Origin: Candidatus Moraniibacteriota bacterium
GTDB taxonomy: Bacteria > Patescibacteriota > Minisyncoccia > Moranbacterales > UBA1568
Assembly (NCBI GenBank): GCA_028688415.1
Contig: JAQTYF010000001.1
Span: forward strand, 10,385 to 74,384
DNA length: 64,000 nucleotides
Direction: 5' to 3'
In this document: piece after piece, positions 1 through 64,000 of the stretch
Position numbering within the stretch: position 1 is the first letter of the stretch
Layout: the number at the start of each line of letters is the position of its first letter
The notes under the pieces: generated by a model
The model's input: only the letters and a program-made list of their open reading frames with translations
Database searches by the model: none
Told to the model about the DNA's origin: nothing
Translations under genes and position numbers: made by a program

Positions 1-113
1 AGGGGAAGTATAGGGGCTGACACCTGACCAGTGCTGGAACGTTAACGGGAGCGGTGCAAGCCAATCCCCGAAGCGCCAGTGAACGTCGGCGATAACTATA
101 ATCGTCCTAAGGT

Positions 114-384
114 TTCGGAACGCTCGCAAGAGAGTTTCGAAAGGACTGGGACGATTGTAGGAAGTGTGATAAAGAGATAGAAGAGCTGCTTCGTTCTCTA
201 GTAATAGAGAACAGGTCCTAAAAAATACATGGCCATATGCTGGAAATCTGCTTTGCAGACAATCAGCAGGAAAGATTCTTTATTCTTTTATATAAGGATA
301 AAGAAAATCCTCAGAGACTATATGCCATGCTCCTATAGTGAAATATAGGATGAAGATAGAGTCCTTCGCCAAAAAGGAGCGAAA
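114..384 (+). mobile_element. Intervening sequence 1 in 23S rRNA (probable group I intron without ORF). It sits between CCTAAGGT and AGCGAAATTCC, the I-CeuI-type homing site in domain IV.
   Basis: Conserved 23S sequence ...CGTCCTAAGGT stops at 113 and resumes with AGCGAAATTCCTTGTC at 385. The ~270 nt in between have no 23S counterpart. Confidence 0.55.
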
Positions 385-406
385 AGCGAAATTCCTTGTC
401 AGGTAA

Positions 407-1129
407 ATTGTCAGAATTGCCTGAATATCGTGGTAACATGGTATAAGTAACCCGGCTTATAACGGTGAAGCCTAACATCTGCCAATCGGCTGATTATGGT
501 AATACCGTGGGAAGTCCCCTGAGAAGAATCAAAGGGTGACCCCGTAACGACTGATGCGAAAGCAGAGGCCCCCGCCTATTGCGCGGAGGCAACACGCCGG
601 CTCTTATCTAACCCAAAAGAAACATATGGATCTTGCTTCTTACATTTCCGGTTTTGTAGATGGTGAAGGATGCTTTAGTGTATCTTTTACTCTTCGCGCA
701 AAATTGAAAACAGGAATAGAAGTTCGACCGAGTTTTTCGATCGGACAGAATAAGCGCAGTTTGAAACTGTTACAAGAAATAGAACAGTTTTTCAAATGCG
801 GAAGTATACGCTTTTCATCACGTGATAATTGCTATAAGTATGAAACACGAGATATAAGTGAGCTTATGCGGAAAATTATTCCGCACTTTGAAAAATTCCC
901 TCTTCAATCAGATAAAGCGAAAGATTTCAAAATTTTTCGTGATATATGCAAAGAGATATCTACTGCAAAACATCTCAATCCAGAGCATTTGAAACAGATT
1001 ATTCATCTGGCCTATCAAATGAATGGATCGGGAAAAAGGAAATATCCAGAAGCAGAACTCCTACGTGTTCTGGATAAGATGAAGATATAGTCTAATGAAG
1101 CGTGAAAACGTGAGAAGATAATATAAATG
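407..1129 (+). mobile_element. Intervening sequence 2 in 23S rRNA (probable group I intron) carrying a LAGLIDADG homing endonuclease gene
   Basis: 23S block ...TTGTCAGGTAA ends near 406 and continues with AGTTCTGACGCGCATGAAAGGTGTAATGA at about 1130 (equivalent to GGGTAA|GTTCCGACCTGCACGAATGGCGTAATGA). The ~720-bp insert contains ORF 554..1090. Confidence 0.6.
626..1090 (+). CDS. LAGLIDADG-family homing endonuclease (intron-encoded). Likely start is the ATG at 626 (MDLASYISGFVDGEGCF...); the listed ORF begins at 554.
   Basis: N-terminal LAGLIDADG-type motif (SYISGFVDGEGCFSV) and its location inside a 23S rRNA insertion. Size about 155 aa fits single-motif LAGLIDADG enzymes. Confidence 0.75.
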   Translation: MDLASYISGFVDGEGCFSVSFTLRAKLKTGIEVRPSFSIGQNKRSLKLLQEIEQFFKCGSIRFSSRDNCYKYETRDISELMRKIIPHFEKFPLQSDKAKDFKIFRDICKEISTAKHLNPEHLKQIIHLAYQMNGSGKRKYPEAELLRVLDKMKI

Positions 1130-1414
1130 AAGTTCTGACGCGCATGAAAGGTGTAATGACTTGGAAACTGTCTCAACGAACATCCCGGTGAAATTGCAAT
1201 GACGGTAAAGATGCCGTCGACCTACAGCTAGACGAAAAGACCCCATGGAGCTTTACTATAACTTGGTATTGAATTAAAGTTTTTGTTGCCGAGCATAGGT
1301 GGGAGACTATGAAGCACCCCTTCTGGGGGGTGTGGAGTCATCACTGGAATACCACTCTGCAGAGATTTTAATTCTAACCCGCGGCCATTATCTGGTCGGG
1401 GGACAGTGCCTGGT

Positions 1415-1446
<32 letters not shown>

Positions 1447-1668
1447 GTGCAACGGAGGCGTTTACAAAGGTTCTCTAGGTCCGGATGGAAATCGGACCGA
1501 TAGCGCAAAAGCATAAGAGAGCTTTACTGAAAGACCGATCAGTCGATCAGTTACGAAAGTAGAATTTAGTGAACCGACCATTACTCGTAGGAGTGTGGAA
1601 GATCATCAGATAAAAGTTACCCTGGGGATAACAGGCTGATCTTGCCCAAGAGTCCATATCGACGGCAA

Positions 1669-1706
<38 letters not shown>

Positions 1707-1916
1707 GTGGAGAAGCTCCCAAGGGTTTGGCTGTTCGCCAATTAAAGTGGTACGTGAGCTGGGTTCAAACCGTCGTGAGACAGGTTGGTTTCCTATCTGC
1801 TGTAGGCGTGTGTTGCTTGAGAGAACTCTTTCCTAGTACGAGAGGACCGGAAAGAACGAACCTCTGGTGTATCTGCTGTTCCGCCAGGAGCATCGCAGAG
1901 TAGCTACGTTCGGGTA

Positions 1917-1949
<33 letters not shown>

Positions 1950-2261
1950 AAGCTCAAGATAAGGCAACAGTATCAGTTTACTGATACAAAATTTCCTAGA
2001 AGATTACTAGGTTGATAGGCTGCAGATGTAAGTCCCGAGAGGGATTCAGTCAAGCAGTACTAATAAATTTATTCAACTTTCTTTTTTCTAACCTTGTTTT
2101 ATTCTCGCAAGAGAGTAATATGAGTTACGGTTAGCAGTGAAGAGTGCTTGTTAAATGGGGACACAACATTATATATTAGACAGACAATTTGGAGGCCCGC
2201 CTGCAACGCTATGCGTAGCATTGCGGGCAGGGGAATTTCCCATACGTTTTTGAGAGCAGAG

Positions 2262-2376
2262 TATCCGGTGCTTCTAGCGAAGTGGAAACACCTGATCCCA
2301 TACCGAACTCAGCAGTTAAGCACTTCAGCACCGATGGTAGCCTTCAGTGGCAAGAGTAGGACAGTGCCGGGTACTC
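2262..2376 (+). rRNA. rrf: 5S rRNA
   Basis: ...CCTGATCCCATACCGAACTCAGCAGTTAAGCACTTCAGCACCGATGGTAGCC...AGAGTAGGACAGTGCCGGG matches the universal 5S core (CCGAACTCAG..GTGAAAC..GCCGATGGTAG..AGAGTAGG). It sits about 190 nt after the 23S end. Confidence 0.8.
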
Positions 2377-2430
2377 TGAACTCAAAAAATAATGTAAAAA
2401 TGGTGCAGTTTCCGCCCGAGGCGGACCAGC

Positions 2431-2482
2431 CTTGGGCTGGAAGCATCAGCACCGATGGTAGCCTTCAGTGGCAAGAGTAGGA
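2431..2482 (+). repeat. Duplicated fragment of the 5S rRNA 3' half (pseudo-5S remnant)
   Basis: AGCATCAGCACCGATGGTAGCCTTCAGTGGCAAGAGTAGGACAGTGCCGGG repeats 5S positions about 2326-2372 almost exactly, about 60 nt after the complete 5S. Confidence 0.7.
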
Positions 2483-2527
2483 CAGTGCCGGGAACATTCC
2501 TCTTCAAATCTTTCAAAAATTACAAAT

Positions 2528-2556
2528 ACAGCCTGAACAAGGTTGTTTTTTTGTTT
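2528..2556 (+). repeat. Direct repeat copy 1 (AGCCTGAACAAGGTTGTTTTTTTGTTT), a weak hairpin plus T-tract, possibly a terminator
   Basis: The same ~27-nt string recurs at 3186-3212. The two copies bracket ORF 2632..3165. Confidence 0.5.
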
Positions 2557-2631
2557 GTCTTGACTTATTCTAGGGGGGTAAAATAGGGTTATGAACTGCA
2601 TAGTTTATTATTCTTTTAGTAAAAAATTTTT

Positions 2632-3165
2632 ATGTCATTTGAATTCTTCAATAAGAACGACAAGTCATTGAAAAAAGTAAGTAATACTGAAGATACTCCA
2701 GAAGCACAAAAAATGCTTTCAAGAGTATCCGATAAATCTGTTCAAGAAGAAATTATTTCAAACGCAGAGAGTAAGAAGACTGGTGTAAAGGAAAATATTA
2801 AGAGTATAAAAAATGAGATTAAGGATACAGAGGCTACATTGTTGTCCTTGAAGACACAGAAGGAAATGTTAGATATAGATATGAAAAACTTATTAAATAA
2901 AATAAGACGTATTCGGAATGAAGAGAAAAAAATAGATGATCATTTGGTCTCTATGAAGGCATATCTAAAGGGATCTGCTTTGTATGAAACTCAGAATGGA
3001 ACTTTGATATCAAGCCTTCCTGATGAACATCCTGTTATTAAGGAAATTGAACGAAAAAACACCGATTCTGATGCAAAGAAATCAGAGAATATGCAATCGA
3101 TTATCAACAGAGTTCTTAAAGCTACTGATACAGAGGAAATGCTAAAGAAAAAGAGAGAGAAATAA
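2632..3165 (+). CDS. Hypothetical K/E-rich coiled-coil protein (177 aa)
   Basis: Long ORF with strongly charged heptad-like composition and no recognisable catalytic motif. Flanked by 27-nt direct repeats. Confidence 0.5.
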   Translation: MSFEFFNKNDKSLKKVSNTEDTPEAQKMLSRVSDKSVQEEIISNAESKKTGVKENIKSIKNEIKDTEATLLSLKTQKEMLDIDMKNLLNKIRRIRNEEKKIDDHLVSMKAYLKGSALYETQNGTLISSLPDEHPVIKEIERKNTDSDAKKSENMQSIINRVLKATDTEEMLKKKREK

Positions 3166-3185
3166 TCTAGATTTTTTATAAAATA

Positions 3186-3212
3186 TAGCCTGAACAAGGT
3201 TGTTTTTTTGTT
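3186..3212 (+). repeat. Direct repeat copy 2 (AGCCTGAACAAGGTTGTTTTTTTGTTT)
   Basis: Identical to 2530-2556. Confidence 0.5.
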
Positions 3213-3235
3213 TATTTTTGAAATAAAAAACTATT

Positions 3236-3348
3236 GAATTGTCATTCTCGCGAAGGCGGGAATCTAGGTCTTGTAGTAATAAAGATATTGCCTTTCTAGA
3301 TTCCCGCCGGATGTTTATCCGCCAACTGGAGGACGGGAATGACAGAGA
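3236..3348. repeat. About 110-bp nested-palindrome element (TGTCATTCTCGCGAAGGCGGGAATCTAG ... CTAGATTCCCGCC ... CGGGAATGACA). A partial second copy lies at 62137-62167.
   Basis: Outer inverted repeat TGTCATTC.CG / CGGGAATGACA and inner inverted repeat GGCGGGAATCTAG / CTAGATTCCCGCC. The element is GC-rich relative to its surroundings and is followed by an extended -10 (TGCTATAAT, about 3353-3361). Confidence 0.55.
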
Positions 3349-3415
3349 GAAGTGTGCTATAATAGAGTCAATATTTCACCGATGAAGGTGATATGAATAA
3401 TCATTTTTTACACTT

Positions 3416-4255
3416 ATGTCTCGAAAGACGAAACAATTTTTTGTAGCCATGATTTATATTTTCCTTTTCTCACTTCTGTTCACTGTTGTCTATTTTGCTT
3501 TTATCAAAGCCCCAGAGACCTGTTTTGATGGTAAGAAAAATCAGAACGAACAGGGAATAGACTGTAGCGGAGTCTGCTCTGTCGCATGCAAAGAAATCGT
3601 GATTGGGACAGCGCTTCAGATAAAAGAACAATCCTTTATGAAAAGCCGAGAAAATACTTATGATATTCTTGCTAAAGTTTTCAATCCCAATGGAGAGATA
3701 GGTGCAGTTTCATTTTCTTATACCGCTTCGCTTCTTGACGCTACAGGAATAGTACTCGCTTCACGTACTGGCACAGCAAATACTTTGCCTCTGGAAAATA
3801 AATATCTTTTGGTATTCAATCTGGAAACACGAGGGATACCTGTTGCTGTGTCTCTTGAAATGAATGATATTGTCTGGGAACGATTCTCTGGATATCAAGA
3901 AAAACCAGCCGTGAATATCTATCGTAAAGAATACAATGAAGTTTCTTCGAGTGCAGTATTCAGCGAAGCGACGGGACTTGTCTCCAATGAAAGTTCTTAT
4001 GACTTCCAATCACTGATCGTACAGGTTATTTTGCGTGATGTTTTTGGCAAACCACTTGCCGTCAATTCAACCGAAATGAACACGATGCTTTCTCGAGAGA
4101 ATCGTGATTTCCGTCTCGTCTGGCCGACTGCTTTCCCAGGACGCGTGGAAGATATCGAGATGGTTGTTGATGTCGATGCTTATCATTCTCTGAATTTCAT
4201 CAAACAATATCTCCGAGAAGGAGCGTCTCAAGATTTTATCCCATCCAAGAGATAA
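3416..4255 (+). CDS. Hypothetical membrane-anchored protein (N-terminal TM helix, Cys-containing extracytoplasmic domain)
   Basis: ORF of 279 aa with a hydrophobic N-terminus (FFVAMIYIFLFSLLFTVVYFAF). Immediately upstream of and co-directional with the SEDS gene. Confidence 0.5.
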   Translation: MSRKTKQFFVAMIYIFLFSLLFTVVYFAFIKAPETCFDGKKNQNEQGIDCSGVCSVACKEIVIGTALQIKEQSFMKSRENTYDILAKVFNPNGEIGAVSFSYTASLLDATGIVLASRTGTANTLPLENKYLLVFNLETRGIPVAVSLEMNDIVWERFSGYQEKPAVNIYRKEYNEVSSSAVFSEATGLVSNESSYDFQSLIVQVILRDVFGKPLAVNSTEMNTMLSRENRDFRLVWPTAFPGRVEDIEMVVDVDAYHSLNFIKQYLREGASQDFIPSKR

Positions 4256-4267
4256 TCACATTTTTTT

Positions 4268-5413
4268 GTGCTTCGACTATTTTCCAAGTTTGACTTTGTG
4301 TTGATTGCGGTGACGCTTCTTCTTGTAGCCGTCAGTTTGCTCACGCTCTATAGTCTTTCCGTGACTTCAGATGCAGATTATTTTACCAAACAGTTGATAT
4401 TTTCTGTCATAGGATTCTCAGTACTGTCTTTCGTAGCCTTCTTTGATTATCGACATATACAGAAATATAGTACGCTCTTCTATTTCGGAACTCTTTTTGT
4501 CTTATCCAGCGTCTTGATACTGGGTACGACGGTTCGCGGAACAGCAGGATGGATTTCTTTCGGTATATTTCAGGTACAGCCGGTTGAGTTTTCCAAAATT
4601 ACGCTGATCATTTTTCTCGCGAGTTTTATTTCCAAGAAGAAGTCGGAGCTCGGTGAATGGGCGAGAGTGATTGCTTCTCTTGTTTTATCGGCCATTCTTA
4701 TTTTCCTTGTTTTGAAACAACCGGATCTCGGATCAAGTATTGTACTCGCGAGTATATGGATAGGAATGATTCTTTCATCAGGACTCAGAATGAAACATCT
4801 TATCGTACTCTTTGTTCTCGGGATGATGCTTATTGGAGGAAGCTGGTTCGCGCTCGCGGATTATCAGAAGGACCGTATCAACAACTTCATTCATCCAGAA
4901 TCCGATCCCAAGGGGAGTGGATACAACGTTCTTCAGTCTATCGTTGCTGTTGGTTCGGGAGGATTGTTTGGCAAGGGTATTGGTCATGGGTCGCAGTCTC
5001 AGCTCAACTTCCTTCCCGAGAAACACACGGACTTCATTTTCGCTGTTATTGCCGAAGAGCTCGGACTTATTGGTTCATTTTTTGTAATAAGTTTGTATCT
5101 TGTACTTTTATACCGTATCAAGCGTATTGGCGATATGGCGAGTGATAATTTTGGTTATTTGATCGCTGTTGGAGTGCTGGTGATGCTCTTTGTGCAGATT
5201 GTGATCAATATCGGTATGAATATTGGCTTGCTTCCAGTGACCGGATTACCTGCCCCACTCGTGAGCTATGGCGGAAGCTCTCTTGTTACCACTCTTTTGG
5301 CCCTTGGACTGCTTCTTAATATTTATCAGAAACGTCGAGAGAATACCGATCTTCATATTTCTCTCGAGAAGAGTGTGCTCGACGAGCATATGATTGTCGA
5401 AAGAGAAGCATAA
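4268..5413 (+). CDS. SEDS-family peptidoglycan glycosyltransferase (FtsW/RodA/SpoVE)
   Basis: Multi-TM protein with the characteristic C-terminal block ...FIFAVIAEELGLIGS...GLLPVTGLPAPLVSYGGSSLVT... (RodA/FtsW signature PLxSYGGSS). Confidence 0.85.
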   Translation: MLRLFSKFDFVLIAVTLLLVAVSLLTLYSLSVTSDADYFTKQLIFSVIGFSVLSFVAFFDYRHIQKYSTLFYFGTLFVLSSVLILGTTVRGTAGWISFGIFQVQPVEFSKITLIIFLASFISKKKSELGEWARVIASLVLSAILIFLVLKQPDLGSSIVLASIWIGMILSSGLRMKHLIVLFVLGMMLIGGSWFALADYQKDRINNFIHPESDPKGSGYNVLQSIVAVGSGGLFGKGIGHGSQSQLNFLPEKHTDFIFAVIAEELGLIGSFFVISLYLVLLYRIKRIGDMASDNFGYLIAVGVLVMLFVQIVINIGMNIGLLPVTGLPAPLVSYGGSSLVTTLLALGLLLNIYQKRRENTDLHISLEKSVLDEHMIVEREA

Positions 5414-5483
5414 TACCTGTCAGGAGAGTGATAAAGAATCGGAGAAAATCGTATGATGATGTATATATCTGCGCAGAGTGCGT

Positions 5484-5512
5484 TTGACGAATATCTCCTT
5501 TCTTGCTACAAT
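5484..5512 (+). promoter_or_regulatory. Sigma70-like promoter TTGACG-17-TACAAT upstream of secG
   Basis: TTGACG (5484-5489), 17-nt spacer, TACAAT (5507-5512). Confidence 0.45.
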
Positions 5513-5540
5513 AAAAAGGCTTAAAAAAAGCATTCCCTCT

Positions 5541-5559
5541 ATTCTATCACTGATAGAAT
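5541..5559. promoter_or_regulatory. Perfect 19-bp palindrome ATTCTATCACTGATAGAAT (tetO-like core CTATCACTGATAG), a candidate operator just downstream of the secG promoter
   Basis: Exact self-complementarity over 19 bp, about 30 nt downstream of the predicted -10. Confidence 0.4.
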
Positions 5560-5581
5560 ATCTTTATTTCTTATCAATCTT

Positions 5582-5806
5582 ATGAGAAGTTTCCTTATCG
5601 TGCAGGCCGTGGTCGCCATTTTGCTTACCCTCTCTATCCTTCTTCAGAATCGAGGCTCTGGTCTCGGGAGTACTTTTGGGGGTGATTTTGGTGGATATTA
5701 TACCAAAAGAGGTATGGAAAAATTCCTTATTTACGCGACAGTCGTTTTGGCGATTATTTTTTTCGCACTTGCCATTCTCAATGTCTGGCTCCCACTTCAT
5801 TCTTAA
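5582..5806 (+). CDS. secG: Preprotein translocase subunit SecG
   Basis: 74 aa with two TM segments and the SecG loop motif LLQNRGSGLGSTFGG (compare LLQxGKGxxxGxxFGG). Confidence 0.75.
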   Translation: MRSFLIVQAVVAILLTLSILLQNRGSGLGSTFGGDFGGYYTKRGMEKFLIYATVVLAIIFFALAILNVWLPLHS

Positions 5807-5878
5807 TATACGCGTATTCGTATCTTTGAATCCATCCTCATCTTAAAGAGACTCAAATGGGCACGTCTGTTCCAGGCT

Positions 5879-7522
5879 TTGAGAATGAGAGATAAAATTA
5901 TTATTTCCTTTTTTATTGTAACGAGTGTTACAGCGCTTGTTTTTTGGCTTGGTGCACTGTATGTCGTGTCGACAGTTACTGTCCCGCAAGCAGGCGGTGA
6001 ATACACTGAGGGGATTGTGGCTCAACCACGTTATATCAATCCTATCCTTTCTCAGACGAGTGATGCTGATGCTGATCTCGTAGAATTGATCTATAGCGGA
6101 CTGTTTTCATACGATGCTGATGGGAATCTGATCAATCGTTTGGCGGAAGATTATTCCGTTTCTTCTGATGGAAAAGTATACACGATACATATCCGTCAGG
6201 GTGTCAAATGGCATGACGGCGAAGAGCTCACAGCCGATGATGTTGTCTATACTATTCGATCGATTCAGAATCCAGCTTACAAAAGTCCTCTCCGATCAAA
6301 TTGGTTGTCTGTAGAGACCGATGCTCCTGAGAAATACACTGTAACGTTTACTCTTCAAAAATCGTATTCTCGATTCTTGAATAACTTGACCGTAGGTATA
6401 TTGCCGAAGCATATCTGGAAAAACATTGCACAAGAAAGCTTCTTTCTCGCAGATTATAATCTTGCTCCTGTTGGTAGTGGTCCATACATTTTTTTTAATT
6501 CCGAAAAAGATTCAAGTGGAAATATTCTTTCGTACGAACTTCGTGCATGGAAGGAATATTTCGATGGCGCACCGTATATTTCGAAAATTGTTTTCCATTT
6601 CTATCCTGACGAACAGACACTGATCGACGCATACAATAAGAAAGAAGTGCTTGGTATCAATTCGCTTGTCCCTGAAAATATTTCCAAACTCAAGGCACGC
6701 AAGAGTACTCGCATCTATGATATCAATACACCTCGAGTTTTTTCTGTCTTCTTCAATCCGACAACGAGTGTTCCTCTTGCAAATGATGAAGTGCGCGAAG
6801 CTTTGAGTTATGCTATTGATCGGGAAACCATTGTACGTGAAGTGCTCTCGGGCAAGGGTCAGCCTGCCTTCGGTCCACTCCTTTCTTTTATGAGTGGATA
6901 TACTCCTGATTTTGCATTGCCGTCTTTTGATCAGGAGAGAGCCAATGCTCTTTTTGATGAGCATGGCTGGACACGTGGTACGGATGGTATTCGTTCCAAG
7001 GGTGGTGTGGCTCTCGAATTCAGTCTCGCTGTACCAGAGTGGCCAGAACTTGTGAAAACAGCAGATATTCTCAAATCAGGATGGGAACAAATAGGAGCAC
7101 GAGTGACGGTGAATATTGTGAACACTGCTGATTTGCAACAAAATATCATTCGTCCTCGTCAGTATGACGCCCTTCTTTTCGGTGAAGCATCATCGGTTGC
7201 TTCTGATCCTTATCCTTTCTGGCATTCCAGTCAAAAACGTGACCCAGGACTCAATCTCGCGTTGCTTGATAACAAAGATGTAGATGATGTTCTTGTCTCG
7301 CTTCGCGAAGAATTAGATGGAGAGAAACAAAAAGAACAATACAGAAAGTTTCAAGAGCTTCTTCTTCGGGAAAAGCCAGCCATTTTCTTGTATTCGCCGA
7401 CCTATCTCTATCTCGTGAGTAGTGTCGTGCAGGGTATCGATATACACACGATGGATACATCTCATTTTCGTTTGAGTAATGTCAAAAATTGGTACATCAA
7501 AACCGATCGGGTGAAAAAGTAA
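5879..7522 (+). CDS. ABC transporter substrate-binding protein, family 5 (peptide/nickel/oligosaccharide type), membrane-anchored
   Basis: N-terminal TM helix, then SBP_bac_5-like blocks (YTEGIVAQPRYINPIL..., GSGPY...). 547 aa. Confidence 0.65.
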   Translation: MRMRDKIIISFFIVTSVTALVFWLGALYVVSTVTVPQAGGEYTEGIVAQPRYINPILSQTSDADADLVELIYSGLFSYDADGNLINRLAEDYSVSSDGKVYTIHIRQGVKWHDGEELTADDVVYTIRSIQNPAYKSPLRSNWLSVETDAPEKYTVTFTLQKSYSRFLNNLTVGILPKHIWKNIAQESFFLADYNLAPVGSGPYIFFNSEKDSSGNILSYELRAWKEYFDGAPYISKIVFHFYPDEQTLIDAYNKKEVLGINSLVPENISKLKARKSTRIYDINTPRVFSVFFNPTTSVPLANDEVREALSYAIDRETIVREVLSGKGQPAFGPLLSFMSGYTPDFALPSFDQERANALFDEHGWTRGTDGIRSKGGVALEFSLAVPEWPELVKTADILKSGWEQIGARVTVNIVNTADLQQNIIRPRQYDALLFGEASSVASDPYPFWHSSQKRDPGLNLALLDNKDVDDVLVSLREELDGEKQKEQYRKFQELLLREKPAIFLYSPTYLYLVSSVVQGIDIHTMDTSHFRLSNVKNWYIKTDRVKK

Positions 7523-7628
7523 TTTTCAATTTTCAAACAATGATTGAATTTTAAAATTTCGAAATTGGTTCATTGGAAATTGTTTAGAAATTAGAAATTG
7601 AAAATTAAAAACATTAAAAAATATTCTT

Positions 7629-8666
7629 ATGTTAAATCCTCTCGACACCTATAATTTTCGTCAGATGATCATTGATAGTCCTCTCCAGTTTCGGACAGGA
7701 TTTGATCTCGCCAAGGATATAAAAATACCAGGAACATTTACTTCTATTATGATTTCTGGTATGGGGGGCTCGGCACTTCCGGGTAATATTTTCCGTACCT
7801 ATCTCGACAATGCGTTCATTCAAGAAAAAAAAGATCCGACCAAGGAATCTCCCATTGCCGTGTATCAGAATCGTTCATACAGTCTTCCTCGAGAAGCTTT
7901 CAAAGATTGTCTCAATTTTATTTGTTCGTATTCTGGTAATACCGAAGAGACGATTGCTTCTTTTGAAGAAGCTCTCAAGAATAATTTGCCTTGCATCGGA
8001 CTTTCGAGTGGAGGAAAGATAGAAGAGATGTGTAAAGCAAATGATGTCCCTCATATCAAACTTCCTATTCCTTTTCCAGGATTTCAGCCTCGTGTCGGCA
8101 CTGGATATTTTTTCAGTACGATGCTTCAGGTACTCGTGAATCAGAGAATGACTCGTGATACGACTACAGAGCTTTTGCAGGAGGTAGAGCTCATGCAGAC
8201 GAGAATCACCGATATCGAAGAACAAGGAAAGAATTTTGCCAAACAGGTCATCGGGAAAACGCCCGTGATATATACTACACCAGAATATCAGTCCGTAGCG
8301 ATGGTGTGGAAAATCAAGTTCAATGAGAATGCCAAGACACCAGCTTTTTGGAATTTTTTTCCAGAACTGAATCACAACGAAATGGTAGGATGGACTCTTC
8401 CTCAGGGAAAGTTTATTGTCTTTATGCTTCGTGATACACTTGCACATCCACGCATTCTGAAACGTTTTGAAATAACCGCAGGACTGCTCCGTGAGAAGGG
8501 TGTCGAAGTGGTGACAGTCGATATGGTAGGAGAAACTGTTTTTGACAAGATATTTTCGAGTATTCTCTTGGCTGATTTCACTTCATATTTTCTCGCTCTG
8601 GAATACGGAGAGAATCCGACGCCTGTCGATATGGTGGAATCGCTCAAAGAACTTTTGGTAGCGTAA
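7629..8666 (+). CDS. Bifunctional phosphoglucose/phosphomannose isomerase (SIS-domain, archaeal/bacterial PGI-PMI type)
   Basis: SIS motif IMISGMGGSALPGNIF and overall length and pattern of the PGI/PMI family. Adjacent to manC. Confidence 0.6.
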   Translation: MLNPLDTYNFRQMIIDSPLQFRTGFDLAKDIKIPGTFTSIMISGMGGSALPGNIFRTYLDNAFIQEKKDPTKESPIAVYQNRSYSLPREAFKDCLNFICSYSGNTEETIASFEEALKNNLPCIGLSSGGKIEEMCKANDVPHIKLPIPFPGFQPRVGTGYFFSTMLQVLVNQRMTRDTTTELLQEVELMQTRITDIEEQGKNFAKQVIGKTPVIYTTPEYQSVAMVWKIKFNENAKTPAFWNFFPELNHNEMVGWTLPQGKFIVFMLRDTLAHPRILKRFEITAGLLREKGVEVVTVDMVGETVFDKIFSSILLADFTSYFLALEYGENPTPVDMVESLKELLVA

Positions 8667-8684
8667 CAATTTGAATGATATTCT

Positions 8685-9713
8685 ATGTATAGTGTTATTC
8701 TCTGTGGTGGATCTGGGACGCGTCTGTGGCCGATGAGTCGAAAAAATCTCCCGAAACAATTTTTGAAACTCTATGGAGACAAGTCGCTCCTTCAGGAAAC
8801 GTTTGATCGTATCCATAAACTCCTCCCTGTCGAACACATATTTTTTGTAACCAACAAAGACAACGCTTCATATGTGCTCAGTCAGATACGAAAAAGGGAT
8901 CGGAAATTTTCAGAAAAAAATATTATCATAGAACCATCTGCTCGCAATACTGCACCAGCGATCGCTCTTGCGATGAAATACTTGACTGAGAAAATGAAAA
9001 TGAATGTTTCAGAGAATGTCCTCTTCCTCCCATCAGACCATTACATTGGTCAGGAAACCGCTTATATGGATATCGTGCGAAAGATAGCTGATTTGAAAGA
9101 TGATATCATCGGGACCATCGGTATCGTCCCGACCAAACCAGAAACAGGGTATGGGTATATTCGTCGAGGCAAAGAATCCCGAGGCATCTTTCCTGTTCTC
9201 GAATTCAAAGAAAAACCGGATCTAAAAACAGCTAAGAAATATCTCGCATCCGGGAAATATCTCTGGAACTCGGGTATGTATTTTTTCAACGCACGCACGT
9301 TCTTCTCAGAACTCTCGCTCTGTGCTCCTGAAATAGCAGGTTTTTTCACGGGGACATATAGAGAGATTTTGAAAAAATACAAAACTATTCCATCTGTCTC
9401 TATCGATTATGCATTATCAGAGAAGTCAGAAAAAGTAGGCGTCATCGCAGGGAATTTTGGGTGGAGTGATATTGGATCTTTCGATAGTTTGGCGGATGTC
9501 TTGGGACACAATTCTGCGATGCGACATATCGGTATTGATTCCAAGAATGTATTTACCTACAGTACTGAAAATCGGTTGATAACGACGATTGGGGTAGAGG
9601 ATCTCATCATTGTCGAAACCAAAGGAAGCATTCTCGTATGTAAGAGGGGACGAGCAGAAGATGTAAAAAAAATCGTCGAAAAATTGAAAGAAATCGAGCC
9701 TACAGAGCTGTAA
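8685..9713 (+). CDS. manC: Mannose-1-phosphate guanylyltransferase (GDP-mannose pyrophosphorylase)
   Basis: Nucleotidyltransferase N-terminus ILCGGSGTRLWPMSRKNLPKQF, size 342 aa. Operon partner of the PGI/PMI gene. Confidence 0.7.
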   Translation: MYSVILCGGSGTRLWPMSRKNLPKQFLKLYGDKSLLQETFDRIHKLLPVEHIFFVTNKDNASYVLSQIRKRDRKFSEKNIIIEPSARNTAPAIALAMKYLTEKMKMNVSENVLFLPSDHYIGQETAYMDIVRKIADLKDDIIGTIGIVPTKPETGYGYIRRGKESRGIFPVLEFKEKPDLKTAKKYLASGKYLWNSGMYFFNARTFFSELSLCAPEIAGFFTGTYREILKKYKTIPSVSIDYALSEKSEKVGVIAGNFGWSDIGSFDSLADVLGHNSAMRHIGIDSKNVFTYSTENRLITTIGVEDLIIVETKGSILVCKRGRAEDVKKIVEKLKEIEPTEL

Positions 9714-9748
9714 AATAGTTCCTCATATTGTTTTGAAGCTAATCACTA

Positions 9749-9905
9749 CCCAAAAGAATTTTTTCAGCATCCTTTCCACACTGACTGAGCAAGAGCTCTC
9801 AGATCGAAAAAAGAAGTTGTGATTGTGTAGATTGGGGACTGCTTTTTTCGTAATACTGAGAGCTCTTGTGAGAGGTGGAACGATGATGAAAAATTGGCTT
9901 TTGGG
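9749..9905 (+). mobile_element. MITE-like element, family 1 copy A (about 157 bp) with terminal inverted repeats CCCAAAAGAATTTTT / AAAAATTGGCTTTTGGG and an internal GAGCAAGAGCTCTCAG / CTGAGAGCTCTTGTGAG palindrome
   Basis: Near-identical reverse-complement copy at 26710-26871. The ends are inverted repeats of each other and are shared with family 2 (49995-50144, 62693-62843). Confidence 0.65.
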
Positions 9906-9967
9906 CGGTGAATAGAGACTTTCTCTTGTGGAGATTTGCACTTTAAAAGATGGTTTAAGTGCGCTTT

Positions 9968-9998
9968 ATTGACAAGAAGAAAAAGTTGTGCTACAATA
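9968..9998 (+). promoter_or_regulatory. Strong sigma70-like promoter TTGACA-17-(TGC)TACAAT driving tRNA-Leu
   Basis: TTATTGACAAGAAGAAAAAGTTGTGCTACAATAG, about 125 nt upstream of the tRNA. Confidence 0.5.
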
Positions 9999-10125
9999 GA
10001 GAACTGAGAAATTCGAACAAAGTGATCGAATTCTATCTTTCTTTTTGTTGTGTATAGGGGATTTTCCCGTATATGAGACCTTTTTGTCTTTGGAAGAAAA
10101 AAGAACAGAAGAAAAAAGAATAGAG

Positions 10126-10209
10126 GCCCTGGTGGCGGAATTGGTAGACGCACTAGCTTCAGGTGCTAGCGTGAGCAATCACATGGGAGTTCGAGTCTCC
10201 CCTAGGGCA
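10126..10209 (+). tRNA. tRNA-Leu (anticodon CAG), type II with long variable arm
   Basis: GCCCTGGTGGCGGAATTGGTAGACGC...CTAGCTTCAGGTGCTAG (anticodon loop TTCAGGT gives CAG)...long variable arm...GGGAGTTCGAGTCTCCCCTAGGGCA. Confidence 0.85.
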
Positions 10210-10381
10210 CAACGTAAAAAGAGAACTTCTCCTCGTGAGAAGAGCATCTTTCGTAATAATTCATTCTTGTTGATGGCTAAAAAATACCTCAACAAGAAAT
10301 AATCAATCTCAAAGATATTTTCTTTTTGGCATCTTTTTCAAAGGTGGACAAAAACAGGGTATCAGAGAAAAAGTAAACAGT

Positions 10382-12493
10382 ATGCAGACGAATAATTCGT
10401 TTCAAAAAAACAGAGACACTGGTATATCAGCTCACACGAGCCATACCAATGGTGTTCTCGGAGGAGGAGAAAAACCTCCTGTCGCAGGTGCGTTCGAGGG
10501 TATCGTCGCACATGCCCAGGCGCCACGTGCGACACAGAATAAATCATACGGACATGTCGCGTCCAAGCAGACTTCATTCGTGAAGCCTCTTTCGTTGTCG
10601 ACACAAAAGTCAGGTACCTCTGTCTCTAAAGGACAGTCAGCCTCAAATAAGTCGAGCCTAGGCGGTCCAGCTTCGAATAAACCAAGTCTGAACAGGCAAC
10701 CGATGAAAAAATCTGGAGTGCCAGGGAAAAAGAGTGGTCAGAAAAACAATCGTCGTTTTCCGATGCCAATGAAGAGTCGACTCGAATCGACGCACAACGG
10801 TGTCTCGGTTCCTGTACTCGGTGAAAAACGTCTCCGTATCATCCCTCTTGGTGGTCAGGAAGAAGTTGGTCGCAATATGACTGTGTTCGAATACGGCAAC
10901 GATATTGTGATTGTTGATATGGGACTTCAGTTTCCAGAAGAAGATATGCCAGGTATTGACTATATCATTCCGAATGCCAATTATCTGAAGGGGAAAGAAA
11001 AAAATATCCGTGGTGTCGTATTTACCCATGGTCACCTCGATCATATTGGTGCTGCGCCACTCCTCTTGAAACAACTTGGATATCCGCCAGTCGTGTCTCG
11101 TGACTTGACTTTGGCGCTTATCAAACACAAGGTTGACGATCAAGAAAAAGGTGCTGCGAGCCGTCTCAAGATGGTACGTATCAAAACCGTTGAAGACCGT
11201 ATCAAACTCGGCGCATTCGAAGCACGTTTCTTCGATGTCGAGCATTCTATTATGGACGCTATCGGAATTGTACTTCTGACACCAGTCGGATCAGTTATTC
11301 ATATGGGTGACTGGACAATTGCCAATGATCCTCTCGAAGAAAAAGAAATTTCCTACAAACATCTCGCCAATCTGCCACGACCGACGATACTCATGCTTGA
11401 AAGTTTGGGAGCACTGAAGAAAGGACTTCCACCGTCAGAACAGGAAGTGCATCAGAATTTGAAGAACCTCATTCGTACGGTTCCTGGACGTTTGATTATT
11501 GGTACGTTTGCTTCACAGATTCGTCGTATCAGCTACCTCATCGAATATGCAGAACAGTTGGGGAAGAAAGTGGCACTTGAGGGGTACAGTATGAAAATGA
11601 ACATCGAAGTCGCCAAGGAACTCGGGTATATCAAAGTGAGAAAAGATACACTCATCACCGTCAATGATATTCATAAATACGCCGATAACCAAGTTGTCGT
11701 CATTTGTACAGGTGCGCAAGGTGAGCTCAATGCGGCTCTCTCTCGTATCGTCACTGACAATCATCGATTCATCAAACTCCAGAAGAATGACACAATCGTG
11801 TTTTCCTCCTCAGTTATTCCAGGCAACGAACGAACGATCCAACGTCTGAAAGACAACCTCTATCGCAAGTGTGATAACATCATCCACAGTGATATTATGG
11901 AAATTCACATCGGTGGTCACTCGACTGCACAGGGGATGGAGGAGATGCTCCGTCAGGTACAGCCGACGTATTTCTTGCCGGTGTATGCCAATCATTATTT
12001 CTTGAAAGAAGCTGCCAAGATCGCCTTCCGAATGGGCTTTCCAGAGAAAAATGTTTTTGTGCTCGACAACGGTGGAGTATTCGAAGTCGGTGAGAACAAT
12101 TTTTCAGCTGTTTTGAAAGAAAAAGCAGATACGAGTTACGTCTTCATCGACGGTCTCGGTGTTGGAGATATCGGACATGTTGTGCTTCGCGATCGCCAGG
12201 TGCTTGCTCAGGATGGTATGGTAGTGATTACTGCTATTATCGATTCCAAGACCAAAACTGCTGTCGGAAATATCCAGATCACTTCACGCGGATTCATCCA
12301 TGTGAAAGAAAACTTTGATCTCGTCAATGAGACGAAACGCAAAGTAGAAAAAATCATTCGAGAAAATACTTCGAAAGACGTGTCTCTTGATGCTGATCTC
12401 ATCCGAAATCAAATCCGTGATATTATCGGTCAGTTCCTCTTTACCAAGACGGAACGTCGCCCGATGGTCCTCCCAGTGGTCATCGAAGTCTAA
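10382..12493 (+). CDS. rnj: Ribonuclease J (metallo-beta-lactamase/beta-CASP RNase) with a ~130-aa low-complexity S/K/G-rich N-terminal extension
   Basis: HxHxDH motif (THGHLDHIGAAP), beta-CASP region, and RNase J-like C-terminal domain. 703 aa. Confidence 0.8.
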   Translation: MQTNNSFQKNRDTGISAHTSHTNGVLGGGEKPPVAGAFEGIVAHAQAPRATQNKSYGHVASKQTSFVKPLSLSTQKSGTSVSKGQSASNKSSLGGPASNKPSLNRQPMKKSGVPGKKSGQKNNRRFPMPMKSRLESTHNGVSVPVLGEKRLRIIPLGGQEEVGRNMTVFEYGNDIVIVDMGLQFPEEDMPGIDYIIPNANYLKGKEKNIRGVVFTHGHLDHIGAAPLLLKQLGYPPVVSRDLTLALIKHKVDDQEKGAASRLKMVRIKTVEDRIKLGAFEARFFDVEHSIMDAIGIVLLTPVGSVIHMGDWTIANDPLEEKEISYKHLANLPRPTILMLESLGALKKGLPPSEQEVHQNLKNLIRTVPGRLIIGTFASQIRRISYLIEYAEQLGKKVALEGYSMKMNIEVAKELGYIKVRKDTLITVNDIHKYADNQVVVICTGAQGELNAALSRIVTDNHRFIKLQKNDTIVFSSSVIPGNERTIQRLKDNLYRKCDNIIHSDIMEIHIGGHSTAQGMEEMLRQVQPTYFLPVYANHYFLKEAAKIAFRMGFPEKNVFVLDNGGVFEVGENNFSAVLKEKADTSYVFIDGLGVGDIGHVVLRDRQVLAQDGMVVITAIIDSKTKTAVGNIQITSRGFIHVKENFDLVNETKRKVEKIIRENTSKDVSLDADLIRNQIRDIIGQFLFTKTERRPMVLPVVIEV

Positions 12494-12569
12494 TAGAGAC
12501 AATAGGTATCAAAAAAAACTCTCCTGCCATCTGGTTGGAGAGTTTTTTTGTTTTTTCAGGCTTTCTGCT

Positions 12570-14153
12570 CTACTGTATATATTCAAACTTCTCTCGAGAA
12601 AATTGTTTTTTGAGAATCATTCTTTGTACTTTGCCTGTCGATGTCCTCGGTAATTTTTCAGGAGAGAGCGAGAGAAGGTATTTTGGTGCCTCGTATGCTC
12701 CGATGAGGGGTGTATGAGAGAGAATGTTTTTTTTGAGCTTCTTGAATGCCTGATCGGTATCGACATGTTTTTTCCAACAAATGATGGCAGCTACTTCTTC
12801 CCCGTATCGATCATCGACGACACCTATGACATAGACCTGATCGATATCTACCGATACCTTCTTTAGTCTATTTTCTACAGCAGTAGGAGAGATGTTCACG
12901 CCTCCCTTGATGATGATTTCTTTTTTCCTTCCTTTCAAAAAGAAGAACTTTTTTTTATCGATAATTTTGAAATATCCGATATCGCCCGTCAAGAAATATC
13001 CGTTTTGAAAAGCAGGTTCCTTACCTACGTATCCTCGCATAACAGCATCACCTCTTACGATCAATTCTCCCTCTTCATTTTCACCGAGATGTTCTCCTGT
13101 ATTGCTAGCAATCTGGACATCTGCCCACGGCATCGATATACCGATAGAGTTTTCTTCCACAATCTTTTTGTGGAGAGCGGAAGAGAGTGAGAGAGGGACG
13201 CCAGTCACCCGTAGCGCTGTTTCTGTCTGTCCATAACCTTGGTAAAGGGGAATATGGTATGTATCTTCGAATTCGAGGGCACTGTGCGCTATGACTGGGG
13301 CGGAACCGATCTGAATTCTATTGAGCAGGATATCGTTTTTTACGTGCATAAACTCTGATTCACGTACCAATTGATCATATACGATTGATTGAACGATTGA
13401 TGTGATGGTGGATTGTGTTTTACTTACTTGATTCCAGAAGTTTGAGCTGGAATATGTCGGAGGAATAGCAATAGATCCTCCAGAAAGGAGTATAGAGAGA
13501 CAAAATGTTGTCGAATTGATGTGATGAAGAGGAAGATTGACGAGGAAGCGATCAGTATCTCTGATATCGAACCATCGCCGAATACCATCAGCATTGACAA
13601 TCAAATTTTGTAGAGAAAGTTGCGCTCCCTTAGGATGTCCAGTCGTTCCAGAAGTAAAGAGAATGAGAGCAATGTGATCTGGATTCTTCTGTAATATTGG
13701 CAGTTCTTTCTCTGACCGATAAAGAAATCCAGAAAAGATTTCGATACGCACTCCTTCAATCGATGCCTGATCGATTGATTTTTGTATTTTTTCTTGAACG
13801 ATGAGATATTTTGATTGAGTGATGCGTATTTTGTAGGCATAGAGTTCGCCAATGTCATTTTTCGTATCGAGAGGAATGGTGATGATACCCATACTCCATG
13901 CCGACCAACTGAGTATGAGGAGATCGATCGAATTGGTAAAAGCGAGAGCAATACAATCTTTTTCTTTGAGACCAAGGGTCTGTAGATAATGGAGAGCACG
14001 CTCCATTTTTTCGAGCAGTGCTTCATACGAGAGAGTTTCGAGAAGAGACCCGTCTGATGAACAGGACATGAGGGCAATGTTGCGCGGTGATTTTTTAGCT
14101 ACTTCAGAAACGAAAAGGTAGATATTGCTGATTGGATGGAGAGGAATGTTCAT
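12570..14153 (-). CDS. AMP-dependent synthetase/ligase (acyl-CoA or acyl-ACP ligase, FAAL-like candidate starter-loading enzyme). Start taken at MNIPLHP (14153); the ORF extends to 14225.
   Basis: AMP-binding signature LFTSGTTGHPKGAQLS and adenylation-domain architecture. Divergently arranged next to the PKS-like operon. Confidence 0.8.
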   Translation of the reverse strand: MNIPLHPISNIYLFVSEVAKKSPRNIALMSCSSDGSLLETLSYEALLEKMERALHYLQTLGLKEKDCIALAFTNSIDLLILSWSAWSMGIITIPLDTKNDIGELYAYKIRITQSKYLIVQEKIQKSIDQASIEGVRIEIFSGFLYRSEKELPILQKNPDHIALILFTSGTTGHPKGAQLSLQNLIVNADGIRRWFDIRDTDRFLVNLPLHHINSTTFCLSILLSGGSIAIPPTYSSSNFWNQVSKTQSTITSIVQSIVYDQLVRESEFMHVKNDILLNRIQIGSAPVIAHSALEFEDTYHIPLYQGYGQTETALRVTGVPLSLSSALHKKIVEENSIGISMPWADVQIASNTGEHLGENEEGELIVRGDAVMRGYVGKEPAFQNGYFLTGDIGYFKIIDKKKFFFLKGRKKEIIIKGGVNISPTAVENRLKKVSVDIDQVYVIGVVDDRYGEEVAAIICWKKHVDTDQAFKKLKKNILSHTPLIGAYEAPKYLLSLSPEKLPRTSTGKVQRMILKKQFSREKFEYIQ

Positions 14154-14238
14154 ACTGAAGAAAAAAGATAGATGTGTATGAGAACAATGACATATTAAGC
14201 CTAGTATATCACAAAAAACGATCAAAGTATTTGGTGAT

Positions 14239-14264
14239 ATTTCAGTACTTTGCTATACTGAAAT
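14239..14264. promoter_or_regulatory. Inverted repeat ATTTCAGTA-N8-TACTGAAAT overlapping an extended -10 (TGCTATACT) in the divergent ligase/PKS-operon intergenic region
   Basis: 9-bp perfect arms. TATAAT also at 14265-14270. Confidence 0.35.
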
Positions 14265-14284
14265 CGTATAATTTATGAAAAAGT

Positions 14285-14662
14285 ATGAAACAAAAAATTC
14301 TTCTTGAGATTTCGACAGCGTATTTTGTTGTTCTCGCTCTTTCAGTTTCTTTTGTTCCTGAAATTTTTGGATTAGATGTCTCTGGGGATATGCTCAAAAG
14401 ATCTCTTATAGCAATTCTCTTTTTTGTAGCAGGAATTGCAACATTTTTTGTTTCAAGACGAAATGAATCATCTTCTTCAATTCACTTACTCATCTCTTTT
14501 TTTATCTTTCTTTTTACTTCTCTTTCTCTTTTTGGTCTTATAGGTATAGTGTCTGGTTATAACATTGCTCACCCGTTACTCTTTTCTGTGGACGGACTTT
14601 TTCTTGTTATTCATACATCTTTTGCTACAGCTTTTTTCTTTGTTCGTAAGCAATTGCAATAA
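14285..14662 (+). CDS. Hypothetical small integral membrane protein (125 aa)
   Basis: Three to four hydrophobic helices. First gene downstream of the divergent promoter region. Confidence 0.5.
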   Translation: MKQKILLEISTAYFVVLALSVSFVPEIFGLDVSGDMLKRSLIAILFFVAGIATFFVSRRNESSSSIHLLISFFIFLFTSLSLFGLIGIVSGYNIAHPLLFSVDGLFLVIHTSFATAFFFVRKQLQ

Positions 14663-14749
14663 TAATATTTTTCTTCTTTTTTGATACAATGACTTGATAC
14701 TCGTGTATTTATGGTACAAGACATGGTGATATAATCAGAATGATCCGAT

Positions 14750-16819
14750 ATGAAAGAGAGACCGATGTACCAACCAAATGACATCTGTATTGTGGGGAGA
14801 GGTTGTGTCTTGCCAGAAGCATCTCGTCCAGAGGAATTCTGGACAAATATCATCTCAGGTACGTGTTCTATCAGGCAGATGCCAGAGGAAAGGTTTGATA
14901 AGCGTCTTTATTTCAGTCGAGAGAGATTGGCAAAAGATAAGTCGTATTCTTCGTACGCTGGTTTCGTCGATGATGAGGACCTGAAGAAAATCAGTAAACG
15001 TCTTGGTCTCGTATTCTCTCGGAATAGGAGATTGGAGATTATGTCTCTTGAGGCCACAAGACAGGCATTCGCTTGTCTGAAGCAGAAAAGAAAAAAAATA
15101 TTAGAGAATACAACTCTCTTTATTGGCTGTATGGAAGCGAGCGATGGATTTTCGCTTGAGAATTTCTTTGCATTCAATAAAAAATTCTTGAAGCAGTATA
15201 TACAAAAAAGTAATATAAAAAGCAAGAAAAAAGCCTTTGATGCGATAGAGCAATATTTCAATCATGAAGTGGATGATGCTTTACAAATCGATGCTGTATT
15301 AACGACATCTGTTATTGATGTCTTGAAGAAAAAATTTCATTTGAAAGGGGAGGGGGTGCTTGTTGATGCGGCTTGTGCTTCATCTCTGGCAGCAATCGAG
15401 AGTGCTGTGGACGCTCTGAAGAATTATGAGACGGATATGGCCGTAACTGGAGGTATAGAAAGTAATTTACGACCCGATTCATTTGTTTTATTCAGTAAAG
15501 TCGGAGCTCTCTCTGAAAAAAGATGTCTTCCTTTTGATGAACAAACTGACGGATTGTCTCAGGGTGAAGGCGCAGTCATTTTTGTTCTTCAAAGGATGGA
15601 AGATGCTTTGCGAGATGGGAATACCATTTATGGCATCATACGATCAGTAGGAAGTGCGAGCGATGGGAATAGTTCGAGCCTCTTTTCCCCGTCTATAGAA
15701 GGGCAACTCTTGTCGTATGATCGAGCCTATCAAAGTATAGACCCACAGAGTATTGATTATATAGAGTGTCATGGTACGGGTACGAAACTTGGAGATAAGA
15801 CAGAAATCAATTCCCTAAACGCTTTTTTCAAAAAGAAAATACCTATTGGATCAGTGAAATCTCTTGTCGGTCATACCAAAGGATCTGCTGGAGCTGTTGG
15901 TCTTCTCAAATGTTTATTATTGATGGAACAAAAGATTATTCCACCTACTCGATACATTACATCATCGATGGCTCCTCAGAATGGAAATGTGTATGTAAAC
16001 AAAAGACCTCTTTCTTTACGTAAAAAATCTAAACATAAGGCCTTGCGTTGTGGAGTGTCTGCTTTTGGATTTGGTAATATCAACTATCATGTTGTTGTTG
16101 AAGAATGGAAAAAGGAAGGAAAAATAAAGTCTCAATTGATGTTGCAGGAACCAGAAACAATAGTGGTTATAGGGGAGGGAATTGCCGTATACAAAGATAT
16201 CGATTCGGATGTATTGGTCAGACAATTCAATATTCCTCCAAAGAGTATTGCCTCTATAGATAAAATTCAATTACTCGCGCTTTCTGCTGTACAGGATGCT
16301 TTCGAAAAATCTCATATAGCTATTGATTCACTCAAGAAAGAATCGGTTTCTGTTCTCTCTGCTTCTATCATCGGTTTGGAGTCTGCTCTTCATTTCTCTT
16401 ACCGTATTATAACGGCTGAGTTTGAGAAAGTATTCGATCCATCCGATGAAAATATGAAAAAGATGTTTGCAAAGTATAAAGACAGATTCCCTGAAGTCAC
16501 TGAGGATACTGGTCCAGGTATTTTAAACAACGTGATCGCAGGAAGAATATGTAACACTTTCGATTTCAAGGGAAAAAATTTCAATGTTGATGCTGATTTC
16601 AATTCTTTTGCATCAGCACTCAAGCTTGCCAAGAGGGAACTTCAGAAAAATGATGGAATAGTAATACTTGTTTTTTGTCGAGAGAAACTTGATACGGAGA
16701 GAAAATATATACTAAGAAAAGACGAGGTGTCATGTCTTTTATTGACGACGCTTCGTCGGGCAAAAGAAGAAAGCTATCCGATCCAAAAATTGATACAATC
16801 AATCCGATATGATGAATAA
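14750..16819 (+). CDS. Beta-ketoacyl synthase (type I PKS/PUFA-synthase-like KS) followed by a truncated, cysteine-less second KS-like N-terminal fragment (CLF-like)
   Basis: KS N-terminus ICIVGRGCVLPEASRPEEFW, active-site Cys in VDAACASSLAAIESA, catalytic His motifs ECHGTGTKLGD and VGHTKGSAGAVG. The C-terminal ~230 aa repeat the KS N-half pattern (IVVIGEGIAV..., GPGILNNVIAGRICNTFDFKGKNFNVDADFNSFASALKLA) with Cys replaced (DADFNS) and no His-His half. Confidence 0.85.
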   Translation: MKERPMYQPNDICIVGRGCVLPEASRPEEFWTNIISGTCSIRQMPEERFDKRLYFSRERLAKDKSYSSYAGFVDDEDLKKISKRLGLVFSRNRRLEIMSLEATRQAFACLKQKRKKILENTTLFIGCMEASDGFSLENFFAFNKKFLKQYIQKSNIKSKKKAFDAIEQYFNHEVDDALQIDAVLTTSVIDVLKKKFHLKGEGVLVDAACASSLAAIESAVDALKNYETDMAVTGGIESNLRPDSFVLFSKVGALSEKRCLPFDEQTDGLSQGEGAVIFVLQRMEDALRDGNTIYGIIRSVGSASDGNSSSLFSPSIEGQLLSYDRAYQSIDPQSIDYIECHGTGTKLGDKTEINSLNAFFKKKIPIGSVKSLVGHTKGSAGAVGLLKCLLLMEQKIIPPTRYITSSMAPQNGNVYVNKRPLSLRKKSKHKALRCGVSAFGFGNINYHVVVEEWKKEGKIKSQLMLQEPETIVVIGEGIAVYKDIDSDVLVRQFNIPPKSIASIDKIQLLALSAVQDAFEKSHIAIDSLKKESVSVLSASIIGLESALHFSYRIITAEFEKVFDPSDENMKKMFAKYKDRFPEVTEDTGPGILNNVIAGRICNTFDFKGKNFNVDADFNSFASALKLAKRELQKNDGIVILVFCREKLDTERKYILRKDEVSCLLLTTLRRAKEESYPIQKLIQSIRYDE

Positions 16820-19800
16820 AAGTCAGGGGTATTATTACGGTACATATACTGTTTCGATGAAGCCATACTCCGGAGTGGATTTTTCGAGACGATGTTTTAT
16901 TTTTGCTGGTCAAGGATCTACTTTTCCAGGTATGTTTCGTGATGAATATCTCAAATCAATCCTTATCCGTGAGAAGTTCGCGCTTGCAGATAGATTGATG
17001 AGACGATTTCATTTACCCAAGATTTCGGACTATATTATGCATCCCGAGAATTTACAGGAAAAGACATTACCAGTAGTATCCAATATTGCTTTGTTTACAT
17101 TAGAAATGGCTCTTTTTGATATGTTACGAGCATCTCAAATCATTCCAGAAAAAGTAACGGGGCATAGTTTTGGCGAATACTCAGCCCTCGTGGCTTCGGG
17201 TGTCGTATCTTTTGAGGAGATGCTTATGATTATTTATCACCGAGATATCTTTTGTCCGAAAGCGCATACGGCAGGCTTCTTGATAGCAGTGAATGCAGAT
17301 GTACGATACATCAAGGCTGTTTTGAAACATCAAAAATATTTCATTAGCAATATCAATAGTCCGAATCAGACGGTTATTGCCGTCGTTCCTGAATGCGTCG
17401 ATGAAATTGTGGATATTTTTCGAGAAAATGAAACGAAATGCAAAGTTCTGTACGGCGTACCACAGCCATATCATTCCCCGTATCTTCTGAGTTCACAGAA
17501 GAAAATTGAGGCATTTCTTCGGAAGAAGCAATTTACTTTTCGAAAACCGACTATACCATTTTTTTCTTCGGTATTGAAAAAGGAAATCAATCAGCAAAAT
17601 TTTCGAAAAAGTGATATTGAGAAGATTCTCTGCACCCAGATTACAACTCAAGTGAACTTTATCTATCAGGTACGATCAATGTATAATTTAGGATGTTTTT
17701 CTTTTTTGGAAATCGGTCCGAAAAAAATATTCTCTGTCTTTGTCGAAGATATTTTGGCAGAGAAAAAACAGTCAGTAAAAACAGAATGTATACAATCTTT
17801 TTTTCAAAAAGAACAGAAAGCGAATACGGCAGGAAAAAATGTGAAAAATGCAAAATTATTCACAATTATATGTAAAACTATTAGAGAGATAACGGGATAT
17901 GAGATAAAAAGTATTCATCCCAATGGAAGATTCCAGGAAGATTTTGGGATAGATTCTATCAAGAGAACGGACATTCTTCTGACTATTTTTCGGAGATTAA
18001 AAATATCTCTCGGTGATGATTTTAATACGTCTCATTTCAAGAGTATTGATGATGTTATCTTATACATTGAAACAATACAAAAAAAATCTTTGTCATCGAT
18101 ACAAGATACCGAGACAAAGAAGGTGCATAAAAAAAGAAAAACAGAATTCCAAAGATATGCTTTTCTTCCAGTAACAGAAGAGCTTTCTATTGCTTCTTCT
18201 CAATGTTCGAGAGACGATCGAGCTAACCTGTTTGTTTTAGACATCGAGAATATTTTTGAATCTGATAGTGTTGTTTTGAAACGATGGTTTTCTTTCGTAA
18301 GGAGGGTAGTTGATAAAAATCAGACATTTACTCTCGTGATACGAGCACAAGATATACAGTGGGAGTATAAAAAAATGTTGTCCCTCTTTCAATTCTTCCG
18401 AGGTTTTTTACAGCCAATCAAACAGAGTACATTTTGTTGTTTGTGCCTTTCATTTGGATCGGAACAGAGTATTGCCGTTTCCAGTCTTGCATCTTTCCTG
18501 AAATCTCTCAAAAGAGAATTTTCAGGAATGTTCTTTCGATATGTTCATAGTGATGCAGTGAAAGATTTTAAGGAGTTTCTTCCCGAGAAAGAGGGAATGA
18601 ATGGAGATGACATTGTATATACACGAGGGAAGAGATATCGCATGCAACCAGTTTTGATACAAAATAATCCAATTATCCCTTTCAAAAAAGATGCTGTCAT
18701 AATAGTGATCGGAGGAGCGAGCGGAATTACTTTTTCTCTCATAAAGCATATCGCAAAAGAGGAAAAGCCGATTTTCTACGTGATCGGTCGTAGGAATGAA
18801 CAAGAAAAGATCATACGCGAACATATACGTATACTCAAAAAATATACGCCACATGTTTTTTATGTTTCATTGGACGCTCGTGACAAAGTTGCTCTGGAGA
18901 AGGTGTGGAAACGTGTTATGCGAGAACAGAAACGAATTGATTATGTAATCAATGGTGCAGGTACAGTCGATATTGATTTTTTTGACCAGAAAACAGAGCT
19001 TTCAATAGAGTCCGAATTTTGTAATAAAGTGGTACCGACATTGAATGTTTTGCAATTGGCTCTGAAATATCATCCAAAAAGAGTTATCAATTTTGCATCA
19101 ATCATCTCGCGGTATGGGAGTGCTGGTCAAAGTATCTATACCGCAGCCAATGCATGGGTGAGTGAGATGACTCAGAAATACGGTAAAGAATTAGAGAAAT
19201 ATGGTTCGGTGGCAACGGCTATTCATTGGCCAGCTTGGGAGAATACGGGTATGACAGCAGAAAAAAGCGTTTCTCAGAAATTGGATGAATACGAAGTGTC
19301 ATTGCTTGATCCAGATGATGCGAATCGATTGTTTGCCCTTGATCTCTCATTGCAGAAGAGTGGACCAGTCTATTATTTGGATGCATCGGATGATAGCGCC
19401 TTATCCTTTCCTTCTAATAATTTCATAAAATACGCACCGATTCTTGGCTCACCCTCTGACTTGTCTTCACTGACTTTTTCTCAGAATATTTTCAGGAAAA
19501 GTTTTCATACGACGAGCGATAAGTGGCTCAGAGATCATAAAATACAGGGAGCAATGTATGTTCCTTTGGCAATTGGCATAGGAATGTTTCTGTGTTTGGG
19601 AAAAATGTATTGGAAGAAAGTTCCTCTATTGAAAAATATTTCTGCACAGAATCCTCTTATAGTAAGAAAGGCTGTGGTGGAATGTACACTCGAACGGAAG
19701 AATGTTGATAATAAGAATACTCTTTCTTTGAAATCAGATGTATCTTATTTTTCCGCCGAAGAAATCAAGGAGGAAAAAGAAGAACAAAAGTTATTTTGTA

Positions 19801-20252
19801 TAATCAAAAAAAATGGTACAAAAATATCAAAAAAGGATATTTACGATTTCTTTGAAAAAGAAACAAGAATATCATTTGGACCCACCTTTCAGACATTGCA
19901 GGCAGTGTGGAAAAATGAAGACGGTTCTTCTTGTGCTGTCATTGATACTGCCAAGCTTCTTCCGATATTTGGAATAGAAACTTTCGACAGACTGATTCAG
20001 TGGATCGATGCTTCTTTTCAGATGCTCGGGCTACAATCTGCGGATCAACAAAGAACTTTTGTGCTTCCGATTAGTATTGATTGGATGAAATATTATGAAG
20101 AGATCGAAAAAACACGCTTTGTATACCCGGTACTTTTGTCTTTTACTCCTACCGAAACAGGTGTGCGTGGTGATGTCTCTGTCGTAAACGAAAAAGGAGA
20201 AGTTATCCTTGAAATGAAGGGCATTTTTCTTCGCAAAGGAAGTTTTTCTTGA
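16809..20252 (+). CDS. Multidomain PKS-like protein: acyltransferase, ACP, ketoreductase and dehydratase (AT-ACP-KR-DH)
   Basis: AT motifs FAGQGSTFPGM and GHSFGEYSA (GHSxG). ACP with DFGIDSIKRTDIL (DSL-type Ser). KR Rossmann IVIGGASGITFS and YTAANAW. DH motif LRDHKIQGAMYVPLA (HxxxGxxxxP). Overlaps the KS gene by 11 nt. Confidence 0.85.
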   Translation: MMNKSQGYYYGTYTVSMKPYSGVDFSRRCFIFAGQGSTFPGMFRDEYLKSILIREKFALADRLMRRFHLPKISDYIMHPENLQEKTLPVVSNIALFTLEMALFDMLRASQIIPEKVTGHSFGEYSALVASGVVSFEEMLMIIYHRDIFCPKAHTAGFLIAVNADVRYIKAVLKHQKYFISNINSPNQTVIAVVPECVDEIVDIFRENETKCKVLYGVPQPYHSPYLLSSQKKIEAFLRKKQFTFRKPTIPFFSSVLKKEINQQNFRKSDIEKILCTQITTQVNFIYQVRSMYNLGCFSFLEIGPKKIFSVFVEDILAEKKQSVKTECIQSFFQKEQKANTAGKNVKNAKLFTIICKTIREITGYEIKSIHPNGRFQEDFGIDSIKRTDILLTIFRRLKISLGDDFNTSHFKSIDDVILYIETIQKKSLSSIQDTETKKVHKKRKTEFQRYAFLPVTEELSIASSQCSRDDRANLFVLDIENIFESDSVVLKRWFSFVRRVVDKNQTFTLVIRAQDIQWEYKKMLSLFQFFRGFLQPIKQSTFCCLCLSFGSEQSIAVSSLASFLKSLKREFSGMFFRYVHSDAVKDFKEFLPEKEGMNGDDIVYTRGKRYRMQPVLIQNNPIIPFKKDAVIIVIGGASGITFSLIKHIAKEEKPIFYVIGRRNEQEKIIREHIRILKKYTPHVFYVSLDARDKVALEKVWKRVMREQKRIDYVINGAGTVDIDFFDQKTELSIESEFCNKVVPTLNVLQLALKYHPKRVINFASIISRYGSAGQSIYTAANAWVSEMTQKYGKELEKYGSVATAIHWPAWENTGMTAEKSVSQKLDEYEVSLLDPDDANRLFALDLSLQKSGPVYYLDASDDSALSFPSNNFIKYAPILGSPSDLSSLTFSQNIFRKSFHTTSDKWLRDHKIQGAMYVPLAIGIGMFLCLGKMYWKKVPLLKNISAQNPLIVRKAVVECTLERKNVDNKNTLSLKSDVSYFSAEEIKEEKEEQKLFCIIKKNGTKISKKDIYDFFEKETRISFGPTFQTLQAVWKNEDGSSCAVIDTAKLLPIFGIETFDRLIQWIDASFQMLGLQSADQQRTFVLPISIDWMKYYEEIEKTRFVYPVLLSFTPTETGVRGDVSVVNEKGEVILEMKGIFLRKGSFS

Positions 20253-20884
20253 AAAAAGATATGAGAAACCTCTTTTCATCACGAGGAAATATGAATCTAC
20301 TGCGTTGTCTCGCTCAGCCAACGAGAATATTTCGTCATCAGGGATGGGATATAGAGAAGCAACGTTCGATAGCTGATTTTTTGGTATACATTCTTTCGGG
20401 AGAAGAACTCAAGCATTCGGAGACCGGAAGACCGATAATCAACGACTTCACCGATGTGTCGATTTCACATAAACCGCACTATATCGTTGTCGCTACGATC
20501 CAGTCTCCGTATAAGATTGGAATTGATATTGAATACCTCTTGACGGATATACAAACAGTGTTCTTTATCGGTCCAGTAATCAAAAAGAACGAACAGTTTG
20601 TACTGGATTGTTTCTGCAGAGAAAATAACCTTTCCTATTCTTCTGGAGTAATCGCTTTTTGGTCTCTCAAAGAATCTTTCTTCAAATGTCTTGATGTTGA
20701 TATGAAACCTGCTCAGATTTTTGTATCGCGGATTTATAATGAGAAAGTATTTTTTTCTTTTTCAAACTCTATCAAAGAATGTATGAAGGAAAGAAAAATA
20801 CAGTTTGAATATGCTACAATAGAAATTCGAGGGGAATATGTCCTGACACAGACGATTATGTGTGAGATGAAAAAATATGAATAA
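20249..20884 (+). CDS. 4'-phosphopantetheinyl transferase (Sfp/EntD type)
   Basis: PPTase motifs IGIDIEYL (GxDxE) and WSLKESFFKCL (WxxKEa..K). 4-nt overlap with the upstream gene. Confidence 0.75.
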   Translation: MKKDMRNLFSSRGNMNLLRCLAQPTRIFRHQGWDIEKQRSIADFLVYILSGEELKHSETGRPIINDFTDVSISHKPHYIVVATIQSPYKIGIDIEYLLTDIQTVFFIGPVIKKNEQFVLDCFCRENNLSYSSGVIAFWSLKESFFKCLDVDMKPAQIFVSRIYNEKVFFSFSNSIKECMKERKIQFEYATIEIRGEYVLTQTIMCEMKKYE

Positions 20885-21905
20885 AAATATGCCGTCACAA
20901 TATCGTTGGCAAACACTCGATATTATCAAAACTATCGGATGTCTTGGAGCTATTTTTAGCCATATATTGATATGGCAATTTGGCACCACTCATCGTGGTG
21001 TAGGTATAGATCTGTATGATATGAATGCTGTTTCTTGGCCGATACTTACTTTTTGTTTCGTGATAGTGCACATTCTCTTTCTTTCAGCAGGAGCGTCTTT
21101 TTATTTTTATATTGAGAAATATCACCCTTCAATGCGTCAAGTTGGTACTCGATTGATACCTATTATCCTTCTGGGATTTCTTTTTGGTCTCAATTATCAC
21201 CCGTTTATTCTGTATTGGAATGTTTTTTTCTTTTATACTCTTTCTATCCTCACTCTTTTTTTCTTACAGCGTTTTTTCGGATATACGATTATTTTTCTTG
21301 TCACTTCACTGACGCTTTTTCTCACACCATTGCTCCGCATGTTTTTCGATGATGGATTTTTGGAAAATTATTTTATCACCTTTTTCTTTACTGATGCACA
21401 GAATACTATCAATTTCTATCCATTTTTCCCGTTCTTTTCTCTGATCGGATTTGGATTTCTCACGAGTCATATCTATTACACGTATCAGAAAAAGAAGTTA
21501 TTCATACGAAGCCTCGCCTCCGGGACGTTGGCATTATTCTTCCTCACCCTAATCCTAGAACGAGTGGATGTCTCTGATATCTTTGGCGTAACAGCCCATC
21601 TCCCTATACGTTTTCTTCTCCTAACCATTGCTTTTTTTGTTGTAATTCTCTCTCTCATCGAGCTGATTGCTCATGGCAGAATGATAACGAAAAAATACCA
21701 CCCATTGGTGATTATCGGACGACATATTCTCCCCGTGTATGTCTTGACCCTTTTGAGCTCACTAGTTTTCTTGAATTTTTTCCAACGACTGAGTTTTTAT
21801 AACAAAGAGAGTATAGGAGTTTTTCTTTTTTCTCTTTTCATAACATTTGATATTGCGTATGCGATAGCGGTGATACTCACATATCGGAACAGGCAGAATG
21901 CCTAG
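20877..21905 (+). CDS. Polytopic membrane protein, probable acyltransferase-3 (OafA/OatA-like) family
   Basis: About 10 TM helices. N-terminal R-x3-LD-x2-K-x-I-G-x3-A-x4-H pattern (RWQTLDIIKTIGCLGAIFSHI) typical of AT3-family membrane O-acyltransferases. Overlaps the PPTase stop. Confidence 0.45.
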   Translation: MNKNMPSQYRWQTLDIIKTIGCLGAIFSHILIWQFGTTHRGVGIDLYDMNAVSWPILTFCFVIVHILFLSAGASFYFYIEKYHPSMRQVGTRLIPIILLGFLFGLNYHPFILYWNVFFFYTLSILTLFFLQRFFGYTIIFLVTSLTLFLTPLLRMFFDDGFLENYFITFFFTDAQNTINFYPFFPFFSLIGFGFLTSHIYYTYQKKKLFIRSLASGTLALFFLTLILERVDVSDIFGVTAHLPIRFLLLTIAFFVVILSLIELIAHGRMITKKYHPLVIIGRHILPVYVLTLLSSLVFLNFFQRLSFYNKESIGVFLFSLFITFDIAYAIAVILTYRNRQNA

Positions 21906-21960
21906 TGCACATTTTCTTTGTTTGGTATATACTATACATGTATTCGTAACAGCAATCTTT

Positions 21961-23013
21961 ATGAAAAAAAGTTTCTTTGCCATTTTCTTTGTATTGGTTT
22001 TTGCAGTAAGCATAGGTATGCCTCAGCCAGTGCATGCTGGTGGTGTCGTCGATGCAATCGTGGATGCGGTGACGAATGTTGTTGCGATAGCCGCTGGTGT
22101 CGTACAGGGCTCATTGTCACTTATTAGTGGGGGGAGTTTCTCTGATGGATATGCTCAGGGATTCTGCAGTGTATCGAGTAATGGGAATGGGATATTCAGT
22201 CCTGGAGGGTGTCAGAATGCGGGAGGGCAAATTGTTTCGTCTACAGGAGTTCCATGTGTAGCGAATTACAATGTTGCATGTATTGCCACTAATGCTTGTG
22301 GAACAACTAATAGCGGTACATATGATTGTGTAGGTACGTGTACTGCTGTCGCCCCACCAATGCCCCCTAATCAAGGAGCTTCTTGTGATTCTGCTCAAAA
22401 TAATTGTGGATCGAAAAATGTAGGCACTATGAACTGTGGAGTATGTTCTGCTGTTGCTCCTGCTGATGCGTGGTTTTATCCTGGAGTTGCTTGTCTCTCC
22501 GCTCCGAACCAATGTGGTATGCAAAATGCCAATGGAACGTATAATTGCTTGGGACAATGTGCTGGGTCAACCTCTCCTTCACCAGCTCTCTGCTCCTCAT
22601 ACAATACCAATAAACCAACAGTATCACTGACAGCAAATCCGCTCGTACGTACATCGGCAGGATCGACCACTCTCACATGGACCGTAGGCAATGCAACGAG
22701 TTGTCGTCATTCAAGTAGTGATACCTCTATCTGGTCTGATGCACCAATAACCCCCGCTAACGATTCAGCTAACGTCTCTGTTACAGCTCCTACTACCTCT
22801 TTCACCATCTCCTGTTCGAATGCCTCAGGAGTAACCAACAGAACGGTATATGTCAAAGTTCAGAATGATTGTTCTCCTCTCGATTGTGGAGGCACAGCAA
22901 AATCTGATCAAGTGTGTGTAGGGAAACGATACAATGACATAAAAGGTTGTGGCGTGAATAACTGTACCGGTACCCGTTATTGTGACTTCAATTGGAAAGA
23001 GACGGCGTTGTAA
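21961..23013 (+). CDS. Secreted cysteine-rich repeat protein (signal peptide, then three or more CG..N.GTY.C.G.C.AVAP modules and an S/T-rich C-terminal domain). Start taken at MKKSFF (21961).
   Basis: Signal-peptide-like MKKSFFAIFFVLVFAVSIGMPQPVHA. Repeats CGTTNSGTYDCVGTCTAVAP / CGSKNVGTMNCGVCSAVAP / CGMQNANGTYNCLGQCAGS. Confidence 0.55.
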   Translation: MKKSFFAIFFVLVFAVSIGMPQPVHAGGVVDAIVDAVTNVVAIAAGVVQGSLSLISGGSFSDGYAQGFCSVSSNGNGIFSPGGCQNAGGQIVSSTGVPCVANYNVACIATNACGTTNSGTYDCVGTCTAVAPPMPPNQGASCDSAQNNCGSKNVGTMNCGVCSAVAPADAWFYPGVACLSAPNQCGMQNANGTYNCLGQCAGSTSPSPALCSSYNTNKPTVSLTANPLVRTSAGSTTLTWTVGNATSCRHSSSDTSIWSDAPITPANDSANVSVTAPTTSFTISCSNASGVTNRTVYVKVQNDCSPLDCGGTAKSDQVCVGKRYNDIKGCGVNNCTGTRYCDFNWKETAL

Positions 23014-23029
23014 GAAATAAACAAGAGAC

Positions 23030-23359
23030 ATGTCAGAAAAGATAGTACAAATAATGATAATGATTTTATTGTTAAGTATCACGCTCTTTGTCATGACACT
23101 TGTTTTTGTTGTTCTAATGAGACCGACGACAATGATTGAAACAGTCTCTCCTTTGCCTGTTTCTGATCTGCCTATGATACAGATTTCTCCAGAAATCGAT
23201 CAGCAGACGTCTCCGAATCCAGCATTGTATTCTGATGATGCAGATTTACGAATCATTGACGAGCAGGTGCGACGAGGAGTATTGACACCTGAAGAGGCGA
23301 AACAACGATTACAGGAAATTGTCAAGCAAAAAAGTAATACCGTTTCCACAACGCCATAG
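23030..23359 (+). CDS. Hypothetical small membrane-anchored protein
   Basis: N-terminal TM helix (IMIMILLLSITLFVMTLVFVVLM). 109 aa. Confidence 0.45.
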   Translation: MSEKIVQIMIMILLLSITLFVMTLVFVVLMRPTTMIETVSPLPVSDLPMIQISPEIDQQTSPNPALYSDDADLRIIDEQVRRGVLTPEEAKQRLQEIVKQKSNTVSTTP

Positions 23360-23388
23360 AGGTAAAAGATTTTCTGACTGAGCATCCA

Positions 23389-24030
23389 ATGATATACAAG
23401 ATACTTATTGCCGTTCTCGTGATACTTCTGCTTGTTGGGGGATTTTTTTCGTATCAGCGTTTTTCACAGAGAGATGTTCCGACGGAGACTCTGGCTCCAG
23501 TAGTGATCGAGAAAACTCCTTCTATAAAGAAGGTAGTCCCACCAAAAAAAGATCCAGAAGACACGCTCGCACTCTTTGGAGTTGCCAATTATGAAAGTGA
23601 AAATTTCCGTGTCGGAGATATCGCTATCGGAGGGGAATCAGAGTTCCTCCTTTCTGAAGATACTCCTGATCCGCTCACGATTACTGAGATTCGTGGTGAG
23701 GCATTTACGGAGAAGAATAAACCAGAAGTGAAACTCGTCATCACATGGAAAACAAACAAGCTTGCCAAATCAAATATTGCTTATTCGAAGGGTGTTGGTC
23801 AACCCAAGAAAACAGTCAATGAGGTAGACTATACGACCAATCATAGTCTGATTCTTCCTGGTCTTGATCAATCTTCGACATACCTCTACACTATCGTCTC
23901 TGATGATCGATTTGGCAATACAGCAACAAGCGATCAGCATGCTATCTATACGGGATCAAAGTCCGTCTCTCTCTTTGATTTGATAGCTGGAGCGGTAGGT
24001 GACGTCTTTGGTTGGGCTGCTCCCAAATAG
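23389..24030 (+). CDS. Hypothetical membrane-anchored protein (213 aa)
   Basis: N-terminal TM helix (ILIAVLVILLLVGGFF), then a soluble domain. Confidence 0.5.
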   Translation: MIYKILIAVLVILLLVGGFFSYQRFSQRDVPTETLAPVVIEKTPSIKKVVPPKKDPEDTLALFGVANYESENFRVGDIAIGGESEFLLSEDTPDPLTITEIRGEAFTEKNKPEVKLVITWKTNKLAKSNIAYSKGVGQPKKTVNEVDYTTNHSLILPGLDQSSTYLYTIVSDDRFGNTATSDQHAIYTGSKSVSLFDLIAGAVGDVFGWAAPK

Positions 24031-24142
24031 TGGAGTATTATACCAGAATAAAGCCTCTATTTGACTTTATGGTATACTAGAGGAGTGATGTTTGAAGGAA
24101 TATTTTTATAAGGAAGCATAATTTGAATTTCTCGTACTCTGT

Positions 24143-25129
24143 ATGAAACAAAGAATATTTTCAGGAATACAGCCATCAGGAAACCTGCATCTTGGGAATT
24201 ATCTCGGTGCTATCGCGCAGTGGCTCACGCTTCAGGATGAATATGATACGCTTTTTTGTATTGTCGATCTTCATGCTATCACCGTCCCGCAAGACCCTGA
24301 AGCGCTCCGCAAAAAAACGCTCGAGATTGCCAAAATTTATCTCGCTTCTGGTATCGATCCGAGTAAATCAACGCTTTTCGTCCAATCACATGTGAAAGAA
24401 CATACCGAGCTTGGCTGGATACTTAATACTATTGCACGTTTTGGTGATTTGGAAAAAATGACACAGTTTAAGGACAAGTCAGTCAAAAGCGACAAAGAAA
24501 CTGTTGGTATTGGATTGTTTGATTACCCAGTGTTGATGGCTTCTGATATTTTGCTCTATGATACCCATGTTGTACCGGTAGGCAAGGATCAGATGCAACA
24601 CGTTGAACTTACCCGTACACTTGCCAAGCGTTTCAATGAAAGATTTGGTGAAACGTTTGTAGTGCCCGAAGGCAGAGTATCGAAAGAAGGTCAGCTCATT
24701 ATGGCGCTTGATGATGAGACGAAGAAGATGTCCAAATCTGCTGTCAGTGAGTATAATTTCATTGCCCTTACCGATGATGCAGATACGGTGAGGCGGAAAA
24801 TCCGCAAGGCTGTCACTGATGGTGAATCAGAGGTTGTTTATTCCGATGAGAAACCAGCACTGAAGAATCTCATCAATATCTATACTCTTCTTTCGCAGAA
24901 AACTTCAGAGGAAATAGAAATATTGTACAGAGGAAAGGGATATGGTGATTTCAAAACTGATCTCGCAGAAGTAATAGTAAATTTCCTCACACCATTTCAA
25001 GAACGTCTCGCCCATATTTCTGATGAAGAAGTCTTGAGTATTCTTCACGCTGGTGCAGAGAAGGCGCGAGGGCTTGCACAGAAAAAAATGCAATCTGTTC
25101 GCAAGAACATTGGTTTTTTGGTAGAATAA
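24143..25129 (+). CDS. trpS: Tryptophan--tRNA ligase
   Basis: Class I aaRS motifs: HIGH-type (PSGNLHLGNYLGAI) and KMSKS (KKMSKS). 328 aa. Confidence 0.9.
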   Translation: MKQRIFSGIQPSGNLHLGNYLGAIAQWLTLQDEYDTLFCIVDLHAITVPQDPEALRKKTLEIAKIYLASGIDPSKSTLFVQSHVKEHTELGWILNTIARFGDLEKMTQFKDKSVKSDKETVGIGLFDYPVLMASDILLYDTHVVPVGKDQMQHVELTRTLAKRFNERFGETFVVPEGRVSKEGQLIMALDDETKKMSKSAVSEYNFIALTDDADTVRRKIRKAVTDGESEVVYSDEKPALKNLINIYTLLSQKTSEEIEILYRGKGYGDFKTDLAEVIVNFLTPFQERLAHISDEEVLSILHAGAEKARGLAQKKMQSVRKNIGFLVE

Positions 25130-25159
25130 AAGGAAGGTATAATTATTATTGATACAGTT

Positions 25160-25630
25160 ATGTTCGAATCCATGCCAGAGCCAAAGAAAGAAGCAGTAGT
25201 GATAAAGCCCTTTCGTGAGAAGACGCCTGTATGGAAAAGTATTGTCGAAGAAGGTGTGGAATCCGTACTTATCGATGACATTATCGATCGAGTCACCGCC
25301 TCCCCAAATGAGTTGTATAGTTTCAGTCTCGAATCGAAATTTCGCGAGAAACTGGTCTTACTCGCGACAGAGGCTATCAATGAATTGTTGCAGAATGATC
25401 AGAAGAATTTTGCTGATCCAATCGACCGACAGACGAGCGGATGGGATCGTGAGATAGCGCACAGCAGCGAAGATCCCGATAAAGAGATCGCAAATCGAGG
25501 AAATGTTCTGATGAAGAGTCTTGTGACACTCTCTGGCGGGAAGGCGAATTTTGTTGAGAAAGTGGTTGCTTTGATGCAAGAAAAAGAGAGACAAAAAAAA
25601 TCTCTTGATCATCAAAAGAATATGCAGTAA
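25160..25630 (+). CDS. Hypothetical protein (156 aa)
   Basis: ORF with plausible context and a terminator immediately downstream. No motif recognised. Confidence 0.45.
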   Translation: MFESMPEPKKEAVVIKPFREKTPVWKSIVEEGVESVLIDDIIDRVTASPNELYSFSLESKFREKLVLLATEAINELLQNDQKNFADPIDRQTSGWDREIAHSSEDPDKEIANRGNVLMKSLVTLSGGKANFVEKVVALMQEKERQKKSLDHQKNMQ

Positions 25631-25638
25631 GAAAAAAA

Positions 25639-25672
25639 GAAGACGTATCCGAGGTTCCGGTACGTCTTTTTG
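25639..25672. terminator. Rho-independent terminator (bidirectional hairpin AAGACGTA-loop-TACGTCTT with flanking A/T runs)
   Basis: 8-bp perfect stem with 13-nt loop, T-tract after the stem, A-tract before it. Confidence 0.6.
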
Positions 25673-25700
25673 ATTGCGAGTTTCCGCTTGTTTATGGACA

Positions 25701-26039
25701 CTAGAGACGACAGCTCCAGTGAATCTCCAGCATAATGAAGAAGAGAAGGCTTCGTCGCGGTTCAGGTGTATTTGCGAGAAAGACCTGTAGCGACGCGAGT
25801 GTCTCTTGGGACCATGAAGGGAGAACATCGAGCGACCTCGTTTTATGAGATTTATCGTTCGAGAAGTGAGCAATTTTTTCTAAAAGAGAATATATTTCTT
25901 CTTCTGGCCAAAGTATCTCATACCCTGGATCTGGTACGTAATTCTCGAGAAGACATCGATCAGCATGACTGATAATCTCATCTTGTTCGAGAATTTGGAG
26001 CAAGGCACTTATTTGCGCCAGAGCGTTTACTGTTCCCAT
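25701..26039 (-). CDS. Hypothetical protein (112 aa)
   Basis: ORF convergent with 25160..25630 and sharing its terminator. No motif recognised. Confidence 0.3.
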   Translation of the reverse strand: MGTVNALAQISALLQILEQDEIISHADRCLLENYVPDPGYEILWPEEEIYSLLEKIAHFSNDKSHKTRSLDVLPSWSQETLASLQVFLANTPEPRRSLLFFIMLEIHWSCRL

Positions 26040-26157
26040 CTTCTTTCTCCAGTTGTTAAGGAAAGATAATCATCACACAAGAATGTAGAAAAGTCAAGAA
26101 AAAAGACAGGACTATGAGTAGTGGTCCTGTCTCATTCTATTCCACGTTGGGAGGGGA

Positions 26158-26400
26158 TTAGGCATTGCAATAAATGAGTCTCCTGGTGCTTCTTTGAACA
26201 GGAGGATCTATTTCTTTCTTCGCTTCGATAGGAAATGCTTTCAGAGGAAAACATTGTGAAGAATCGCAACACGTCGACTTTATTTCGAGCAGTTTTGCTC
26301 TTGTCTTTGGTATATTGCAGGAACGCAACTCATCTCTGTATGATTCTCCCATGAGAGGGCAGATCACCTTTGGCACTAAAAAGAACAATGTGGTATTCAT
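26158..26400 (-). CDS. Hypothetical small Cys-containing protein (80 aa)
   Basis: ORF only. Contains CPLMGE and CCDSSQC patches. Confidence 0.25.
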   Translation of the reverse strand: MNTTLFFLVPKVICPLMGESYRDELRSCNIPKTRAKLLEIKSTCCDSSQCFPLKAFPIEAKKEIDPPVQRSTRRLIYCNA

Positions 26401-26557
26401 AGGGATCCTTTCTCTATCAGTTGAGGCTTGTTGTTAAGGAACGATTTTTGAATATGAAAAAACCACCCTAGAAGGTGGTTTTGAAAAAAATATGAATCCA
26501 AGAGAGGGGAGTGAATATTCTCTTTTGGAGTATTTCTTTTTTCATATGTTGATAGTA

Positions 26558-26655
26558 GTATACTCCCACACCAACCTTTTCGCAAGTATAAAAATTTGTA
26601 TGTCAAAAGTTTGTTTGTTCTCGGTAGTTGAAGGTTGGTGTGGGAGTATACTCCT
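26558..26655. repeat. Long hairpin: perfect 22-bp inverted repeat AGTATACTCCCACACCAACCTT ... AAGGTTGGTGTGGGAGTATACT separated by about 52 nt
   Basis: Exact complementarity of the two arms. Lies next to MITE copy B. Confidence 0.6.
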
Positions 26656-26709
26656 AAAAAACAAATTGGCAATATTCTGTCAAGAGGAGTCTTTTGAAGA
26701 AGAGTCGTT

Positions 26710-26871
26710 GTGACCTATTAAAAGCCAATTTTTCATCATCGTTCCACCTCTCACAAGAGCTCTCAGTAAAACGAAAAAAGAAGCCTCCAATCAACACACT
26801 CTTAGCTTCTTTTTTCGATCTGAGAGCTCTTGCTCAGTCAGAGTGGAAAGGATGCTGAGAAAATTCTTTTG
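26710..26871 (-). mobile_element. MITE-like element, family 1 copy B (inverted relative to copy A at 9749-9905)
   Basis: The reverse complement aligns over about 160 bp to copy A, including the internal GAGAGCTCTTG palindrome and the TTCTTTTTTCGATCTGAGAGCTCTTGCTCAGTCAG block. Confidence 0.65.
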
Positions 26872-26900
26872 ATAGGTCTGCAAGTTTTTTTGAAAAGAGT

Positions 26901-28256
26901 TTATGATCGTATGAGAGCGAGGAGTTCGGCTTGTTTTTCTTCCATCATCTCCAGTGTTTTTGCTTCGAGGTTAAGACGAAGAAGGGGTTCGGTGTTCGAT
27001 GGACGGACATTGAACCACCAATCATCATAATCAACTTTCAGTCCGTCGAGTTCGCTTATTGTGCCATCGCTGTATGTTTCTTTGAGTTTAGTGAGGATAG
27101 CATCTTTGCCTGTCTCGCCGGTAGGTAGGTCGGCAACTTCACTATTGATCTCCACAGAATGAGAATAGCGTTTGAGGTCTTGTACTAATTCGGAAATAGT
27201 TTTTCCTGTCTCGGTCATCAAATTGAGGAGCAAAATAGCAACTAAAGTACTGGCTTCAGCAAAAGAGTTTTCTTCGAAATAGTAGTGTCCAGACAGTTCG
27301 CCGGCGAATATCGCTCCGTCAGCACGCATCTGTCGCTTGATAAAGGCATGTCCGACACGGCATTCTTTGGCAATACCTCCATTTTCCTCGATGACTTCTC
27401 GTACAGCACGAGAGGATCTGAGATCATAGAGAATTGTCGCTCCTGGTTTTTTGGTGAGAATGATTTTTGCGATGAGCCCAGTGATGAGGTCCATTGGAAT
27501 GATGGTTCCTGTTTCGTCGGTAAATCCGACACGATCAGCATCGCCGTCGTAAGCGATACCAAGATCGGCGTGTGTTTCCTTGACCTTGGCACAGAGTTCA
27601 TCGAGAGTCTCGGTCTTGAGAGGATTGGCTTCATGACACTGGAACGGATGATCGAGGTCGTTCCAGAGATTCACGACTTTGATGTTGTCAGAGAATCGTT
27701 CGTACATTGGCAATTCGAGTACTCCCATCGAGTTGGCAGTATCAATGACTACTGTGAATTTTTTGTCCCTGAATGATGCAAAAGAAGAAAAATAGTCATA
27801 GTACACCGGGCGAATATCTTGATTCGTCATTGTTCCTTGTCGTGGTGATGTTTCCCATTGACTCGCCAGTGCGAGATCACGAATTTCACGGAGACCAGAA
27901 TCTTCTCCGACAGGGAGTGCTCCACGGAGAGCGATTTTCACACCATTGTATTGAATAGGATTGTGTGAAGCAGTGAGAGAAATAGCTGCATCGACATCGA
28001 GCCGACCAGCGGCGAAATACACCATCGGCGTTGTGATGACTCCGAGATCGATGACATCGCAACCGCCTTCCATCACGCCACGAGCAAAATGCATAAAGAG
28101 AGCGGGGCTCGATGGTCGAATATCTCGTCCGATAGCGAGACATTTTGGTTTCAGATATGCCACGACGGCTCGTCCGATGTTGTAGGCGTCATCTTCATTG
28201 ATATCGTCTGGATAGACTCCTCGGATATCATAAGCCTTGAAAATTGTTGATTTCAT
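26901..28256 (-). CDS. Phosphomannomutase/phosphoglucomutase (alpha-D-phosphohexomutase family)
   Basis: N-terminal FKAYDIRGVYPDD and phosphoserine loop TASHNP. Mg-binding DGDADR region. 451 aa. Confidence 0.8.
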   Translation of the reverse strand: MKSTIFKAYDIRGVYPDDINEDDAYNIGRAVVAYLKPKCLAIGRDIRPSSPALFMHFARGVMEGGCDVIDLGVITTPMVYFAAGRLDVDAAISLTASHNPIQYNGVKIALRGALPVGEDSGLREIRDLALASQWETSPRQGTMTNQDIRPVYYDYFSSFASFRDKKFTVVIDTANSMGVLELPMYERFSDNIKVVNLWNDLDHPFQCHEANPLKTETLDELCAKVKETHADLGIAYDGDADRVGFTDETGTIIPMDLITGLIAKIILTKKPGATILYDLRSSRAVREVIEENGGIAKECRVGHAFIKRQMRADGAIFAGELSGHYYFEENSFAEASTLVAILLLNLMTETGKTISELVQDLKRYSHSVEINSEVADLPTGETGKDAILTKLKETYSDGTISELDGLKVDYDDWWFNVRPSNTEPLLRLNLEAKTLEMMEEKQAELLALIRS

Positions 28257-28335
28257 AGCAAGAGTATAAAAAATAATACTTCCAGTATATCACAATAATT
28301 TCCTCTTGGTTTCCAAATATGAAAAAATGAGCACA

Positions 28336-28364
28336 TTTTATTTCTTGACGAAAAAGCAAAAAAG
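28336..28364 (+). promoter_or_regulatory. Sigma70-like promoter TTGACG-17-TATAAT
   Basis: TTCTTGACGAAAAAGCAAAAAAGATGTATAATAT, followed by GGAGG (28399-28403) and ATG 28410. Confidence 0.5.
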
Positions 28365-28409
28365 ATGTATAATATAAGTTCAGTTCTTTTACTTTTTTGG
28401 AGGTTTCAA

Positions 28410-29150
28410 ATGGAAAAAGCACTTGTTATTCCAGGGTTCAAAACGAACCTCGTTCGAGTACTCGATGACGATACCGCGTCATTCGATCAGTTGGCGAAAT
28501 TACTCGTTTTTCAGCCATCGATCATTGCGTTGCTCTTTGGTGCGGCAGTAAAAATCTGTAACGAGATGCACTGTGCGATTTTGCACCGACCACAGTCCGT
28601 ACATGGCATAATAAACGTCCTTGGTTTCAATGGTGTCATCAGGCAAATCGACAATATTGAAGAAGTATCGTACGAGAAGCGGGATGATATCGTCCAGAAC
28701 GCTATCGTCCAGAATGCACGCGATACCTATGAATCGTCGCGGGTATTGGCGAGGTTTGCTGAGATAGAGTTTGGGTGGGTCGTCCAGAATCGGGTCCAGG
28801 CACAAAACTTTTTCCTCTACGGGTGTCTTGCCGGAACAGGGGATCAAGAGCTCATAGATTCTTTCAATGAGTCACAAGAGTTTTCTCGCCATCTGTCTTC
28901 CAGTAAAGATGCGAATATTCCATCACCGGCAATAGCGACTGCTCTTGTGAAACAATTCCGTAAACATGGACGGACACATGTTGACGGTTTCTTCACAGAA
29001 GGTTTCTGCGGATACAAAGAAGAATCTTTCAAGAAACGAACCTGGAGTAGTCTTTATGACGAATGGGAATCGGCGGATCATGATATTAGTTTCATGTTCA
29101 GACGTATCGCAGAAGAATCTAAGAGCGACCGTCCTCTCTACGCTCCATGA
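28410..29150 (+). CDS. Hypothetical protein, possibly HDOD-like. Start taken at MEKAL (28410) after the RBS; the ORF extends to 28365.
   Basis: Segment IPGFKTNLVRVLDDDTASFDQLAKLLVFQPSIIALLFGAA weakly resembles the HDOD N-terminal pattern. Confidence 0.4.
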   Translation: MEKALVIPGFKTNLVRVLDDDTASFDQLAKLLVFQPSIIALLFGAAVKICNEMHCAILHRPQSVHGIINVLGFNGVIRQIDNIEEVSYEKRDDIVQNAIVQNARDTYESSRVLARFAEIEFGWVVQNRVQAQNFFLYGCLAGTGDQELIDSFNESQEFSRHLSSSKDANIPSPAIATALVKQFRKHGRTHVDGFFTEGFCGYKEESFKKRTWSSLYDEWESADHDISFMFRRIAEESKSDRPLYAP

Positions 29151-29298
29151 GAGTTCATGCCGCAGGCACTTGTTGTTTAGTAAACAGCAGGTGCCTTTTT
29201 TTTGACTTTACTGTTTCTTTCTGTAAGAATAGAGTATGCTTTTGATTTTTCTTTGAGCTAAAAAGCTAACAAAGTTAATAAACTACAAGCTTTTCCTT

Positions 29299-30390
29299 AT
29301 GGCATTACAAGTAGGTATTGTGGGACTCCCGAACGTCGGAAAATCAACATTGTTCAAAGCGCTCACTCGGAAAGCAGTGGATATTAACAATTATCCGTTT
29401 TGTACGATTGAGCCGAACGTCGGTATTGTCGAAGTGCCTGATGAACGTCTCGCGCAACTTGCCAAAATCTCAGGAACGAAAAAAATCATCCCAGCGGTGA
29501 TTGAGTTTGTCGATATTGCTGGTCTGGTGAAAGGTGCGAGTGAGGGAGAAGGACTCGGGAACAAGTTTCTTGCGAACATCCGAGAAGTGGATGCTATCGT
29601 CGAAGTCGTCAGAGTATTCCCCGCTCAAAGCGGGTCCGCCTCGGGCGGAGAGATTATTCATGTCTATCAGACAATCGACCCAGAGCGAGATATCGATATC
29701 ATCAATACTGAGCTTATCTTGGCTGATATGGAAACCGTCGAAAAAAGAAAATTGAAATCAGGAAAAGATGCTCGTGCCGGGAAGAAAGAGGCTGTGATAG
29801 AAATGGCGGTACTCGAAAAACTGGAAGCGGAATTCCAGGCTGGCCGTCTGCCTCATGCCATCATGGAAACATTCTCTACCGAAGAAAAAAAAGTCGTGAA
29901 GGGTCTCCAGCTCCTCACAACCAAACCGTTTCTCTATGTCTACAATGTTTCAGATATCGATCGTGCGCTCAGTGGAGAACTCGAAGCGAGACCGCACGTG
30001 AAAATCGATATTAAAATTGAGGAAGAATTGATCGAGATGTCTCCCGAAGAAATTACCGAAATGGGACTCGTTTCGCATATCGGAGACCTCGCCAAGCAAG
30101 CGTATACGCTTCTCGGACTCATGACGTATTTCACGACTGGCGTGGAAGAAACCCGTGCCTGGACTATTCCTCTCGGCTCGACTGCACCACAGGCAGGCAG
30201 TGCTATTCACAATGATTTTGAAGAGAAATTTATCAGAGCTGAAGTAATCCATGAGACGTTACTCCTCGAAGTTGCCAGTCTTTCAGTGGGTAAAGATCCA
30301 TGGAGCGCTTCACGTGACACTGGAGCCCTCCGCCTCGAAGGCAAAAACTACATCGTGCAGGACGGCGATGTGATGGTGTTCAAGGTATAG
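29299..30390 (+). CDS. ychF: Ribosome-binding ATPase YchF (Obg-family GTPase)
   Basis: P-loop [21 protein letters not shown]-like C-terminus ending ...[16 protein letters not shown]. Confidence 0.9.
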
Positions 30391-30445
30391 CACTCTCGTC
30401 GAATGATCTTTTAGAAAAGTAATGAGCATGCTGAAAGCAAAGGTC

Positions 30446-30486
30446 TTGACACTCATTTTCTGGCAGTCTATAATAGAGAGTGCTAA
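30446..30486 (+). promoter_or_regulatory. groEL promoter TTGACA-17-TATAAT overlapped by a degenerate CIRCE-like inverted repeat (CTGGCAGTC-N9-GAGTGCTAA)
   Basis: TTGACA 30446-30451 and TATAAT 30469-30474. Right half-site GAGTGCTAA (30478-30486) is a perfect CIRCE half. The left half matches TTAGCACTC at 6/9 positions. Confidence 0.4.
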
Positions 30487-30558
30487 TAGATAAATTGTTT
30501 CATACATTTTATTCTTTCGTTTTTTGTTTCTTGTTGAACAATAAAAAAGAAAGAATAA

Positions 30559-32217
<1,659 letters not shown>

Positions 32218-32341
32218 TTTTGAAGCAATTTCCTAAATATCAATTGCAGGACAGTGAGCATGAATGAAAAAAAGAGACTCTCGAAACAGAGTCTCTTTTT
32301 GTATGGTATAATAAAAACAAATAAAAATAATTTCGAGTTCT

Positions 32342-34090
32342 ATGCGTATAGAAAATAAAGACCTGGAAAAATTCTTAATTGATTCGAATATTCTTTCGAA
32401 AGAAGTTGTCGAAGAGAATGTGCTCGAGGCACAAAAAGAGAAGAAAAATCTCGGGATATTGCTTCTTGAAAAAAAATTAGTCGAGGAGGCAGAACTTCAG
32501 AAAATGTACGCGTATATTCTCGGAATCCCGTTTGTAGATCTGACCAAGGAAACTATTTCGATGGAAGTATTGCAGATCGTTCCAGAACTTATTGCCAAAA
32601 AATACAATATCGTTTCTTTTGAGAAAAATGGTGCCAATCTGAAAATTGCGATGCTCAATCCTGAAGATCTGCAAACGATTGATTTTATTCGCAAAAAAAC
32701 AGGACTCAAAATAGTGCCATGCCTGACAACCCGAGAGAGTATTCAAGGAGTGCTTCGTCAGTATGAGAAGAGTCTCAAGGCAGAATTTGGTGACATGTTG
32801 ACGGGAGATATCACGGCTGAGGGTGAGAGTAGAGAGGATGAGAATCTCGAACAAGTCGCTGCAGGGTTACCTATTATTCGTATTGTCGACACGCTTCTCA
32901 AACATGCTATTCTCGAATCTGCCAGTGATATCCATATCGAACCAGATGAGAAGGAAGTTCACGTGCGCTATCGTATTGATGGAGTGCTCCATGATGCTAT
33001 GACACTTCCGAAGGATGTTGCTGGAGGTATCGTCGCTCGTATCAAGGTGCTCGCGAACCTGAAACTCGATGAACATAGATTGCCACAAGATGGTCGTTTC
33101 AAGATTCAGAATGATGAATATAAGATATCGTTTCGTGTGAGTATGCTCCCGGTGTTTGATGGTGAGAAAATCGTAATGCGTCTCTTAGATGAATCTTCCA
33201 AGGGTCTTACGCTTGAGAAAATGGGACTTGCAGGAACGGCACTTGAGGCAGTTCATCGCGAAATCGGCAAGCCAAACGGTATGATTCTTGTGACAGGACC
33301 GACGGGTTCAGGGAAAACGACGACACTCTATACGGTGATGGACATTCTGAACAGACCGGAAGTAAACATCAGTACCGTGGAAGATCCAGTAGAGTATCGT
33401 ATGCCGAGAGTGAATCAGACTCAGATCAATCCGAAGGTCGGTATGACTTTTGCAGCAGCTCTTCGTTCGCTTCTCCGTCAGGATCCAGATATCATTATGG
33501 TGGGTGAAATCCGTGATCAAGAGACGCTCGAGATTGCGATGCATGCAGCTATGACAGGACATCTTGTACTTTCGACCCTTCATACCAACAGTGCTGCTGC
33601 GACACTTCCTCGTATGATTGATATGGGTGCTGAGCCATTCCTCATTGCATCGACTGTCAATGTCATTATTGCTCAACGTCTCATCCGTCGTCTCTGCGTC
33701 GAATGTCGCAAACCGTATACACTTGATCCAAAAGAAATTGATTCTCTTTCCAAATCATACAATATCGAAAATATTTTCACATTTCTCAAGAATGATCCTG
33801 TAGGAAAGAAATTTGTTGAGAAGGCAAAAAATTGGAACGAGATCACTTTTTATAAAGCTACTGGTTGTGAGCAATGTGGTGGTGAAGGTTATCATGGACG
33901 AAATGGTGTCTATGAAGTGCTTGCAATGGATACAACGATCCGTAAACTCATCACACAATCTGCAACGACCGAAGAACTCGAAGCGGAAGCAAAAAAAGCT
34001 GGTATGACGACGATGGTAGAGGACGGCTTTCTCAAAATGGTGCAGGGGATTACATCACTCGAAGAAGTGATGCTCGCAACAAAGGAATAG
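32342..34090 (+). CDS. pilB: Type IV pilus / type II secretion assembly ATPase (PilB/GspE family)
   Basis: N-terminal T2SSE_N-like domain, Walker A VTGPTGSGKTTTL, Asp box, His box, and tetracysteine cluster CVECRK...CEQCGGEGYHGR. Confidence 0.75.
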   Translation: MRIENKDLEKFLIDSNILSKEVVEENVLEAQKEKKNLGILLLEKKLVEEAELQKMYAYILGIPFVDLTKETISMEVLQIVPELIAKKYNIVSFEKNGANLKIAMLNPEDLQTIDFIRKKTGLKIVPCLTTRESIQGVLRQYEKSLKAEFGDMLTGDITAEGESREDENLEQVAAGLPIIRIVDTLLKHAILESASDIHIEPDEKEVHVRYRIDGVLHDAMTLPKDVAGGIVARIKVLANLKLDEHRLPQDGRFKIQNDEYKISFRVSMLPVFDGEKIVMRLLDESSKGLTLEKMGLAGTALEAVHREIGKPNGMILVTGPTGSGKTTTLYTVMDILNRPEVNISTVEDPVEYRMPRVNQTQINPKVGMTFAAALRSLLRQDPDIIMVGEIRDQETLEIAMHAAMTGHLVLSTLHTNSAAATLPRMIDMGAEPFLIASTVNVIIAQRLIRRLCVECRKPYTLDPKEIDSLSKSYNIENIFTFLKNDPVGKKFVEKAKNWNEITFYKATGCEQCGGEGYHGRNGVYEVLAMDTTIRKLITQSATTEELEAEAKKAGMTTMVEDGFLKMVQGITSLEEVMLATKE

Positions 34091-34145
34091 AGAGAAGAGA
34101 CAGATACAGGATAAGTGGTAAAAGATAGAGAAGAATGAAAGAGTA

Positions 34146-34175
34146 AAAAAACCGCGGATGCGCGGTTTTTATTTT
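34146..34175. terminator. Bidirectional rho-independent terminator (AAAAACCGCG-GATG-CGCGGTTTTT)
   Basis: Perfect GC-rich 6-bp core stem extended by A/T pairs, with T-runs on both strands. Between convergent pilB and rel. Confidence 0.7.
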
Positions 34176-34185
34176 TCATCAATTA

Positions 34186-35691
34186 TCACTTCTCGGGCTT
34201 GAATTCGTTATTATGATGTTCTTGACGAATACGTGATTTGGCAGTGGATGTCTTTACAAAGTTGAGCCAGTCGCGACTTGGCTTTTTCTTTTCTTTGGTA
34301 GTGAGGATTTCTATCACTTGACCATTCTGGATATGATAATCGAGAGGAACCATTTTCCTGTCTGCTTTGGCACCGATAGTTCTGTTTCCTATCTCACTAT
34401 GGATAGCATAAGCAAAATCAATGGGCGTAGCTTCTTCGGGAAGCTCGATAATATCCCCTTGTGGAGTGAACGCAAAAATGTGATTTTTGAAAAATTCGAT
34501 ACGGAGTCCCTCAGCAAATTCTTTGTCATCACGTCCGATTTCTTTCTGCCATTCTTTGAGCTGTTTGACCCATGTGAGCTCTCGAGGAAGGGTTGCTGGA
34601 TCTGTTTTCTTGGGAAAAAAGAGATCCTTCCAATGAGTTTTTGCTTTTTCAGTATACATCCAGTGAGCAGCGATACCATATTCGGATTCATCGTGCATTT
34701 TTTGTGTACGAATTTGGATCTCGAGGATTCGCCCATCCGGACCAAAGACAGTCGTGTGGAGTGATTGGTAGCCATTGGGTTTTGGAAGAGAGATATAGTC
34801 TTTGATACGACCGACCATCGGACGATACTCACGATGGATGATACCGAGCACTTCATAGCAATCAGCAATCGTCTGAACGACTATTCGGATAGCGATGAAA
34901 TCATAGATATGAGTGACGTCCATATCATGACGCTTGAGTTTCTGATAGAGCCTGTATGGGTGTTTTGTACGCCCGCTTATGTTGAGTGTCTGTATCTTTT
35001 CCTTCTCGAGTACTTCACCAAAAAGTTTGAGTACACGATTCATATATTCTGTACCTTTGTTGAGATAGGTCTCTTCTATTTTTTTTGTTTCGGCATAATG
35101 TTCTGGCTCGAGGTGTTTGAAACAGAGGTCTTCGAGTTCACCTTTTATTTCTCCGATACCAAGACGGTTGGCGATAGGGGCGTAGACTTCCATTGTCTCT
35201 CGTGCGATACGTTCTTGTTTCTCTGGAGGGAGATATTCAAGTGTTCGCATATTATGGAGACGGTCTGCGAGTTTGATAATGACGACACGAATATCCTGAG
35301 CCATGGCAAGAAACATCTTTCGGAGGTTCTCGAGATGATATTCTTCTTTTGTTCCACGAAGCTTTATTTTTCCGAGCTTGGTGATGCCATCGATGAGATA
35401 AGTCACTTCCTTTCCGAATTTTTTTTCGATTTCTGACAAAGTTATCGGAGTATCTTCTGGGACATCATGGAGGAGAGATGCGATGATCGTCGTCGTATCC
35501 ATACCAATTTCAGTGAGTGTCTTGGCAACATGGAGACAATGGACGATATAGTCAGCTCCTGATTTCCTCTTCTGTCCTCGGTGGGCATTTTCTGCAAATT
35601 GGTATGCTTCAGTGATAGCTTTCTGGTCAGTACTCGAGAGAGGGCGAGCAGCAGATCGGAATATATCGTTGAGAGTGATGGGAGTGGGCAT
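34186..35691 (-). CDS. rel: Bifunctional (p)ppGpp synthetase/hydrolase, RelA/SpoT (Rel) family. Short form with HD, synthetase and TGS domains.
   Basis: HD hydrolase motif (HCLHVAKTL...HDVPED), RelA_SpoT synthetase region (GRTKHPYRLYQKL...IYDFIAIRIVV), TGS domain (IFAFTPQGDIIELPEEATPIDFAYAIHSEIG). Confidence 0.8.
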   Translation of the reverse strand: MPTPITLNDIFRSAARPLSSTDQKAITEAYQFAENAHRGQKRKSGADYIVHCLHVAKTLTEIGMDTTTIIASLLHDVPEDTPITLSEIEKKFGKEVTYLIDGITKLGKIKLRGTKEEYHLENLRKMFLAMAQDIRVVIIKLADRLHNMRTLEYLPPEKQERIARETMEVYAPIANRLGIGEIKGELEDLCFKHLEPEHYAETKKIEETYLNKGTEYMNRVLKLFGEVLEKEKIQTLNISGRTKHPYRLYQKLKRHDMDVTHIYDFIAIRIVVQTIADCYEVLGIIHREYRPMVGRIKDYISLPKPNGYQSLHTTVFGPDGRILEIQIRTQKMHDESEYGIAAHWMYTEKAKTHWKDLFFPKKTDPATLPRELTWVKQLKEWQKEIGRDDKEFAEGLRIEFFKNHIFAFTPQGDIIELPEEATPIDFAYAIHSEIGNRTIGAKADRKMVPLDYHIQNGQVIEILTTKEKKKPSRDWLNFVKTSTAKSRIRQEHHNNEFKPEK

Positions 35692-35751
35692 ATTGTTGAA
35701 AGAATAAGGATAATATCAATATATCCAGTATAGACCAAACTGAAAGGAGAG

Positions 35752-35826
35752 CAACCCCGCCCGCATCGCTTCGCCAGCCCGCAGTAGATACAGCGTTTCT
35801 GGCGGGCGTAGCGATGCGGGCGGGCC
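35752..35826. repeat. GC-rich imperfect palindrome (CCCGCCCGCATCGCT...CGCCAG...CTGGCG...AGCGATGCGGGCGGG) in the divergent rel / Fur-family intergenic region
   Basis: 15-bp perfect outer arms plus inner CGCCAG/CTGGCG arms. The local GC content is far above the window average. Confidence 0.6.
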
Positions 35827-35898
35827 TATTCACTCATTATTTTTTTAGAACACTGTTTCAGCTTGACAAATGCAACTGAGTTGCGTTAATATGAACAC

Positions 35899-36342
35899 AT
35901 GGGAAAATATACAGAAGAAATATATCGAATACTTGAGGAGAATCATCTCCGCCTGACTCAGACGAGGAAGGTGTTGCTTGATATTCTTTTTTTAGAGGAA
36001 GATCCTCTTTCTGCTACTCATATTCTCGGAAAAATGTCAGAGCGAGAGTGTGATGTGAACAAAACGACCGTCTATCGAGCGCTCGAACAATTTGAAGAGA
36101 GAGGTATAGTGAGGGGAGTGCAACTCGGAGATCGTACAAAATACTACGAACTTGCTTCTCGTGATCATCATCACCATCTCGTCTGTGTGCAGTGTGAGTG
36201 TGTCGAGGATATCGATATGGACGAGACGACACTTTCGGAGGAAGAGAAGAAAGTGGGTCAGGAGAGGGGATTCGCTATTCTGAGGCATTCTCTCGAATTC
36301 TTTGGAATATGCAGAAACTGTCATACATCACCAAGTAAGTAA
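35899..36342 (+). CDS. Fur-family metalloregulator (probable Zur, given the downstream metal ABC uptake operon)
   Basis: Winged-helix N-terminus, HHHH plus C-x2-C ... C-x2-C metal sites (DHHHHLVCVQCECV...GICRNC). Confidence 0.75.
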   Translation: MGKYTEEIYRILEENHLRLTQTRKVLLDILFLEEDPLSATHILGKMSERECDVNKTTVYRALEQFEERGIVRGVQLGDRTKYYELASRDHHHHLVCVQCECVEDIDMDETTLSEEEKKVGQERGFAILRHSLEFFGICRNCHTSPSK

Positions 36343-36425
36343 TTTTATATCAAAATCCCACGGCCGTGGAATTATGATAGGATTTGAATAAGGAGGCTAT
36401 TTTGTAAGACTAACTATAAGAAAGT

Positions 36426-37367
36426 ATGAATATGCAGAAAAAAATATTTTTCATTATCTTGATTATAACTCTTATTGGCGGTGGAATTTTTGGTCTCACA
36501 CGAATGAAATCGAAAATAGAAACAAGTGAGAAAAAAATACAGGTAGTAACAACACTTTTCCCTCTGTATGACTTTGTCAGAGTGATAGGGCAAGAGAGAG
36601 TAGATGTGTCGCTCCTCCTTCCTCCAGGAGTGGAAGCTCATTCTTTCGAACCTAGACCAAGTGATATTGTGAAGATCAATACATCTGACCTTTTTGTGTA
36701 CACTGGAAAATTTATGGAACCGTGGGCAGAAGACATCATCAATGGTGTCACAAATAAAAAGGTACAATTCGTCAATACTGGGAATGGTATAGAGCTTCTC
36801 AAACTTACCGAGGGTATGCCCGATGAGGCTCATGGAATCGATCCTCATATCTGGCTTGATTTTGATAACAACAAAATGATGATTGACAGTATAGTACAGG
36901 CACTCGTAGCAAGAGATCCTGCGAATGTGTCGTTCTATGAAAAAAATGCTACCGACTACAAAAAGAAATTAGAAGAGTTGGATAGCCAATACAAAACATC
37001 ATCGACAACATGTGAAAACAGAATGATTGTATACGGAGGACACTATGCTTTTGGATATTTGGCCAAGAGATATCATCTGGAATACCTCGCCGCCCAGGGT
37101 CTCGCACCAGATGCTGAACCTACTGCGAATGATCTGGTGAAATTGGTCAAACAGGTCAAACAAAATAATATCAAGTATGTTTTCTATGAAGAGATGACCA
37201 CTCCAGAAATTGCTGAAACCATTGCCAATGAGACAGACGCGAAAATGCTTCTTCTGAATGCCGCGCATAATGTGAGTAGAGAAGACATTGAAAACAATAT
37301 TTCTTTCCTTTCAATGATGACAGAAAATTTAACCAATCTAAAAACTGGTCTTGGTTGTAGTGAATAA
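36426..37367 (+). CDS. Metal ABC transporter substrate-binding protein (ZnuA/TroA cluster-9 family)
   Basis: N-terminal TM/signal sequence, VVTTLFPLYDF..., HSFEP and DPHIWLD metal-binding motifs. Confidence 0.75.
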   Translation: MNMQKKIFFIILIITLIGGGIFGLTRMKSKIETSEKKIQVVTTLFPLYDFVRVIGQERVDVSLLLPPGVEAHSFEPRPSDIVKINTSDLFVYTGKFMEPWAEDIINGVTNKKVQFVNTGNGIELLKLTEGMPDEAHGIDPHIWLDFDNNKMMIDSIVQALVARDPANVSFYEKNATDYKKKLEELDSQYKTSSTTCENRMIVYGGHYAFGYLAKRYHLEYLAAQGLAPDAEPTANDLVKLVKQVKQNNIKYVFYEEMTTPEIAETIANETDAKMLLLNAAHNVSREDIENNISFLSMMTENLTNLKTGLGCSE

Positions 37368-38124
37368 AATTATGGAAACAATCATTGAAACAAAAAACCT
37401 TTCCGTGAATTACGGACAGACAGAAGTATTGAAAGATATTTCTTTTGCCGTTGAACAAGGTGATTTTATAGGGCTTGCCGGACCCAATGGCGCAGGGAAA
37501 ACAACGCTTGTAAAAGCTCTCCTCGGGTTGTTGCCCATTTCCAAAGGAGAAATTGAACTCTTCGGAAAGACAAAAGAAAACTTTGATGAGTGGGGGAAAA
37601 TTGGGTATCTCCCTCAGAAATTCTCTACCATGAATGCACTTTTTCCTGCCACCGTTGCTGAGGTAGTGATGCTTGGTCTTCTATCACAAAAGAAATTTCC
37701 CAAAAAGATAACGACAAAGGATCACGAAAAAGTTGATAAGATTTTGCAAGAACTCGGCGTGAGCAATCTGAAAAAAAGAATGCTTTCAGAACTTTCTGGT
37801 GGACAACAGCAAAAAGTGTTTTTGGCGCGTGCTTTGGTTCCAGATCCGAAAGTTCTTATTTTTGATGAGCCGTCGACCGCTCTCGATCCCGAATCCAGGG
37901 AATCATTTTTTCAACTGATACAAAAACTCAATAAACAAAATGGTATTACTATTATTCTCATCACCCACGACACGGGTTATATCGGGCAATACACCAATAA
38001 ACTCCTTTATATTGATAAAAGCGTTATTTATTTTGGTAAATTTTCCGATTTTTGTATTTCCGAAAAAATGAATTCTTATTTTGGAAAATATGAACAACAT
38101 ATAATTTGCCATCAGCACGACTAA
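37351..38124 (+). CDS. Metal ABC transporter ATP-binding protein (ZnuC-like)
   Basis: Walker A GLAGPNGAGKTTL, signature LSGGQQQKV, Walker B LIFDEPS. Confidence 0.8.
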   Translation: MVVVNKIMETIIETKNLSVNYGQTEVLKDISFAVEQGDFIGLAGPNGAGKTTLVKALLGLLPISKGEIELFGKTKENFDEWGKIGYLPQKFSTMNALFPATVAEVVMLGLLSQKKFPKKITTKDHEKVDKILQELGVSNLKKRMLSELSGGQQQKVFLARALVPDPKVLIFDEPSTALDPESRESFFQLIQKLNKQNGITIILITHDTGYIGQYTNKLLYIDKSVIYFGKFSDFCISEKMNSYFGKYEQHIICHQHD

Positions 38125-38125
38125 T

Positions 38126-38932
38126 ATGGAAATACTCACTTTTTTACAGTACACGTTCATTCAAAAAGCATTTTTCGCTGGCTCATTCGTGGCGATTGTT
38201 TGTTCAGCGCTTGGTCTGTTTCTTGTGTTGCGAAAAATGTCACTCATTGGCGACGGACTTTCTCATGTCAGTTTTGGTGCTATTGCACTCGGTTTATTCC
38301 TGGGAATATATCCTTTCTATATTGCTGTTCCGATCGTGATGATTGCGTCTCTCTTTATCTTGAAAATTAGCGAAAAAGCTAGAGTATATGGCGACGCTGC
38401 AATTGGTATTGTTTCAGCTGTTGGGATTGCTTCGGGTGTTATTCTTGCGAGTGTTTCCAAGGGATTCAGTGTTGATCTTTTCAGTTATCTTTTCGGAAAC
38501 ATCTTAGCTATTAGCACTATCGAAGTTGTTTTGTCGGTTATGCTTTCCTTTGTGGTTTTAGCAGTGATATATTTTTTCTATTGGGACTTGTTCTCCGCAA
38601 CTTTTGATGAAGAATACGCCAAGACGACTGGTATAAAAACGAACTTTATTCATACACTTTTGACATTACTCACCGCTGTGACAGTAGTTCTGTCTGTCAA
38701 AATGGTTGGAATTATGCTTGTCTCCGCACTTCTTATTCTCCCTGCTGTTACATCTCTGCAGTGTGCCAAAGGTTTCAAGGGAGCGATGATCATTGCTGGT
38801 TTTGTTTCACTTTTTTCGGTGCTATTTGGGATAACCTTTTCTTTTTTCCTTGATTTTCCGACGGGAGCGACAATCGTGATGATGAATGTTTTCTTTTTCG
38901 TGCTTGCACTGATATACAAACGTTTGGAATAA
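38126..38932 (+). CDS. Metal ABC transporter permease (ABC-3/ZnuB-like)
   Basis: Eight or nine TM helices. Directly follows the ATPase with a 1-nt gap. Confidence 0.75.
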   Translation: MEILTFLQYTFIQKAFFAGSFVAIVCSALGLFLVLRKMSLIGDGLSHVSFGAIALGLFLGIYPFYIAVPIVMIASLFILKISEKARVYGDAAIGIVSAVGIASGVILASVSKGFSVDLFSYLFGNILAISTIEVVLSVMLSFVVLAVIYFFYWDLFSATFDEEYAKTTGIKTNFIHTLLTLLTAVTVVLSVKMVGIMLVSALLILPAVTSLQCAKGFKGAMIIAGFVSLFSVLFGITFSFFLDFPTGATIVMMNVFFFVLALIYKRLE

Positions 38933-39006
38933 GAATACTTTTCTCTTTTTGTCTTCTCGTTTGACAAGTGGTATACTGAGAATACTAATTCTTTTGTCGT
39001 GATGTT

Positions 39007-39459
39007 ATGAAACTTCGAGGATCTGCGCTCGTATTCTCTCTTGTGGTACTTTCTTTTCTTTTGATGAGTGCTCTGTCTGTCGCCACTATTTCTGTAACGA
39101 ACAAGCGTTCTATTCTCGCAAGTAAGAATTCGACAATCTCTTTTCAATTTGCTGACACGGTAGCAGAAAATATATTAACAAAAATTTATAAAATACATGA
39201 TTCTGTCGCTGGACCACACTATGCTGATTTAGATGCATTGGCTGGTGCGTTGACGGGAGCGGCTTGTGATAACAGTGTTATCACCGGGACAGGATATGCA
39301 GTAACATTCTATAGTTGTGCAGATGCCGATACGTGTTCTGATATTACTTGTTCGAGTAATACTTGGCGCGCCGATGTTTCAAAGATGAAAATCTTGGGTA
39401 CATTCGGTGGAGTGACGAGAGCTATCGAAGTAGGGATTACTCCTGCCACAACACCATAA
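39007..39459 (+). CDS. Hypothetical exported/membrane-anchored Cys-containing protein (150 aa)
   Basis: Hydrophobic N-terminus MKLRGSALVFSLVVLSFLLMSAL. C-terminal Cys cluster. Confidence 0.45.
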   Translation: MKLRGSALVFSLVVLSFLLMSALSVATISVTNKRSILASKNSTISFQFADTVAENILTKIYKIHDSVAGPHYADLDALAGALTGAACDNSVITGTGYAVTFYSCADADTCSDITCSSNTWRADVSKMKILGTFGGVTRAIEVGITPATTP

Positions 39460-39480
39460 ACATTTTCTTTTTATACAGTA

Positions 39481-39516
39481 AAAAACAGAGAACAATTGCT
39501 CTCTGTTTTTTTATTG
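39481..39516. terminator. Bidirectional terminator hairpin (AACAGAGAAC-AATT-GCTCTCTGTT) with A-run on the left and T-run on the right
   Basis: 10-bp stem with one mismatch. Sits between convergent genes. Confidence 0.6.
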
Positions 39517-39518
39517 TA

Positions 39519-41687
39519 TTATTCCTTTTTCAACTTGTCTGGTCGATTATTCGGGCACTCTTTTTTGCTACACCGTTCGGGGATAGTTTTGGTCCCTTGC
39601 ATCATAAGGGAACCACAGAGGGAACAGAGAGTACCGGTTGGTTTGGCTTTGATAGCATTTTTGCAATCAGGATAATTGGAACAACTATAGAAAATACCAA
39701 ATCGTCCTTTGCGTTCTGTCATTTTTCCTTTCTTGCAAACAGGACAATCGACGTCGGTCGAGGGGAGAGCATTCTCATCTTTCTTGATGAATTTGCATTT
39801 GGGATAGTTAGAGCAGGCGATGAATGTCCCAAATCGTCCTGTACGTTCCATAAGTTTTCCGTCTTTGCATTTCGGACAATCTTCTCCTGTTTCTTTGGGT
39901 GGTTCAATTTCTTTGCCTTCGAAAGTGAGTGCTCCGGTACACTCAGGGAACCGTGAACAACTGAAGAACTTACCATTGCGCGCGAGCTTGATCACCATTG
40001 TTGCATTACATTTCGGGCAGAGAGTCCCTTCTGGTGCATCGCCCATGTTGGTGACTTTTTCTATATCATCTTTACTCTTCACTTCTTTCTGAAAAGGGAG
40101 ATAGAAATCCTTGAGTGTTTTCTCATACTCACGAGTCCCTGCTGCTATATCATCGAGCTTGTTTTCCATATCGGCCGTGAACACTTCTGAGACAATGTTC
40201 TCAAAATGTTTGAAGAGAAAATCATCGACGACCATTCCAGTATCAGTGACACTGAGGGCTTTACCTGTTTTTTCGACGTAGCCTCGGTCTTGGATGGTTT
40301 TGATAATCGAGGCGTAGGTACTCGGACGACCGATACCTCTTTTTTCGAGTTCTTTCACGAGTCCAGCTTCAGAATATCTTTGTGGTGGTTCGGTTTGTTT
40401 TTCTTCGGAAGCAATGGTGTCTAGCGTGAGAGGATCGGATGTCGCGATTCTCGGTACCTCGACATTATCTCCTCGTGCGGCGGTATCGAGAGCGAGCCAT
40501 CCATCGAACAGGAGATGTGAACCACTGACGGAGAAATTTGGCAATGCTCGATCAATTGTATTGGCGATGATTTTGGTGCGGAGTATTTCTGCGTCACTCA
40601 TCTGTGAAGCGAGTGTTCGTATGCGAATCAGTGCATAGAGTTTCTTTTCGTCCTCGGTAAATCCAGCTGTTTTCTTGGACGGATCAGTCGGACGTATCGC
40701 TTCGTGGGCTTCTTGGGCATTTTTACTCTTGGTTTTGTAGTGCCTGACAGAGAGATATTTTTCACCGAACTCTTTCGTCACTGCCTGAATGATTTCAGGT
40801 AAAATAGTTTCAGAAAGAGAAATGCTATCCGTACGCATATACGTGATATATCCTTTTTCGTAGAGTTTCTGAGCAGTACTCATCGTGCGAGATGGAGACA
40901 TGCCGAGACGAGAGCTGCTGGCTTGTTGGAGTGTCGACGTGGTAAACGGTGCGTACGGTCGACGGAGTGCTTCGGTTGTTTTTACTTCGACGACTTCCCA
41001 TTTTTTTTCTTTGGCGAGACGAAGAATGTTCTCTGCCGTTTCCTTGTCTTTGGGTTGTTCAGAACAGGTAAAAAGTATCTTTTCTTTTTTTTCTGTCGAA
41101 CACTCTGCTGTAATGACGAAATATGTCTCGGGAATGAATTCTCTGATTTCTTTCTCTCTTTCTGCGAGAATGTGGAGTGCTGGGGATTGGACGCGTCCAG
41201 CAGAGAGTCCATAACGAACCTTCTTCCAGATGAGACCGGAGAGATCATAGCCGACGAGACGATCAAGGACACGACGAGCCTCCTGTGCTTTTCGGAGATT
41301 GGTATCGAGAATGCCTGGATGAGCGACTGCTTCCTTCACTGCTTTTTCAGTAATTTCATAGAAGAGGACACGCTTTGGATTTTTGATACCACAGGTCTCA
41401 GCGACATGCCACGCGATAGCCTCACCTTCGCGGTCGGGATCGCTTGCAAGGAGTACTGCTTCACTTTTTTTGACGAGGGATTTGATATCTCGCACAACAG
41501 ACTCTTTGCCAGGAGAGACGATGTATCGAGGAATGAAACCACCAGGGATATCGATAGCGTCTTTGTTGGATTTCGGGAGATCGCGGACATGTCCGACGGA
41601 AGCGACGACACGATACTCACCACCGAGATATTTCTCGATGGTTTTGGCTTTGGACGGTGATTCGACAATGAGAAGTTTCATAGACAA
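39519..41687 (-). CDS. topA: DNA topoisomerase I
   Basis: TOPRIM N-terminus MKLLIVESPSKAKTIEKYLG...VGHVRDLP, active-site Tyr region, three C-terminal C4 zinc ribbons (CPKC...C..C). Confidence 0.95.
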   Translation of the reverse strand: MSMKLLIVESPSKAKTIEKYLGGEYRVVASVGHVRDLPKSNKDAIDIPGGFIPRYIVSPGKESVVRDIKSLVKKSEAVLLASDPDREGEAIAWHVAETCGIKNPKRVLFYEITEKAVKEAVAHPGILDTNLRKAQEARRVLDRLVGYDLSGLIWKKVRYGLSAGRVQSPALHILAEREKEIREFIPETYFVITAECSTEKKEKILFTCSEQPKDKETAENILRLAKEKKWEVVEVKTTEALRRPYAPFTTSTLQQASSSRLGMSPSRTMSTAQKLYEKGYITYMRTDSISLSETILPEIIQAVTKEFGEKYLSVRHYKTKSKNAQEAHEAIRPTDPSKKTAGFTEDEKKLYALIRIRTLASQMSDAEILRTKIIANTIDRALPNFSVSGSHLLFDGWLALDTAARGDNVEVPRIATSDPLTLDTIASEEKQTEPPQRYSEAGLVKELEKRGIGRPSTYASIIKTIQDRGYVEKTGKALSVTDTGMVVDDFLFKHFENIVSEVFTADMENKLDDIAAGTREYEKTLKDFYLPFQKEVKSKDDIEKVTNMGDAPEGTLCPKCNATMVIKLARNGKFFSCSRFPECTGALTFEGKEIEPPKETGEDCPKCKDGKLMERTGRFGTFIACSNYPKCKFIKKDENALPSTDVDCPVCKKGKMTERKGRFGIFYSCSNYPDCKNAIKAKPTGTLCSLCGSLMMQGTKTIPERCSKKECPNNRPDKLKKE

Positions 41688-41716
41688 TAAAATGTTTGGA
41701 AATTTGTACTTTTTTT

Positions 41717-41801
41717 AAAAATAGGAAAAAAACTTTTTTAGAAAACCATTGGGCGAAACTGCTTCGGACGGGTTTATCTAAAAAGTTTTTTTCCTATTTT
41801 T
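41717..41801. ncRNA. Structured element, copy 1: 24-bp AT-rich perfect stem enclosing a conserved 38-nt core GAAAACCATTGGGCGAAACTGCTTCGGACGGGTTTATC
   Basis: Left arm AAAAATAGGAAAAAAACTTTTTTA and right arm TAAAAAGTTTTTTTCCTATTTTT. The same core with a different but still complementary stem occurs at 48221-48297. Confidence 0.55.
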
Positions 41802-41819
41802 AAAAAACCATTGCTCTCT

Positions 41820-42932
41820 CTATTTTCTGATATAATTCATCCCTCCGATATTACGTATGAGACCTTTGATCTCGAGGAGACCGAGAGTGGAGTTGAGAGA
41901 CGATGTTTCTAGTCTAACTGCTTTGACAATCTTGTCAACGTGGAGTGGTTCATGAGAGAGAATGGAAAGTATCGTATTCTCTTCTTTTGAGAGAGAACTT
42001 TGTTCTTGGAAAAGAGTCTCTTGTGATGAGAGAATATTTTTTTCTGGAAGAGGAAATTCTTCGAGAATGTCTGAAACAGAAGTCACTATTTTCGCGCCAG
42101 ACTTGATGAGGTGATTGGTGCCGACAGAGAAAGGAGAAAAGATGGATCCTGGTACAGCAAATACTTCACGATTATAATCAAGGGCGAGATGAGCTGTGAT
42201 GAGTGCCCCGCTCCTCTCCGGTGCTTCGATGACGATGGTGCCGAGACACATTCCAGCAACGATACGATTACGAGCGGGGAATGTTCCGACATTGACTTCG
42301 GTCCCAGGAGCGTATTCGGAAATGATTGCTCCAGTACGGATGATATTCCGAGCAAGAGGGAGATGTGTCTGAGGAGCGATAGAAAAATCATCGACACCAC
42401 CAGCGAGCACCGCTATTGTCTCGGCACCGGCTTCGAGTGTGGCTTTGTGAGCAATAGAGTCGATGCCAAATGCCAATCCAGAAACAATGACGTATCCTGC
42501 CTGAGCCAGATCGCAAGCAAGTTGGTGGGCCACTTGTTTTCCGTAATCAGTACATTTACGTGAGCCGACGATTGCAATGAGTGATTTTTCTTTCCAATCA
42601 TAATTCCCACGCACAAAAAGAATCATGGGCGCGTCTGGAATTTCTTTGAGTAATCGAGGGTATTTTTTATCGGTAAACGCGAGAGTGTCGATACCTTGAT
42701 CGCTGATTTTTTGCCATTCCTTATCAGGATCAAAAGTATTTCTCCCGTGAAGGATGTCGGCTACCGTTTTTGGTCCGAGGCCTTTGATGTTGAGGAGGGT
42801 TTCTTGAGAGGCTTCCCAGAGTGCTTCGACACTGCCAAAATGTTCGAGGAGTTCTCGGAGAGTTCTGTTTCCGAGACCAGGTACGAGACTGAGTGTATAG
42901 AGGAGAGCTGATGAACGTTGTGTTATATCCAT
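41820..42932 (-). CDS. dprA: DNA processing protein DprA (Smf)
   Basis: N-terminal SAM/HhH region (LSLVPGLGNRTLRELLEHFGS...), Rossmann-like DprA domain (IVGSRKCTDYG...VSGLAFGIDSIAH), C-terminal winged helix. Confidence 0.85.
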   Translation of the reverse strand: MDITQRSSALLYTLSLVPGLGNRTLRELLEHFGSVEALWEASQETLLNIKGLGPKTVADILHGRNTFDPDKEWQKISDQGIDTLAFTDKKYPRLLKEIPDAPMILFVRGNYDWKEKSLIAIVGSRKCTDYGKQVAHQLACDLAQAGYVIVSGLAFGIDSIAHKATLEAGAETIAVLAGGVDDFSIAPQTHLPLARNIIRTGAIISEYAPGTEVNVGTFPARNRIVAGMCLGTIVIEAPERSGALITAHLALDYNREVFAVPGSIFSPFSVGTNHLIKSGAKIVTSVSDILEEFPLPEKNILSSQETLFQEQSSLSKEENTILSILSHEPLHVDKIVKAVRLETSSLNSTLGLLEIKGLIRNIGGMNYIRK

Positions 42933-42965
42933 TTGTAGAATGAAGAAATATTTCTTAGAAAAAAA

Positions 42966-44603
42966 TTATTCTTTGTCTGGAAAAACATATCGTCCTGGTG
43001 CAATCAATCGTTTTGGATCAATTGATGTCTTGAGTATACTGGCGAGATGTGTAGAGCTAGGAGCGAGATCTTTGAGAAGATGCATTGATGAAAGACTGAG
43101 TCTATAGGGGATGTACCCCATTTTTTGCCCTGCTTGAAAAAGTTCTTCGTAACAACGCTTGGCACGCTCTGCATCCTCTGTGTCATTGAGTCGGAAGAGG
43201 ATAGGAACAGTCACGTCAAAGCAACGCGAGGAGAGACTAGTAAATGTCATAAGTGGCTCGATACCATTTTTTTCACAGATGTCCTGAATCATGCGAGCAC
43301 AAGCGCGGACATCAGAGGATTTGAAAGGGACCAGAGGAGAATACCAGTACAAACCGCAACCGTCACGAGCGGGATCGAGTGGTTTGCCTGTAGGCATATC
43401 AACACCCGATTTCCAGTAGGCGAGAGGGAGAGCGACCTCATTTGGTTTCCCGTGAAGTATTTCAAAAAGAGAAAGGAGAGAATCAATAGTACCAGAGAGA
43501 TGTCTTCCAAAATGTCCTGGAACAAGTTTGGCAAAAGAAGATGCTTGACGTATGAGGGCAGGTGAGAGAAATGTGAGATGTGAGACATGAGGACTGAGTG
43601 TTTCTTTGAGTATAGTCTTGGCTCCTTTGACGAGAGCCTTGTGTCCATAGATAGCACCGATACCAGTCCATGCAGTCACCTGATCAGCGTGCGCCATCAT
43701 ATCGATAATTTTTTGAGGAACAATAGATCCTATCATCGTACTCGTTTCCGGATAGGCTTCTTGCATAGAGAGTACTCGTCTCGCATTCATAATATTGAAT
43801 GATCCAGTGACTGTTCCTGTCAGACTGAGAGATTTCTGAAGAGCCTCGATGGCTTTTTCGAGGTCTGCTTCCTCATTCACACGGAAAAAAACGAGCTCGA
43901 CTTTCTCAGGAACAGGAGCGAGGACAAGCGTCATAGATGTAACAATGCCAAAATTTCCTTGTGAGAAGAGTCCATCGAGATACGGACCGATACCCCATTT
44001 GTGAAGACGATTGACTTCTACACCACCCATTTCATCGAGTGCTCGACGATAGAGTGATCCGTCTGGCAGTACTGCCTCGAGTGAAGTGATAGCAGAGAAA
44101 TGGTCTGCATAAGGAGTGATACCGAAACCTCTTTCGAGTGCATTGCCGACGATACTGCACGTAGGACCTCCTCCGTGTACTGGTACAAGAAACTGAGTTT
44201 TCTTTTTTCGAAGAAAATTATAGAGGTCTTTTTGTGTAACGCCTGGTTCGAGAGTGATGATACCAAGTACTGGATCGAAATTCGAGATTTCTTTCATGAG
44301 AGAGAGGTCTATGACAACGGCTTGTTCTGGAGGAAGACTGTTTCCGTAGCCCCAATTTTTCCCTCCACTCACAGGATAAACTGGAATGTTAAATTTTTGA
44401 GCAATCTCGACCACTCGAATTATATCGGCTGTTTTTTTACAGACGAGTGCCCCGAGGACAGTATAAGTTGTCGTAAAGGTTGTTTTCCCATATTTTTCTC
44501 TACTTTGTTCTTGATCGAGAACATTTCTTTTCCCAAGAATTTTCTGCCAATCAATGAAGGCTCTGTGCAATTCTTTTTCAAAAGATGTGAGATGAAACCC
44601 CAT
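42966..44603 (-). CDS. FAD-linked oxidase (FAD_binding_4 / PCMH-type flavoprotein dehydrogenase)
   Basis: FAD-binding N-terminal domain (ADIIRVVEIAQKFNIPVYPVSGGKNWGYGNS). 545 aa. Confidence 0.65.
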   Translation of the reverse strand: MGFHLTSFEKELHRAFIDWQKILGKRNVLDQEQSREKYGKTTFTTTYTVLGALVCKKTADIIRVVEIAQKFNIPVYPVSGGKNWGYGNSLPPEQAVVIDLSLMKEISNFDPVLGIITLEPGVTQKDLYNFLRKKKTQFLVPVHGGGPTCSIVGNALERGFGITPYADHFSAITSLEAVLPDGSLYRRALDEMGGVEVNRLHKWGIGPYLDGLFSQGNFGIVTSMTLVLAPVPEKVELVFFRVNEEADLEKAIEALQKSLSLTGTVTGSFNIMNARRVLSMQEAYPETSTMIGSIVPQKIIDMMAHADQVTAWTGIGAIYGHKALVKGAKTILKETLSPHVSHLTFLSPALIRQASSFAKLVPGHFGRHLSGTIDSLLSLFEILHGKPNEVALPLAYWKSGVDMPTGKPLDPARDGCGLYWYSPLVPFKSSDVRACARMIQDICEKNGIEPLMTFTSLSSRCFDVTVPILFRLNDTEDAERAKRCYEELFQAGQKMGYIPYRLSLSSMHLLKDLAPSSTHLASILKTSIDPKRLIAPGRYVFPDKE

Positions 44604-44818
44604 ATGTTTATTGAAAGTATTAAAAAGTATAGAGTACTTCTTTCTCTCTCATAGTATCATATATCGATAGAGAAGGAGAAACAAGTTTACTGTGTTATCG
44701 GGCAAGTGTCTTGTTTTGAAATGAGTTTAGTTTTAGAAATAAGGAAAACTTGCTTTATAAGAGGTTTTATCATACTCTATAAGAGTAAAAAACGAACATA
44801 AATGAAGAAAGGAAGTCT

Positions 44819-45046
44819 ATGGAAAAGTTGTTCTTTACCTTGCAAGAAAGGTTTCCTGAAACGAAAGAAGAAGTTCTTCGTTTTGCTCTGAATGTTTTTT
44901 TGTATCAACAAGAAAAGCAAACAGGAAACAAAGCCTCAGTCGACGATGCAACCGCTTTTTTTCGTCGATTCAATTCGAGCAATGACATTGCGTTATGGCT
45001 TCTCGATATTGATGTTGCCGTTCTCAGGGAAATAACCAAAAAATAA
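44819..45046 (+). CDS. Hypothetical small protein (75 aa)
   Basis: ORF with reasonable context upstream of the GGDEF-like gene. No motif. Confidence 0.3.
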   Translation: MEKLFFTLQERFPETKEEVLRFALNVFLYQQEKQTGNKASVDDATAFFRRFNSSNDIALWLLDIDVAVLREITKK

Positions 45047-45093
45047 GAGCGCTTCTGTTTTACACAACAGGAACGCTCTTTTTTCGAAAAAAT

Positions 45094-46245
45094 ATGAGTA
45101 ACGAATGGAAGCAAGGAGGGGAATATCCAATCGAAAGAATATCGAATGAACAAGAAGTTTCTCAAGATTCTCTTTCGAGTCTCATCGCACGACAATCAAA
45201 TCCTGAGCTTCTCAAAAAATACGAGGAGAGTTTACGTGATGTACAAAAAGTTCTTGAGGAAAATAATCGATTGCGACGTGAAGGAGAGGAACAGAAGAGA
45301 ACTATTCATGAACTCTCCTACGACAGTATTACAGACTTGAAGATTCGTTCATTATTTTATAAGCAGTTGAATACCCTCGTATCAGAGGAAATTGCTACTC
45401 TGTTCGGCGAAGATATCGCCATGTGGGAGACGCTTCCTCTTGATCAGCTCACTGAAAGAATTTTTAATATTGATATCTCAAACAGTGAAAACACATCCCT
45501 TGCCTTGCTCATGGGTGATGTCGCTTATCTTTCGCTCGCCAATACGAGTAATCATGCTCTCGGTGATGAGTTGTTGAAGAATATCGGGAAAGCTGGCAAG
45601 ACAACAAGCGAACTCTTTCCGGAATCAGCAGAGTTTTTTCGGTATGGTGGAGATGAAATAGTAGGTGTTCTCCGTGCAGAGAGTGAATCGGGTGTCAAAA
45701 ATATCGCTGACTCTTTTGAATCTGAGGTTTCTCAAACTCCATTTGCACATTTAGAAACACTTGGTATCACTCCCCATCTTCATATTGATATTGGAACATC
45801 TCGTTTTTTTGAGGGATTCTCTGCTTTCCGGAATCTCTTAGTGACCATACAAGAAGAAAATAAGAAACGTCAGTTAGCAGGAGAAGATCCTCTCGATATT
45901 CCTTGTGATGATCGCAGGAAAGTGCTCATCGATATGTGGCTCGGTATTGCTGATGAGAAATCTATCCTGCGAAAAGCGGAGAGACGTCTGCCAACACTCA
46001 AATTTTATAAAGAAAACACGCCTGATGTCTACACGGGTATTATCGGTTCTATGAGAAAAGGGGCTCTCAATGTCACTGATGAAGAACTTGATGTCTTGAG
46101 CAATGATCTTGCCTCCATCAGGCAATTTATTGTAGAAAAGAGGCTCCTCACAAAAACAGAAAGTGAGAAAACCTTATCGAGACGCAATGCTCTTGTGAAC
46201 GGAATTATCTATCGTATTGCAACAGACGAATTTCTTTCTGAGTAA
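45094..46245 (+). CDS. GGDEF-domain protein with degenerate signature (RYGGDEI) and N-terminal coiled coil
   Basis: GGDEF-like blocks DSITDLKIRSLFYKQL (D.lTgL.NR), LALLMGDVAYLSLANTSNHALGDELL (llLDlDhFK.iND..GH..GD.vL) and FFRYGGDEIVGVL (R.GGDEF..ll). Confidence 0.55.
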   Translation: MSNEWKQGGEYPIERISNEQEVSQDSLSSLIARQSNPELLKKYEESLRDVQKVLEENNRLRREGEEQKRTIHELSYDSITDLKIRSLFYKQLNTLVSEEIATLFGEDIAMWETLPLDQLTERIFNIDISNSENTSLALLMGDVAYLSLANTSNHALGDELLKNIGKAGKTTSELFPESAEFFRYGGDEIVGVLRAESESGVKNIADSFESEVSQTPFAHLETLGITPHLHIDIGTSRFFEGFSAFRNLLVTIQEENKKRQLAGEDPLDIPCDDRRKVLIDMWLGIADEKSILRKAERRLPTLKFYKENTPDVYTGIIGSMRKGALNVTDEELDVLSNDLASIRQFIVEKRLLTKTESEKTLSRRNALVNGIIYRIATDEFLSE

Positions 46246-46320
46246 TTTCTGAAGAAGGAAAAATGTTATCCTCTGTCTGGACAAAAAATGATTCTTTCGT
46301 TACAATAACTTCATTCGTTA

Positions 46321-46394
46321 TGGGCCGTTAGCTCAGTTGGTTAGAGCACCGCATTTGCAATGCGGGGGTCGTCGGTTCGAATCCGACACGGTCC
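46321..46394 (+). tRNA. tRNA-Ala (anticodon TGC), with G3:U70
   Basis: GGGCCGTTAGCTCAGTTGGTTAGAGCACCGCATTTGCAATGCGGGGGTCGTCGGTTCGAATCCGACACGGTCCA. Confidence 0.9.
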
Positions 46395-46492
46395 ACTCTG
46401 TTTTCCTCTTGATTTTTTTTTCATTTGTGATATCATTTGAAATACCATTCTATGAATAGGAGGTGTTTTGGATTGAGAACAAGGGAAAATAT

Positions 46493-46566
46493 GGGTGATT
46501 AGCTCAGTTGGTTAGAGCGCTACACTGATAATGTAGAGGTCCCAAGTTCGAATCTTGGATCACCCA
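46493..46566 (+). tRNA. tRNA-Ile (anticodon GAT)
   Basis: GGGTGATTAGCTCAGTTGGTTAGAGCGCTACACTGATAATGTAGAGGTCCCAAGTTCGAATCTTGGATCACCCA. Confidence 0.9.
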
Positions 46567-46692
46567 CCCACGAAAAATGTGAAACACATATCGTGGCAAG
46601 ACGGGGATTGCTCGGCTTGTCGAAGAGTATGCTGTATGATGATTGAGTAAGGTTTATAGTTTGCTACGTGGCGAACAGAGTGAGTTTTACGT

Positions 46693-46766
46693 AGCGGGGT
46701 AGAGCAGTCTGGCAGCTCGTCTGGCTCATAACCAGAAGGTCGGTGGTTCGAATCCACCCCCCGCAA
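46693..46766 (+). tRNA. Initiator tRNA-fMet (anticodon CAT)
   Basis: AGCGGGGTAGAGCAGTCTGGCAGCTCGTCTGGCTCATAACCAGAAGGTCGGTGGTTCGAATCCACCCCCCGCAA. Near-identity to E. coli tRNA-fMet, including the unpaired 1:72 position. Confidence 0.85.
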
Positions 46767-47125
46767 CACACGAAAGAATTGAGTGAGTAAGGAGGAAGAC
46801 ACAAACGATTTTGTGTCTGTGTGGATGAGAAGGGATGTTTTCTTGAAAAGAAAAATCCCAGGCTCCTCGAACGAATCCACCCCCCGCAACACACGAAAGA
46901 ATTGAGTGAGTAAGGAGGAAGACACAAACGATTTTGTATCTGTGTGGATGAGAAGGGATGTTTTCTTGAAAAGAAAAATCCCAGGCTCCTCGAACGAATC
47001 CACCCCCCGCAACAAACGGAACAAAGTGAAGTGCAGAGAGGAGGGAATGAGCGAACTGCTTCGCTCATGTGTGGATGAGAAGGGTCGAAGTTCCGCGACG
47101 ACCCAGGCTTCTCGAACGAATCCAC
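46749..47125 (+). repeat. Tandem array (about 3.1 copies of a 123-bp unit). Every unit begins with the 3' end of tRNA-fMet (CGAATCCACCCCCCGCAACA). Copies 1 and 2 are almost identical; copy 3 diverged internally.
   Basis: Period 123 bp: CGAATCCAC at 46749, 46872, 46995 and 47117. Unit = tRNA 3' end + CACGAAAGAATTGAGTGAGTAAGGAGGAAGACACAAACGATTTTGTGTCTGTGTGGATGAGAAGGGATGTTTTCTTGAAAAGAAAAATCCCAGGCTCCT. Confidence 0.8.
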
Positions 47126-47188
47126 TTGAGTAGTGAAGAAAAATATAATGAAGAGCGAGTGTTCATCGTTTTGTTATGAACTATCTCT

Positions 47189-47262
47189 GGCAGGGTAGCT
47201 CAGTTGGTTAGAGCATAGCCTTCATAAGGCTGGGGTCGCGAGTTCGAATCTCGCCCCTGCTA
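47189..47262 (+). tRNA. tRNA-Met (anticodon CAT; elongator or possibly tRNA-Ile2/lysidine type)
   Basis: GGCAGGGTAGCTCAGTTGGTTAGAGCATAGCCTTCATAAGGCTGGGGTCGCGAGTTCGAATCTCGCCCCTGCTA. Confidence 0.75.
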
Positions 47263-47283
47263 CACAGAAACAAGAAAATACAC

Positions 47284-47357
47284 GGGGGCGTAGCTCAGCT
47301 GGTTAGAGCGACTGCCTGTCACGCAGTAGGTCGCCGGTTCGAGTCCGGTCGCTCCCG
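47284..47357 (+). tRNA. tRNA-Asp (anticodon GTC)
   Basis: GGGGGCGTAGCTCAGCTGGTTAGAGCGACTGCCTGTCACGCAGTAGGTCGCCGGTTCGAGTCCGGTCGCTCCCG. Confidence 0.85.
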
Positions 47358-47361
47358 CAGA

Positions 47362-47389
47362 GAAAAACACCCGCAAGGGTGTTTTTTTG
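47362..47389 (+). terminator. Rho-independent terminator ACACCC-GCAA-GGGTGT + T7 after the tRNA cluster
   Basis: 6-bp GC-rich stem, tetraloop, TTTTTTT. Confidence 0.7.
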
Positions 47390-47505
47390 TGGGCGATTGG
47401 CTCGAACGAGGAAGGGGGTCGGGGAAACGGGAGTTTCACCGTTGGCGGAGAGCAGGACTTTGTCCGCTGAGAACGGAGGCGTTCTCAGAGCGAAGCTGTT
47501 CGATT

Positions 47506-47524
47506 GTCCGGTCGCTCCCGCAGA
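47506..47524 (+). repeat. Direct repeat of the tRNA-Asp 3' end (GTCCGGTCGCTCCCGCAGA; extended match TTCGAKTGTCCGGTCGCTCCCGCAGA), an att-like scar 146 bp downstream of the tRNA
   Basis: Identical 19-mer at 47343-47361 (inside tRNA-Asp) and 47506-47524. The intervening ~145 bp are GC-rich compared with the rest of the window. Confidence 0.7.
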
Positions 47525-47556
47525 ATAAAGAACTTGGCCCTTGTGGCTGAGTTTTT

Positions 47557-48195
47557 TTGTATAAAAATTCTTTTGATGATACATTGAAAATCAATATGAA
47601 ACACGTATTCTCACAATTAGAAAAAAAGAGAAACACAAACACTCAATCACGTGAGCAGTTCCTTCTTCATGTTTGTTGCGCACCGTGTAGTATCGCGGTG
47701 ATTGATGAACTGGCGACAGAGTATGATCTCGTCGTGCTTTTCTATAATCCCAACATCCATCCGGAAGAGGAATATCTAAAACGGAAACGAGAAGTAGTCC
47801 GTGTGTGTGAAGAATGGAAAGTGCCGATGATCGATCATGATTATGATATTGAAAAATGGGAAAAAGATATACGAGGATTGGAAAATGAACCAGAAGGAGG
47901 GCTCCGTTGTGTCTCGTGTATCAGTATGCGACTTCTCCATACTGCAGAAATAGCTAAAGAAAAAAACATAGAGCTATTTGGTACGACGCTCACGATGGGA
48001 CGAAACAAGAGAGAGATAGTCATCACGCCTCTTGGAAAATCGGCAGGGGAGAAATATGGTAGAGAATATTATGTCGAAGACTGGAAAAAGAAAGGACGCG
48101 AAATAAAAGCACGGGCTATGGTGAAAGAACGGGACATCTATCGTCAAACGTACTGCGGATGCAAGTACTCGATACGTGTCCAGAGAGAGGAATAA
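47557..48195 (+). CDS. queH: Epoxyqueuosine reductase QueH (DUF208)
   Basis: Conserved HVCCAPCS motif and C-terminal CGCKYS. 212 aa. Confidence 0.75.
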   Translation: MYKNSFDDTLKINMKHVFSQLEKKRNTNTQSREQFLLHVCCAPCSIAVIDELATEYDLVVLFYNPNIHPEEEYLKRKREVVRVCEEWKVPMIDHDYDIEKWEKDIRGLENEPEGGLRCVSCISMRLLHTAEIAKEKNIELFGTTLTMGRNKREIVITPLGKSAGEKYGREYYVEDWKKKGREIKARAMVKERDIYRQTYCGCKYSIRVQREE

Positions 48196-48220
48196 GAAAA
48201 AATAACGAGAAATGAAAAAA

Positions 48221-48297
48221 GAATCTTCAAAGAATTTTTAGGAAACCATTGGGCGAAACTGCTTCGGACGGGTTTATCTAAAATTTTTTGAAGATTC
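48221..48297. ncRNA. Structured element, copy 2: stem GAATCTTCAAAGAATTTTTA / TAAAATTTTTTGAAGATTC enclosing the same conserved core GGAAACCATTGGGCGAAACTGCTTCGGACGGGTTTATC
   Basis: Core identical to copy 1 except 1 nt. The stem sequence is unrelated to copy 1 but remains complementary (covariation). Confidence 0.55.
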
Positions 48298-48330
48298 TTT
48301 TTATTCTATATAAGTAAAATACTATGGATT

Positions 48331-49950
48331 TTGTTTTTGTTGCGAAGTACGATGAGACAGGATAAGATAGGAATACATTTATTGATAAATATTATGACAC
48401 AGAGTGAAGCGCTGGCTCTCCTCAAAACAGGAGCAAATGTCTTCCTTACGGGTGAGGCGGGATCAGGAAAGACCTATACTATCAATCAATATACCGACTA
48501 TCTTCGTTCTCATGAGATCGATTTTGCTGTGACGGCTTCGACAGGTATCGCTGCGACACATATCCATGGTATGACGATACATTCGTGGAGTGGTATCGGT
48601 GTCCATCAAGAAGCGGACGAAGATGAACTCAAACACATTGCAGAGAATCGCTATGTCGCGAAACGTATCAAAAGAGCCAAGGTACTCATCATTGATGAGG
48701 TATCGATGCTTGATGGAAAAGTTTTGACACTCGTCGAACGGGTGTGTCGCAAGGCGCGAAAACTACGATTGCCGTTTGGAGGACTGCAGGTGGTGCTTGT
48801 GGGAGATTTTTTTCAGTTGCCACCAATAGCTAAAAAAGAAACAGCAATAGAATTTGCTTTTGATTCAGATGCATGGCAGGGATCGATGCCAATCGTGTGT
48901 TATCTCACGGAACAACACCGTCAGGAAGATAGTAAATTTTTGGATATTCTTTCGGCTATTCGGAATAATACGTTTGATGAAATGCACTTTGAAAGTTTGA
49001 GCGAACGGATTATATCACACGAAGAATTGCCGGACGATATGACGCGTCTGTTTTCTCATAATACCAATGTCGATACGATCAATACGAAAGAATTGCAAAA
49101 ACTCCCAGGGAAAACAAAACTCTTTGTGATGGCAGCACGTGGCCCAGAAACACTGACCGATGCACTCATCCGCGGGTGTCTCTCTCCGGAACGTCTCGAA
49201 CTCAAAGAGGGAGCAGCGGTGATGTTTACCAAGAACAATGCGAATCAGGGTTTCGTCAACGGAACACTCGGTACCGTCATCGGGTTTGATACGACAACTC
49301 ATTATCCGATTGTGAGAACATCGAGCGGGACACATATCGAGACAGAGCCAATGGAGTGGACGATTGCAGAGGGGGATGAAATATTTGCCAAGATCACTCA
49401 GATACCACTCCGTCTCGCCTGGGCAATGACGATTCACAAGAGCCAGGGAGTGAGTCTTGATGCTGCAGTAATCGACCTCTCACAAACGTTCGAATATGGT
49501 CAGGGATATGTTGCTCTGTCACGAGTACGTACACTCTCAGGTATCCATCTCCTCGGTGTGAACGCACGAGCGTTTCAGGTCCATCCACTCGTTTCTGAAA
49601 AAGATGAACAATTTCGTCGTACTTCTGAGACTGCGAGAGAAGAATATCGACAATTTTCGAAAGAGAGAGTCGAAGAAATGGAAAAGAATTTTATTGTGTT
49701 GTGCGAAGGAAAACATCAGATCAAAAAACAGAAGAGTGTGAAGAAAAAAAAGACAGTATCAGTCGGAAAATCATTGGAGGAAATCCGCGAGAAACATCCG
49801 AAAGCATACGCGAAATGGACCACTGAGGAAGATGAAAAACTACGAAAATTATGGAACAAAGGAACGCAAGTCCTCGCACTCACCGAGGTATTTGGCCGTA
49901 AAAAAGGAGCTATCACATCACGTCTCAAAAAATTATTGCTTCTCCACTAG
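48331..49950 (+). CDS. Pif1/RecD-family ATP-dependent DNA helicase (AAA_30 / UvrD_C_2 type) with a basic C-terminal tail. Start may be the downstream MTQSEALALL (48394).
   Basis: Walker A LTGEAGSGKTYTI, Walker B VLIIDEVSMLD, motif GDFFQLPP, C-terminal helicase motif TIHKSQGVSLD. Confidence 0.75.
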   Translation: MFLLRSTMRQDKIGIHLLINIMTQSEALALLKTGANVFLTGEAGSGKTYTINQYTDYLRSHEIDFAVTASTGIAATHIHGMTIHSWSGIGVHQEADEDELKHIAENRYVAKRIKRAKVLIIDEVSMLDGKVLTLVERVCRKARKLRLPFGGLQVVLVGDFFQLPPIAKKETAIEFAFDSDAWQGSMPIVCYLTEQHRQEDSKFLDILSAIRNNTFDEMHFESLSERIISHEELPDDMTRLFSHNTNVDTINTKELQKLPGKTKLFVMAARGPETLTDALIRGCLSPERLELKEGAAVMFTKNNANQGFVNGTLGTVIGFDTTTHYPIVRTSSGTHIETEPMEWTIAEGDEIFAKITQIPLRLAWAMTIHKSQGVSLDAAVIDLSQTFEYGQGYVALSRVRTLSGIHLLGVNARAFQVHPLVSEKDEQFRRTSETAREEYRQFSKERVEEMEKNFIVLCEGKHQIKKQKSVKKKKTVSVGKSLEEIREKHPKAYAKWTTEEDEKLRKLWNKGTQVLALTEVFGRKKGAITSRLKKLLLLH

Positions 49951-49994
49951 AGAACGGATGAAAAAGAATAGTTTTTTCTACTTTTCTCTCAATA

Positions 49995-50144
49995 CCCAAA
50001 AGAATATTTTGTTGGTTGCTCCACTTGTTTGAGACGGCTTTCTTTCTTCTAAAAATTTCCTATGGATGCCGTAGAGTGAGGGAATATTTTTAGCAAAGAA
50101 AGAAGGCTTTCGAGGCTGGAGCAGAAACAAAAGATTGCTTTTGG
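49995..50144 (+). mobile_element. MITE-like element, family 2 copy 1 (about 150 bp). TIRs CCCAAAAGAATATTTTGTT / AACAAAAGATTGCTTTTGGG.
   Basis: Near-identical direct copy at 62693-62843. Terminal sequences shared with family 1. Followed by a TTGACA-17-TATGCT promoter-like sequence (50190-50218). Confidence 0.65.
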
Positions 50145-50278
50145 GTGGTGAGAGAAACTGTACTTCTTAAAAGGAATGGAAGTTTTTTATTGACAAGAAA
50201 GAGAGATACCTCTATGCTACATCGTCGTTGAGAATTGCTTCTCTACGAATATTTATGCAACTTTCCAAGGAGTAAAGA

Positions 50279-50650
50279 ATGAGCAATGTCAAAACTACGG
50301 CAAATCAACCGGTTCAGTGGTTTGTTGAATGTGATACTTTCACGAATGAAAGTATCGAACGGGAACTCTCAGCACGAGGACTCGAGAGTGATGCTATTAG
50401 TGCGCATTTTGATGCGCTGGGCAATGATGGGAAATTGCACAATGTGCTCGGTATCCCATCGACGTTTATCAAAATGTTGAAAGGAGCAAGGGTAAACGAT
50501 ACCCGATTCCAATTTCGTTTTTGGAAACGCAATGGTACGAAAGGAGTACTTTTTCCTGCCGACTTTGTCGAAAAGAAACCGCTCAGTCAGACAGCAGAAG
50601 TGAAGCGTGTCATCGCCAGGATCGGTGCCTTGAAAGACAAGAAAAAATGA
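50279..50650 (+). CDS. Hypothetical protein (123 aa)
   Basis: ORF downstream of a promoter-like sequence with an RBS (GGAG at about 50268). No motif. Confidence 0.45.
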   Translation: MSNVKTTANQPVQWFVECDTFTNESIERELSARGLESDAISAHFDALGNDGKLHNVLGIPSTFIKMLKGARVNDTRFQFRFWKRNGTKGVLFPADFVEKKPLSQTAEVKRVIARIGALKDKKK

Positions 50651-50758
50651 GAATGAGGAAAGAGAAATTTCTTCCCCGGTGAGGGTATCAATGATACTCT
50701 CACTTTTTCTTTTTCTGGCTTATTGTTAGCAAAAAAAGTCATCCTATGATATTCTAGA

Positions 50759-52597
50759 ATGACTTTTATAGAGAAAAGAAGTATGAATAAAAAAGGAAAA
50801 CCACTATCTGTTTGGAGCGTTCTCCGGTCGTATGCTTTCTCGGTCCGCCGATACAAATGGTCTGCGGTGAGTGTGTTTGTGGTGTATGGATTGGCATCGG
50901 TAGTGAGTGGCATACTCTCCCCACTTGTGTATAGACGTATTATTGATACACTTTCTGGTGCCACAGATCGAATATTAGTATCGGAAATCCTCTTTCAGAG
51001 TTTATGGATGCTTATTGGTGTTATCGTTTCCTATCAATTCTTCTATCGAGCAGGAGATTTCATTATCACTTTTGTCGAAAGCAAGACGATAGAAGACCTG
51101 AACAATCGAGCCTTCCAGTCTTTTATGCGTCAGGGACACACATTCTTCATCGACCGTTTCTCAGGAAGTCTCGTGGCACAAGCGAGAAGGTATGCTCGTA
51201 TTTTCGAAGATGTTGCTGATCAACTCGTGTTCAATTTTTGGATGCCATTTGTTCATCTGACAGGTGTTATTGTTACGCTCTTTTTTATTGAATCAAAAGT
51301 TGCTGTTATTTTCCTTGTTTGGATTCCGATTTACATCACTATTGCTATTTGGATTACCAAAAAGAAATTGCCGTATGATACCAGAAGTGCTGAGCAAGAC
51401 TCTCTTTTGACAGCCAAACTCTCTGACGCACTTTCAAATATTTTTGCTGTCAAAACATTTGCTTCTGAAGAACATGAAACAGACGTATTCTCGCTCACTG
51501 CAAAAAGCGATGAGCAGGCACGACTCAAGTCCTGGCGTTTCAATAATGTTCTGATCGCCATTCAGACGATTATGTTTAGCATACTCGAAATCATGGCTAT
51601 GTACGTCGTGCTCAAAATGTGGATTGTGGGAAGTGTGAGTACGGGAACGGTTGTCTTGGTGCAGGTCTATATTGGATCGATTTTTAGTGAATTGTTTGGA
51701 CTTGGGCGTGCTTTCGGGAGATTGATGAAAAATGTTGCCGATGCCTCTGAAATGATTGAGACACTCGAACGTACAGACGGAGAAGTTTTGGAAATGGAAG
51801 ATACTTTGGACAATACAACAGTTCTTTCTTCTGGCGGAATTACCTTTGATCATATTGTCTTTCGTTATTCCGCAAATAATGCGGTTTTCGATGATTTCTC
51901 TCTCGCTATCCGTCCTGGTGAGAAAGTGGGGCTTGTAGGTGCTTCTGGATCAGGCAAGAGTACACTTACCAAATTGTTACTCGGATTTATTGTCCCAGAA
52001 TCAGGGACGATTTCGGTCGGTGGACAGAATGTCTCACCACTTTCTCTCCAATCACTTCGTCGTCTCATCGCGTATGTTCCTCAGGATACCGCACTCTTTC
52101 ATCGAACGATTGCCGAGAACATTTCATACGGCAAAAAGGATGCTTCACGAAGTGAGATTGAGGCAGTGGCCAAGAAGGCTCATGCTCATGATTTCATCAC
52201 AGCTCTTCCTCTGGGATACGACACCTTGGTCGGAGAGCGCGGAGTAAAACTTTCTGGAGGGGAGCGTCAGCGCGTGGCTATCGCTCGGGCACTTCTCAAA
52301 GATGCTCCGATACTCGTACTTGATGAAGCAACGAGTGCTCTCGATACGACGAGCGAGCACCATATTCAAGAAGCACTCCACGAATTGATGCAGGGGAGGA
52401 CGACGCTCGTAATCGCTCATCGACTGAGTACCGTACGGGAGATGGATCGTATTATCGTTCTTGAGAATGGGAAACTGGCTGAATCAGGATCACATACAGA
52501 ACTGATTACACAGGGAGGTATCTATGCTGGTTTCTGGAATCGTCAGACAGCCTCATTCGGCGATGTGTTACTTGTTGATGAGGAAGAAGAGAAATAA
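50759..52597 (+). CDS. ABC exporter, fused permease/ATPase (MsbA/ABCB-like)
   Basis: Six-TM N-terminal domain, Walker A GASGSGKSTL, signature LSGGERQRVAIARAL, Walker B ILVLDEATSALD, H-loop. Confidence 0.85.
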   Translation: MTFIEKRSMNKKGKPLSVWSVLRSYAFSVRRYKWSAVSVFVVYGLASVVSGILSPLVYRRIIDTLSGATDRILVSEILFQSLWMLIGVIVSYQFFYRAGDFIITFVESKTIEDLNNRAFQSFMRQGHTFFIDRFSGSLVAQARRYARIFEDVADQLVFNFWMPFVHLTGVIVTLFFIESKVAVIFLVWIPIYITIAIWITKKKLPYDTRSAEQDSLLTAKLSDALSNIFAVKTFASEEHETDVFSLTAKSDEQARLKSWRFNNVLIAIQTIMFSILEIMAMYVVLKMWIVGSVSTGTVVLVQVYIGSIFSELFGLGRAFGRLMKNVADASEMIETLERTDGEVLEMEDTLDNTTVLSSGGITFDHIVFRYSANNAVFDDFSLAIRPGEKVGLVGASGSGKSTLTKLLLGFIVPESGTISVGGQNVSPLSLQSLRRLIAYVPQDTALFHRTIAENISYGKKDASRSEIEAVAKKAHAHDFITALPLGYDTLVGERGVKLSGGERQRVAIARALLKDAPILVLDEATSALDTTSEHHIQEALHELMQGRTTLVIAHRLSTVREMDRIIVLENGKLAESGSHTELITQGGIYAGFWNRQTASFGDVLLVDEEEEK

Positions 52598-52653
52598 GAT
52601 GCTGATGATATGGTATACTGGGAGGGGTAATTCGTGGAGAATATACATATCTT

Positions 52654-53829
52654 ATGAACAATAAAACACTCGTTGAATACGTTGCAGGGAGACTCCGTAC
52701 CGGTATCACTCGAGTAACTCTTGAAGAAGAATTGCGTACTGTCGGATGGTCAGAAGAAGAAGTCGAGGATGCATATCGATCAGGATTGATTGACTGTGGA
52801 TTGCCAATTCCGGATGAGAAAAATCGTGCCGTACTTTCTCGTACATCTTCTACCGTAGATATCGTGATCAACTTTTTCTCGTTTATCCTCCTCGGTATTG
52901 TAGCAACCGCACTAGGAATATTGCTTTTTGGTGTTGTGAACAAATTTTTTCCTGACGTACTGGATACCGTGAATATGTATACAGAGGCTTCGACGTCGAG
53001 TGCTATTCATTATGCTATCGCTGCACTCATCATCGGTTTTCCTCTGTATTATTTTTCAATACGTTTGTGGTTCCGTACCTTCCGTGAAGATGAAGGACGG
53101 ACAGAATCCAAACTTTCTCAGTGGTTGACGTATCTCGTATTACTCATTACCGCCGTGACGATTGTTGGAGACCTGATCACAGTCGTTTTTACTCTTCTAC
53201 AAGGAGAAATTACGGTGCGATTTTTCCTCAAAGCACTCGTTATCCTGATGATTGTTGGTATTGTCTTCGGATTCTATTATTTGGAGCGTCGTAAAGTCCA
53301 ATATCACGTTGATATTCCACGAACTCTTTTTCTCGTTTTCGGACGTATCGTGACAGGAATTCTTCTTCTTTCTATCGCACTTGGATTTTTTGCCTCTGGA
53401 TCACCTACAACAGAACGACAACGAACTTTCGATCGTACTCGATCAGAACATCTGGAGACGCTTTCGGATTGCGTCACGAGTTACGCAAAGACATTTGGAA
53501 AACTTCCTGTATCGTTGGATGATATACGTTATACGAGTGAATTGAATTATTGTGGAAATTCGATGCAAGATCCCGAAACAGCTCTTCTGTATGAATACCG
53601 CGTGATCACTCCTTCGACTGAAGAAGGTTTGGTGCGTGTCGGAGAATTTGAATTGTGTGCTACTTTCGCATTAGACTTCATGGTGAGTACGGATTTGATA
53701 CGCGTAGGGAACGAGTGGGCAGTACATCCTGCTGGAAGAAGTTGTGATATACGGAAAACACAACTTTCTGTTCCCGAAGGATCTATTCAAAAATCAGTTG
53801 ATGAAGTTCCGTTGGATTTTATTCGATAA
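52654..53829 (+). CDS. Hypothetical polytopic membrane protein with cytoplasmic N-terminal domain and C-terminal extracytoplasmic Cys-containing domain (391 aa)
   Basis: Four or five hydrophobic helices. Precedes the ECF sigma / anti-sigma pair. Confidence 0.5.
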   Translation: MNNKTLVEYVAGRLRTGITRVTLEEELRTVGWSEEEVEDAYRSGLIDCGLPIPDEKNRAVLSRTSSTVDIVINFFSFILLGIVATALGILLFGVVNKFFPDVLDTVNMYTEASTSSAIHYAIAALIIGFPLYYFSIRLWFRTFREDEGRTESKLSQWLTYLVLLITAVTIVGDLITVVFTLLQGEITVRFFLKALVILMIVGIVFGFYYLERRKVQYHVDIPRTLFLVFGRIVTGILLLSIALGFFASGSPTTERQRTFDRTRSEHLETLSDCVTSYAKTFGKLPVSLDDIRYTSELNYCGNSMQDPETALLYEYRVITPSTEEGLVRVGEFELCATFALDFMVSTDLIRVGNEWAVHPAGRSCDIRKTQLSVPEGSIQKSVDEVPLDFIR

Positions 53830-53872
53830 AAAGAAGATGAGAATTCTTTTTATAAGTGACTCTCGGTGTAGT

Positions 53873-54418
53873 ATGCGAAAAGAAATACTGGAGAAAAAAT
53901 TTCATTTACTCTATGACAATCAGTCAGACGCTCTTTTTCGATTTGTTTCATTTCGTGTGAATGATCGAGAAATGGCCCTTGATATTGTCCAGAATACTTT
54001 CCTCAAAATGTGGGAAGTATTGGAATCTGGACGCGCTATAGAGAATGAACGAGCATTTCTTTTTCGTATTGCTTCGAATCTTGTTATTGATTATTATCGG
54101 AAGTCCAAGGAATATTCGCTGGATAGTCTCGCTGAGGAAGGATTTGACGCTCCTTCTGATCCTGGTATTCCTATCGAAACACAGATCGATGCTGATGGAG
54201 CACTCGCTTGTTTGCAGTCTTTGTCAGAGAAATATCGAGAGCCGGTCTGGCTTCGCACGGTTGAGGATTGGTCAGTAAAGGATATTGCAGAGGTGCTCAA
54301 TGAGACAGAGAATGTGGTATCGGTACGTATCCATCGTGGATTGAAGCTCTGGAGAAGTGAAATTGGTAAAAAAAACGGTAAGAAATCAGCTTCTGAAACG
54401 TCAAGAAAGTATGTATAA
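53873..54418 (+). CDS. ECF-type RNA polymerase sigma-70 factor. Start taken at 53873; an alternative ATG lies at 53837.
   Basis: Region 2 (DALFRFVSFRVNDREMALDIVQNTFLKMWE) and region 4 HTH (WLRTVEDWSVKDIAEVLNETENVVSVRIHRGLKLWR). Confidence 0.75.
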   Translation: MRKEILEKKFHLLYDNQSDALFRFVSFRVNDREMALDIVQNTFLKMWEVLESGRAIENERAFLFRIASNLVIDYYRKSKEYSLDSLAEEGFDAPSDPGIPIETQIDADGALACLQSLSEKYREPVWLRTVEDWSVKDIAEVLNETENVVSVRIHRGLKLWRSEIGKKNGKKSASETSRKYV

Positions 54419-55412
54419 GAACAACCAACCAAAATATAGTCAGGGTGAGCGTGCAGTATTCGCTCGTTTTCGCGCCACACATCTTTCTTTAGGAGAGAAA
54501 CGGGTGCTATGGAAGCATATTCGATATTCGATGCAAAACAGAAACAATCCATCTGTATATGAGTCAAGGAGTATTTTTCTTAATTTTTTCTCGTTTTTGA
54601 CACATCGTTCATTTGCGATGCTTTCGTTGTCTCTCGTGATTATTCTTGGGAGTGGATTCGGTATCGCTCGTGCTTCTGAAAACGCTCTCCCTGGTCAGAG
54701 ATTGTATTCGGTAAAAATAAATGTGAATGAGGCTTTTATAAGAAGTTTGAAGCGTTCTGATGATGATCGAGCAGAATGGGAGAGAGAATTAACGAGTCGG
54801 AGAATTACAGAAGCCGAGACACTTGCAGAAGAAGGGCATCTAGGAATTGAAGAAAAAGATGAAATAGAACGACATCTTTCAGAGAACCGCAAGGCATTAG
54901 AAGAGATTGAAGGTCGAACAGTGACCGATGAAGAATTTCTTCCACAGAACATTCAGTCTATGACGAAGAAAATCAATGTACGCGTCGAACACACTGAGGA
55001 AGAAACATTTATTCATATCGAAGAAAAATTTGAAACCGAAGAGGATGAAGAAAGAGAACAAGAACAGGGTTTTGTCGACGGAGAAGAATGGCACACATCC
55101 AATATCGAATCCACAGACAATGATGTGGAAATTCCTGAATCATTGGAACAAGAAAAAGTATTAGGAGAGGATGATAAGAACGAAGATCTAGAATCCAGAA
55201 AGTCTTCTTCAAAAAAGGAAGTAAAACAACAAGATACACAGGATTCCTCCTCTGACATACAGACTGATACAAAGAAAAAACAAGAAACTACTCAAAGTAA
55301 ACAATCCTCGTCTTCACAAGAAGATAATCAAGACGATAGAGAAGAGGAGAAACAGAATGTAGAAGATGAGTCAAGCGTCGACACATCAGACGATGAAGAT
55401 TTGGAAGAGTAA
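54411..55412 (+). CDS. Putative anti-sigma factor: single-pass membrane protein with a highly acidic E/D/S-rich C-terminal domain. Start at 54411 overlaps the sigma stop (ATGTATAA).
   Basis: Position and translational coupling immediately after the ECF sigma. One TM segment (FAMLSLSLVIILGSGFGIA). Low-complexity acidic tail. Confidence 0.5.
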   Translation: MYKNNQPKYSQGERAVFARFRATHLSLGEKRVLWKHIRYSMQNRNNPSVYESRSIFLNFFSFLTHRSFAMLSLSLVIILGSGFGIARASENALPGQRLYSVKINVNEAFIRSLKRSDDDRAEWERELTSRRITEAETLAEEGHLGIEEKDEIERHLSENRKALEEIEGRTVTDEEFLPQNIQSMTKKINVRVEHTEEETFIHIEEKFETEEDEEREQEQGFVDGEEWHTSNIESTDNDVEIPESLEQEKVLGEDDKNEDLESRKSSSKKEVKQQDTQDSSSDIQTDTKKKQETTQSKQSSSSQEDNQDDREEEKQNVEDESSVDTSDDEDLEE

Positions 55413-55526
55413 AAATATTTTTGCTTTCTTATTGTTTTTTCTCGAGAAACATGTATGCTGGCAGTGGTAAAGTATTTCTATCAAGGTCAGTTTTTTAACA
55501 TTTTATGACTGTAAAAGGAGTTTATC

Positions 55527-57050
55527 GTGAACAAAACAACTATTCGAAGCGTACGGAAACCCGTTATTCCCGTTGTGAGGAAAGCTGTCCCCAAAGAGCC
55601 TTCACCATTGGTGAAAAAACTCTTGGGAAACGCAAGCCGTTTCGGCCCCAAGAAATTATTCGTCTTGGATACGAATGTACTCATGCATGATCCGATGAGC
55701 CTGTTTCGTTTCGAGGAGCACGATGTGTATATCCCGATGATGACTCTCGAAGAACTCGATGGTCACAAGAGGGGACAATCCGAAGTGGCTCGGAGTGCGA
55801 GGCAAGTCAGTCGGACGCTTGACGAGCTTGTTTCTGGAAGCAAGACAAACATCAAGGAAGGTGTTGATCTGCAGGAAAAATCTCAGGGTCAGGCGACTGG
55901 TCGTCTTTTTTTTCAGACAGAAGCTCTCGGCGATGCATTGCCAGATTTCTTACCGAAGGCCAAAGCCGATAATCAAATCATCGGCGTCCTCATTGCACTC
56001 AAAAAGTGTTATCCGAACCGCGAAGTGATATTGGTATCCAAGGATATCAATATGCGCATCAAAGCCAATGCTATCGGTCAGGTGGCACAGGACTATTTCA
56101 GTGACAAGGTCCTGGAAGATACGGATCTCCTCTATTCCGGCACCACAGAGCTTCCGGAAAATTTCTGGGGAAAAAATACAGAAACCTGGAAGGCTGGCGG
56201 ACATGATTTTTATCGAGTGCGGGGAAAATTGTGTTCTCAACTGTTTGTCAACGAGTTCGTATGGCAAGATGGTGATCATCCGTTTCGTGCGATCGTACAC
56301 GAGCGTGCTGGTCAGATGGCGATACTTCGGACATTCAAAGATTATGTCCATCAGAAGAATGCCGTATGGAGTATCACAGCTCGCAATCGTGAACAGAGTT
56401 TTGCTTTGTGTCTGCTCATGGATCCGGAGATTGATTTCGTGTCTCTCTCAGGGCAGGCGGGTACCGGCAAGACACTCCTCACGCTTGCGGCGGCTTTGGA
56501 ACAGACGCTCAACAAGAAACTGTACAGCGATATCATTTTCACACGGGTGACGATGCCTATTGGTGAAGACATCGGATTTCTCCCGGGCACAGAAGAAGAA
56601 AAGATGTTGCCATGGATGGGCGCGATGGAAGACAACCTCGATGTTCTTGGAGCGAATAACCCTCCAGAATTGCACAAGGAAGGGGAAAAGAAACACCCAG
56701 TTGATTGGAATCGTGTCGCTGGTTTGACCGATCTGATTCGTTCCCGTCTCAAAGTGAAGTCACTTAACTTTATGCGCGGGCGTACTTTCGTCAACAAGTT
56801 CATCATCATTGATGAAGCGCAGAACCTGACTCCTCATCAGATGAAAACCCTTATCACTCGTGCAGGACCAGGGACCAAGATAGTGTGTCTTGGCAATATC
56901 GCGCAGATCGATACGCCGTATCTGACAGAAGGGGGATCGGGATTGACGTATGTTGTCGATCGCTTCAAAGATTGGGAACACGGTGGGCACGTCACACTCC
57001 TCCGTGGCGAACGTTCACGACTTGCAGATCACGCAGCTGAAGTACTCTAA
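55527..57050 (+). CDS. PhoH-like ATPase with N-terminal PIN domain (YlaK type)
   Basis: PIN segment LFVLDTNVLMHDP...MMTLEELDG. P-loop GQAGTGKTLLTLAAAL. PhoH C-terminal region. Confidence 0.8.
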   Translation: MNKTTIRSVRKPVIPVVRKAVPKEPSPLVKKLLGNASRFGPKKLFVLDTNVLMHDPMSLFRFEEHDVYIPMMTLEELDGHKRGQSEVARSARQVSRTLDELVSGSKTNIKEGVDLQEKSQGQATGRLFFQTEALGDALPDFLPKAKADNQIIGVLIALKKCYPNREVILVSKDINMRIKANAIGQVAQDYFSDKVLEDTDLLYSGTTELPENFWGKNTETWKAGGHDFYRVRGKLCSQLFVNEFVWQDGDHPFRAIVHERAGQMAILRTFKDYVHQKNAVWSITARNREQSFALCLLMDPEIDFVSLSGQAGTGKTLLTLAAALEQTLNKKLYSDIIFTRVTMPIGEDIGFLPGTEEEKMLPWMGAMEDNLDVLGANNPPELHKEGEKKHPVDWNRVAGLTDLIRSRLKVKSLNFMRGRTFVNKFIIIDEAQNLTPHQMKTLITRAGPGTKIVCLGNIAQIDTPYLTEGGSGLTYVVDRFKDWEHGGHVTLLRGERSRLADHAAEVL

Positions 57051-57065
57051 CAGAGACAGAGTTCG

Positions 57066-57104
57066 AGAAACCGCACAGAAAGAATATTTCTTGTGCGGTT
57101 TTTT
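57066..57104. terminator. Bidirectional terminator (AACCGCACAGAAA ... TTTCTTGTGCGGTT) with T-run
   Basis: About 12-bp stem with a small bulge, followed by TTTTTTC. Confidence 0.65.
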
Positions 57105-57106
57105 CT

Positions 57107-57331
57107 TTATCGTCTGTATGTTCTCTCCGTTTCTTCCTCATCTTCGTTCTTGGCAATCTCACGGAGCCTTGTTTTCTCTGCCTCTGGATCAGTAATAGCA
57201 TTCATTATGGCGTCTTTTTCGAGCATGACATGAGGCACTACCCCGACAATTTCTTTGTATTTTGCTCTGAGTCTCTGTGATTCTTCCTCTGGTGTTTCGG
57301 AGGTGAAATTGAGTTCAAATTGTTTTGGCAT
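57107..57331 (-). CDS. Hypothetical small acidic protein (74 aa)
   Basis: ORF convergent with phoH and sharing its terminator. Confidence 0.35.
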   Translation of the reverse strand: MPKQFELNFTSETPEEESQRLRAKYKEIVGVVPHVMLEKDAIMNAITDPEAEKTRLREIAKNEDEEETERTYRR

Positions 57332-57458
57332 AGAATATTTATGAAGGATTATACTATCAGTATACCAGTATCATTTGTTTTGTGAATATCATAAGAAGGA
57401 TCTACTTTCAGAAGAACAAAAAAATGCTATACTAGAAAAGTAAAAAGTAAAAAAAATT

Positions 57459-58073
57459 ATGAATACAAACACACGTTTCCTATCGTGGTTGACAGGTATA
57501 TACGTCGTTCTTTTTTTGCTTCTCTCCATCAATCCAATTGATCGCACGACGTGGTTTGTCGAGAATCTGACGGTATGGATTATTCTCGCAGGAATACTCG
57601 GTCTCTTCTGGGGCGGGGTGCGTTTTTCACGCACTGCGTATGCGCTTATGTTCGTCCTCATTTATATGCATACTATTGGGGGGCATTATACTTTTGCCCT
57701 CGTTCCTTTTGATTGGGTCACTGATTTTTTTGGATTTACACGCAATCATTATGATCGTGTCGCTCATTTCACAGTCGGTTTCTATGCGTTCGCCATTGCA
57801 GAATATCTCTGGACCAAGAAACTTGTTGTAGGGAAATTCCTTTTGTTCACGTATCCTGTTTTTGTGATTGCGACACTTGCGATGAGTTATGAGCTTATTG
57901 AATGGATCTATGCTGCCACAGCCAATCCAGAAGCAGGGATGGCCTATCTCGGGAGTCAGGGAGACATCTGGGATGCTCAGAAAGATATGCTCGCAGATAC
58001 TCTTGGTGCTCTTTCTGCAATGATGCTTTTTTTCTGGTCGAAGAATATCTGGAAGAAAAGAGAAAATATTTGA
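57459..58073 (+). CDS. Hypothetical integral membrane protein (possibly YjdF/DUF2238-like)
   Basis: Five or six TM helices. Weak resemblance to the DUF2238 N-terminal pattern. Confidence 0.45.
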   Translation: MNTNTRFLSWLTGIYVVLFLLLSINPIDRTTWFVENLTVWIILAGILGLFWGGVRFSRTAYALMFVLIYMHTIGGHYTFALVPFDWVTDFFGFTRNHYDRVAHFTVGFYAFAIAEYLWTKKLVVGKFLLFTYPVFVIATLAMSYELIEWIYAATANPEAGMAYLGSQGDIWDAQKDMLADTLGALSAMMLFFWSKNIWKKRENI

Positions 58074-58077
58074 ACAT

Positions 58078-58809
58078 ATGCGAGAAATAATTATGGGTAC
58101 GGTGGCAGGCGTTATGCTGAGTATGCTGGGCGTCGTATTGTTTTATCTGTATGTATCAGATGATTCGTATCGTTTTGATACGCCCCAGAGCATTCCTTGT
58201 ACCGAAGAAGTAATGCTTTGTGCAGATGGATCTTCTGTAAGTCGCACTGGCTTGCAATGTGAATTTGCACCATGTCCGACTTCTGTTCTACCAGATATTC
58301 GTAAAGAGGTTTTTGGAGCACCGCTTGATCAGGCAAGCGAGAGAATAATGAAGAAACCATTTGGCATCTTGATCGATTCGAAGACATCCCCGGTACAGCC
58401 CGAGCGATTTGGTGGCTATCATACGGGGACTGATTTTGAAACATTTCCGAATGAAAAATCTGTCGATGTTTCGGTGCGTGCGATATGTACAGGAGAGATA
58501 AATATGAAACGACAGGCTTCTGGATATGGGGGACTGGTTGTACAACAGTGTACTTTGGATGGAGAGGCAATATCGATTGTCTATGGTCACCTCGCTCTTA
58601 GGAGTGTGACAGCAGAGAAGGGTGATATTCTCATACAAGGAGATGTGATAGGAATCTTGGAGATGGCAGAGAGTATTGATACGGACGGTGAGCGCAAGCA
58701 TCTTCATCTTGGAATATTCAGAGGTGATGCAATAAATATTCTTGGCTATGTTCCTTCACAGAAAGAACTTGACCAATGGATTGATCCCTGTATTCTCGTC
58801 TGTAAATAA
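58078..58809 (+). CDS. M23-family metallopeptidase (LytM/lysostaphin-like), membrane-anchored
   Basis: N-terminal TM helix. M23 motifs GYHTGTDFE (HxxxD) and KHLHLGI (HxH). Confidence 0.65.
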   Translation: MREIIMGTVAGVMLSMLGVVLFYLYVSDDSYRFDTPQSIPCTEEVMLCADGSSVSRTGLQCEFAPCPTSVLPDIRKEVFGAPLDQASERIMKKPFGILIDSKTSPVQPERFGGYHTGTDFETFPNEKSVDVSVRAICTGEINMKRQASGYGGLVVQQCTLDGEAISIVYGHLALRSVTAEKGDILIQGDVIGILEMAESIDTDGERKHLHLGIFRGDAINILGYVPSQKELDQWIDPCILVCK

Positions 58810-58830
58810 CAAAACAAAGTAAGAACACTT

Positions 58831-59097
58831 ATGGCGACTCTTTTCATTGATGTTCGTACCAAGGAAGAATATAAGAAACGTCATGTGACGGGTGCGATGA
58901 ATCTTCCTGTTGAGGAAATAATCGACGGAAAACTTGGCATGCTTCATGATATGAATCGTGACACAGTACTGTATCTTTATTGTCGGTCTGGCGGTCGCGC
59001 AGAAAAAGCGAAGGAAATTCTTTTTTCTCTTGGTTTTACAAATGTTTCCAATCTTGGTTGGCTTGAGAACGCAGAAAACTTTTCTCGTGAGCAATAA
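58831..59097 (+). CDS. Single-domain rhodanese-like sulfurtransferase
   Basis: Active-site loop YLYCRSGGRAEKA (CRxGxR). 88 aa. Confidence 0.75.
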   Translation: MATLFIDVRTKEEYKKRHVTGAMNLPVEEIIDGKLGMLHDMNRDTVLYLYCRSGGRAEKAKEILFSLGFTNVSNLGWLENAENFSREQ

Positions 59098-59186
59098 GTA
59101 TTCCTTTGGTGATCTGGAGTTTGATGGCAAAACAACAGAATAATGTGGTATGATAGGAAGGTAAAAGAGAAAACTCTATCGAATAT

Positions 59187-59570
59187 ATGTATAAGCGTCG
59201 TCTTTTAGATGTAAAAAAATTGATTGATTTTTGGTCTATACCACATTTCCTTTTTGGTACGTTGCTTGCTCTTGCAACGATTACTTTCGTTCTCTCGATC
59301 GAATACATGTTTCTTGTTACACTATTCTTGGCTATTGTGTGGGAATTGATTGAGATGAAATGGAGACTCTGCGAAGCACCAGGCAATGGTTTTGTAGATG
59401 TTCTTCTCGCACTCGTAGGCTTTACAGTGACGTTTCTTCTGGTAAATCGCGTAGGGGTGAGTCCAGAGCGGTATGGTTCTCTTTTGATTTTCACAACTTT
59501 GCTCTTTTTGTGTTTGAATTTTTTCGCATGGCGAGCTCGCTTCGAACACGACAGAGAGTTTCAAGGGTAA
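59187..59570 (+). CDS. Hypothetical membrane protein (127 aa)
   Basis: Three or four hydrophobic helices. Confidence 0.45.
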   Translation: MYKRRLLDVKKLIDFWSIPHFLFGTLLALATITFVLSIEYMFLVTLFLAIVWELIEMKWRLCEAPGNGFVDVLLALVGFTVTFLLVNRVGVSPERYGSLLIFTTLLFLCLNFFAWRARFEHDREFQG

Positions 59571-59588
59571 TTCATATAAAAAAAGAAT

Positions 59589-59990
59589 ATGGCAGAAGAA
59601 CAAGATATTTGGGAAAGAAAAAAAGTATGTATCATCGATGATAACGAAGATATTCGTTCTATTTATCAGACGAAATTCAGCGCGGAAGGATTTGAAGTCT
59701 TTATGGCCGTGAATGGAGAAGAGGGATTGAAAGTTATCAACCAAGCAAAACCAGATATTATTCTTTTGGATATAGAAATGCCAATCATGAATGGAATAGA
59801 GGTTTTGAAAAAACTTCGCGAAGATACTGCGTTATCACGTATTCCAGTGATTATGCTTACCAATCAAGATAGTGAAGATTCTTTTCGTACCGTTGGAAAA
59901 TTTGATACACAATTTTACATTATCAAATCTCTCGCTACTCCTCAGAAGGTAGTGAATATTGTCAGGGAAGTATTGCGTGCCAGAAGATAA
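59589..59990 (+). CDS. Stand-alone response regulator receiver domain (CheY-like)
   Basis: Receiver motifs: acidic pocket IIDDNED, phospho-acceptor LLDIEMP, and MLT...KS region. 133 aa. Confidence 0.8.
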   Translation: MAEEQDIWERKKVCIIDDNEDIRSIYQTKFSAEGFEVFMAVNGEEGLKVINQAKPDIILLDIEMPIMNGIEVLKKLREDTALSRIPVIMLTNQDSEDSFRTVGKFDTQFYIIKSLATPQKVVNIVREVLRARR

Positions 59991-60009
59991 TTCACCGATA
60001 GCTTTCCTT

Positions 60010-60411
60010 ATGATTCCCTGGAAAAAAGAATATTGTCTCGGTATTGAATCTATTGATACCCAGCACAAACAACTGATAGATATTATCAATGTTTTGTCTC
60101 AAAGGATTGCGAGTGGTATAGCCAAGCACGATGTTGAGATAGCTATCGTTGATATGGAACGCTATGTACAGACACATTTTCTTTTTGAAGAGAAATTTTT
60201 TACGGCTTGTCGTTACGAAAAGACATCAGAACATATCGCAGAGCACCATCTTTTTCTTGAAAAAACTCAAGAGTTTCGTACACGAGCTCTGACAGGAGAT
60301 ATCTCTCTTTCTCTCGAAATGCTTGGCTATCTCGAGGATTGGTTCTTGCATCATGTACTTGTCATCGATAGGCAGTACGTGGACGACTTCAAGAAGTTTG
60401 GCGTACAATAG
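60010..60411 (+). CDS. Hemerythrin-like (bacteriohemerythrin) protein. Start taken at MIPWKKEY (60010).
   Basis: W-x-x-E/Y...GIESIDTQHKQL (hemerythrin HHE cation-binding N-terminus), with further His/Glu ligand positions downstream. Confidence 0.65.
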   Translation: MIPWKKEYCLGIESIDTQHKQLIDIINVLSQRIASGIAKHDVEIAIVDMERYVQTHFLFEEKFFTACRYEKTSEHIAEHHLFLEKTQEFRTRALTGDISLSLEMLGYLEDWFLHHVLVIDRQYVDDFKKFGVQ

Positions 60412-60429
60412 ATCATACAATAAAAATAT

Positions 60430-61644
60430 TTGAGCACTATGCAAAAAAGTTATTTGCCAGTTTTGTTTTTTACACTTTTGATCGATATGATCGGCATTGG
60501 AATGATTATTCCTATCATACCGATTATTTTCACTGATCCATCATCGCCACATTTTCTTCTGGTTCATTATTCGACAGGGGAGCAGTATGTGTTCGCTGGT
60601 GCTGTGACGGCACTTTTTGGACTGATGCAATTTATCACCGCGCCACTTTTAGGAGAACTCTCTGATGTGTTCGGGAGGAAGCGACTTCTCACTATCGGAG
60701 TTGGTATTCTTGCGCTCTCTCAGATTCTTTTTGGATTTGGTATCGAGATTGTTTCTCTTCCGCTTATCATTCTCAGCCGTGCAATTGCTGGTATTGCTGG
60801 TGCGAACTTCAGTATCGCTCAAGCAAGCATTGCCGATGTGACCGCACCGAAAGACCGTGCGAAGAACTTCGGACTGATTGGAGCAGCATTTGGTCTAGGA
60901 TTCATCATTGGTCCGATGCTTGGAGGATTCATCGCCTCTACCACTGGGAGCCCTGCAGCACCGTTTTGGTTGGCAGGTATGCTTGGCGTGTTGAATGTGA
61001 TGTCTATCTCTCTTTTCTTGCCAGAGACGAATATGCACAGGAGTGAGAAAAAACATTTTACTCTCCTCAAAGGAATACATAATATCCAATCCGCTCTTCG
61101 TGATAAGAATGAGAAACCTCTTTATATCGCCAACTTCCTCTATGTGTCTGGGTTTACTTTCTTCACTTCGTTTATTAGTATTCTTCTCGTCTCACGATTT
61201 CATTTTACTGAATCCAACATCGGCACCTTCTTTGGTGTGTTGGGAATATGGATTGTTTTCACTCAAGGATTCATTCTTCGTATCTTGACCAAGAAGTATG
61301 ATGAGAGAACGATACTTCGCTACTCACTTCTGTTTCTTATGTCGGGTCTCGCACTCTACGCAATCGTTCCGAGTACTCTACTTCTTTATGTGTTGATGCC
61401 TGTCGTCGCTGTCTCGAATGGACTCTCGATGGCCAACATGGCATCGCTTATTAGTAAGGGCGTCTCCGAGACCAAGCAGGGGGCAGCGCTTGGCATCAAC
61501 GGATCGCTCATGGCACTCTCGCAGGGCATTATCCCTCTTCTCGCAGGATTCGGCTCAGGAGTTGTTGGTATTCAGGGTCCATTTTTCGCTGGTGCGCTTT
61601 CTGTATTCTGTGCTTGGTACATTCTTTTTGATCGTAAGGCATAA
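60430..61644 (+). CDS. MFS transporter
   Basis: 12-TM organisation with MFS motif A-like G..SD.FGRKR (GELSDVFGRKRLL). Confidence 0.8.
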   Translation: MSTMQKSYLPVLFFTLLIDMIGIGMIIPIIPIIFTDPSSPHFLLVHYSTGEQYVFAGAVTALFGLMQFITAPLLGELSDVFGRKRLLTIGVGILALSQILFGFGIEIVSLPLIILSRAIAGIAGANFSIAQASIADVTAPKDRAKNFGLIGAAFGLGFIIGPMLGGFIASTTGSPAAPFWLAGMLGVLNVMSISLFLPETNMHRSEKKHFTLLKGIHNIQSALRDKNEKPLYIANFLYVSGFTFFTSFISILLVSRFHFTESNIGTFFGVLGIWIVFTQGFILRILTKKYDERTILRYSLLFLMSGLALYAIVPSTLLLYVLMPVVAVSNGLSMANMASLISKGVSETKQGAALGINGSLMALSQGIIPLLAGFGSGVVGIQGPFFAGALSVFCAWYILFDRKA

Positions 61645-61815
61645 AGAATCGAAAATGAGTATTTTTGATACGATAAAAAGCTTTATAAAAGGGATAAAGA
61701 GGATTTTCTGATTGACAAAAACGAGAGAGTGCGCTATAATACAAACGTGTAATAAAGGCACAGCAAAAAACGGAGTCGAGTTTTCGCAGTATATAAGCAA
61801 CCGTAAAAAAATCGT

Positions 61816-62013
61816 ATGCAAGGAACTATCAAAACCCTTACAGACCGAGGATTCGGATTCATTTCTCGCGATGGCGAAGCAAAGGATCTTTTCTTCCACT
61901 CTAAGGAACTCGTAGGAGTCACTTACGACGAATTGAAAGTAGGCGACACTGTCTCTTTCGAAGTTGTCAATGGTGAAAAAGGCCCAGCAGCTACAGGCGT
62001 ATCTCGCATCTAG
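61816..62013 (+). CDS. cspA: Cold-shock protein (CspA family)
   Basis: MQGTIKTLTDRGFGFISRDGEAKDLFFH (RNP1 GFGFI and RNP2-like FFH). 65 aa. Confidence 0.9.
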   Translation: MQGTIKTLTDRGFGFISRDGEAKDLFFHSKELVGVTYDELKVGDTVSFEVVNGEKGPAATGVSRI

Positions 62014-62026
62014 TTGTCGCTTTCAA

Positions 62027-62065
62027 GAAACACCCTGAGCTTGTCGAAGGGTGTTTTTTGTTTTT
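62027..62065 (+). terminator. Rho-independent terminator AACACCC-loop-GGGTGTT + T-run after cspA
   Basis: 7-bp stem, 13-nt loop, TTTTTTGTTTTT. Confidence 0.7.
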
Positions 62066-62136
62066 CATTTTCATCTTTTTCCTTCTTGTTATTCCTACTT
62101 TTCTTTATTTTTCCTCTGTCATTTCAACTTCTCCTT

Positions 62137-62167
62137 TGTCATTCTCGCGTAGGCAGGAATCCAGAGT
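62137..62167. repeat. Partial second copy of the TGTCATTCTCGCG(A/T)AGGC(G/A)GGAATC element (compare 3238-3264)
   Basis: 27/31 identity with the left arm of the 3236-3348 element. The right-arm partner is not obvious here. Confidence 0.45.
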
Positions 62168-62244
62168 TTTGTTCTCACTCCGACCCGATGAATTCTACAA
62201 TGGTGTATAATGAGAGTGCTGTTAATTTCTTTTGAAGAACGATT

Positions 62245-62667
62245 ATGACTGCACCATTGTTTAGTATTTTTGCTCTCGGAGCAGAATTTTGTGTGACTGG
62301 CGTCGTGTTCTATGTTATTTGGCAAGCAGTGGAAAAAGTGAAGTTTAACAAAAAGCTCGGTTTTGGCGTGTTGGCATACGAAGTCATCTTCAATATTTCA
62401 TATATGGTCATGAGGTCTCTCGAGCATGTGAATGAGAAGCCGGACGTTGTAGAGAGGCCAGGGGAGACGGCGCTTGTTATTTTTCATGGAACATTTTCGC
62501 TCGTCATGTTTGTCGCGCTGGTCATCTTCTTTGTCATCGCCGAGCGACACTATGCCAAGGGTGAGAATTTCTTCGTCCATCATCATCGTCTGACGAGTAT
62601 CTTCCTCTATGCCTGGGGCATCTCTGTTTTTTCTGGAGCCCTCTTCTTCGTTCGTCTGTATATGTAA
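62245..62667 (+). CDS. Hypothetical membrane protein (140 aa)
   Basis: Four hydrophobic helices. Confidence 0.45.
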   Translation: MTAPLFSIFALGAEFCVTGVVFYVIWQAVEKVKFNKKLGFGVLAYEVIFNISYMVMRSLEHVNEKPDVVERPGETALVIFHGTFSLVMFVALVIFFVIAERHYAKGENFFVHHHRLTSIFLYAWGISVFSGALFFVRLYM

Positions 62668-62692
62668 AGAGTGTAGAAGGGTAAACAGAGTG

Positions 62693-62843
62693 CCAAAAAG
62701 AATATTTTGTTGGTTGCTCCACTTGTTTGAGACGGCTTTCTTTCTTCTAAAAATTTCCTATGGATGCCGTAGAGTGAGGGAATATTTTTAGCAAAGAAAG
62801 AAGGCTTTCGAGGCTGGAGCAGAAACAAAAGATTGCTTTTTGG
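62693..62843 (+). mobile_element. MITE-like element, family 2 copy 2 (direct repeat of 49995-50144)
   Basis: About 97% identity over about 150 bp with copy 1. Confidence 0.65.
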
Positions 62844-63063
62844 TAGTCTGTTCCAGTATCTCGTGTTGTCATAAAAAAGAAAAAAAGAAATGTGCTATAC
62901 TGGGAGTGAAAAGCCTTCAGAAAGGACTGCGAAAAATTGAGACCCACCTGGACTTCCGGGGAAAAATGTAATTTTTTCCGTTAATCTTTTTCAAGGGACT
63001 CAGCCGCTCTCCCGCATTGAAGGCTTTTTATTACCCTGAAAAGATATTGTTCTGTGTTCGAAA

Positions 63064-63477
63064 ATGGTCTATACTGATACTATGAAATACTTCCAAAAAA
63101 CAATCGTATTTAGTTTGATAGTGATGCTTGTATCGTCTGCGGGTGGTTTCTGTATGAACCCGATGATGGCAGAAGCGAACACTTCTGAGATGAACAAGGA
63201 GATGAATCATCTGCTCGTTATGGCACATGATGCTGTGGCCGCACAATCTGAGACATCATCTGCTATCGATGTGTGTATTGTCGATTGTGTTACAACGGTC
63301 CTTCAGATAACCACTACCAAGAAATCTGTTGTTGATCACATTCTGCAAGTTTCTTCTCTTACCCCGCTCACTCTCTTTCGAGGGTCGTCTTCGGATGGGA
63401 TACTCGTGAGCGACGATGCCTTTGGTATTTCGCCGCCGTCACCCGATATCCTTTCTTCTGTTTTCAAACGGGAATAA
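63064..63477 (+). CDS. Hypothetical exported protein (signal-peptide-like N-terminus). Start could be 63082 (MKYFQK).
   Basis: Hydrophobic h-region IVFSLIVMLVSSAGG. Confidence 0.4.
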   Translation: MVYTDTMKYFQKTIVFSLIVMLVSSAGGFCMNPMMAEANTSEMNKEMNHLLVMAHDAVAAQSETSSAIDVCIVDCVTTVLQITTTKKSVVDHILQVSSLTPLTLFRGSSSDGILVSDDAFGISPPSPDILSSVFKRE

Positions 63478-63615
63478 ATTTGTTTTTGACGTTTCTACCA
63501 GGCCCGATTTTTCGGTTGCTCTTTTGGGGACGTCAGAGTACCATTTCTTTAGAGAGAGATGGTTTTTGTTTTTCTTTCGCAGATAATATATCCAAGAGTA
63601 TAAAATACAAAATTT

Positions 63616-64000
63616 ATGAATAAAATAATTGTCGATATTACAGGAATGACCTGTCGTTCGTGCGAGCTTATCACAGAAGATGAGCTCGGTAGTGTGTCTG
63701 GTGTGACCAAAGTGAAAACAAATTTCCGTACAGGAAAAGCGGAACTCTGGTATGATGGCGCGCGGCCGAGCGATACGAGTATTGCTCGTGCGATACAGAA
63801 ATCCGGGTACGCAGTAGGCAAAGGAAAGAAAAACTGGATCAATAATGATGTGTCTGCCTGGGTGGAAACTCTTTTCGCGCTCGGAATCGTCTTTGTGCTG
63901 TTCGTGATTGCTCAATCATTGGGACTCTTCAATATTTCTCTCGGAGCATCTGAGAAACTCACTAATCTCTCATTTGTACTGCTTCTTGGTGTGGTCGCTG
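63616..64000 (+). CDS. Heavy-metal-associated (HMA) domain followed by TM helices. 5' part of a longer membrane protein (e.g. metal transport, CcdA or DsbD-like) that runs off the window.
   Basis: GMTCRSCE metal-binding motif (GMxCxxC) starting at MNKIIVDITGMTCRSCEL. Open through the window end. Confidence 0.55.
   Translation, partial: MNKIIVDITGMTCRSCELITEDELGSVSGVTKVKTNFRTGKAELWYDGARPSDTSIARAIQKSGYAVGKGKKNWINNDVSAWVETLFALGIVFVLFVIAQSLGLFNISLGASEKLTNLSFVLLLGVVA

Follow-up and report, generated by a model that had tools for sequence, protein, structure and literature searches.

Extragenic palindromes with a conserved apex and variable arms in Candidatus Moranbacteria: a candidate family of DNA-level elements

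REP, REPIN and BIME elements are short intergenic hairpin palindromes that often lie past stop codons, differ in presence and absence between strains and belong to the DNA level (PMC3116915, PMC3333891, PMC2817692). The hairpins that we describe here, from a subclade of Candidatus Moranbacteria, resemble them in these respects. However, REPs number tens to hundreds and are spread over many loci, while the Moranbacteria element occupies two spacers in 225 kb. A second likeness is to template switching at quasipalindromes, a process that homogenises inverted-repeat arms and inverts the spacer between them (PMC8604942), that lengthens the arms (PMC13100816) and that is at work in quasipalindromes of E. 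coli (PMC7202029). These outcomes are reminiscent of the locus-specific arms and flipped cores reported below, and the flipped cores also resemble the small hairpin-associated inversions of plastomes (PMC12371153). However, quasipalindrome template switching is a mutational process and not an element family, and it leaves a core that is frozen across species unexplained.

The window, that is the whole stretch of DNA analysed, covers 64 kb of a 939-kb genome. The 36-nt sequence AAACCATTGGGCGAAACTGCTTCGGACGGGTTTATC occurs exactly twice in it, at 41743-41778 and 48243-48278, both times on the plus strand, and it is absent from 100 dinucleotide shuffles even when up to three mismatches are tolerated. 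Each occurrence sits inside a long inverted repeat. The arms of copy 1 span 41711-41747 and 41771-41807 (37 nt, 89% complementary) and those of copy 2 span 48216-48247 and 48271-48302 (32 nt, 84% complementary); the two inverted repeats, 41711-41807 and 48216-48302, are the longest of the window. An earlier note on this DNA had described a repeated core enclosed by long inverted repeats at two loci, and the coordinates, the shuffles and the ranking of inverted repeats all confirm it. The 38-nt core given there indeed differs at a single base between the copies, A versus G at 41742/48242.

In copy 1 the left outer and inner arm (41711-41733, TTTTTTAAAAATAGGAAAAAAAC) is specific to locus and strain, and its outer part, AAAAATAGG, is similar to an ordinary terminator stem. 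It is followed by the left junction (41734-41741, TTTTTTAG), which is unchanged across all elements, by the 36-nt core of type A (41742-41777, plus strand, AAAACCATTGGGCGAAACTGCTTCGGACGGGTTTAT), which is antisense to dprA and topA, by the right junction CTAAAAA (41778-41784) and by the right arm (41785-41807, GTTTTTTTCCTATTTTTAAAAAA), which pairs with 41711-41733. The core consists of an inner helix AAACC/GGTTT, an AT bulge, an apical helix CGAA/TTCG and a 5-nt loop ACTGC. Copy 2 has the same order: a left arm (48216-48234, AAAAAGAATCTTCAAAGAA) whose sequence is unlike that of copy 1, the junction TTTTTAG (48235-48241), the 36-nt type A core (48242-48277, plus strand, GAAACC...GGGTTTAT), here sense to queH and the pif1 helicase, the junction CTAAAA (48278-48283) and a right arm (48284-48302, TTTTTTGAAGATTCTTTTT) that pairs with 48216-48234 except for one bulged T and one G-T pair. 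The stems had been called completely different in sequence. This is true of the outer arms, which are unrelated, but both copies have identical sequence in their innermost 6-7 bp (TTTTTAG / CTAAAA), which are part of the unit that is conserved, and an A-rich pattern is common to both for another ~7 nt beyond the junction. Both hairpins have fold z-scores of -6.5 to -9 on either strand, whether folded as RNA or as DNA. The core folded without its arms is no better than shuffles (z about -0.8), so the stability of the hairpin derives from the arms.

Both copies are intergenic, in the spacers that the earlier note had named. For copy 1 the bounding sites are the dprA stop (41820) and the topA start (41681), with both genes on the minus strand, and for copy 2 the queH stop (48195) and the start of a pif1-type helicase gene (48394), with both genes on the plus strand. 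Each copy starts 12-25 nt past the dprA or queH stop codon. The topA ATG is 29 nt from the end of copy 1, while ~35 nt downstream of the end of copy 2 there is a promoter-like TTGCGA-17-TAAGAT that is kept in relatives. All genes adjoining the two elements are housekeeping genes. No transposase or recombinase genes were found within 10 kb of any locus in the Pfam lists, and no RAYT gene was seen in the 64-kb window and the 10-kb flanks.

The search covered 225 kb of sequence from at least eight lineages. The hairpin architecture recurs in relatives, and eight distinct elements are known, a small sample collected with the two loci as anchors. Among them there are four core variants (A, A', B and B'). 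Exactly 36 nt separate the junctions in every element, and the junction TTTTTAG / CTAAAA(A) never varies; at just 6-7 bp it runs straight into host-specific arms. Beyond the 7-bp junction the arms are AT-rich, nearly perfect and distinct in each element, and six unrelated arm sets were observed. Thus further copies bring further unrelated arms, and do not turn the stems into part of one longer repeat. Across all sequence searched the pattern TTTAG-N36-CTAAA matches the elements alone, and a covariance model built from six elements recovers just the known copies in the 225 kb; the same holds for an unfiltered scan of the window. Across the 225 kb the elements occupy only two spacers, dprA to topA (locus 1) and queH to pif1 helicase (locus 2). 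That all eight elements lie in two spacers is odd for a selfish repeat and suits a locus-specific host function. Some contigs terminate inside the core, showing that the element breaks short-read assemblies, a practical matter for the finishing of MAGs.

Comparison with known families gave no match. Over the whole window, the Rfam cmscan reported rRNA, tRNAs and a group I intron but not the element. The best Rfam match at E <= 10, Spy392987, scores 32.9 bits where the gathering score is 47, and the other permissive matches are generic long-hairpin miRNA precursors far under threshold. No similarity to the elements was detected in phage records, plasmid records or viral contigs, and the core matches no IS ends.

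The core is conserved far above the neutral level in each comparison made. Core A is identical at 36/36 positions between the window species and the species of L001/L005, or 51/51 nt when the junctions are included, while fourfold-degenerate sites between the same species are saturated at 34% identity (P < 1e-10 for the core A identity). Further, B and B' are identical at 30/36 positions against 44% at fourfold sites; since this is also above neutral, purifying selection, and not recent spread, could account for part of the conservation. For reference, tRNA regions at the same loci are 77-92% identical. The tree of the cores does not agree with that of DprA: A', from clade I, is 92% identical to A from clade II, but 64% identical to B' of its own clade and less to B, and A and B share 53%.

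While the core is conserved, its orientation is not. Relative to the genes, locus 1 holds A(-) in the window, A(+) in L011 (an allele read on its dprA-side half), A'(+) in L015, B(-) in L005 and B'(+) in L024, and locus 2 holds A(+) in the window and A(-) in L001-type genomes. With 4 against 3 the orientation is effectively random. The orthologous spacer of the L001/L005 species holds a core identical to that of copy 2, in flipped orientation. In general, flips are seen at both loci, between species, between sister lineages and within one species. In the last case, L011/L012 share 98.2% identity with the window over 4695 gapless nucleotides, and the homology stops exactly at the dprA stop codon; beyond this point they have another spacer, another arm and the opposite core orientation.

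Presence is also patchy. L006, whose DprA is 88% identical, is hairpin-free at both loci, the element is absent from both in L018, and at locus 1 it is missing in L013, L014, L007, L018 and L010. In a neighbour-joining DprA tree without support values the window/L011 lineage sits nested among element-free lineages. In element-free relatives the entire hairpin is missing and the spacers are shorter or unrelated. An empty site that keeps arms or junction was not found, and TTTAG-N(0-30)-CTAAA is absent from all sequence searched. At locus 2 the spacer flanks of the window and L001 are weakly alignable, with 13/19 positions at the 5' side and 62/91 at the 3' side.

The apex folds as an imperfect hairpin in which a helix of 5 bp and one of 4-8 bp, separated by an AT bulge, lead up to the 5-nt loop AYYKC. 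In a junction-anchored alignment of the elements 93.9% of cells pair; in shuffles the share is 78%, and sliding the partners lowers it to 63% or less. Sixteen of the 36 pairs have changed on both sides, four of these within the core. The earlier note had seen in such compensatory variation a classic sign that the hairpin is selected, which is more than it can be taken for. Whole stems and spacers are swapped between 98.2%-identical strains, which is not slow compensatory evolution, and the perfect pairing of the arms is therefore more likely the product of a mutational process such as template switching than of selection.

A tip that is fixed across species, together with stems and tip orientation that vary between near-identical strains, argues for a DNA-level element, mobile or protein-recognised, rather than a classical structured RNA. 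Our preferred reading, held tentatively, is that these are lineage-restricted extragenic palindromic DNA elements, of the REP or MITE kind but inverted in architecture, with an apex that is conserved and copied and with arms that are remade and flipped by template switching. With the same reserve we regard the hairpins as members of a small family of palindromic DNA elements that had not been described before. The heritable unit would be the hairpin apex, TTTTTAG, 36 nt and CTAAAA(A), about 50 nt in all. It would act at the DNA level and independently of orientation, as a duplex or cruciform is one object in either orientation. Presumably the apex is recognised by a putative trans-acting DNA protein, and copying or conversion may carry it from one resident spacer to the other and from species to species. 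The long AT-rich arms would be secondary. Template switching during replication, at the inverted repeat of the apex, would homogenise and extend them from local sequence and flip the apex, leaving each copy with different yet near-perfect arms. A transcribed hairpin of 45-55 bp with a T-run behind it would probably halt transcription or insulate against it either way, as a side effect and not as the cause of conservation. A more specific version, which we consider improbable, is that the apex is a self-contained hairpin-tip module that a dedicated protein reads as a cruciform or hairpin. It would either home into the spacers upstream of topA and pif1 across Moranbacteria species or serve as a supercoiling-sensing cruciform switch for genes that manage the topology and secondary structure of DNA, and extrusion would by itself bring about flip/flop inversion and the regeneration of arms.

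A serious rival, although in our judgement an unlikely one, is a host cis-acting DNA site upstream of topA and pif1, where an apex under strong purifying selection is inherited vertically as a cruciform or as a pseudo-palindromic operator for a dimeric protein. Located just upstream of these two genes, both of which encode DNA-structure enzymes, it could be a supercoiling-responsive or protein-bound regulator, with AT-rich arms that favour extrusion. The same two spacers hold all elements across lineages, close to the topA ATG and to the conserved promoter-like motif, recognition of a duplex or cruciform predicts independence of orientation, and every core comparison exceeds the neutral level. 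Further, the junction, a CCAT bulge and the apical stem are invariant while the helices carry compensatory changes, and the alignable flanks at locus 2 suggest common descent of the spacer. On the other hand, the element is dispensable, as shown by its absence from both loci in L006 and L018 and from locus 1 in five lineages, and the core tree disagrees with the phylogeny of the species. Neither known operators nor the tRNA genes at the same loci reach 51/51 identity at a divergence that is saturated. Replacement of the spacer at the strain level is also hard to square with a tightly selected regulatory architecture. We know of no protein that binds the apex.

Two further alternatives are based on transcripts. 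For a plain bidirectional terminator or 3'-end RNA hairpin the shape alone matters, and the core would be one terminator loop copied by accident. The earlier note had raised bidirectional termination, and the position just past stop codons would fit, as would an A-run that opens and a T-run, partly inside the stem, that closes the arms on both strands and an RNA hairpin predicted from either strand. The ordinary terminators of this genome are short, with an A-run, a GC-containing stem and a T-run, and the element arms resemble them in their outermost 9-14 bp. As terminators, however, the elements are atypical: the stems are AT-rich and 23-37 bp long, and the loop is a structured core of 36 nt rather than 3-8 nt on a short G+C-rich stem. 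A consensus scanner calls neither copy (too large a loop, fewer than three G-C pairs), element-free relatives lack any hairpin in these spacers, so that termination is not required there, and selection on shape alone fails to account for 51 identical nucleotides, a fixed core length and a conserved bulge and loop. We consider this reading improbable. Still less probable, to the point of being very unlikely, is a strand-specific structured RNA, small or cis-regulatory, in which selection would make a variable basal stem covary; the earlier note had listed a structured RNA first. It would agree with the strong predicted hairpins, with the compensatory changes in the core helices and with a U-G pair (columns 33-53) that is valid on the core(+) strand only. 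But the core is antisense at copy 1, sense at copy 2 and flipped in relatives, even inside one species, a conserved promoter was not found, permissive Rfam matches stay well under gathering scores, the core alone is no stabler than shuffles, and an entire stem is replaced at 98% nucleotide identity.

If the reading as DNA-level palindromes holds, they offer a natural case where stem complementarity comes from mutation, by template switching, and not from selection, and a caution for covariation-based discovery of RNA structure. Their source, CPR genomes, is ultra-small, repeat-poor and little studied. The confinement to the topA and pif1 spacers and the 51-nt identity across saturated divergence raise a testable question, namely which protein reads the hairpin. 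If the homing version is true, the apex would be the smallest known site-specific mobile DNA.

Several other known systems share single traits with the element. In integron attC sites the outer R''/R' boxes (RYYYAAC / GTTRRRY) are conserved and the centre is variable, and an integrase and a cassette array are needed. The attC sites are hairpin-forming recombination sites and, like our element, vary in sequence per copy and keep structure and extrahelical bases; we rejected this assignment as the conservation pattern is opposite, with a frozen centre, and the neighbours are housekeeping genes. An inverton, a segment flanked by inverted repeats and found in both orientations, agrees with the flips at both loci, but the core has no promoter-like site on either strand, 36 bp are too short to loop, and a recombinase is absent within 10 kb. 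A CRISPR repeat of 36 nt was discarded because there is no array, just two copies 6.5 kb apart, each inside its own palindrome.

MITEs such as Correia/NEMIS, RUP and BOX are alike in being small, non-coding, found in either orientation and patchy, with identical copies within a genome, and are bounded by inverted repeats to which the junction here may correspond (PMC3184786). However, a unit of 50 nt whose terminal repeats measure 7 bp is far under the usual MITE size, and the flanking arms here are themselves palindromic and unique per copy. A MITE was also rejected on the lack of a target-site duplication distinguishable from the junction, of an empty site and of a partner IS within 10 kb. 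IS1397 and other insertion sequences that target palindrome loops, with REPs as targets, have the same geometry, a conserved insert between variable complementary half-sites (PMC1525189). Unlike the Moranbacteria element, their inserts are full IS with a transposase gene; a reservoir of unoccupied long AT-rich hairpins is not seen in the 225 kb of these genomes. A REP or REPIN proper was set aside on the low copy number in 225 kb and on arms that differ per copy beyond the 7-bp junction. A REPIN conserves its arms, the REPs, and varies its spacer, whereas the Moranbacteria element conserves the spacer, that is the core, and varies the arms. If our preferred reading holds, it is an "inside-out" type of bacterial extragenic palindrome, with a conserved apex and disposable arms.

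The window contains two exact copies of the 36-nt core AAACCATTGGGCGAAACTGCTTCGGACGGGTTTATC and no more, at 41743-41778 and at 48243-48278. Both are on the plus strand, and none is expected in shuffled sequence even at up to three mismatches. Each core lies at the centre of an AT-rich inverted repeat (arms 41711-41747/41771-41807 for copy 1 and 48216-48247/48271-48302 for copy 2), and these are the two longest inverted repeats of the 64-kb window. This confirms the earlier observation of a shared core within hairpins at two loci. Further, beyond the core as first described there is an invariant junction, TTTTTAG to the left and CTAAAA to the right. On both strands, and as RNA or DNA, both copies fold into a single long hairpin (z-scores -6.5 to -9); the isolated core is not more stable than its shuffles.

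Copy 1 sits in the spacer that runs from the dprA stop to the topA start, where both genes are on the minus strand; copy 2 sits in that from the queH stop to a pif1-family helicase, with both genes on the plus strand. Since the gene strands differ, the same core strand is antisense at copy 1 and sense at copy 2. Upstream of the helicase, at 48340-48368 and some 35 nt past the right arm of copy 2, there is a promoter-like TTGCGA-17 nt-TAAGAT (8/12 matches, just under the scanner threshold), which is conserved in the window and in the related loci L001, L006 and L007.

The search of related CPR genomes for the core that the earlier note had proposed yielded additional copies in Moranbacteria relatives. 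Exact scans with 20-22-mers of 185,579 GTDB genomes, one per species, gave a single further locus, L001, in a Candidatus Moranbacteria MAG of another species. In metagenomes they gave the same organism twice more (L002 and L005) and two GC-rich chance matches. Viral contigs had no match, even with a degenerate family signature, and BLAST against phages and plasmids returned only sub-significant matches of about 25 nt. Orthologous loci of relatives were gathered through DprA, helicase and TopA homologues; the sample, of only eight elements, was thus drawn with the two loci as anchors. The pattern TTTAG-N36-CTAAA matches elements only, and the junction spacing is always exactly 36 nt; no "unoccupied" hairpin with a junction and a short loop was found.

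A covariance model built on six elements recovered known copies only in 225 kb of sequence. In the window, which covers 64 kb of the 939-kb genome, and with filters off, it scores the two copies at 98-99 bits, and its best match outside the family is a generic hairpin of 21 bits at 26553-26656, with 26-bp arms that are 96% complementary and a 52-nt loop, lacking the element core and junction. A second, unrelated hairpin repeat family, at 9788-9869 and 26753-26833, follows the opposite logic: the stems (CAAGAGCTCTCAG ... CGAAAAAAG and CTTTTTTCG ... CTGAGAGCTCTTG) are conserved and the loops differ between the sites. In addition, a segment of about 65-78 nt (TTCTTTCTT ctaaaaatttcctatggatgccgtagagtgagggaatatttttagca AAGAAAGAA) is present in two identical copies, 12.7 kb apart, at 50034-50111 and 62732-62809, and may be a piece of a longer duplication. 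The 23S rRNA gene (1-2085) carries a group I intron at 169-379 (Rfam RF00028, 67.7 bits).

The state of each spacer varies among relatives; below, (+) and (-) give the core orientation relative to the flanking genes. At the dprA-topA spacer the window has core A(-), while L011 and L012, with a DprA 99% identical to that of the window, have A(+) with a new arm and about 80 nt of extra spacer. The element is absent from L006 (DprA 88%), L013, L014, L007, L018 and L010. L015 (DprA 73%) has the variant A' (GGAACC...AAATTGC...GGTTCAT) as (+), L005/L002 (DprA 70%) have core B, and L024, a sister of L005, has B', flipped relative to L005 and with partly decayed outer arms. At the queH-helicase spacer the window has A(+), L001, L002, L005, L007, L020 and L021 have A(-), and L006, L018 and L024 lack the hairpin entirely; in L006 the 65 nt of this spacer retain nothing but the conserved promoter-proximal part. 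L001 is the orthologous spacer (78% amino-acid identity for the helicase, 86% for QueH): its core and junction are identical to those of the window, the core faces the other way with respect to the genes, and a third, unrelated sequence forms the arm.

The dprA-topA spacer is hypervariable in general. Element-free relatives have in common a "type X" spacer of about 92 nt (L006 9745-9836, L007 11102-11194, L013 1240-1330) with an imperfect hairpin, AGTAGGAAGTAAG ... CTTACTACT followed by TTTT, whose loop measures about 30 nt. A further spacer type is common to L018 and the 5' part of L011. Between dprA and the tRNA cluster, the window has a block of about 3.3 kb (42966-46245) with a FAD_binding_4 protein (545 aa), a 75-aa ORF and a weak-GGDEF protein (383 aa). 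L005 and L007 lack this block, of which L006 and L024 have a part. The variable dprA-tRNA-queH segment is bracketed by the two elements in both species.

Notable is that the core is conserved where neutral sites are not. Between the window species and that of L001/L005, fourfold-degenerate sites are saturated (34% identical), while core and junctions are identical at 51 of 51 positions (P < 1e-10). B and B' are likewise identical at 30 of 36 positions, against 44% at fourfold sites. Further, A', from clade I, is 92% identical to A, from clade II, but only 64% to B' and less to B of its own clade. Judged from sequence identity, the relationships among the cores are in conflict with the species tree.

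In contrast to the core, arms and orientation turn over quickly. Four elements are (+) and three (-). Among the flips, one distinguishes strains of a single species and another two sister lineages. L011 and the window are 98.2% identical over 4695 nt without gaps, and the homology stops exactly at the dprA stop codon; beyond it spacer, arm and orientation all differ. At such identity the arms must have been swapped whole, in one step, and not by gradual compensatory substitution, so the reading of the two stems as classic covariation does not hold. The L011 allele is known from its dprA-side half; a search for the topA-side half through TopA homologues returned only the window's own strain. 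Comparing the L011 spacer with the element-free one of L018 gave no clean insertion boundary, as homology fades after about 70 nt.

In a neighbour-joining tree of about 50 DprA homologues, which carries no support values, the window/L011 lineage is nested among the element-free L006, L013, L014, L007 and L018, and L015, L005 and L024 form another clade. On this topology a gain in the window lineage is more parsimonious than at least three losses. Orientation is not set by replication direction, since L011 is flipped within the same species, and there is no sign of an association with origin or terminus, the GC skew staying positive over the whole window.

Assemblies systematically break at the element, as expected of a repeat that occurs in both orientations. 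Short-read contigs from several runs start or end inside the 36-nt core (L011 at 4843, L012 at 2423, L017 and L023 at 1), and in L024 an NCBI scaffold N-gap with duplicated flanks lies at the element (11193-11288). L007 is 99.9% identical to L005 over 1-9070, across helicase, queH and tRNAs, but 74% over 10268-13371 (dprA-topA), where its DprA is 93% identical to that of L018; this switch at the tRNA cluster may reflect inter-lineage recombination or a chimeric metagenomic contig.

A consensus structure was derived by hand on an ungapped, junction-anchored alignment of five elements. From the outside in it consists of an outer stem, a bulged T, the junction helix, a 5-bp inner helix, an AT bulge, an 8-bp apical helix, which in type A is broken by a 2x2 mismatch, and a 5-nt loop. 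In this alignment 93.9% of the paired cells can pair, whereas shuffles reach 77.9% and slid partners no more than 63%; 16 of 36 pairs have changes on both sides. Compensatory core columns are 26-58 (A-U to G-C in A' and B), 33-53, 34-52 and 38-48 (G-C to A-U in B); junction, bulge-containing CCAT and apical stem C-R-AAA/TTT-Y-G are invariant. These counts and compensatory changes indicate that the hairpin is real, and it forms equally well on either strand and as DNA.

The proposed Rfam scan gave no family match at gathering thresholds, and at E <= 10 the only matches were to generic long-hairpin models, all scoring well short of their cut-offs. By eye, no ribozyme, K-turn, T-loop, anticodon-loop or box C/D motif fits either core strand. 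A simple terminator and promoter scanner called neither copy, and an invertible promoter was rejected, there being no sigma-70 promoter within the core. Ordinary terminators of this genome are short and consist of A-run, GC-containing stem and T-run; the element arms resemble these terminators in their outermost 9-14 bp, and the inner arms share the degenerate pattern AAAAARN-TTTTT(T)AG. It is therefore plausible that a palindromic module sits within, or grows out of, terminator-like sequence.

How should the element be understood? Selection for shape alone, as in a plain terminator, leaves the frozen 51 nt unexplained, and also the fixed length of 36 nt and the relatives that have no hairpin at these sites. 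The structured RNA of the earlier note is not borne out either: random orientation, strain-level replacement and the lack of a promoter all fit poorly with a strand-specific RNA. The main rival holds that the element is a host cis-site, inherited vertically and placed upstream of topA and pif1. It is supported by the strict confinement of the elements to two spacers and by the conservation of type B above neutral; we regard it as less likely than our preferred reading.

Our preferred reading, which we hold tentatively, is a DNA-level extragenic palindromic element in which the apex is the conserved, copied unit and the arms are secondary products. If it is read as duplex or cruciform DNA, orientation independence is natural, as a flip is a 180-degree rotation of the same object. 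The earlier idea of a recognition loop or cruciform stands. The analysis turned up no empty site, no transposase within 10 kb of any locus and no protein that binds the element.

Literature searches brought up no palindromic repeat described from CPR/Patescibacteria, and an extragenic palindrome with such inverted conservation logic appears undescribed in Rfam and the searchable literature. A process that acts on such arms is documented. When a polymerase switches templates between the arms of an inverted repeat, the arms are homogenised and the spacer is inverted (PMC8604942); such switching can also enlarge the arms (PMC13100816), and it acts at quasipalindromes in E. coli (PMC7202029). Perfect, locus-specific arms and flipped cores can arise in this way without selection, and by analogy the arms of the present element may have been perfected, and its cores flipped, in the same way.

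Follow-up and report, generated by a model that had tools for sequence, protein, structure and literature searches.

tRNA gene cluster and tandem array

The window, which is the whole 64,000-nt stretch of Candidatus Moraniibacteriota DNA analysed here, contained a cluster of five tRNA genes in one orientation (46322-47357, ARAGORN and Rfam), bounded by a GGDEF-like gene on one side and queH/pif1 on the other, with the QueH start at 47557. CCA was encoded in none of the five genes (0/5). The tRNA gene at 46693 was read as that of the initiator from its A1 x A72 mismatch, its A11:U24 pair and its near-identity to the body of E. coli tRNA-fMet. A tandem array of repeat units followed this gene on the same strand. 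The features are given below, and the bit scores of the units come from R1, a covariance model built from seven units.

46322, + strand: tRNA-Ala(TGC) (ARAGORN, Rfam)
46492, + strand: tRNA-Ile(GAT) (ARAGORN, Rfam)
46693-46766 (end 46766/7), + strand: tRNA-Met(CAT), read as initiator (ARAGORN; Rfam tRNA 61.7 bits; sequence)
46767-46889, + strand: unit 1, in a register that begins after the discriminator (R1 113.6 bits)
46767-46796, + strand: A/G-rich linker of unit 1 with AAGGAGG (sequence)
46797-46818, + strand: hairpin hp1 of unit 1 (fold, alignment)
46821-46826, + strand: 5' strand of the closing helix of unit 1, GTGGAT, then GAG
46832-46859, + strand: hairpin hp2 of unit 1, GGG...CCC, then AGG-CTC and a 9-nt bulge
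46875-46880, + strand: 3' strand of the closing helix of unit 1, ATCCAC
46881-46889, + strand: copy of the acceptor 3' strand and discriminator in unit 1, CCCCCGCAA
46890-47012, + strand: unit 2, identical to unit 1 at 122/123 positions (R1 108.7 bits)
47013-47126, + strand: unit 3, a diverged subtype, independently assembled in contig L005 (R1 116.8 bits)
47047-47068, + strand: hp1 of unit 3, ATGAGCGAA-CTGC-TTCGCTCAT
47071-47084, + strand: motif GTGGATGAGAAGGG of unit 3, with a GC-type hp2 next
47102-47125, + strand: block CCCAGGCTTCTCGAACGAATCCAC of unit 3
47127-47188, + strand: degenerate partial extra unit and spacer before the next tRNA, homologous to a unit-1-type linker start and the tail of L077 (comparison by eye)
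47189-47262, + strand: tRNA-Met(CAT), elongator Met or Ile2 type (ARAGORN, Rfam)
47284-47357, + strand: tRNA-Asp(GTC) (ARAGORN, Rfam)
47361-47388, + strand: terminator-like hairpin and U run after tRNA-Asp, 12-bp stem AGAAAAACACCC/GGGTGTTTTTTT (by eye, uncalled by the consensus scan)
47389-47520, + strand: Asp trailer, a second related element, with discriminator G at 47520 (z -2.2)
47530-47556, + strand: second terminator-like hairpin and T run, closing the Asp trailer (sequence, by eye)

The last 18 nt of tRNA-fMet (46749-46766) together with CA made up the first copy of a 20-mer, CGAATCCACCCCCCGCAACA, which was found exactly at 46749, 46872 and 46995 with a period of 123 nt (0 expected in 100 shuffles). 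Tandem Repeats Finder reported period 123, 2.2 copies, 98% matches and a score of 526 for 46749-47018. The preliminary description of a tandem 123-bp array that re-uses the 3' end of tRNA-fMet, with the genuine tRNA end as its first copy, was thus borne out, and the existence of the array is secure. The common tail of about 100 bp, which had been attributed to every unit, was present in units 1 and 2 with one mismatch in 123 positions (99% identity), whereas unit 3 was a diverged homologue, running in register from its 20-mer (46995-47117). The extra unit suspected beyond the third was reduced to a 9-nt stub, CGAATCCAC (47118-47126), and the array amounted to about 3.1 copies.

With 99% identity, units 1 and 2 look like a recent local duplication, and near-identical units with partial extra copies at the array ends form a pattern typical of unequal crossing-over. 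Logan contig L005, from a separate run (SRR22315503), reproduced unit 3, the stub and the downstream tRNAs; it began at the end of unit 2, so the independent assembly support covers unit 3 and the stub and not the count of the near-identical units (2). One Logan contig (0.2-1 Mb) bore both flanking genes.

Anatomy and conserved structure of the unit

A generic unit opened with an A/G-rich linker of 30 nt that ended in (A)GGAGG. Next came hp1, a hairpin of 9 perfect base pairs around a 4-nt loop, then GU/GA and GUGGAU-GAG-AA, and a second hairpin with a GGG start and a CCC end (hp2), which existed in an A/U-rich or a G/C-rich form. The 3' part consisted of AGG-CUC, a 9-nt stretch and AUCCAC-CCCCCGCA-A, the last of these copying the tRNA from the T-loop end through the 3' strands of T stem and acceptor to the discriminator. 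Direct copies of the tRNA 3' end stood on both sides of the units, and the boundary fell in the T loop. Within the unit GUGGAU was complementary to AUCCAC, and GAG to CUC; GUGGAU/AUCCAC and GAGAAGGG were found in all units. The only change in unit 2 was G to A at 46936, giving a C.A mismatch in hp1. Unit 3 had the blocks TGTGTGGATGAGAAGGG and CCCAGGCTYCTCGAACGAATCCAC in common with units 1 and 2, flanking hairpins of different sequence; it carried no acceptor-strand copy and terminated in the stub.

The minimum free energy fold of unit 1 gave hp1, the closing helix and hp2 in a three-way arrangement (z -2.2). When the whole array was folded, GUGGAU paired with the upstream AUCCAC, the downstream AUCCAC being a possible partner as well. 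RNAalifold on 10 distinct units predicted hp1, the closing helix, GAG/CUC and the base of hp2. Counted over 21 pairs in the same 10 units, 96.6% of cells were paired, vs 24-49% with partners slid by 1-3 columns; double-sided compensatory changes had occurred in 7/9 hp1 pairs with pairing kept, and the covariation score was matched by 0/500 shuffles. The structure of the unit is conserved by compensatory change and is under selection. R1 recovered all members of the fMet units at 87-127 bits, and a relic in L079 at 46 bits.

Protein coding was rejected, since hp2 differed in length by 5 nt between units and placed the conserved downstream block in different frames. Short ORFs existed on both strands of the array with unconserved start codons and Shine-Dalgarno spacing, and minus-strand ORFs of 153-154 aa ran antisense through the tRNA and were rejected as genes. 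Rfam at permissive thresholds gave only tRNAs and noise, and nothing in its output matched a group I intron, a ribozyme, tmRNA or Y-RNA. Group I introns have been described in the anticodon loop of Patescibacteria tRNA genes (PMC13011429); here Intron_gpI had no match, the tRNA was intact and the units lay past it. A cloverleaf was not detected in the units, as ARAGORN and the Rfam tRNA model called only the five genuine tRNAs of the cluster. A CRISPR array was dismissed for lack of spacers, and a type III toxin-antitoxin repeat of the ToxI kind for lack of a toxin gene, two tRNAs and then QueH following the array. The hp1 motif was absent from the other hairpins with 4-nt loops in the window, so hp1 is not a generic terminator type of this genome.

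Distribution and instability among relatives

Two conserved blocks served as patterns to find relatives in metagenomes and in 185,579 species genomes, and further loci were reached through homologues of DprA and QueH; a pattern for genome contigs, GATGAGAAGGGN{8,38}CCCAGGCTYCTCG, was too strict and gave 0 matches. Homologous units occurred 3' of the same tRNA-fMet in at least 7 other Patescibacteria lineages. They were present in L011/L020/L074 and L023/26/27/30/71 (several named Candidatus Moranbacteria), L058 (Moraniibacteriota), L083-85 (RIFCSPHIGHO2_01_FULL_54_31), the more distant MAG L075, and the closest relative, L077, whose DprA was 88% identical. The unit in these relatives lay directly 3' of tRNA-fMet in the same five-tRNA cluster, with pif1/queH and dprA as flanks, and the order Ala-Ile-fMet-Met-Asp was kept as a conserved cluster. 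The core motifs were invariant across lineages in which DprA was only about 70% identical.

Copy number at this tRNA locus, a comparison put forward in the preliminary description, does vary: relatives had about 1.1, 1.3 or 2 copies vs 3.1 in the window, and some had none. One species was represented by three assemblies, with 1 unit, 2 units and an N gap inside the array (NCBI scaffold), respectively. The locus is recombinationally active, copy number differing among relatives and even among the assemblies of one species. The element is also dispensable, with no unit in L006, L080 and L087, although relatives lacking it kept the same tRNA cluster, and only the truncated, decayed relic in L079. 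In each genome the sequence past the last tRNA-end copy repeated the first 10-36 nt of the unit, which marks a tandem repeat whose last copy is incomplete.

Unit parts were mosaic among the relatives as regards linker, hp1 and hp2 types, and two old subtypes stood in reversed order in the window and L077. Among the 185,579 species genomes scanned, exact-motif copies were limited to one per genome in 4/5 of the genomes matched; one MAG contained at least 3 paralogous copies at different loci. A terminator lay between the unit and tRNA-Met in L023 and L058. In terminal units the acceptor-strand copy was often degenerate or interrupted (window unit 3, L011, L058, L083), which speaks against a strict need for it.

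The surroundings of the locus were unstable as well. Relatives had, upstream, orphan 5' halves of tRNA-fMet and tRNA-Ile riddled with GC palindromes, and these halves preceded small GIY-YIG genes reading into the intact tRNA. The same GC palindrome was inserted in several tRNA-end copies.

Related elements behind other genes

The core GGAUGAGAAGGG - hairpin - CCCAGGCU was also found behind tRNA-His (L049), behind tRNA-Asp (L075) and in L052. The L049 element formed a 13-bp helix to the copied tRNA-His 3' end, while the L052 element was a solo one, with a perfect 12-bp helix and no tRNA adjoining. In the Asp trailer of the window, GTGGGCGATTGG (47389-47400) paired with CCGGTCGCTCCC (47508-47519), in which the 3' strands of the tRNA-Asp T stem and acceptor are copied, so that the ends formed a 12-bp acceptor and T minihelix around a structured insert of about 105 nt. 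The terminator-like hairpin ahead of it (47361-47388) held the position equivalent to hp1 of the fMet units. Asp-linked relatives were L083, with homology judged by eye from sequence, and L087 (R1 27 bits). A terminator-like hairpin stood between tRNA and element in Asp- and His-linked relatives.

The closing helix changed together with the neighbouring gene. In Moranbacteria behind tRNA-fMet it was GUGGAU/AUCCAC; in L075 the T stem of tRNA-fMet differed (CCCAC), and there the 5' strand of the unit, GGUGGGAU, paired with AUCCCACC. Cognate duplexes averaged -15.4 kcal/mol vs -9.2 for non-cognate ones, and the G.U wobbles of the closing helices, read by eye, sat on the tRNA-sense strand. These comparisons show that the closing helix tracks the gene that the element trails, which may be fMet, Asp or His here and is Tyr in E. 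coli.

R1 also matched just 3' of the protein gene topA in L080 and L086. Here the final 57 nt of the ORF were duplicated around a 143-nt insert, the two copies being 100% identical in L080 and showing decay in L086. The insert started with an A/G-rich GGAGG stretch and a 9-bp hairpin with a CUGC loop, like the fMet units; 12 nt of it repeated, in inverted orientation, the sequence across the left repeat edge, and the rest was unrelated to topA. An origin of the insert by tandem duplication of upstream topA sequence was rejected, as BLASTN found only the 12-nt inverted match. The duplicated 57 nt of coding sequence point to a DNA-level insertion or duplication, for which an RNA function alone would be insufficient.

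Comparison with RtT of E. coli

The nearest precedent is the set of 178-bp repeats behind E. coli tyrT. RtT has been recognised in E. coli since about 1980, still without a mechanism, and rtT RNA is reported to be freed as a separate molecule when the transcript of the tRNA operon is processed. To our knowledge RtT has been treated as an enterobacterial curiosity tied to tRNA-Tyr. Four RtT copies (RF00391; gene rttR) are placed by Rfam at E. coli tyrT/tyrV and filed as 'Cis-reg'. Release of the E. coli rtT RNA is summarised in 10.1101/2024.07.17.603846. The literature searched, on RtT and on structured RNAs associated with tRNAs in candidate phyla, yielded no more than a brief reference to rttR and the paper on anticodon-loop group I introns.

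In both systems the units lay directly 3' of a tRNA gene, on the same strand and in tandem, in arrays of about 3.1 copies with a partial last unit, and each unit ended in a copy of the tRNA T-arm and acceptor 3' strand (the E. coli end being AAUCCUUCCCCCACCACCA). The Rfam consensus closed the E. coli element by pairing GGGAAGGAU with AUCCUUCCC of the tRNA-Tyr copy, as the closing helix did in the window. Immediately inside the closing helix both had the motif GGAUGAGAA (next bases GAGAA in E. coli), and both had an interior hairpin with a GCGAAGCG-type block ahead of AAUCC. The differences were the host, a Patescibacterium vs an enterobacterium, and the partner, which was the initiator tRNA in the window and Asp or His in relatives vs Tyr for RtT. 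The window unit was shorter (123 vs 178 nt) and had an extra 9-bp hairpin in its linker and no encoded CCA; it had one interior hairpin, whereas RtT was multi-stem, with two inner hairpins inside a second helix. The long forms L052, L075 and L049 had larger interiors than the window units.

RF00391 gave no match on 46760-47535 even at E<=10, and none on 44000-50000 or on the L075 Asp unit. On the long form L052 it matched end-to-end with 24.1 bits (E 0.008), the gathering threshold being 45. Homology to E. coli RtT was also undetected with our own covariance model (4.7 bits), and local alignment of the window unit with RtT gave a similarity of about a 10-nt block and a weak 3' block. The array can be called RtT-like in design and is not assigned to RF00391; sequence support for kinship is weak, and the likeness may reflect homology or convergence.

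Possible nature and origin of the array

The array is probably, though far from certainly, an RtT-like structured RNA module of the tRNA trailer which has been amplified locally by unequal recombination. A non-coding module of roughly 120 nt trails tRNA-fMet in the same orientation, and since no terminator lies between the two, co-transcription with the tRNA may be inferred. Its order is A/G-rich linker, 9-bp hairpin, long irregular arm, and copied acceptor 3' strand with discriminator, the long arm being closed by the GUGGAU-GAG strand with the copied T-loop/T-stem 3' strand. Such tRNA-like ends could let RNase Z or RNase P, and perhaps the CCA-adding enzyme, act on the read-through transcript with cleavage at each copied end, and cleavage would free unit-length small RNAs by analogy with E. 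coli rtT RNA. Array length would shift via unequal recombination between the repeated tRNA ends. The dispensability of the element, the failure of the window units to match RF00391, the often degenerate acceptor-strand copies of terminal units, the terminator-like hairpins in Asp- and His-linked relatives and the topA duplication count against this RNA-module reading.

The preliminary description took the array for att-site scars or an integration hotspot. The repeated tRNA ends, the T-loop boundary and the active recombination all stood, and the orphan tRNA-fMet halves and the duplicated topA 3' end in relatives agree with that side of it, but the tyrosine-integrase mechanism was not supported, and serial attL/attR scars from integration and excision of a phage or ICE at the tRNA 3' end are now highly improbable. 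The direct repeats starting in the T loop and the tandem pile-up would suit such scars, and Williams in 2002 reportedly described the T loop as a classic integrase crossover region. tRNA-gene att sites likewise show 3'-end direct repeats from the T loop, keep the gene intact via a replacement 3' end and may form tandem arrays, including by accretion of integrase-less elements. However, the earlier remark that no integrase is present agrees with the Pfam search, which found no integrase, recombinase or transposase in window ORFs >=180 aa (6 ORFs had no Pfam match), and none was seen among called genes flanking any related locus. Nor was the unit found as an attP or next to an integrase, the check put forward earlier, in the flanks of relatives, in IMG/VR (pattern scans), in INPHARED phages or in PLSDB plasmids (BLASTN); two IMG/VR matches were chance ones, both inside coding sequence. 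The array is thus unlike an att site in having no integrase, cargo or phage/plasmid counterpart, its 'element' being about 100 nt of conserved, structured sequence with compensatory substitutions and not a decaying scar. E. coli RtT has the same pattern without a prophage, and the near-identity of units 1 and 2 (99%) speaks for local duplication. A repeated tRNA 3' end is accordingly not in every case a prophage att site, which should be kept in mind in annotation.

A real but minor chance is given to miniature non-autonomous mobile elements, protein-less and 100-250 nt long, which would insert at the 3' end of a gene and carry a replacement 3' end. Their inverted 'guide-like' segment would be complementary to the target, the folded strand mimicking the target duplex (cf. 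CTX-phage/IMEX attP and integron attC), and the window array would represent successive insertions and local duplication. The same architecture behind tRNA-fMet, Asp, His, Ala and the protein gene topA is consistent with movement, as are the 57-nt ORF-end copies around the 143-nt topA insert with its 12-nt inverted match, the patchy presence among close relatives, the mosaic parts and reversed subtype order, the MAG with at least 3 paralogous copies at different loci, and a neighbourhood that also draws GIY-YIG genes and small GC palindromes. Nevertheless, no recombinase or integrase was found near any copy examined, the viral and plasmid collections had no matches, and one exact-motif copy per genome in 4/5 genomes is not high copy. 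The fMet unit has stayed at one locus through deep divergence, its compensatory changes following the T stem of the host tRNA, which argues for vertical inheritance under constraint, and we know of no mechanism that mobilises elements with different targets. Like the attP/attC folded sites, the unit combines an inverted segment with a spacer and a copy of the target, which together could fold as a target-duplex mimic, and it has a structure kept while sequence varies, and tandem products; unlike theirs, its spacer has strongly conserved motifs, no Xer- or IntI-type recombinase and no dif or attC consensus was seen, and the likeness is one of resemblance only. A speculative extension, with a small chance of being correct, is that RtT-type elements, those of E. 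coli included, form a widespread unrecognised protein-less class at gene 3' ends which regenerates the displaced end and is guided by the complementary segment; under such guided insertion the window array would have piled up from two old subtypes and a recent duplication.

Little likelihood attaches to a cis-acting RNA of the tRNA operon, an insulator, attenuator or processing platform acting on read-through into tRNA-Met and tRNA-Asp, in which GUGGAU would be offered two alternative partners, the real T stem and the decoy copy. The 'Cis-reg' filing of RtT in Rfam, the pairing of GUGGAU with upstream or downstream AUCCAC (upstream in the whole-array fold) and the terminator between unit and tRNA-Met in L023 and L058 would fit such a role, but the solo L052 element adjoins no tRNA, unit-less relatives retain the same tRNA cluster, and tandem amplification is left unexplained. 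Neutral debris, that is decaying pseudo-tRNA copies from tandem duplication of tRNA-fMet and its trailer, would account for a position-by-position match to the tRNA from hp2 onward: hp2 corresponds to the anticodon arm, AGGCU to the variable loop AGGUC, and past AGGCU come 5 nt, a 7-nt loop AACGAAU and CCACC, as in tRNA. Arrays finishing in partial copies and the decay in L079 agree with this too. The covariation sets this reading back, since 7 hp1 pairs changed on both sides and are still paired; the core motifs are invariant where DprA is only about 70% identical, the closing helix was re-matched to a different T stem in L075, and the same core lies behind other tRNAs. Debris is therefore disfavoured and very improbable. 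An assembly artefact, in the array itself or in its copy number, is scarcely credible: short-read Logan contigs do break at identical units, and another species has an N gap in the array of its NCBI scaffold and 1 vs 2 units in two other assemblies, yet a separate run also yielded unit 3 and the stub, a single base distinguishes units 1 and 2, and homologous units occur in many independent assemblies.

Under the RNA-module reading, tRNA-end enzymes would process the transcript into unit-length RNAs, as for rtT. The RtT architecture in Patescibacteria, on initiator, Asp and His tRNAs and one protein gene, with a closing helix re-matched to each partner, suggests a general design, either ancient or recurrent. 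The comparative set opens several questions to testing: the parts under constraint, the role of the copied gene end in either RNA processing or insertion, and the mobility of the elements. Another parallel is mascRNA (MALAT1 3' end) and other tRNA-like structures, in which an acceptor/T-arm mimic ending a non-tRNA transcript could recruit tRNA-processing enzymes; these are eukaryotic or viral, whereas the window unit carries a literal copy of the 3' strand of its neighbour tRNA, with the long arm replacing the T loop.

Second RtT-like element and copies in CAYLJX01

The trailer of tRNA-Asp carries a second RtT-like element, which is separate from the array behind tRNA-fMet.

Window 47361-47556: element 3' of tRNA-Asp, composed in order of a terminator-like hairpin, a structured element of ~130 nt and a second terminator-like hairpin

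The ends of the ~130-nt element form a 12-bp minihelix, in which the copied tRNA-Asp 3' strand is used.

Loci L052 (2317-2455) and L075 were both from one MAG, CAYLJX01, labelled Bdellovibrionales, where the core (the conserved blocks and hairpin of the unit) occurs at least three times: one copy is linked to fMet, one to Asp, and a solo copy lies directly 5' of a tRNA_bind/CsaA-like gene. The five-tRNA cluster (Ala-Ile-fMet-Met-Asp) of this MAG is similar to that of Moranbacteria, so its taxonomic label may be wrong.

Palindromes, orphan tRNA halves and the topA duplication

The small palindrome CTG(C/T)CTGCCG(A/G)CAGGCAGG was found in several tRNA-end copies (unit 3' ends, L058 from another Moraniibacteriota genome and L083 from RIFCSPHIGHO2_01_FULL_54_31), and also in the pseudo 3' half of tRNA-Ala lying 3' of tRNA-Ala in L082-L085, with a constant insertion point across copies, after GAATCC/GGTTC. 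Further palindromes, of the CCCGCCTAGGCGGG type, were present in pseudo-tRNAs.

Remnants of tRNA 5' ends were observed in relatives.

L077 (the closest relative) c.2611-2980, and L082-L085: orphan tRNA 5' halves, located 5' of tRNA-fMet and tRNA-Ile

In these relatives, the orphan 5' halves of both tRNA-fMet and tRNA-Ile were broken up by short GC-rich palindromes and followed by a GIY-YIG ORF of 85-93 aa, whose reading frame continues into the intact tRNA and ends at the UAA of the anticodon loop. This arrangement has the appearance of an insertion of the homing-endonuclease type in which the tRNA 5' half is regenerated. Loci L079 and L080 retained orphan 5' halves, with the GIY-YIG ORF absent.

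At topA, the ORF's 3' end is duplicated, with an insert between the copies.

L080 7286-7560 and L086 6320-6600: two copies of the topA ORF 3' end with an insert of ~145 nt between them
L079 about 7320-7400: a shorter version

The insert contained a GGAGG stretch, a 9-bp hairpin with a CUGC loop, and 12 nt in which the left edge of the repeat recurs in inverted orientation.

Surroundings of the tRNA cluster and other features of the window

The spacer 5' of tRNA-fMet (window 46600-46692, …CTTGTCGAAGAGTATGCTGTATGATGATTGAG…) was conserved in L058 and may be the tRNA-fMet promoter region. Between dprA and a GGDEF-like gene, a FAD-binding gene was intact in the window (42966-44603), missing from L077, and detected only as tblastn fragments in L006 (2876-3288), another compared locus, where they adjoin a tRNA cluster entirely inverted relative to queH.

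Window 10126-12493: tRNA-Leu(CAG), then the RNase J gene
Window 12570-23013: polyketide/fatty-acid-synthase-like cluster

No tRNA-end copy was found 3' of tRNA-Leu(CAG) within 10126-12493. The synthase-like cluster, with genes for an AMP-binding enzyme, a ketosynthase, a 1147-aa AT-KR-DH protein and a phosphopantetheinyl transferase, seems unusual in a Patescibacteria genome.

Follow-up and report, generated by a model that had tools for sequence, protein, structure and literature searches.

We identified a family of long, hairpin-forming repeats in the genome of an uncultured Moranbacteria member. We put the chances at about even that it is a lineage-specific, palindromic (fold-back) and non-autonomous mobile family of ~150 bp that resembles REPIN, ERIC and bcr1 elements, and not a classical miniature transposable element (MITE) with terminal inverted repeats (TIRs) and target-site duplications (TSDs).

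Two subfamilies of one hairpin element

The window, i.e. the whole stretch of 64,000 nucleotides that we analyzed, contains four copies, all of them intergenic. The two near-identical direct copies reported in the preliminary description (there at about 97% identity) are indeed present, spanning 155 nt at 49995–50149 and 62693–62847 with 98% identity. Their shared cores, W1 (49995–50145, + strand) and W2 (62693–62843, + strand), constitute subfamily F2. W1 has the ends previously given for it, starting with CCCAAAAGAATATTTTGTT and ending with AACAAAAGATTGCTTTTGGG, and W2 starts with CCAAAAAG and ends with CTTTTTGG; this paired change from C-G to A-T is the sole difference within the shared core. 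Subfamily F1, which had been described as family 1, is equally real. It comprises W3 (9749–9905, + strand; full hairpin 9739–9915), whose ends are as reported, and W4 (26720–26871, − strand; full hairpin 26707–26883), which is 92% identical to W3 and has the ends TCAAAAG...CTTTTAA. Covariance model matches scored 170 bits for both W1 (49984–50156) and W2 (62682–62854), 179 bits for W3 and 169 bits for W4. Folding predicted a hairpin of ~170 nt per copy, far more stable than expected by chance: −74 kcal/mol with z = −8.3 (W1) and −75 kcal/mol with z = −8.9, a stability that 0 of 200 shuffles equaled. The elements measure 150–175 bp and have no sizeable ORF inside, bearing out the earlier view of a small, non-coding, multi-copy element. 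When the window was extended by 7 kb on each side, no additional copies were found, giving four copies in ~78 kb of the source genome.

F1 and F2 had been taken for two families sharing just ~10-bp termini around different cores. However, W1 to W4 can be aligned end to end and have their helices and loop motifs in common. As this homology covers the whole length, F1 and F2 are, on the basis of the alignment, two subfamilies of one homologous family and not separate families, and they appear to be old subfamilies coexisting in the source genome.

With the covariance model, we also recovered copies from five other Moranbacteria (CPR) genomes, six in all (one each in L004, L008, L012 and L018, and two in L065). 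Since the L012 and L018 copies are orthologous, the ~10 copies represent nine independent insertion sites, a sample for which orientation and target statistics are weak. A second, broader covariance model (R2) revealed no new members in 1.33 Mb, and 664 kb of viral contigs gave no covariance model match; a loose scan of these contigs with the apical motif returned chance matches, and the model rejected all 80 loci scanned. The whole window had no Rfam 15 match at the gathering threshold. Searches of Rfam with W1 (E ≤ 10), with W3 and with D4, an unrelated core described below (both E ≤ 1), yielded sub-threshold matches alone, mostly to generic hairpin miRNA-precursor models and otherwise to other unrelated families. 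E. coli genomes, plasmids and phages gave no BLAST match, and two close relatives were devoid of copies in 21 and 14 kb, respectively. The family thus appears to be confined to a small sub-clade of uncultured Candidatus Moranbacteria (Patescibacteria/CPR). Short-read contigs end inside copies, as was also seen in exact-protein look-ups for strain polymorphism; these breaks speak for a mobile repeat.

The fold and its unpaired motifs are under selection

In an alignment of six sequences, 28 of 52 base pairs showed compensatory changes, and in the alignment of nine copies 36 of the 52 had changed on both sides, with 94.8% of cells paired. This level of pairing and covariation was reached by none of 500 shuffles, and slid controls were 45–54% paired. 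Invariant positions are found in the apical loop (GU.GA.UG.GG) and in one asymmetric internal loop (UG..UGA / GAG). In W1 (+ strand), the 5′ side of the internal loop corresponds to TTGTTTGAG (50025–50033; family consensus UG..UGA), the apical loop to GCCGTAGAGTGAGGG (50068–50082; family consensus G U.GA.UG.GG), and the 3′ side of the internal loop to TCGAGG (50110–50115), in which GAG is invariant. Altogether, the nine-copy alignment contains 35 invariant interior columns, 15 of them unpaired. Not a single invariant base was found in the outermost 25 columns, CCC/GGG ends included, and the adjoining AAAAG is no more than partly conserved. The conserved terminal signature proposed earlier therefore does not hold across genomes: the CCCAAAAG termini are the least conserved part of the element. 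Such a combination of conserved loops and variable ends is the opposite of what a transposase-recognized TIR would show. The outer helix (columns 5–12 with 169–176) is paired in nearly all copies, with differing sequences.

One strand is the folding strand. G.U pairs outnumber A.C mismatches across copies (32 versus 6), and the strand of the model is the more stable one in eight of ten copies with RNA parameters and in all ten with DNA parameters. W3 and W4 show 13 interior differences, 12 of which are in unpaired columns. In the case of the orthologous L012 and L018 copies, identity is 93%, as compared with 56% at the four-fold sites of RNase J, the adjacent gene, and 57–77% in the flanking spacers; loops and stems alike thus evolve at about one-sixth of the four-fold-site rate. 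We conclude that selection has maintained the long hairpin together with its three unpaired motifs.

Conserved unpaired motifs and in-situ conservation would equally be displayed by a structured RNA that serves the host, be it a small RNA or a cis-acting element of the 3′-UTR or terminator type. Its hairpin and loops would be kept for protein binding or transcript-end control, and its occasional duplication would make mobility incidental. The strong covariation argues for such an RNA, as do the invariant unpaired UG..UGA opposite GAG (possibly forming tandem G.A pairs), the apical motif, the excess of G.U over A.C and the slow evolution of the orthologous copies. The lack of any matching Rfam family argues against it, as does the context of the copies (see below), and overall we consider this explanation possible, if rather less than an even bet. 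A hammerhead ribozyme was dropped from consideration because CUGAUGAG occurs in L004 alone, and 6S RNA, SRP RNA, retron msr-msd, bridge RNA or omega RNA, and DNA uptake sequences were considered and dropped as well.

Copies are inserted at the centers of locus-specific inverted repeats

Judged from orthologous spacers, the intergenic sites at which the element has been inserted differ between lineages. The conserved intrinsic terminator of RNase J carries a copy within its loop in L012 and L018, and is empty in L004, L005, L009, L022 and the window (AAAAAAACTCTCC...GGAGAGTTTTTTT, 12512–12549, + strand). The spacer between ManC and the following promoter is filled in the window alone (W3) and empty in L003, L006, L008, L009 and L014. 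In L065, the spacers on either side of SecG each contain a copy; their counterparts in the window have none. Moreover, the 98% identical W1 and W2 cores lie between wholly unrelated flanks. This similarity across unrelated flanks, the patchy presence at orthologous sites and the two close relatives found empty all weigh against a host-functional RNA. They support the mobile, non-autonomous nature put forward in the preliminary description, without the conserved TIR and TSD traits of a MITE. Of the two signs of mobility it had named, additional copies do exist elsewhere, in favor of mobility, and TSDs are absent.

Every copy forms the center or tip of an inverted repeat that is specific to its locus. 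The left outer arm of W1, TTTCTCTCAATA (49983–49994, + strand), is unique to this locus and pairs with the right arm, TGGTGAGAGAAA (50146–50157, + strand), as an inverted repeat; these arms are unrelated to the W2 flank, yet complementary to each other. Likewise, the outer arms of W2, AACAGAGTG (62684–62692) and TAGTCTGTT (62844–62852; both + strand), are unique and complementary, and those of W4 (GACCTAT/ATAGGTC) are perfect and unique. Near-identical copies have ragged limits of similarity, which fits an imprecise or recombinational mode of spread better than a site-specific enzyme.

These flanks also bear on whether the family is a classical MITE, with TIRs bound by a DDE transposase (e.g., of the IS630/Tc1 type) encoded elsewhere, cut-and-paste or copy-and-paste movement and a short TSD such as TA. 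The elements are small, AT-rich, non-coding and dispersed, with inverted ends; W1 and W3 have TCAnTACCCAAAAGAAT...GCTTTTGGGyGGTGA in common, and TA is found on both sides of W4 and on one side of the other three window copies. However, whichever fixed pair of offsets was taken, direct repeats of 2–5 bp occurred in three of eight independent copies at most, the flanks are inverted (complementary) rather than direct repeats, and it is the interior loops that are conserved across genomes, not the termini. The bases 5′ of the copies differ as well (AATA, AGTG, ACTA, CCTA, GCCG). When solo ends were searched for with CCAAAAGAATTTTTTGG, only L005 contained a sequence resembling one; the other matches were either copies already known or, probably, coding sequence, in at least one case the start region of TrpRS.

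We did not find an enzyme or parent insertion sequence (IS) in the material covered. In line with the earlier report of no transposase in the window, none of its sizeable ORFs has a transposase Pfam domain (~14 ORFs have no Pfam match at all), and no RAYT (Y1/HUH) domain was found there. A search of 1.4 Mb of Moranbacteria loci revealed no IS with these ends, and CCCAAAAGAATWTTTT-N110-140-GCTTTTGGG, the exact terminal pattern, had no occurrence in 185,579 representative genomes. The same pattern gave two matches in JGI metagenomes, which were coding sequence without a hairpin and attributable to chance; neither collection includes the source genome. A tblastn search of the 1.4 Mb with IS200 TnpA, a weak test, was also negative. 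Taken together, we consider a classical MITE very improbable.

A further 48-nt core, D4, is unrelated to the family; its counterpart in the orthologous QueH–PIF1 spacer of L211 has 98% identity to it, lies in inverted orientation and is bounded by different arms.

Alternatively, the cores might spread without any transposase. Template switching during replication, or the repair of breaks at hairpin tips, would carry copies of them from one palindromic, terminator-like site to another, with the A-run and T-run arms providing microhomology and the inverted arms allowing the core to flip. The lack of a TSD, the ragged boundaries within AAAAG/CTTTT runs, the position of every copy at the center of a locus-specific palindrome, the similar behavior of D4 and the failure to see a transposase would all agree with this. 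Nevertheless, the L012 junction is without A/T-run microhomology, such a process predicts neither strand asymmetry nor conserved loops, and we know of no established mechanism of this kind that moves 150-bp segments between unlinked loci, so we rate it as improbable. A bolder proposal, which we regard as doubtful, is an undescribed mode of spread in which strand-specific, structure-conserved cores (the 150-bp family and D4) enter the tips of existing hairpins or terminators without target duplication or a conventional transposase, may flip between arms and are kept by the host as transcript-end structures, forming a CPR-specific mobilome of nested hairpins.

Copies follow stop codons, and three precede promoter-like sites

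Three copies had been said to be followed by promoter-like sequences; we also found three, although not exactly the three implied. These are TTGACA-17-TATGCT downstream of W1 (50190–50218, + strand) and TTGACA-17-TACAAT with TG downstream of W3 (9969–9997, + strand), both of them host sites, the former outside the element, and TTGCCA-16-TATACT following W4 (26672–26645, − strand). A scan downstream of W2 (the copy at 62693) found no promoter at canonical spacing. In L083, a homologous promoter precedes the orthologue of the gene downstream of W1 with no element in front, and in relatives the promoter downstream of W3 stands directly after the ManC stop codon. Since the orthologous promoter is present in a relative lacking the element, these promoters belong to host genes and not to the element, and an element-borne promoter was dropped.

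All four window copies begin 25–45 nt past a stop codon, where no other terminator is found. Their outer arms have no U-tracts and hence are not canonical terminators. In L012, the sense transcript is still predicted to fold as a single long hairpin, with the terminator arms at its base and U7 after it. Seven of eight scorable insertions, W4 included, are co-oriented with the flanking genes, and the orientation of W4 opposes the uniform GC skew. That W4 tracks transcription and not replication, and that copies always lie just past stop codons, again speaks for a host-functional RNA. Against it, no copy is preceded by a promoter, and the better-folding strand of the L012/L018 copy is antisense to both neighboring genes, within the terminator of another gene, so that a 3′-UTR role alone cannot explain the strand asymmetry.

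Under our preferred reading, that of a REPIN/ERIC/bcr1-like mobile family, a factor whose gene lies in another part of the genome would copy the element in the form of a single-stranded hairpin (DNA or RNA), and insertion would take place where the target DNA is able to fold into a hairpin of its own. An inserted copy would in most cases be transcribed along with the upstream gene, at its 3′ end, and the very stable stem of the copy may act as a transcript-end structure (terminator, insulator or 3′ stabilizer) between the stop codon and the next promoter. Such a role would explain the retention and conservation of copies.

Discussion

Among known systems, integron attC sites are imperfect palindromes of 60–140 nt that act as a folded single strand in which unpaired bases matter. 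By analogy, the Moranbacteria element may be compared with them as an imperfect palindrome with a strand-specific fold and conserved unpaired bases. Unlike attC, it has no RYYYAAC/GTTRRRY core, cassette array or integrase; its termini are CCCAAAAG...CTTTTGGG, and its copies are isolated between housekeeping genes. PATE-type elements derived from IS200/IS605 have distinct sub-terminal hairpins on the same strand and insert 3′ of a fixed tetra- or pentanucleotide, whereas the present element is a single end-to-end hairpin with variable 5′ bases.

Like REPINs, the element is non-autonomous and intergenic, forms a predicted hairpin of ~100 nt or longer (ssDNA or mRNA), has no classical TSD and persists for long in its lineage. 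The enzyme of REPINs, the RAYT tyrosine transposase, is encoded elsewhere in the genome, and by analogy the same may apply here. The REPIN stem is kept by compensatory changes (PMC3116915), as in 36 of 52 pairs here. REPINs consist of two highly conserved, REP-containing inverted ends and a less conserved spacer (PMC3116915); while their REP 16-mer ends are invariant, the ends are the least conserved part here and the apical and internal loops are invariant, and the short GC-rich REP units with GTAG at the ends are missing. In the REPIN system, the repeats flank the RAYT gene and number tens to hundreds per genome (PMC3116915); the ~78 kb of the source genome covered here contained four copies.

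ERIC of enterobacteria and bcr1 of the Bacillus cereus group are likewise imperfect intergenic palindromes (127–155 bp) with no known transposase and a genomic distribution not conserved between relatives. The bcr1 fold is maintained through compensatory base-pair changes, and bcr1 has 5-bp direct repeats (PMC3184786). The latter are not seen in the Moranbacteria element, which also differs from ERIC in lacking sequence similarity to anything in E. coli genomes. To our knowledge, nesting in locus-specific inverted repeats has not been described for either.

Bacterial MITEs such as Correia/NEMIS and Nezha share with our family a length below ~400 bp, the absence of an ORF, a stable stem-loop and filled and empty sites (criteria in PMC3184786). 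The whole element is an imperfect inverted repeat, as expected of TIRs, although its terminal bases vary across genomes; it differs from MITEs in these non-conserved termini and in having no TSD and no parent IS with matching TIRs in 1.4 Mb. SPRITE, a dispersed pneumococcal repeat, forms a structure like a Rho-independent terminator downstream of genes (PMC3184786). Our element is also dispersed, terminator-like and downstream of genes, but is much longer and has no outer U-tract of its own, and one copy is nested in a real terminator. IS1397 and IS621-type elements target a hairpin-forming REP palindrome and not a sequence-defined site (PMC3184786); however, they are full insertion sequences encoding a transposase, whereas the DNA inserted here is a non-coding hairpin.

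The family displays an unusual mix of traits: it is clearly inserted without target duplication, lies at the center of hairpins that were there before it, conserves its loops and not its ends, and evolves at a rate far below that of neutral sites. An insertion route restricted to hairpin tips, or one that can do without a dedicated enzyme, would amount to a new mechanism. Should the RNA prove functional, it would represent a new class of structured RNA, in a phylum, Patescibacteria, for which we know of almost no characterized non-coding RNAs. In practical terms, the covariance model can be used to annotate the elements in Moranbacteria MAGs, and the hairpin repeats explain short-read assembly breaks at their sites. 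CPR/Patescibacteria genomes are tiny and thought to be poor in mobile elements, and the open literature that we searched describes no MITE-, REP- or REPIN-like repeats in them. The Moranbacteria family indicates that these tiny genomes do carry long-lived dispersed repeats.

A single family of hairpin elements

Two direct copies of the hairpin element, W1 (49995-50149, + strand) and W2 (62693-62847, + strand), had been reported in the window, and we confirmed both, with 98% identity over 155 nt. Within their common core, these copies of subfamily F2 differ only at the two ends, where CCC becomes CCA (left) and GGG becomes TGG (right); as the differing bases pair together, the change is a swap of a C-G for an A-T pair. 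Family 1 of the preliminary description, here subfamily F1, likewise has two copies, W3 (9749-9905, + strand) and W4 (26720-26871, − strand), which are 92% identical. All four copies are indeed intergenic, beginning 25-45 nt downstream of a stop codon, and domain searches and gene tables agreed with the earlier statement in placing no transposase domain in any of the window's sizeable ORFs. Taken with about 10 nt of flank per side, a copy folds into a single long imperfect hairpin (−74 and −75 kcal/mol, z = −8.3 and −8.9).

The claim that the two families have only a terminal signature in common was not borne out, since F1 and F2 align over their entire length and share the four helices, the asymmetric internal loop and the apical loop. 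RNAalifold on six sequences gave 52 pairs, with compensatory changes in 28 of them. When nine copies were aligned to the covariance model, standard pairs occupied 94.8% of cells and both partners had changed in 36 of the 52 pairs. Not one of 500 shuffles matched the observed values, and pairing fell to 45-54% when partners were slid by 1-3 columns. None of the outermost 25 alignment columns is invariant. Invariant positions lie in the apical loop (G U.GA.UG.GG) and in the internal loop, on its 5′ side (UG..UGA) as well as its 3′ side (GAG).

Distribution of the element

The RNase J of the window has its best matches in Candidatus Moranbacteria (Patescibacteria/CPR; 75-77% amino-acid identity), and a PIF1 helicase identical to that of the window is recorded in the Moranbacteria MAG GCA_028699965.1. 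A covariance-model search of about 85 Moranbacteria genome fragments (1.26-1.33 Mb) gave six copies beyond the four in the window, at loci L004, L008, L012, L018 and L065 (two), and no other convincing match, so that only about ten are known. No copy was found in the closest relatives searched, L083 (21 kb) and L211/L213 (14 and 12 kb), and 664 kb of unrelated viral contigs gave no covariance-model match. Rfam holds no family matching the element, BLAST against E. coli genomes, plasmids and phages returned no match, and the exact terminal pattern was absent from 185,579 representative genomes. Two JGI metagenome matches to that pattern were discarded as chance, both being coding sequence. Our searches of the open literature turned up no account of repeats of this kind in CPR bacteria.

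Filled and empty sites

Downstream of RNase J, the window, L004, L005, L009, L022 and others share a conserved intrinsic terminator, AAAAACTCCCC-loop-GGGGAGTTTTTTT. L012 and L018 retain its arms with about 150 nt of the element between them, and the sense transcript of this filled terminator is still predicted to fold as a single hairpin, with U7 directly after it. W3 occupies the window's spacer between the ManC-like gene and the promoter that precedes tRNA-Leu; in L003, L006, L008, L009 and L014 this spacer is short and empty. Similarly, L065 has a copy in both spacers flanking secG and the window in neither. W1 and W2, near-identical within unrelated flanks, are recent copies. In three samples, short-read (Logan) contigs stop some tens of bases or less into W1, W2, W3 and W4; contigs that end inside copies are the usual signature of a dispersed repeat.

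Several other structures were seen around these sites. A small hairpin, GCCAAAAG(N2)TTTTTTGGC, which reproduces the 5′ terminus of F1 exactly, is conserved 3′ of the RNase J terminator in L004 and L005 (12103-12125 in each) and L009 (about 12135-12155), whose synonymous sites are saturated, and may be a solo end or an element remnant. L009 has an unrelated 190-nt hairpin (12150-12340, −104 kcal/mol) at the position of the L004 copy, L034 has three consecutive hairpins of about 90 nt (4381-4731), unrelated to the element, in a comparable intergenic position, and a further unrelated hairpin (12485-12577) adjoins the copy of L008. Upstream of intact tRNA-Leu genes, small GC-rich hairpins (e.g. 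CCCGCCGAAGGCGGG) interrupt tRNA-Leu-like sequences in L018 (about 5620-5690) and L004 (about 9650-9720); these may represent a further mini-hairpin insertion family. Between RNase J and TrpRS the window carries a polyketide/fatty-acid-synthase-like island (12570-23013) encoding an AMP-binding enzyme, a ketosynthase, a 1147-aa AT-KR-DH protein, a PPTase and several ORFs without Pfam match; the related Moranbacteria that were compared (L004, L005, L009, L012 and L018 among them) have TrpRS directly after RNase J.

Boundaries and flanking sequences

Every copy is bracketed by its own locus-specific inverted repeat: TTTCTCTCA...TGAGAGAAA at W1, AACAGA...TCTGTT at W2, GACCTAT...ATAGGTC at W4, GTTCAGCC...GGCTGGAC at L004 and AAAACTCCC...GGGAGTTTT at L012. 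Among the outer eight pairs of the alignment, about 89% of cells pair, and in seven of the eight both partners have changed. The element lies at the dyad of locus-specific palindromes, which in at least one case is a genuine terminator loop. The end of similarity varies between pairs of close copies: W1 and W2 are alike as far as CC...GG, W3 and W4 as far as AAAAG...CTTTT, and TCAnTACCC...GGGyGGTGA is common to W1 and W3. A check for target-site duplications (TSDs) found no 2-5 bp direct repeat at any fixed offset in more than three of eight independent copies.

Bacterial MITEs are recognised by terminal inverted repeats, TSDs, lack of a transposase, a stable stem-loop and filled and empty sites (PMC3184786); the element shows all of these but the TSD, and no parent IS is known. 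The preliminary description had read it as a classical MITE, a reading that fails on TSDs and on terminus conservation and that we consider very improbable.

The promoter-like sites noted earlier after the copies are present but belong to the host rather than to the element: L083 conserves the promoter that follows W1 and has no element in front of it, and in relatives the promoter that follows W3 lies directly against the ManC stop codon. Beyond W2 there is a multi-branched structured region (62895-63045, −51 kcal/mol, z = −4.4) closed by GGGAGUGAAAAGCCUUCAG...CAUUGAAGGCUUUUUAUUACCC, which lies between a −10-like box, TGCTATACT, and a 137-aa ORF preceding copper/HMA P-type ATPase genes; it has no Rfam match and may be a leader or riboswitch-like element. 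A strong hairpin with 26-nt arms, 96% complementary, adjoins W4 (26553-26656).

Strand, orientation and constraint

The strand on which the covariance model was built has 32 G.U pairs and 6 A.C mismatches, counts that are not independent events. For 8 of 10 copies, RNA parameters make it 7-19 kcal/mol more stable than the complementary strand, and with DNA parameters it folds better in all 10, including those of L012 and L018, where it is antisense to both neighbouring genes. Of eight scorable insertions, seven run in the same direction as both flanking genes and that of L012/L018 runs against them, these counts again not being independent; the L008 copy sits between convergent genes. GC skew is positive over the entire window and W4 lies on the minus strand among minus-strand genes, so W4 follows transcription and not replication. 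The asymmetry in folding between the strands is left unexplained by a transposase-free route, copy-choice or break repair between palindromes, which would explain the ragged ends and missing TSDs and which we regard as unlikely.

Between W3 and W4, 12 of 13 interior differences fall in unpaired columns, although most columns are paired. The orthologous copies of L012 and L018 are 93% identical, far more alike than the neighbouring RNase J genes at four-fold degenerate sites (56%) or the flanking spacers (57-77%), indicating that loops and stems are constrained in place or homogenised by exchange with other copies. Such slow evolution, together with the covariation and conserved loops, would be explained by a purely host-functional RNA family, our main alternative and a possible, if less favoured, one; it leaves unexplained why near-identical copies have unrelated flanks, why one copy lies antisense within the terminator of another gene, why promoters are absent and why the distribution is patchy. 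Our observations fit a non-autonomous palindromic mobile element whose hairpin and loop motifs are under selection.

A second hairpin repeat and other features of the window

D4, a second hairpin repeat unrelated to this family, is a 55-nt repeat at 41735-41789 and 48235-48289. Its core of 48-55 nt (TTTTAGGAAACCATTGGGCGAAACTGCTTCGGACGGGTTTATCTAAAA) shows 96-98% identity among copies and occupies the tip of long, almost perfectly complementary, locus-specific arms. The hairpin repeat was located at 41711-41807 and 48216-48302 in the window, 2140-2245 in L211 and about 188-242 in L212. In L211/L212 the core lies in the orthologous QueH-PIF1 spacer, 98% identical and inverted, with entirely different arms; PIF1 of the relative carrying the inverted core is 77% identical to that of the window, and its four-fold sites are saturated (35% identity). 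D4 shows that cores can flip or be acquired independently, and supports nesting of cores at hairpin tips as a general process in the clade.

Elsewhere in the window, a strong GC-rich hairpin, CCCGCCCGCATCGC...GCGATGCGGGCGGG (35756-35824), lies between divergent relA/spoT and fur. At the start of the window (1-2085, 169-379 and 554-1090), a group I intron (Rfam 67.7 bits) interrupts the 23S rRNA gene and is followed by a LAGLIDADG homing endonuclease ORF. A 50-nt copy of the 3′ part of the 5S rRNA gene (2264-2372), 98% identical, lies 121 nt downstream (2446-2495). Finally, a 123-nt tandem duplication (46749-46994, 99% identity) starts inside a tRNA-Met gene (46693-46767) of the cluster Ala, Ile, Met, Met, Asp.

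Relation to known repeats and proposed mechanism

The element resembles REPINs in its hairpin, compensatory changes, lack of TSDs and, presumably, an enzyme acting in trans; in REPINs, however, the ends are invariant and the spacer variable, whereas here the ends vary and the loops are invariant (PMC3116915). No RAYT was found in 1.4 Mb of Moranbacteria loci by tblastn with an approximate IS200 TnpA query, a weak test. In functional terms it is also close to ERIC and bcr1, both of them palindromic repeats that are transcribed and show compensatory changes, and to the terminator-like SPRITE, with no sequence similarity to these where testable (BLAST, E. coli genomes). Together with that to MITEs, these comparisons place it as a variant in the class of palindromic intergenic repeats, outside the named families.

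From the insertion of the element, its hairpin structure, the missing TSDs and its conservation, all of which are observed, we infer a mechanism in which a factor encoded elsewhere would propagate it in the form of a single-stranded hairpin, with hairpin-forming DNA as its preferred entry point. Once inserted, copies would usually form the 3′ end of the upstream gene's transcript and act as a transcript-end structure, a role that would account for their retention.
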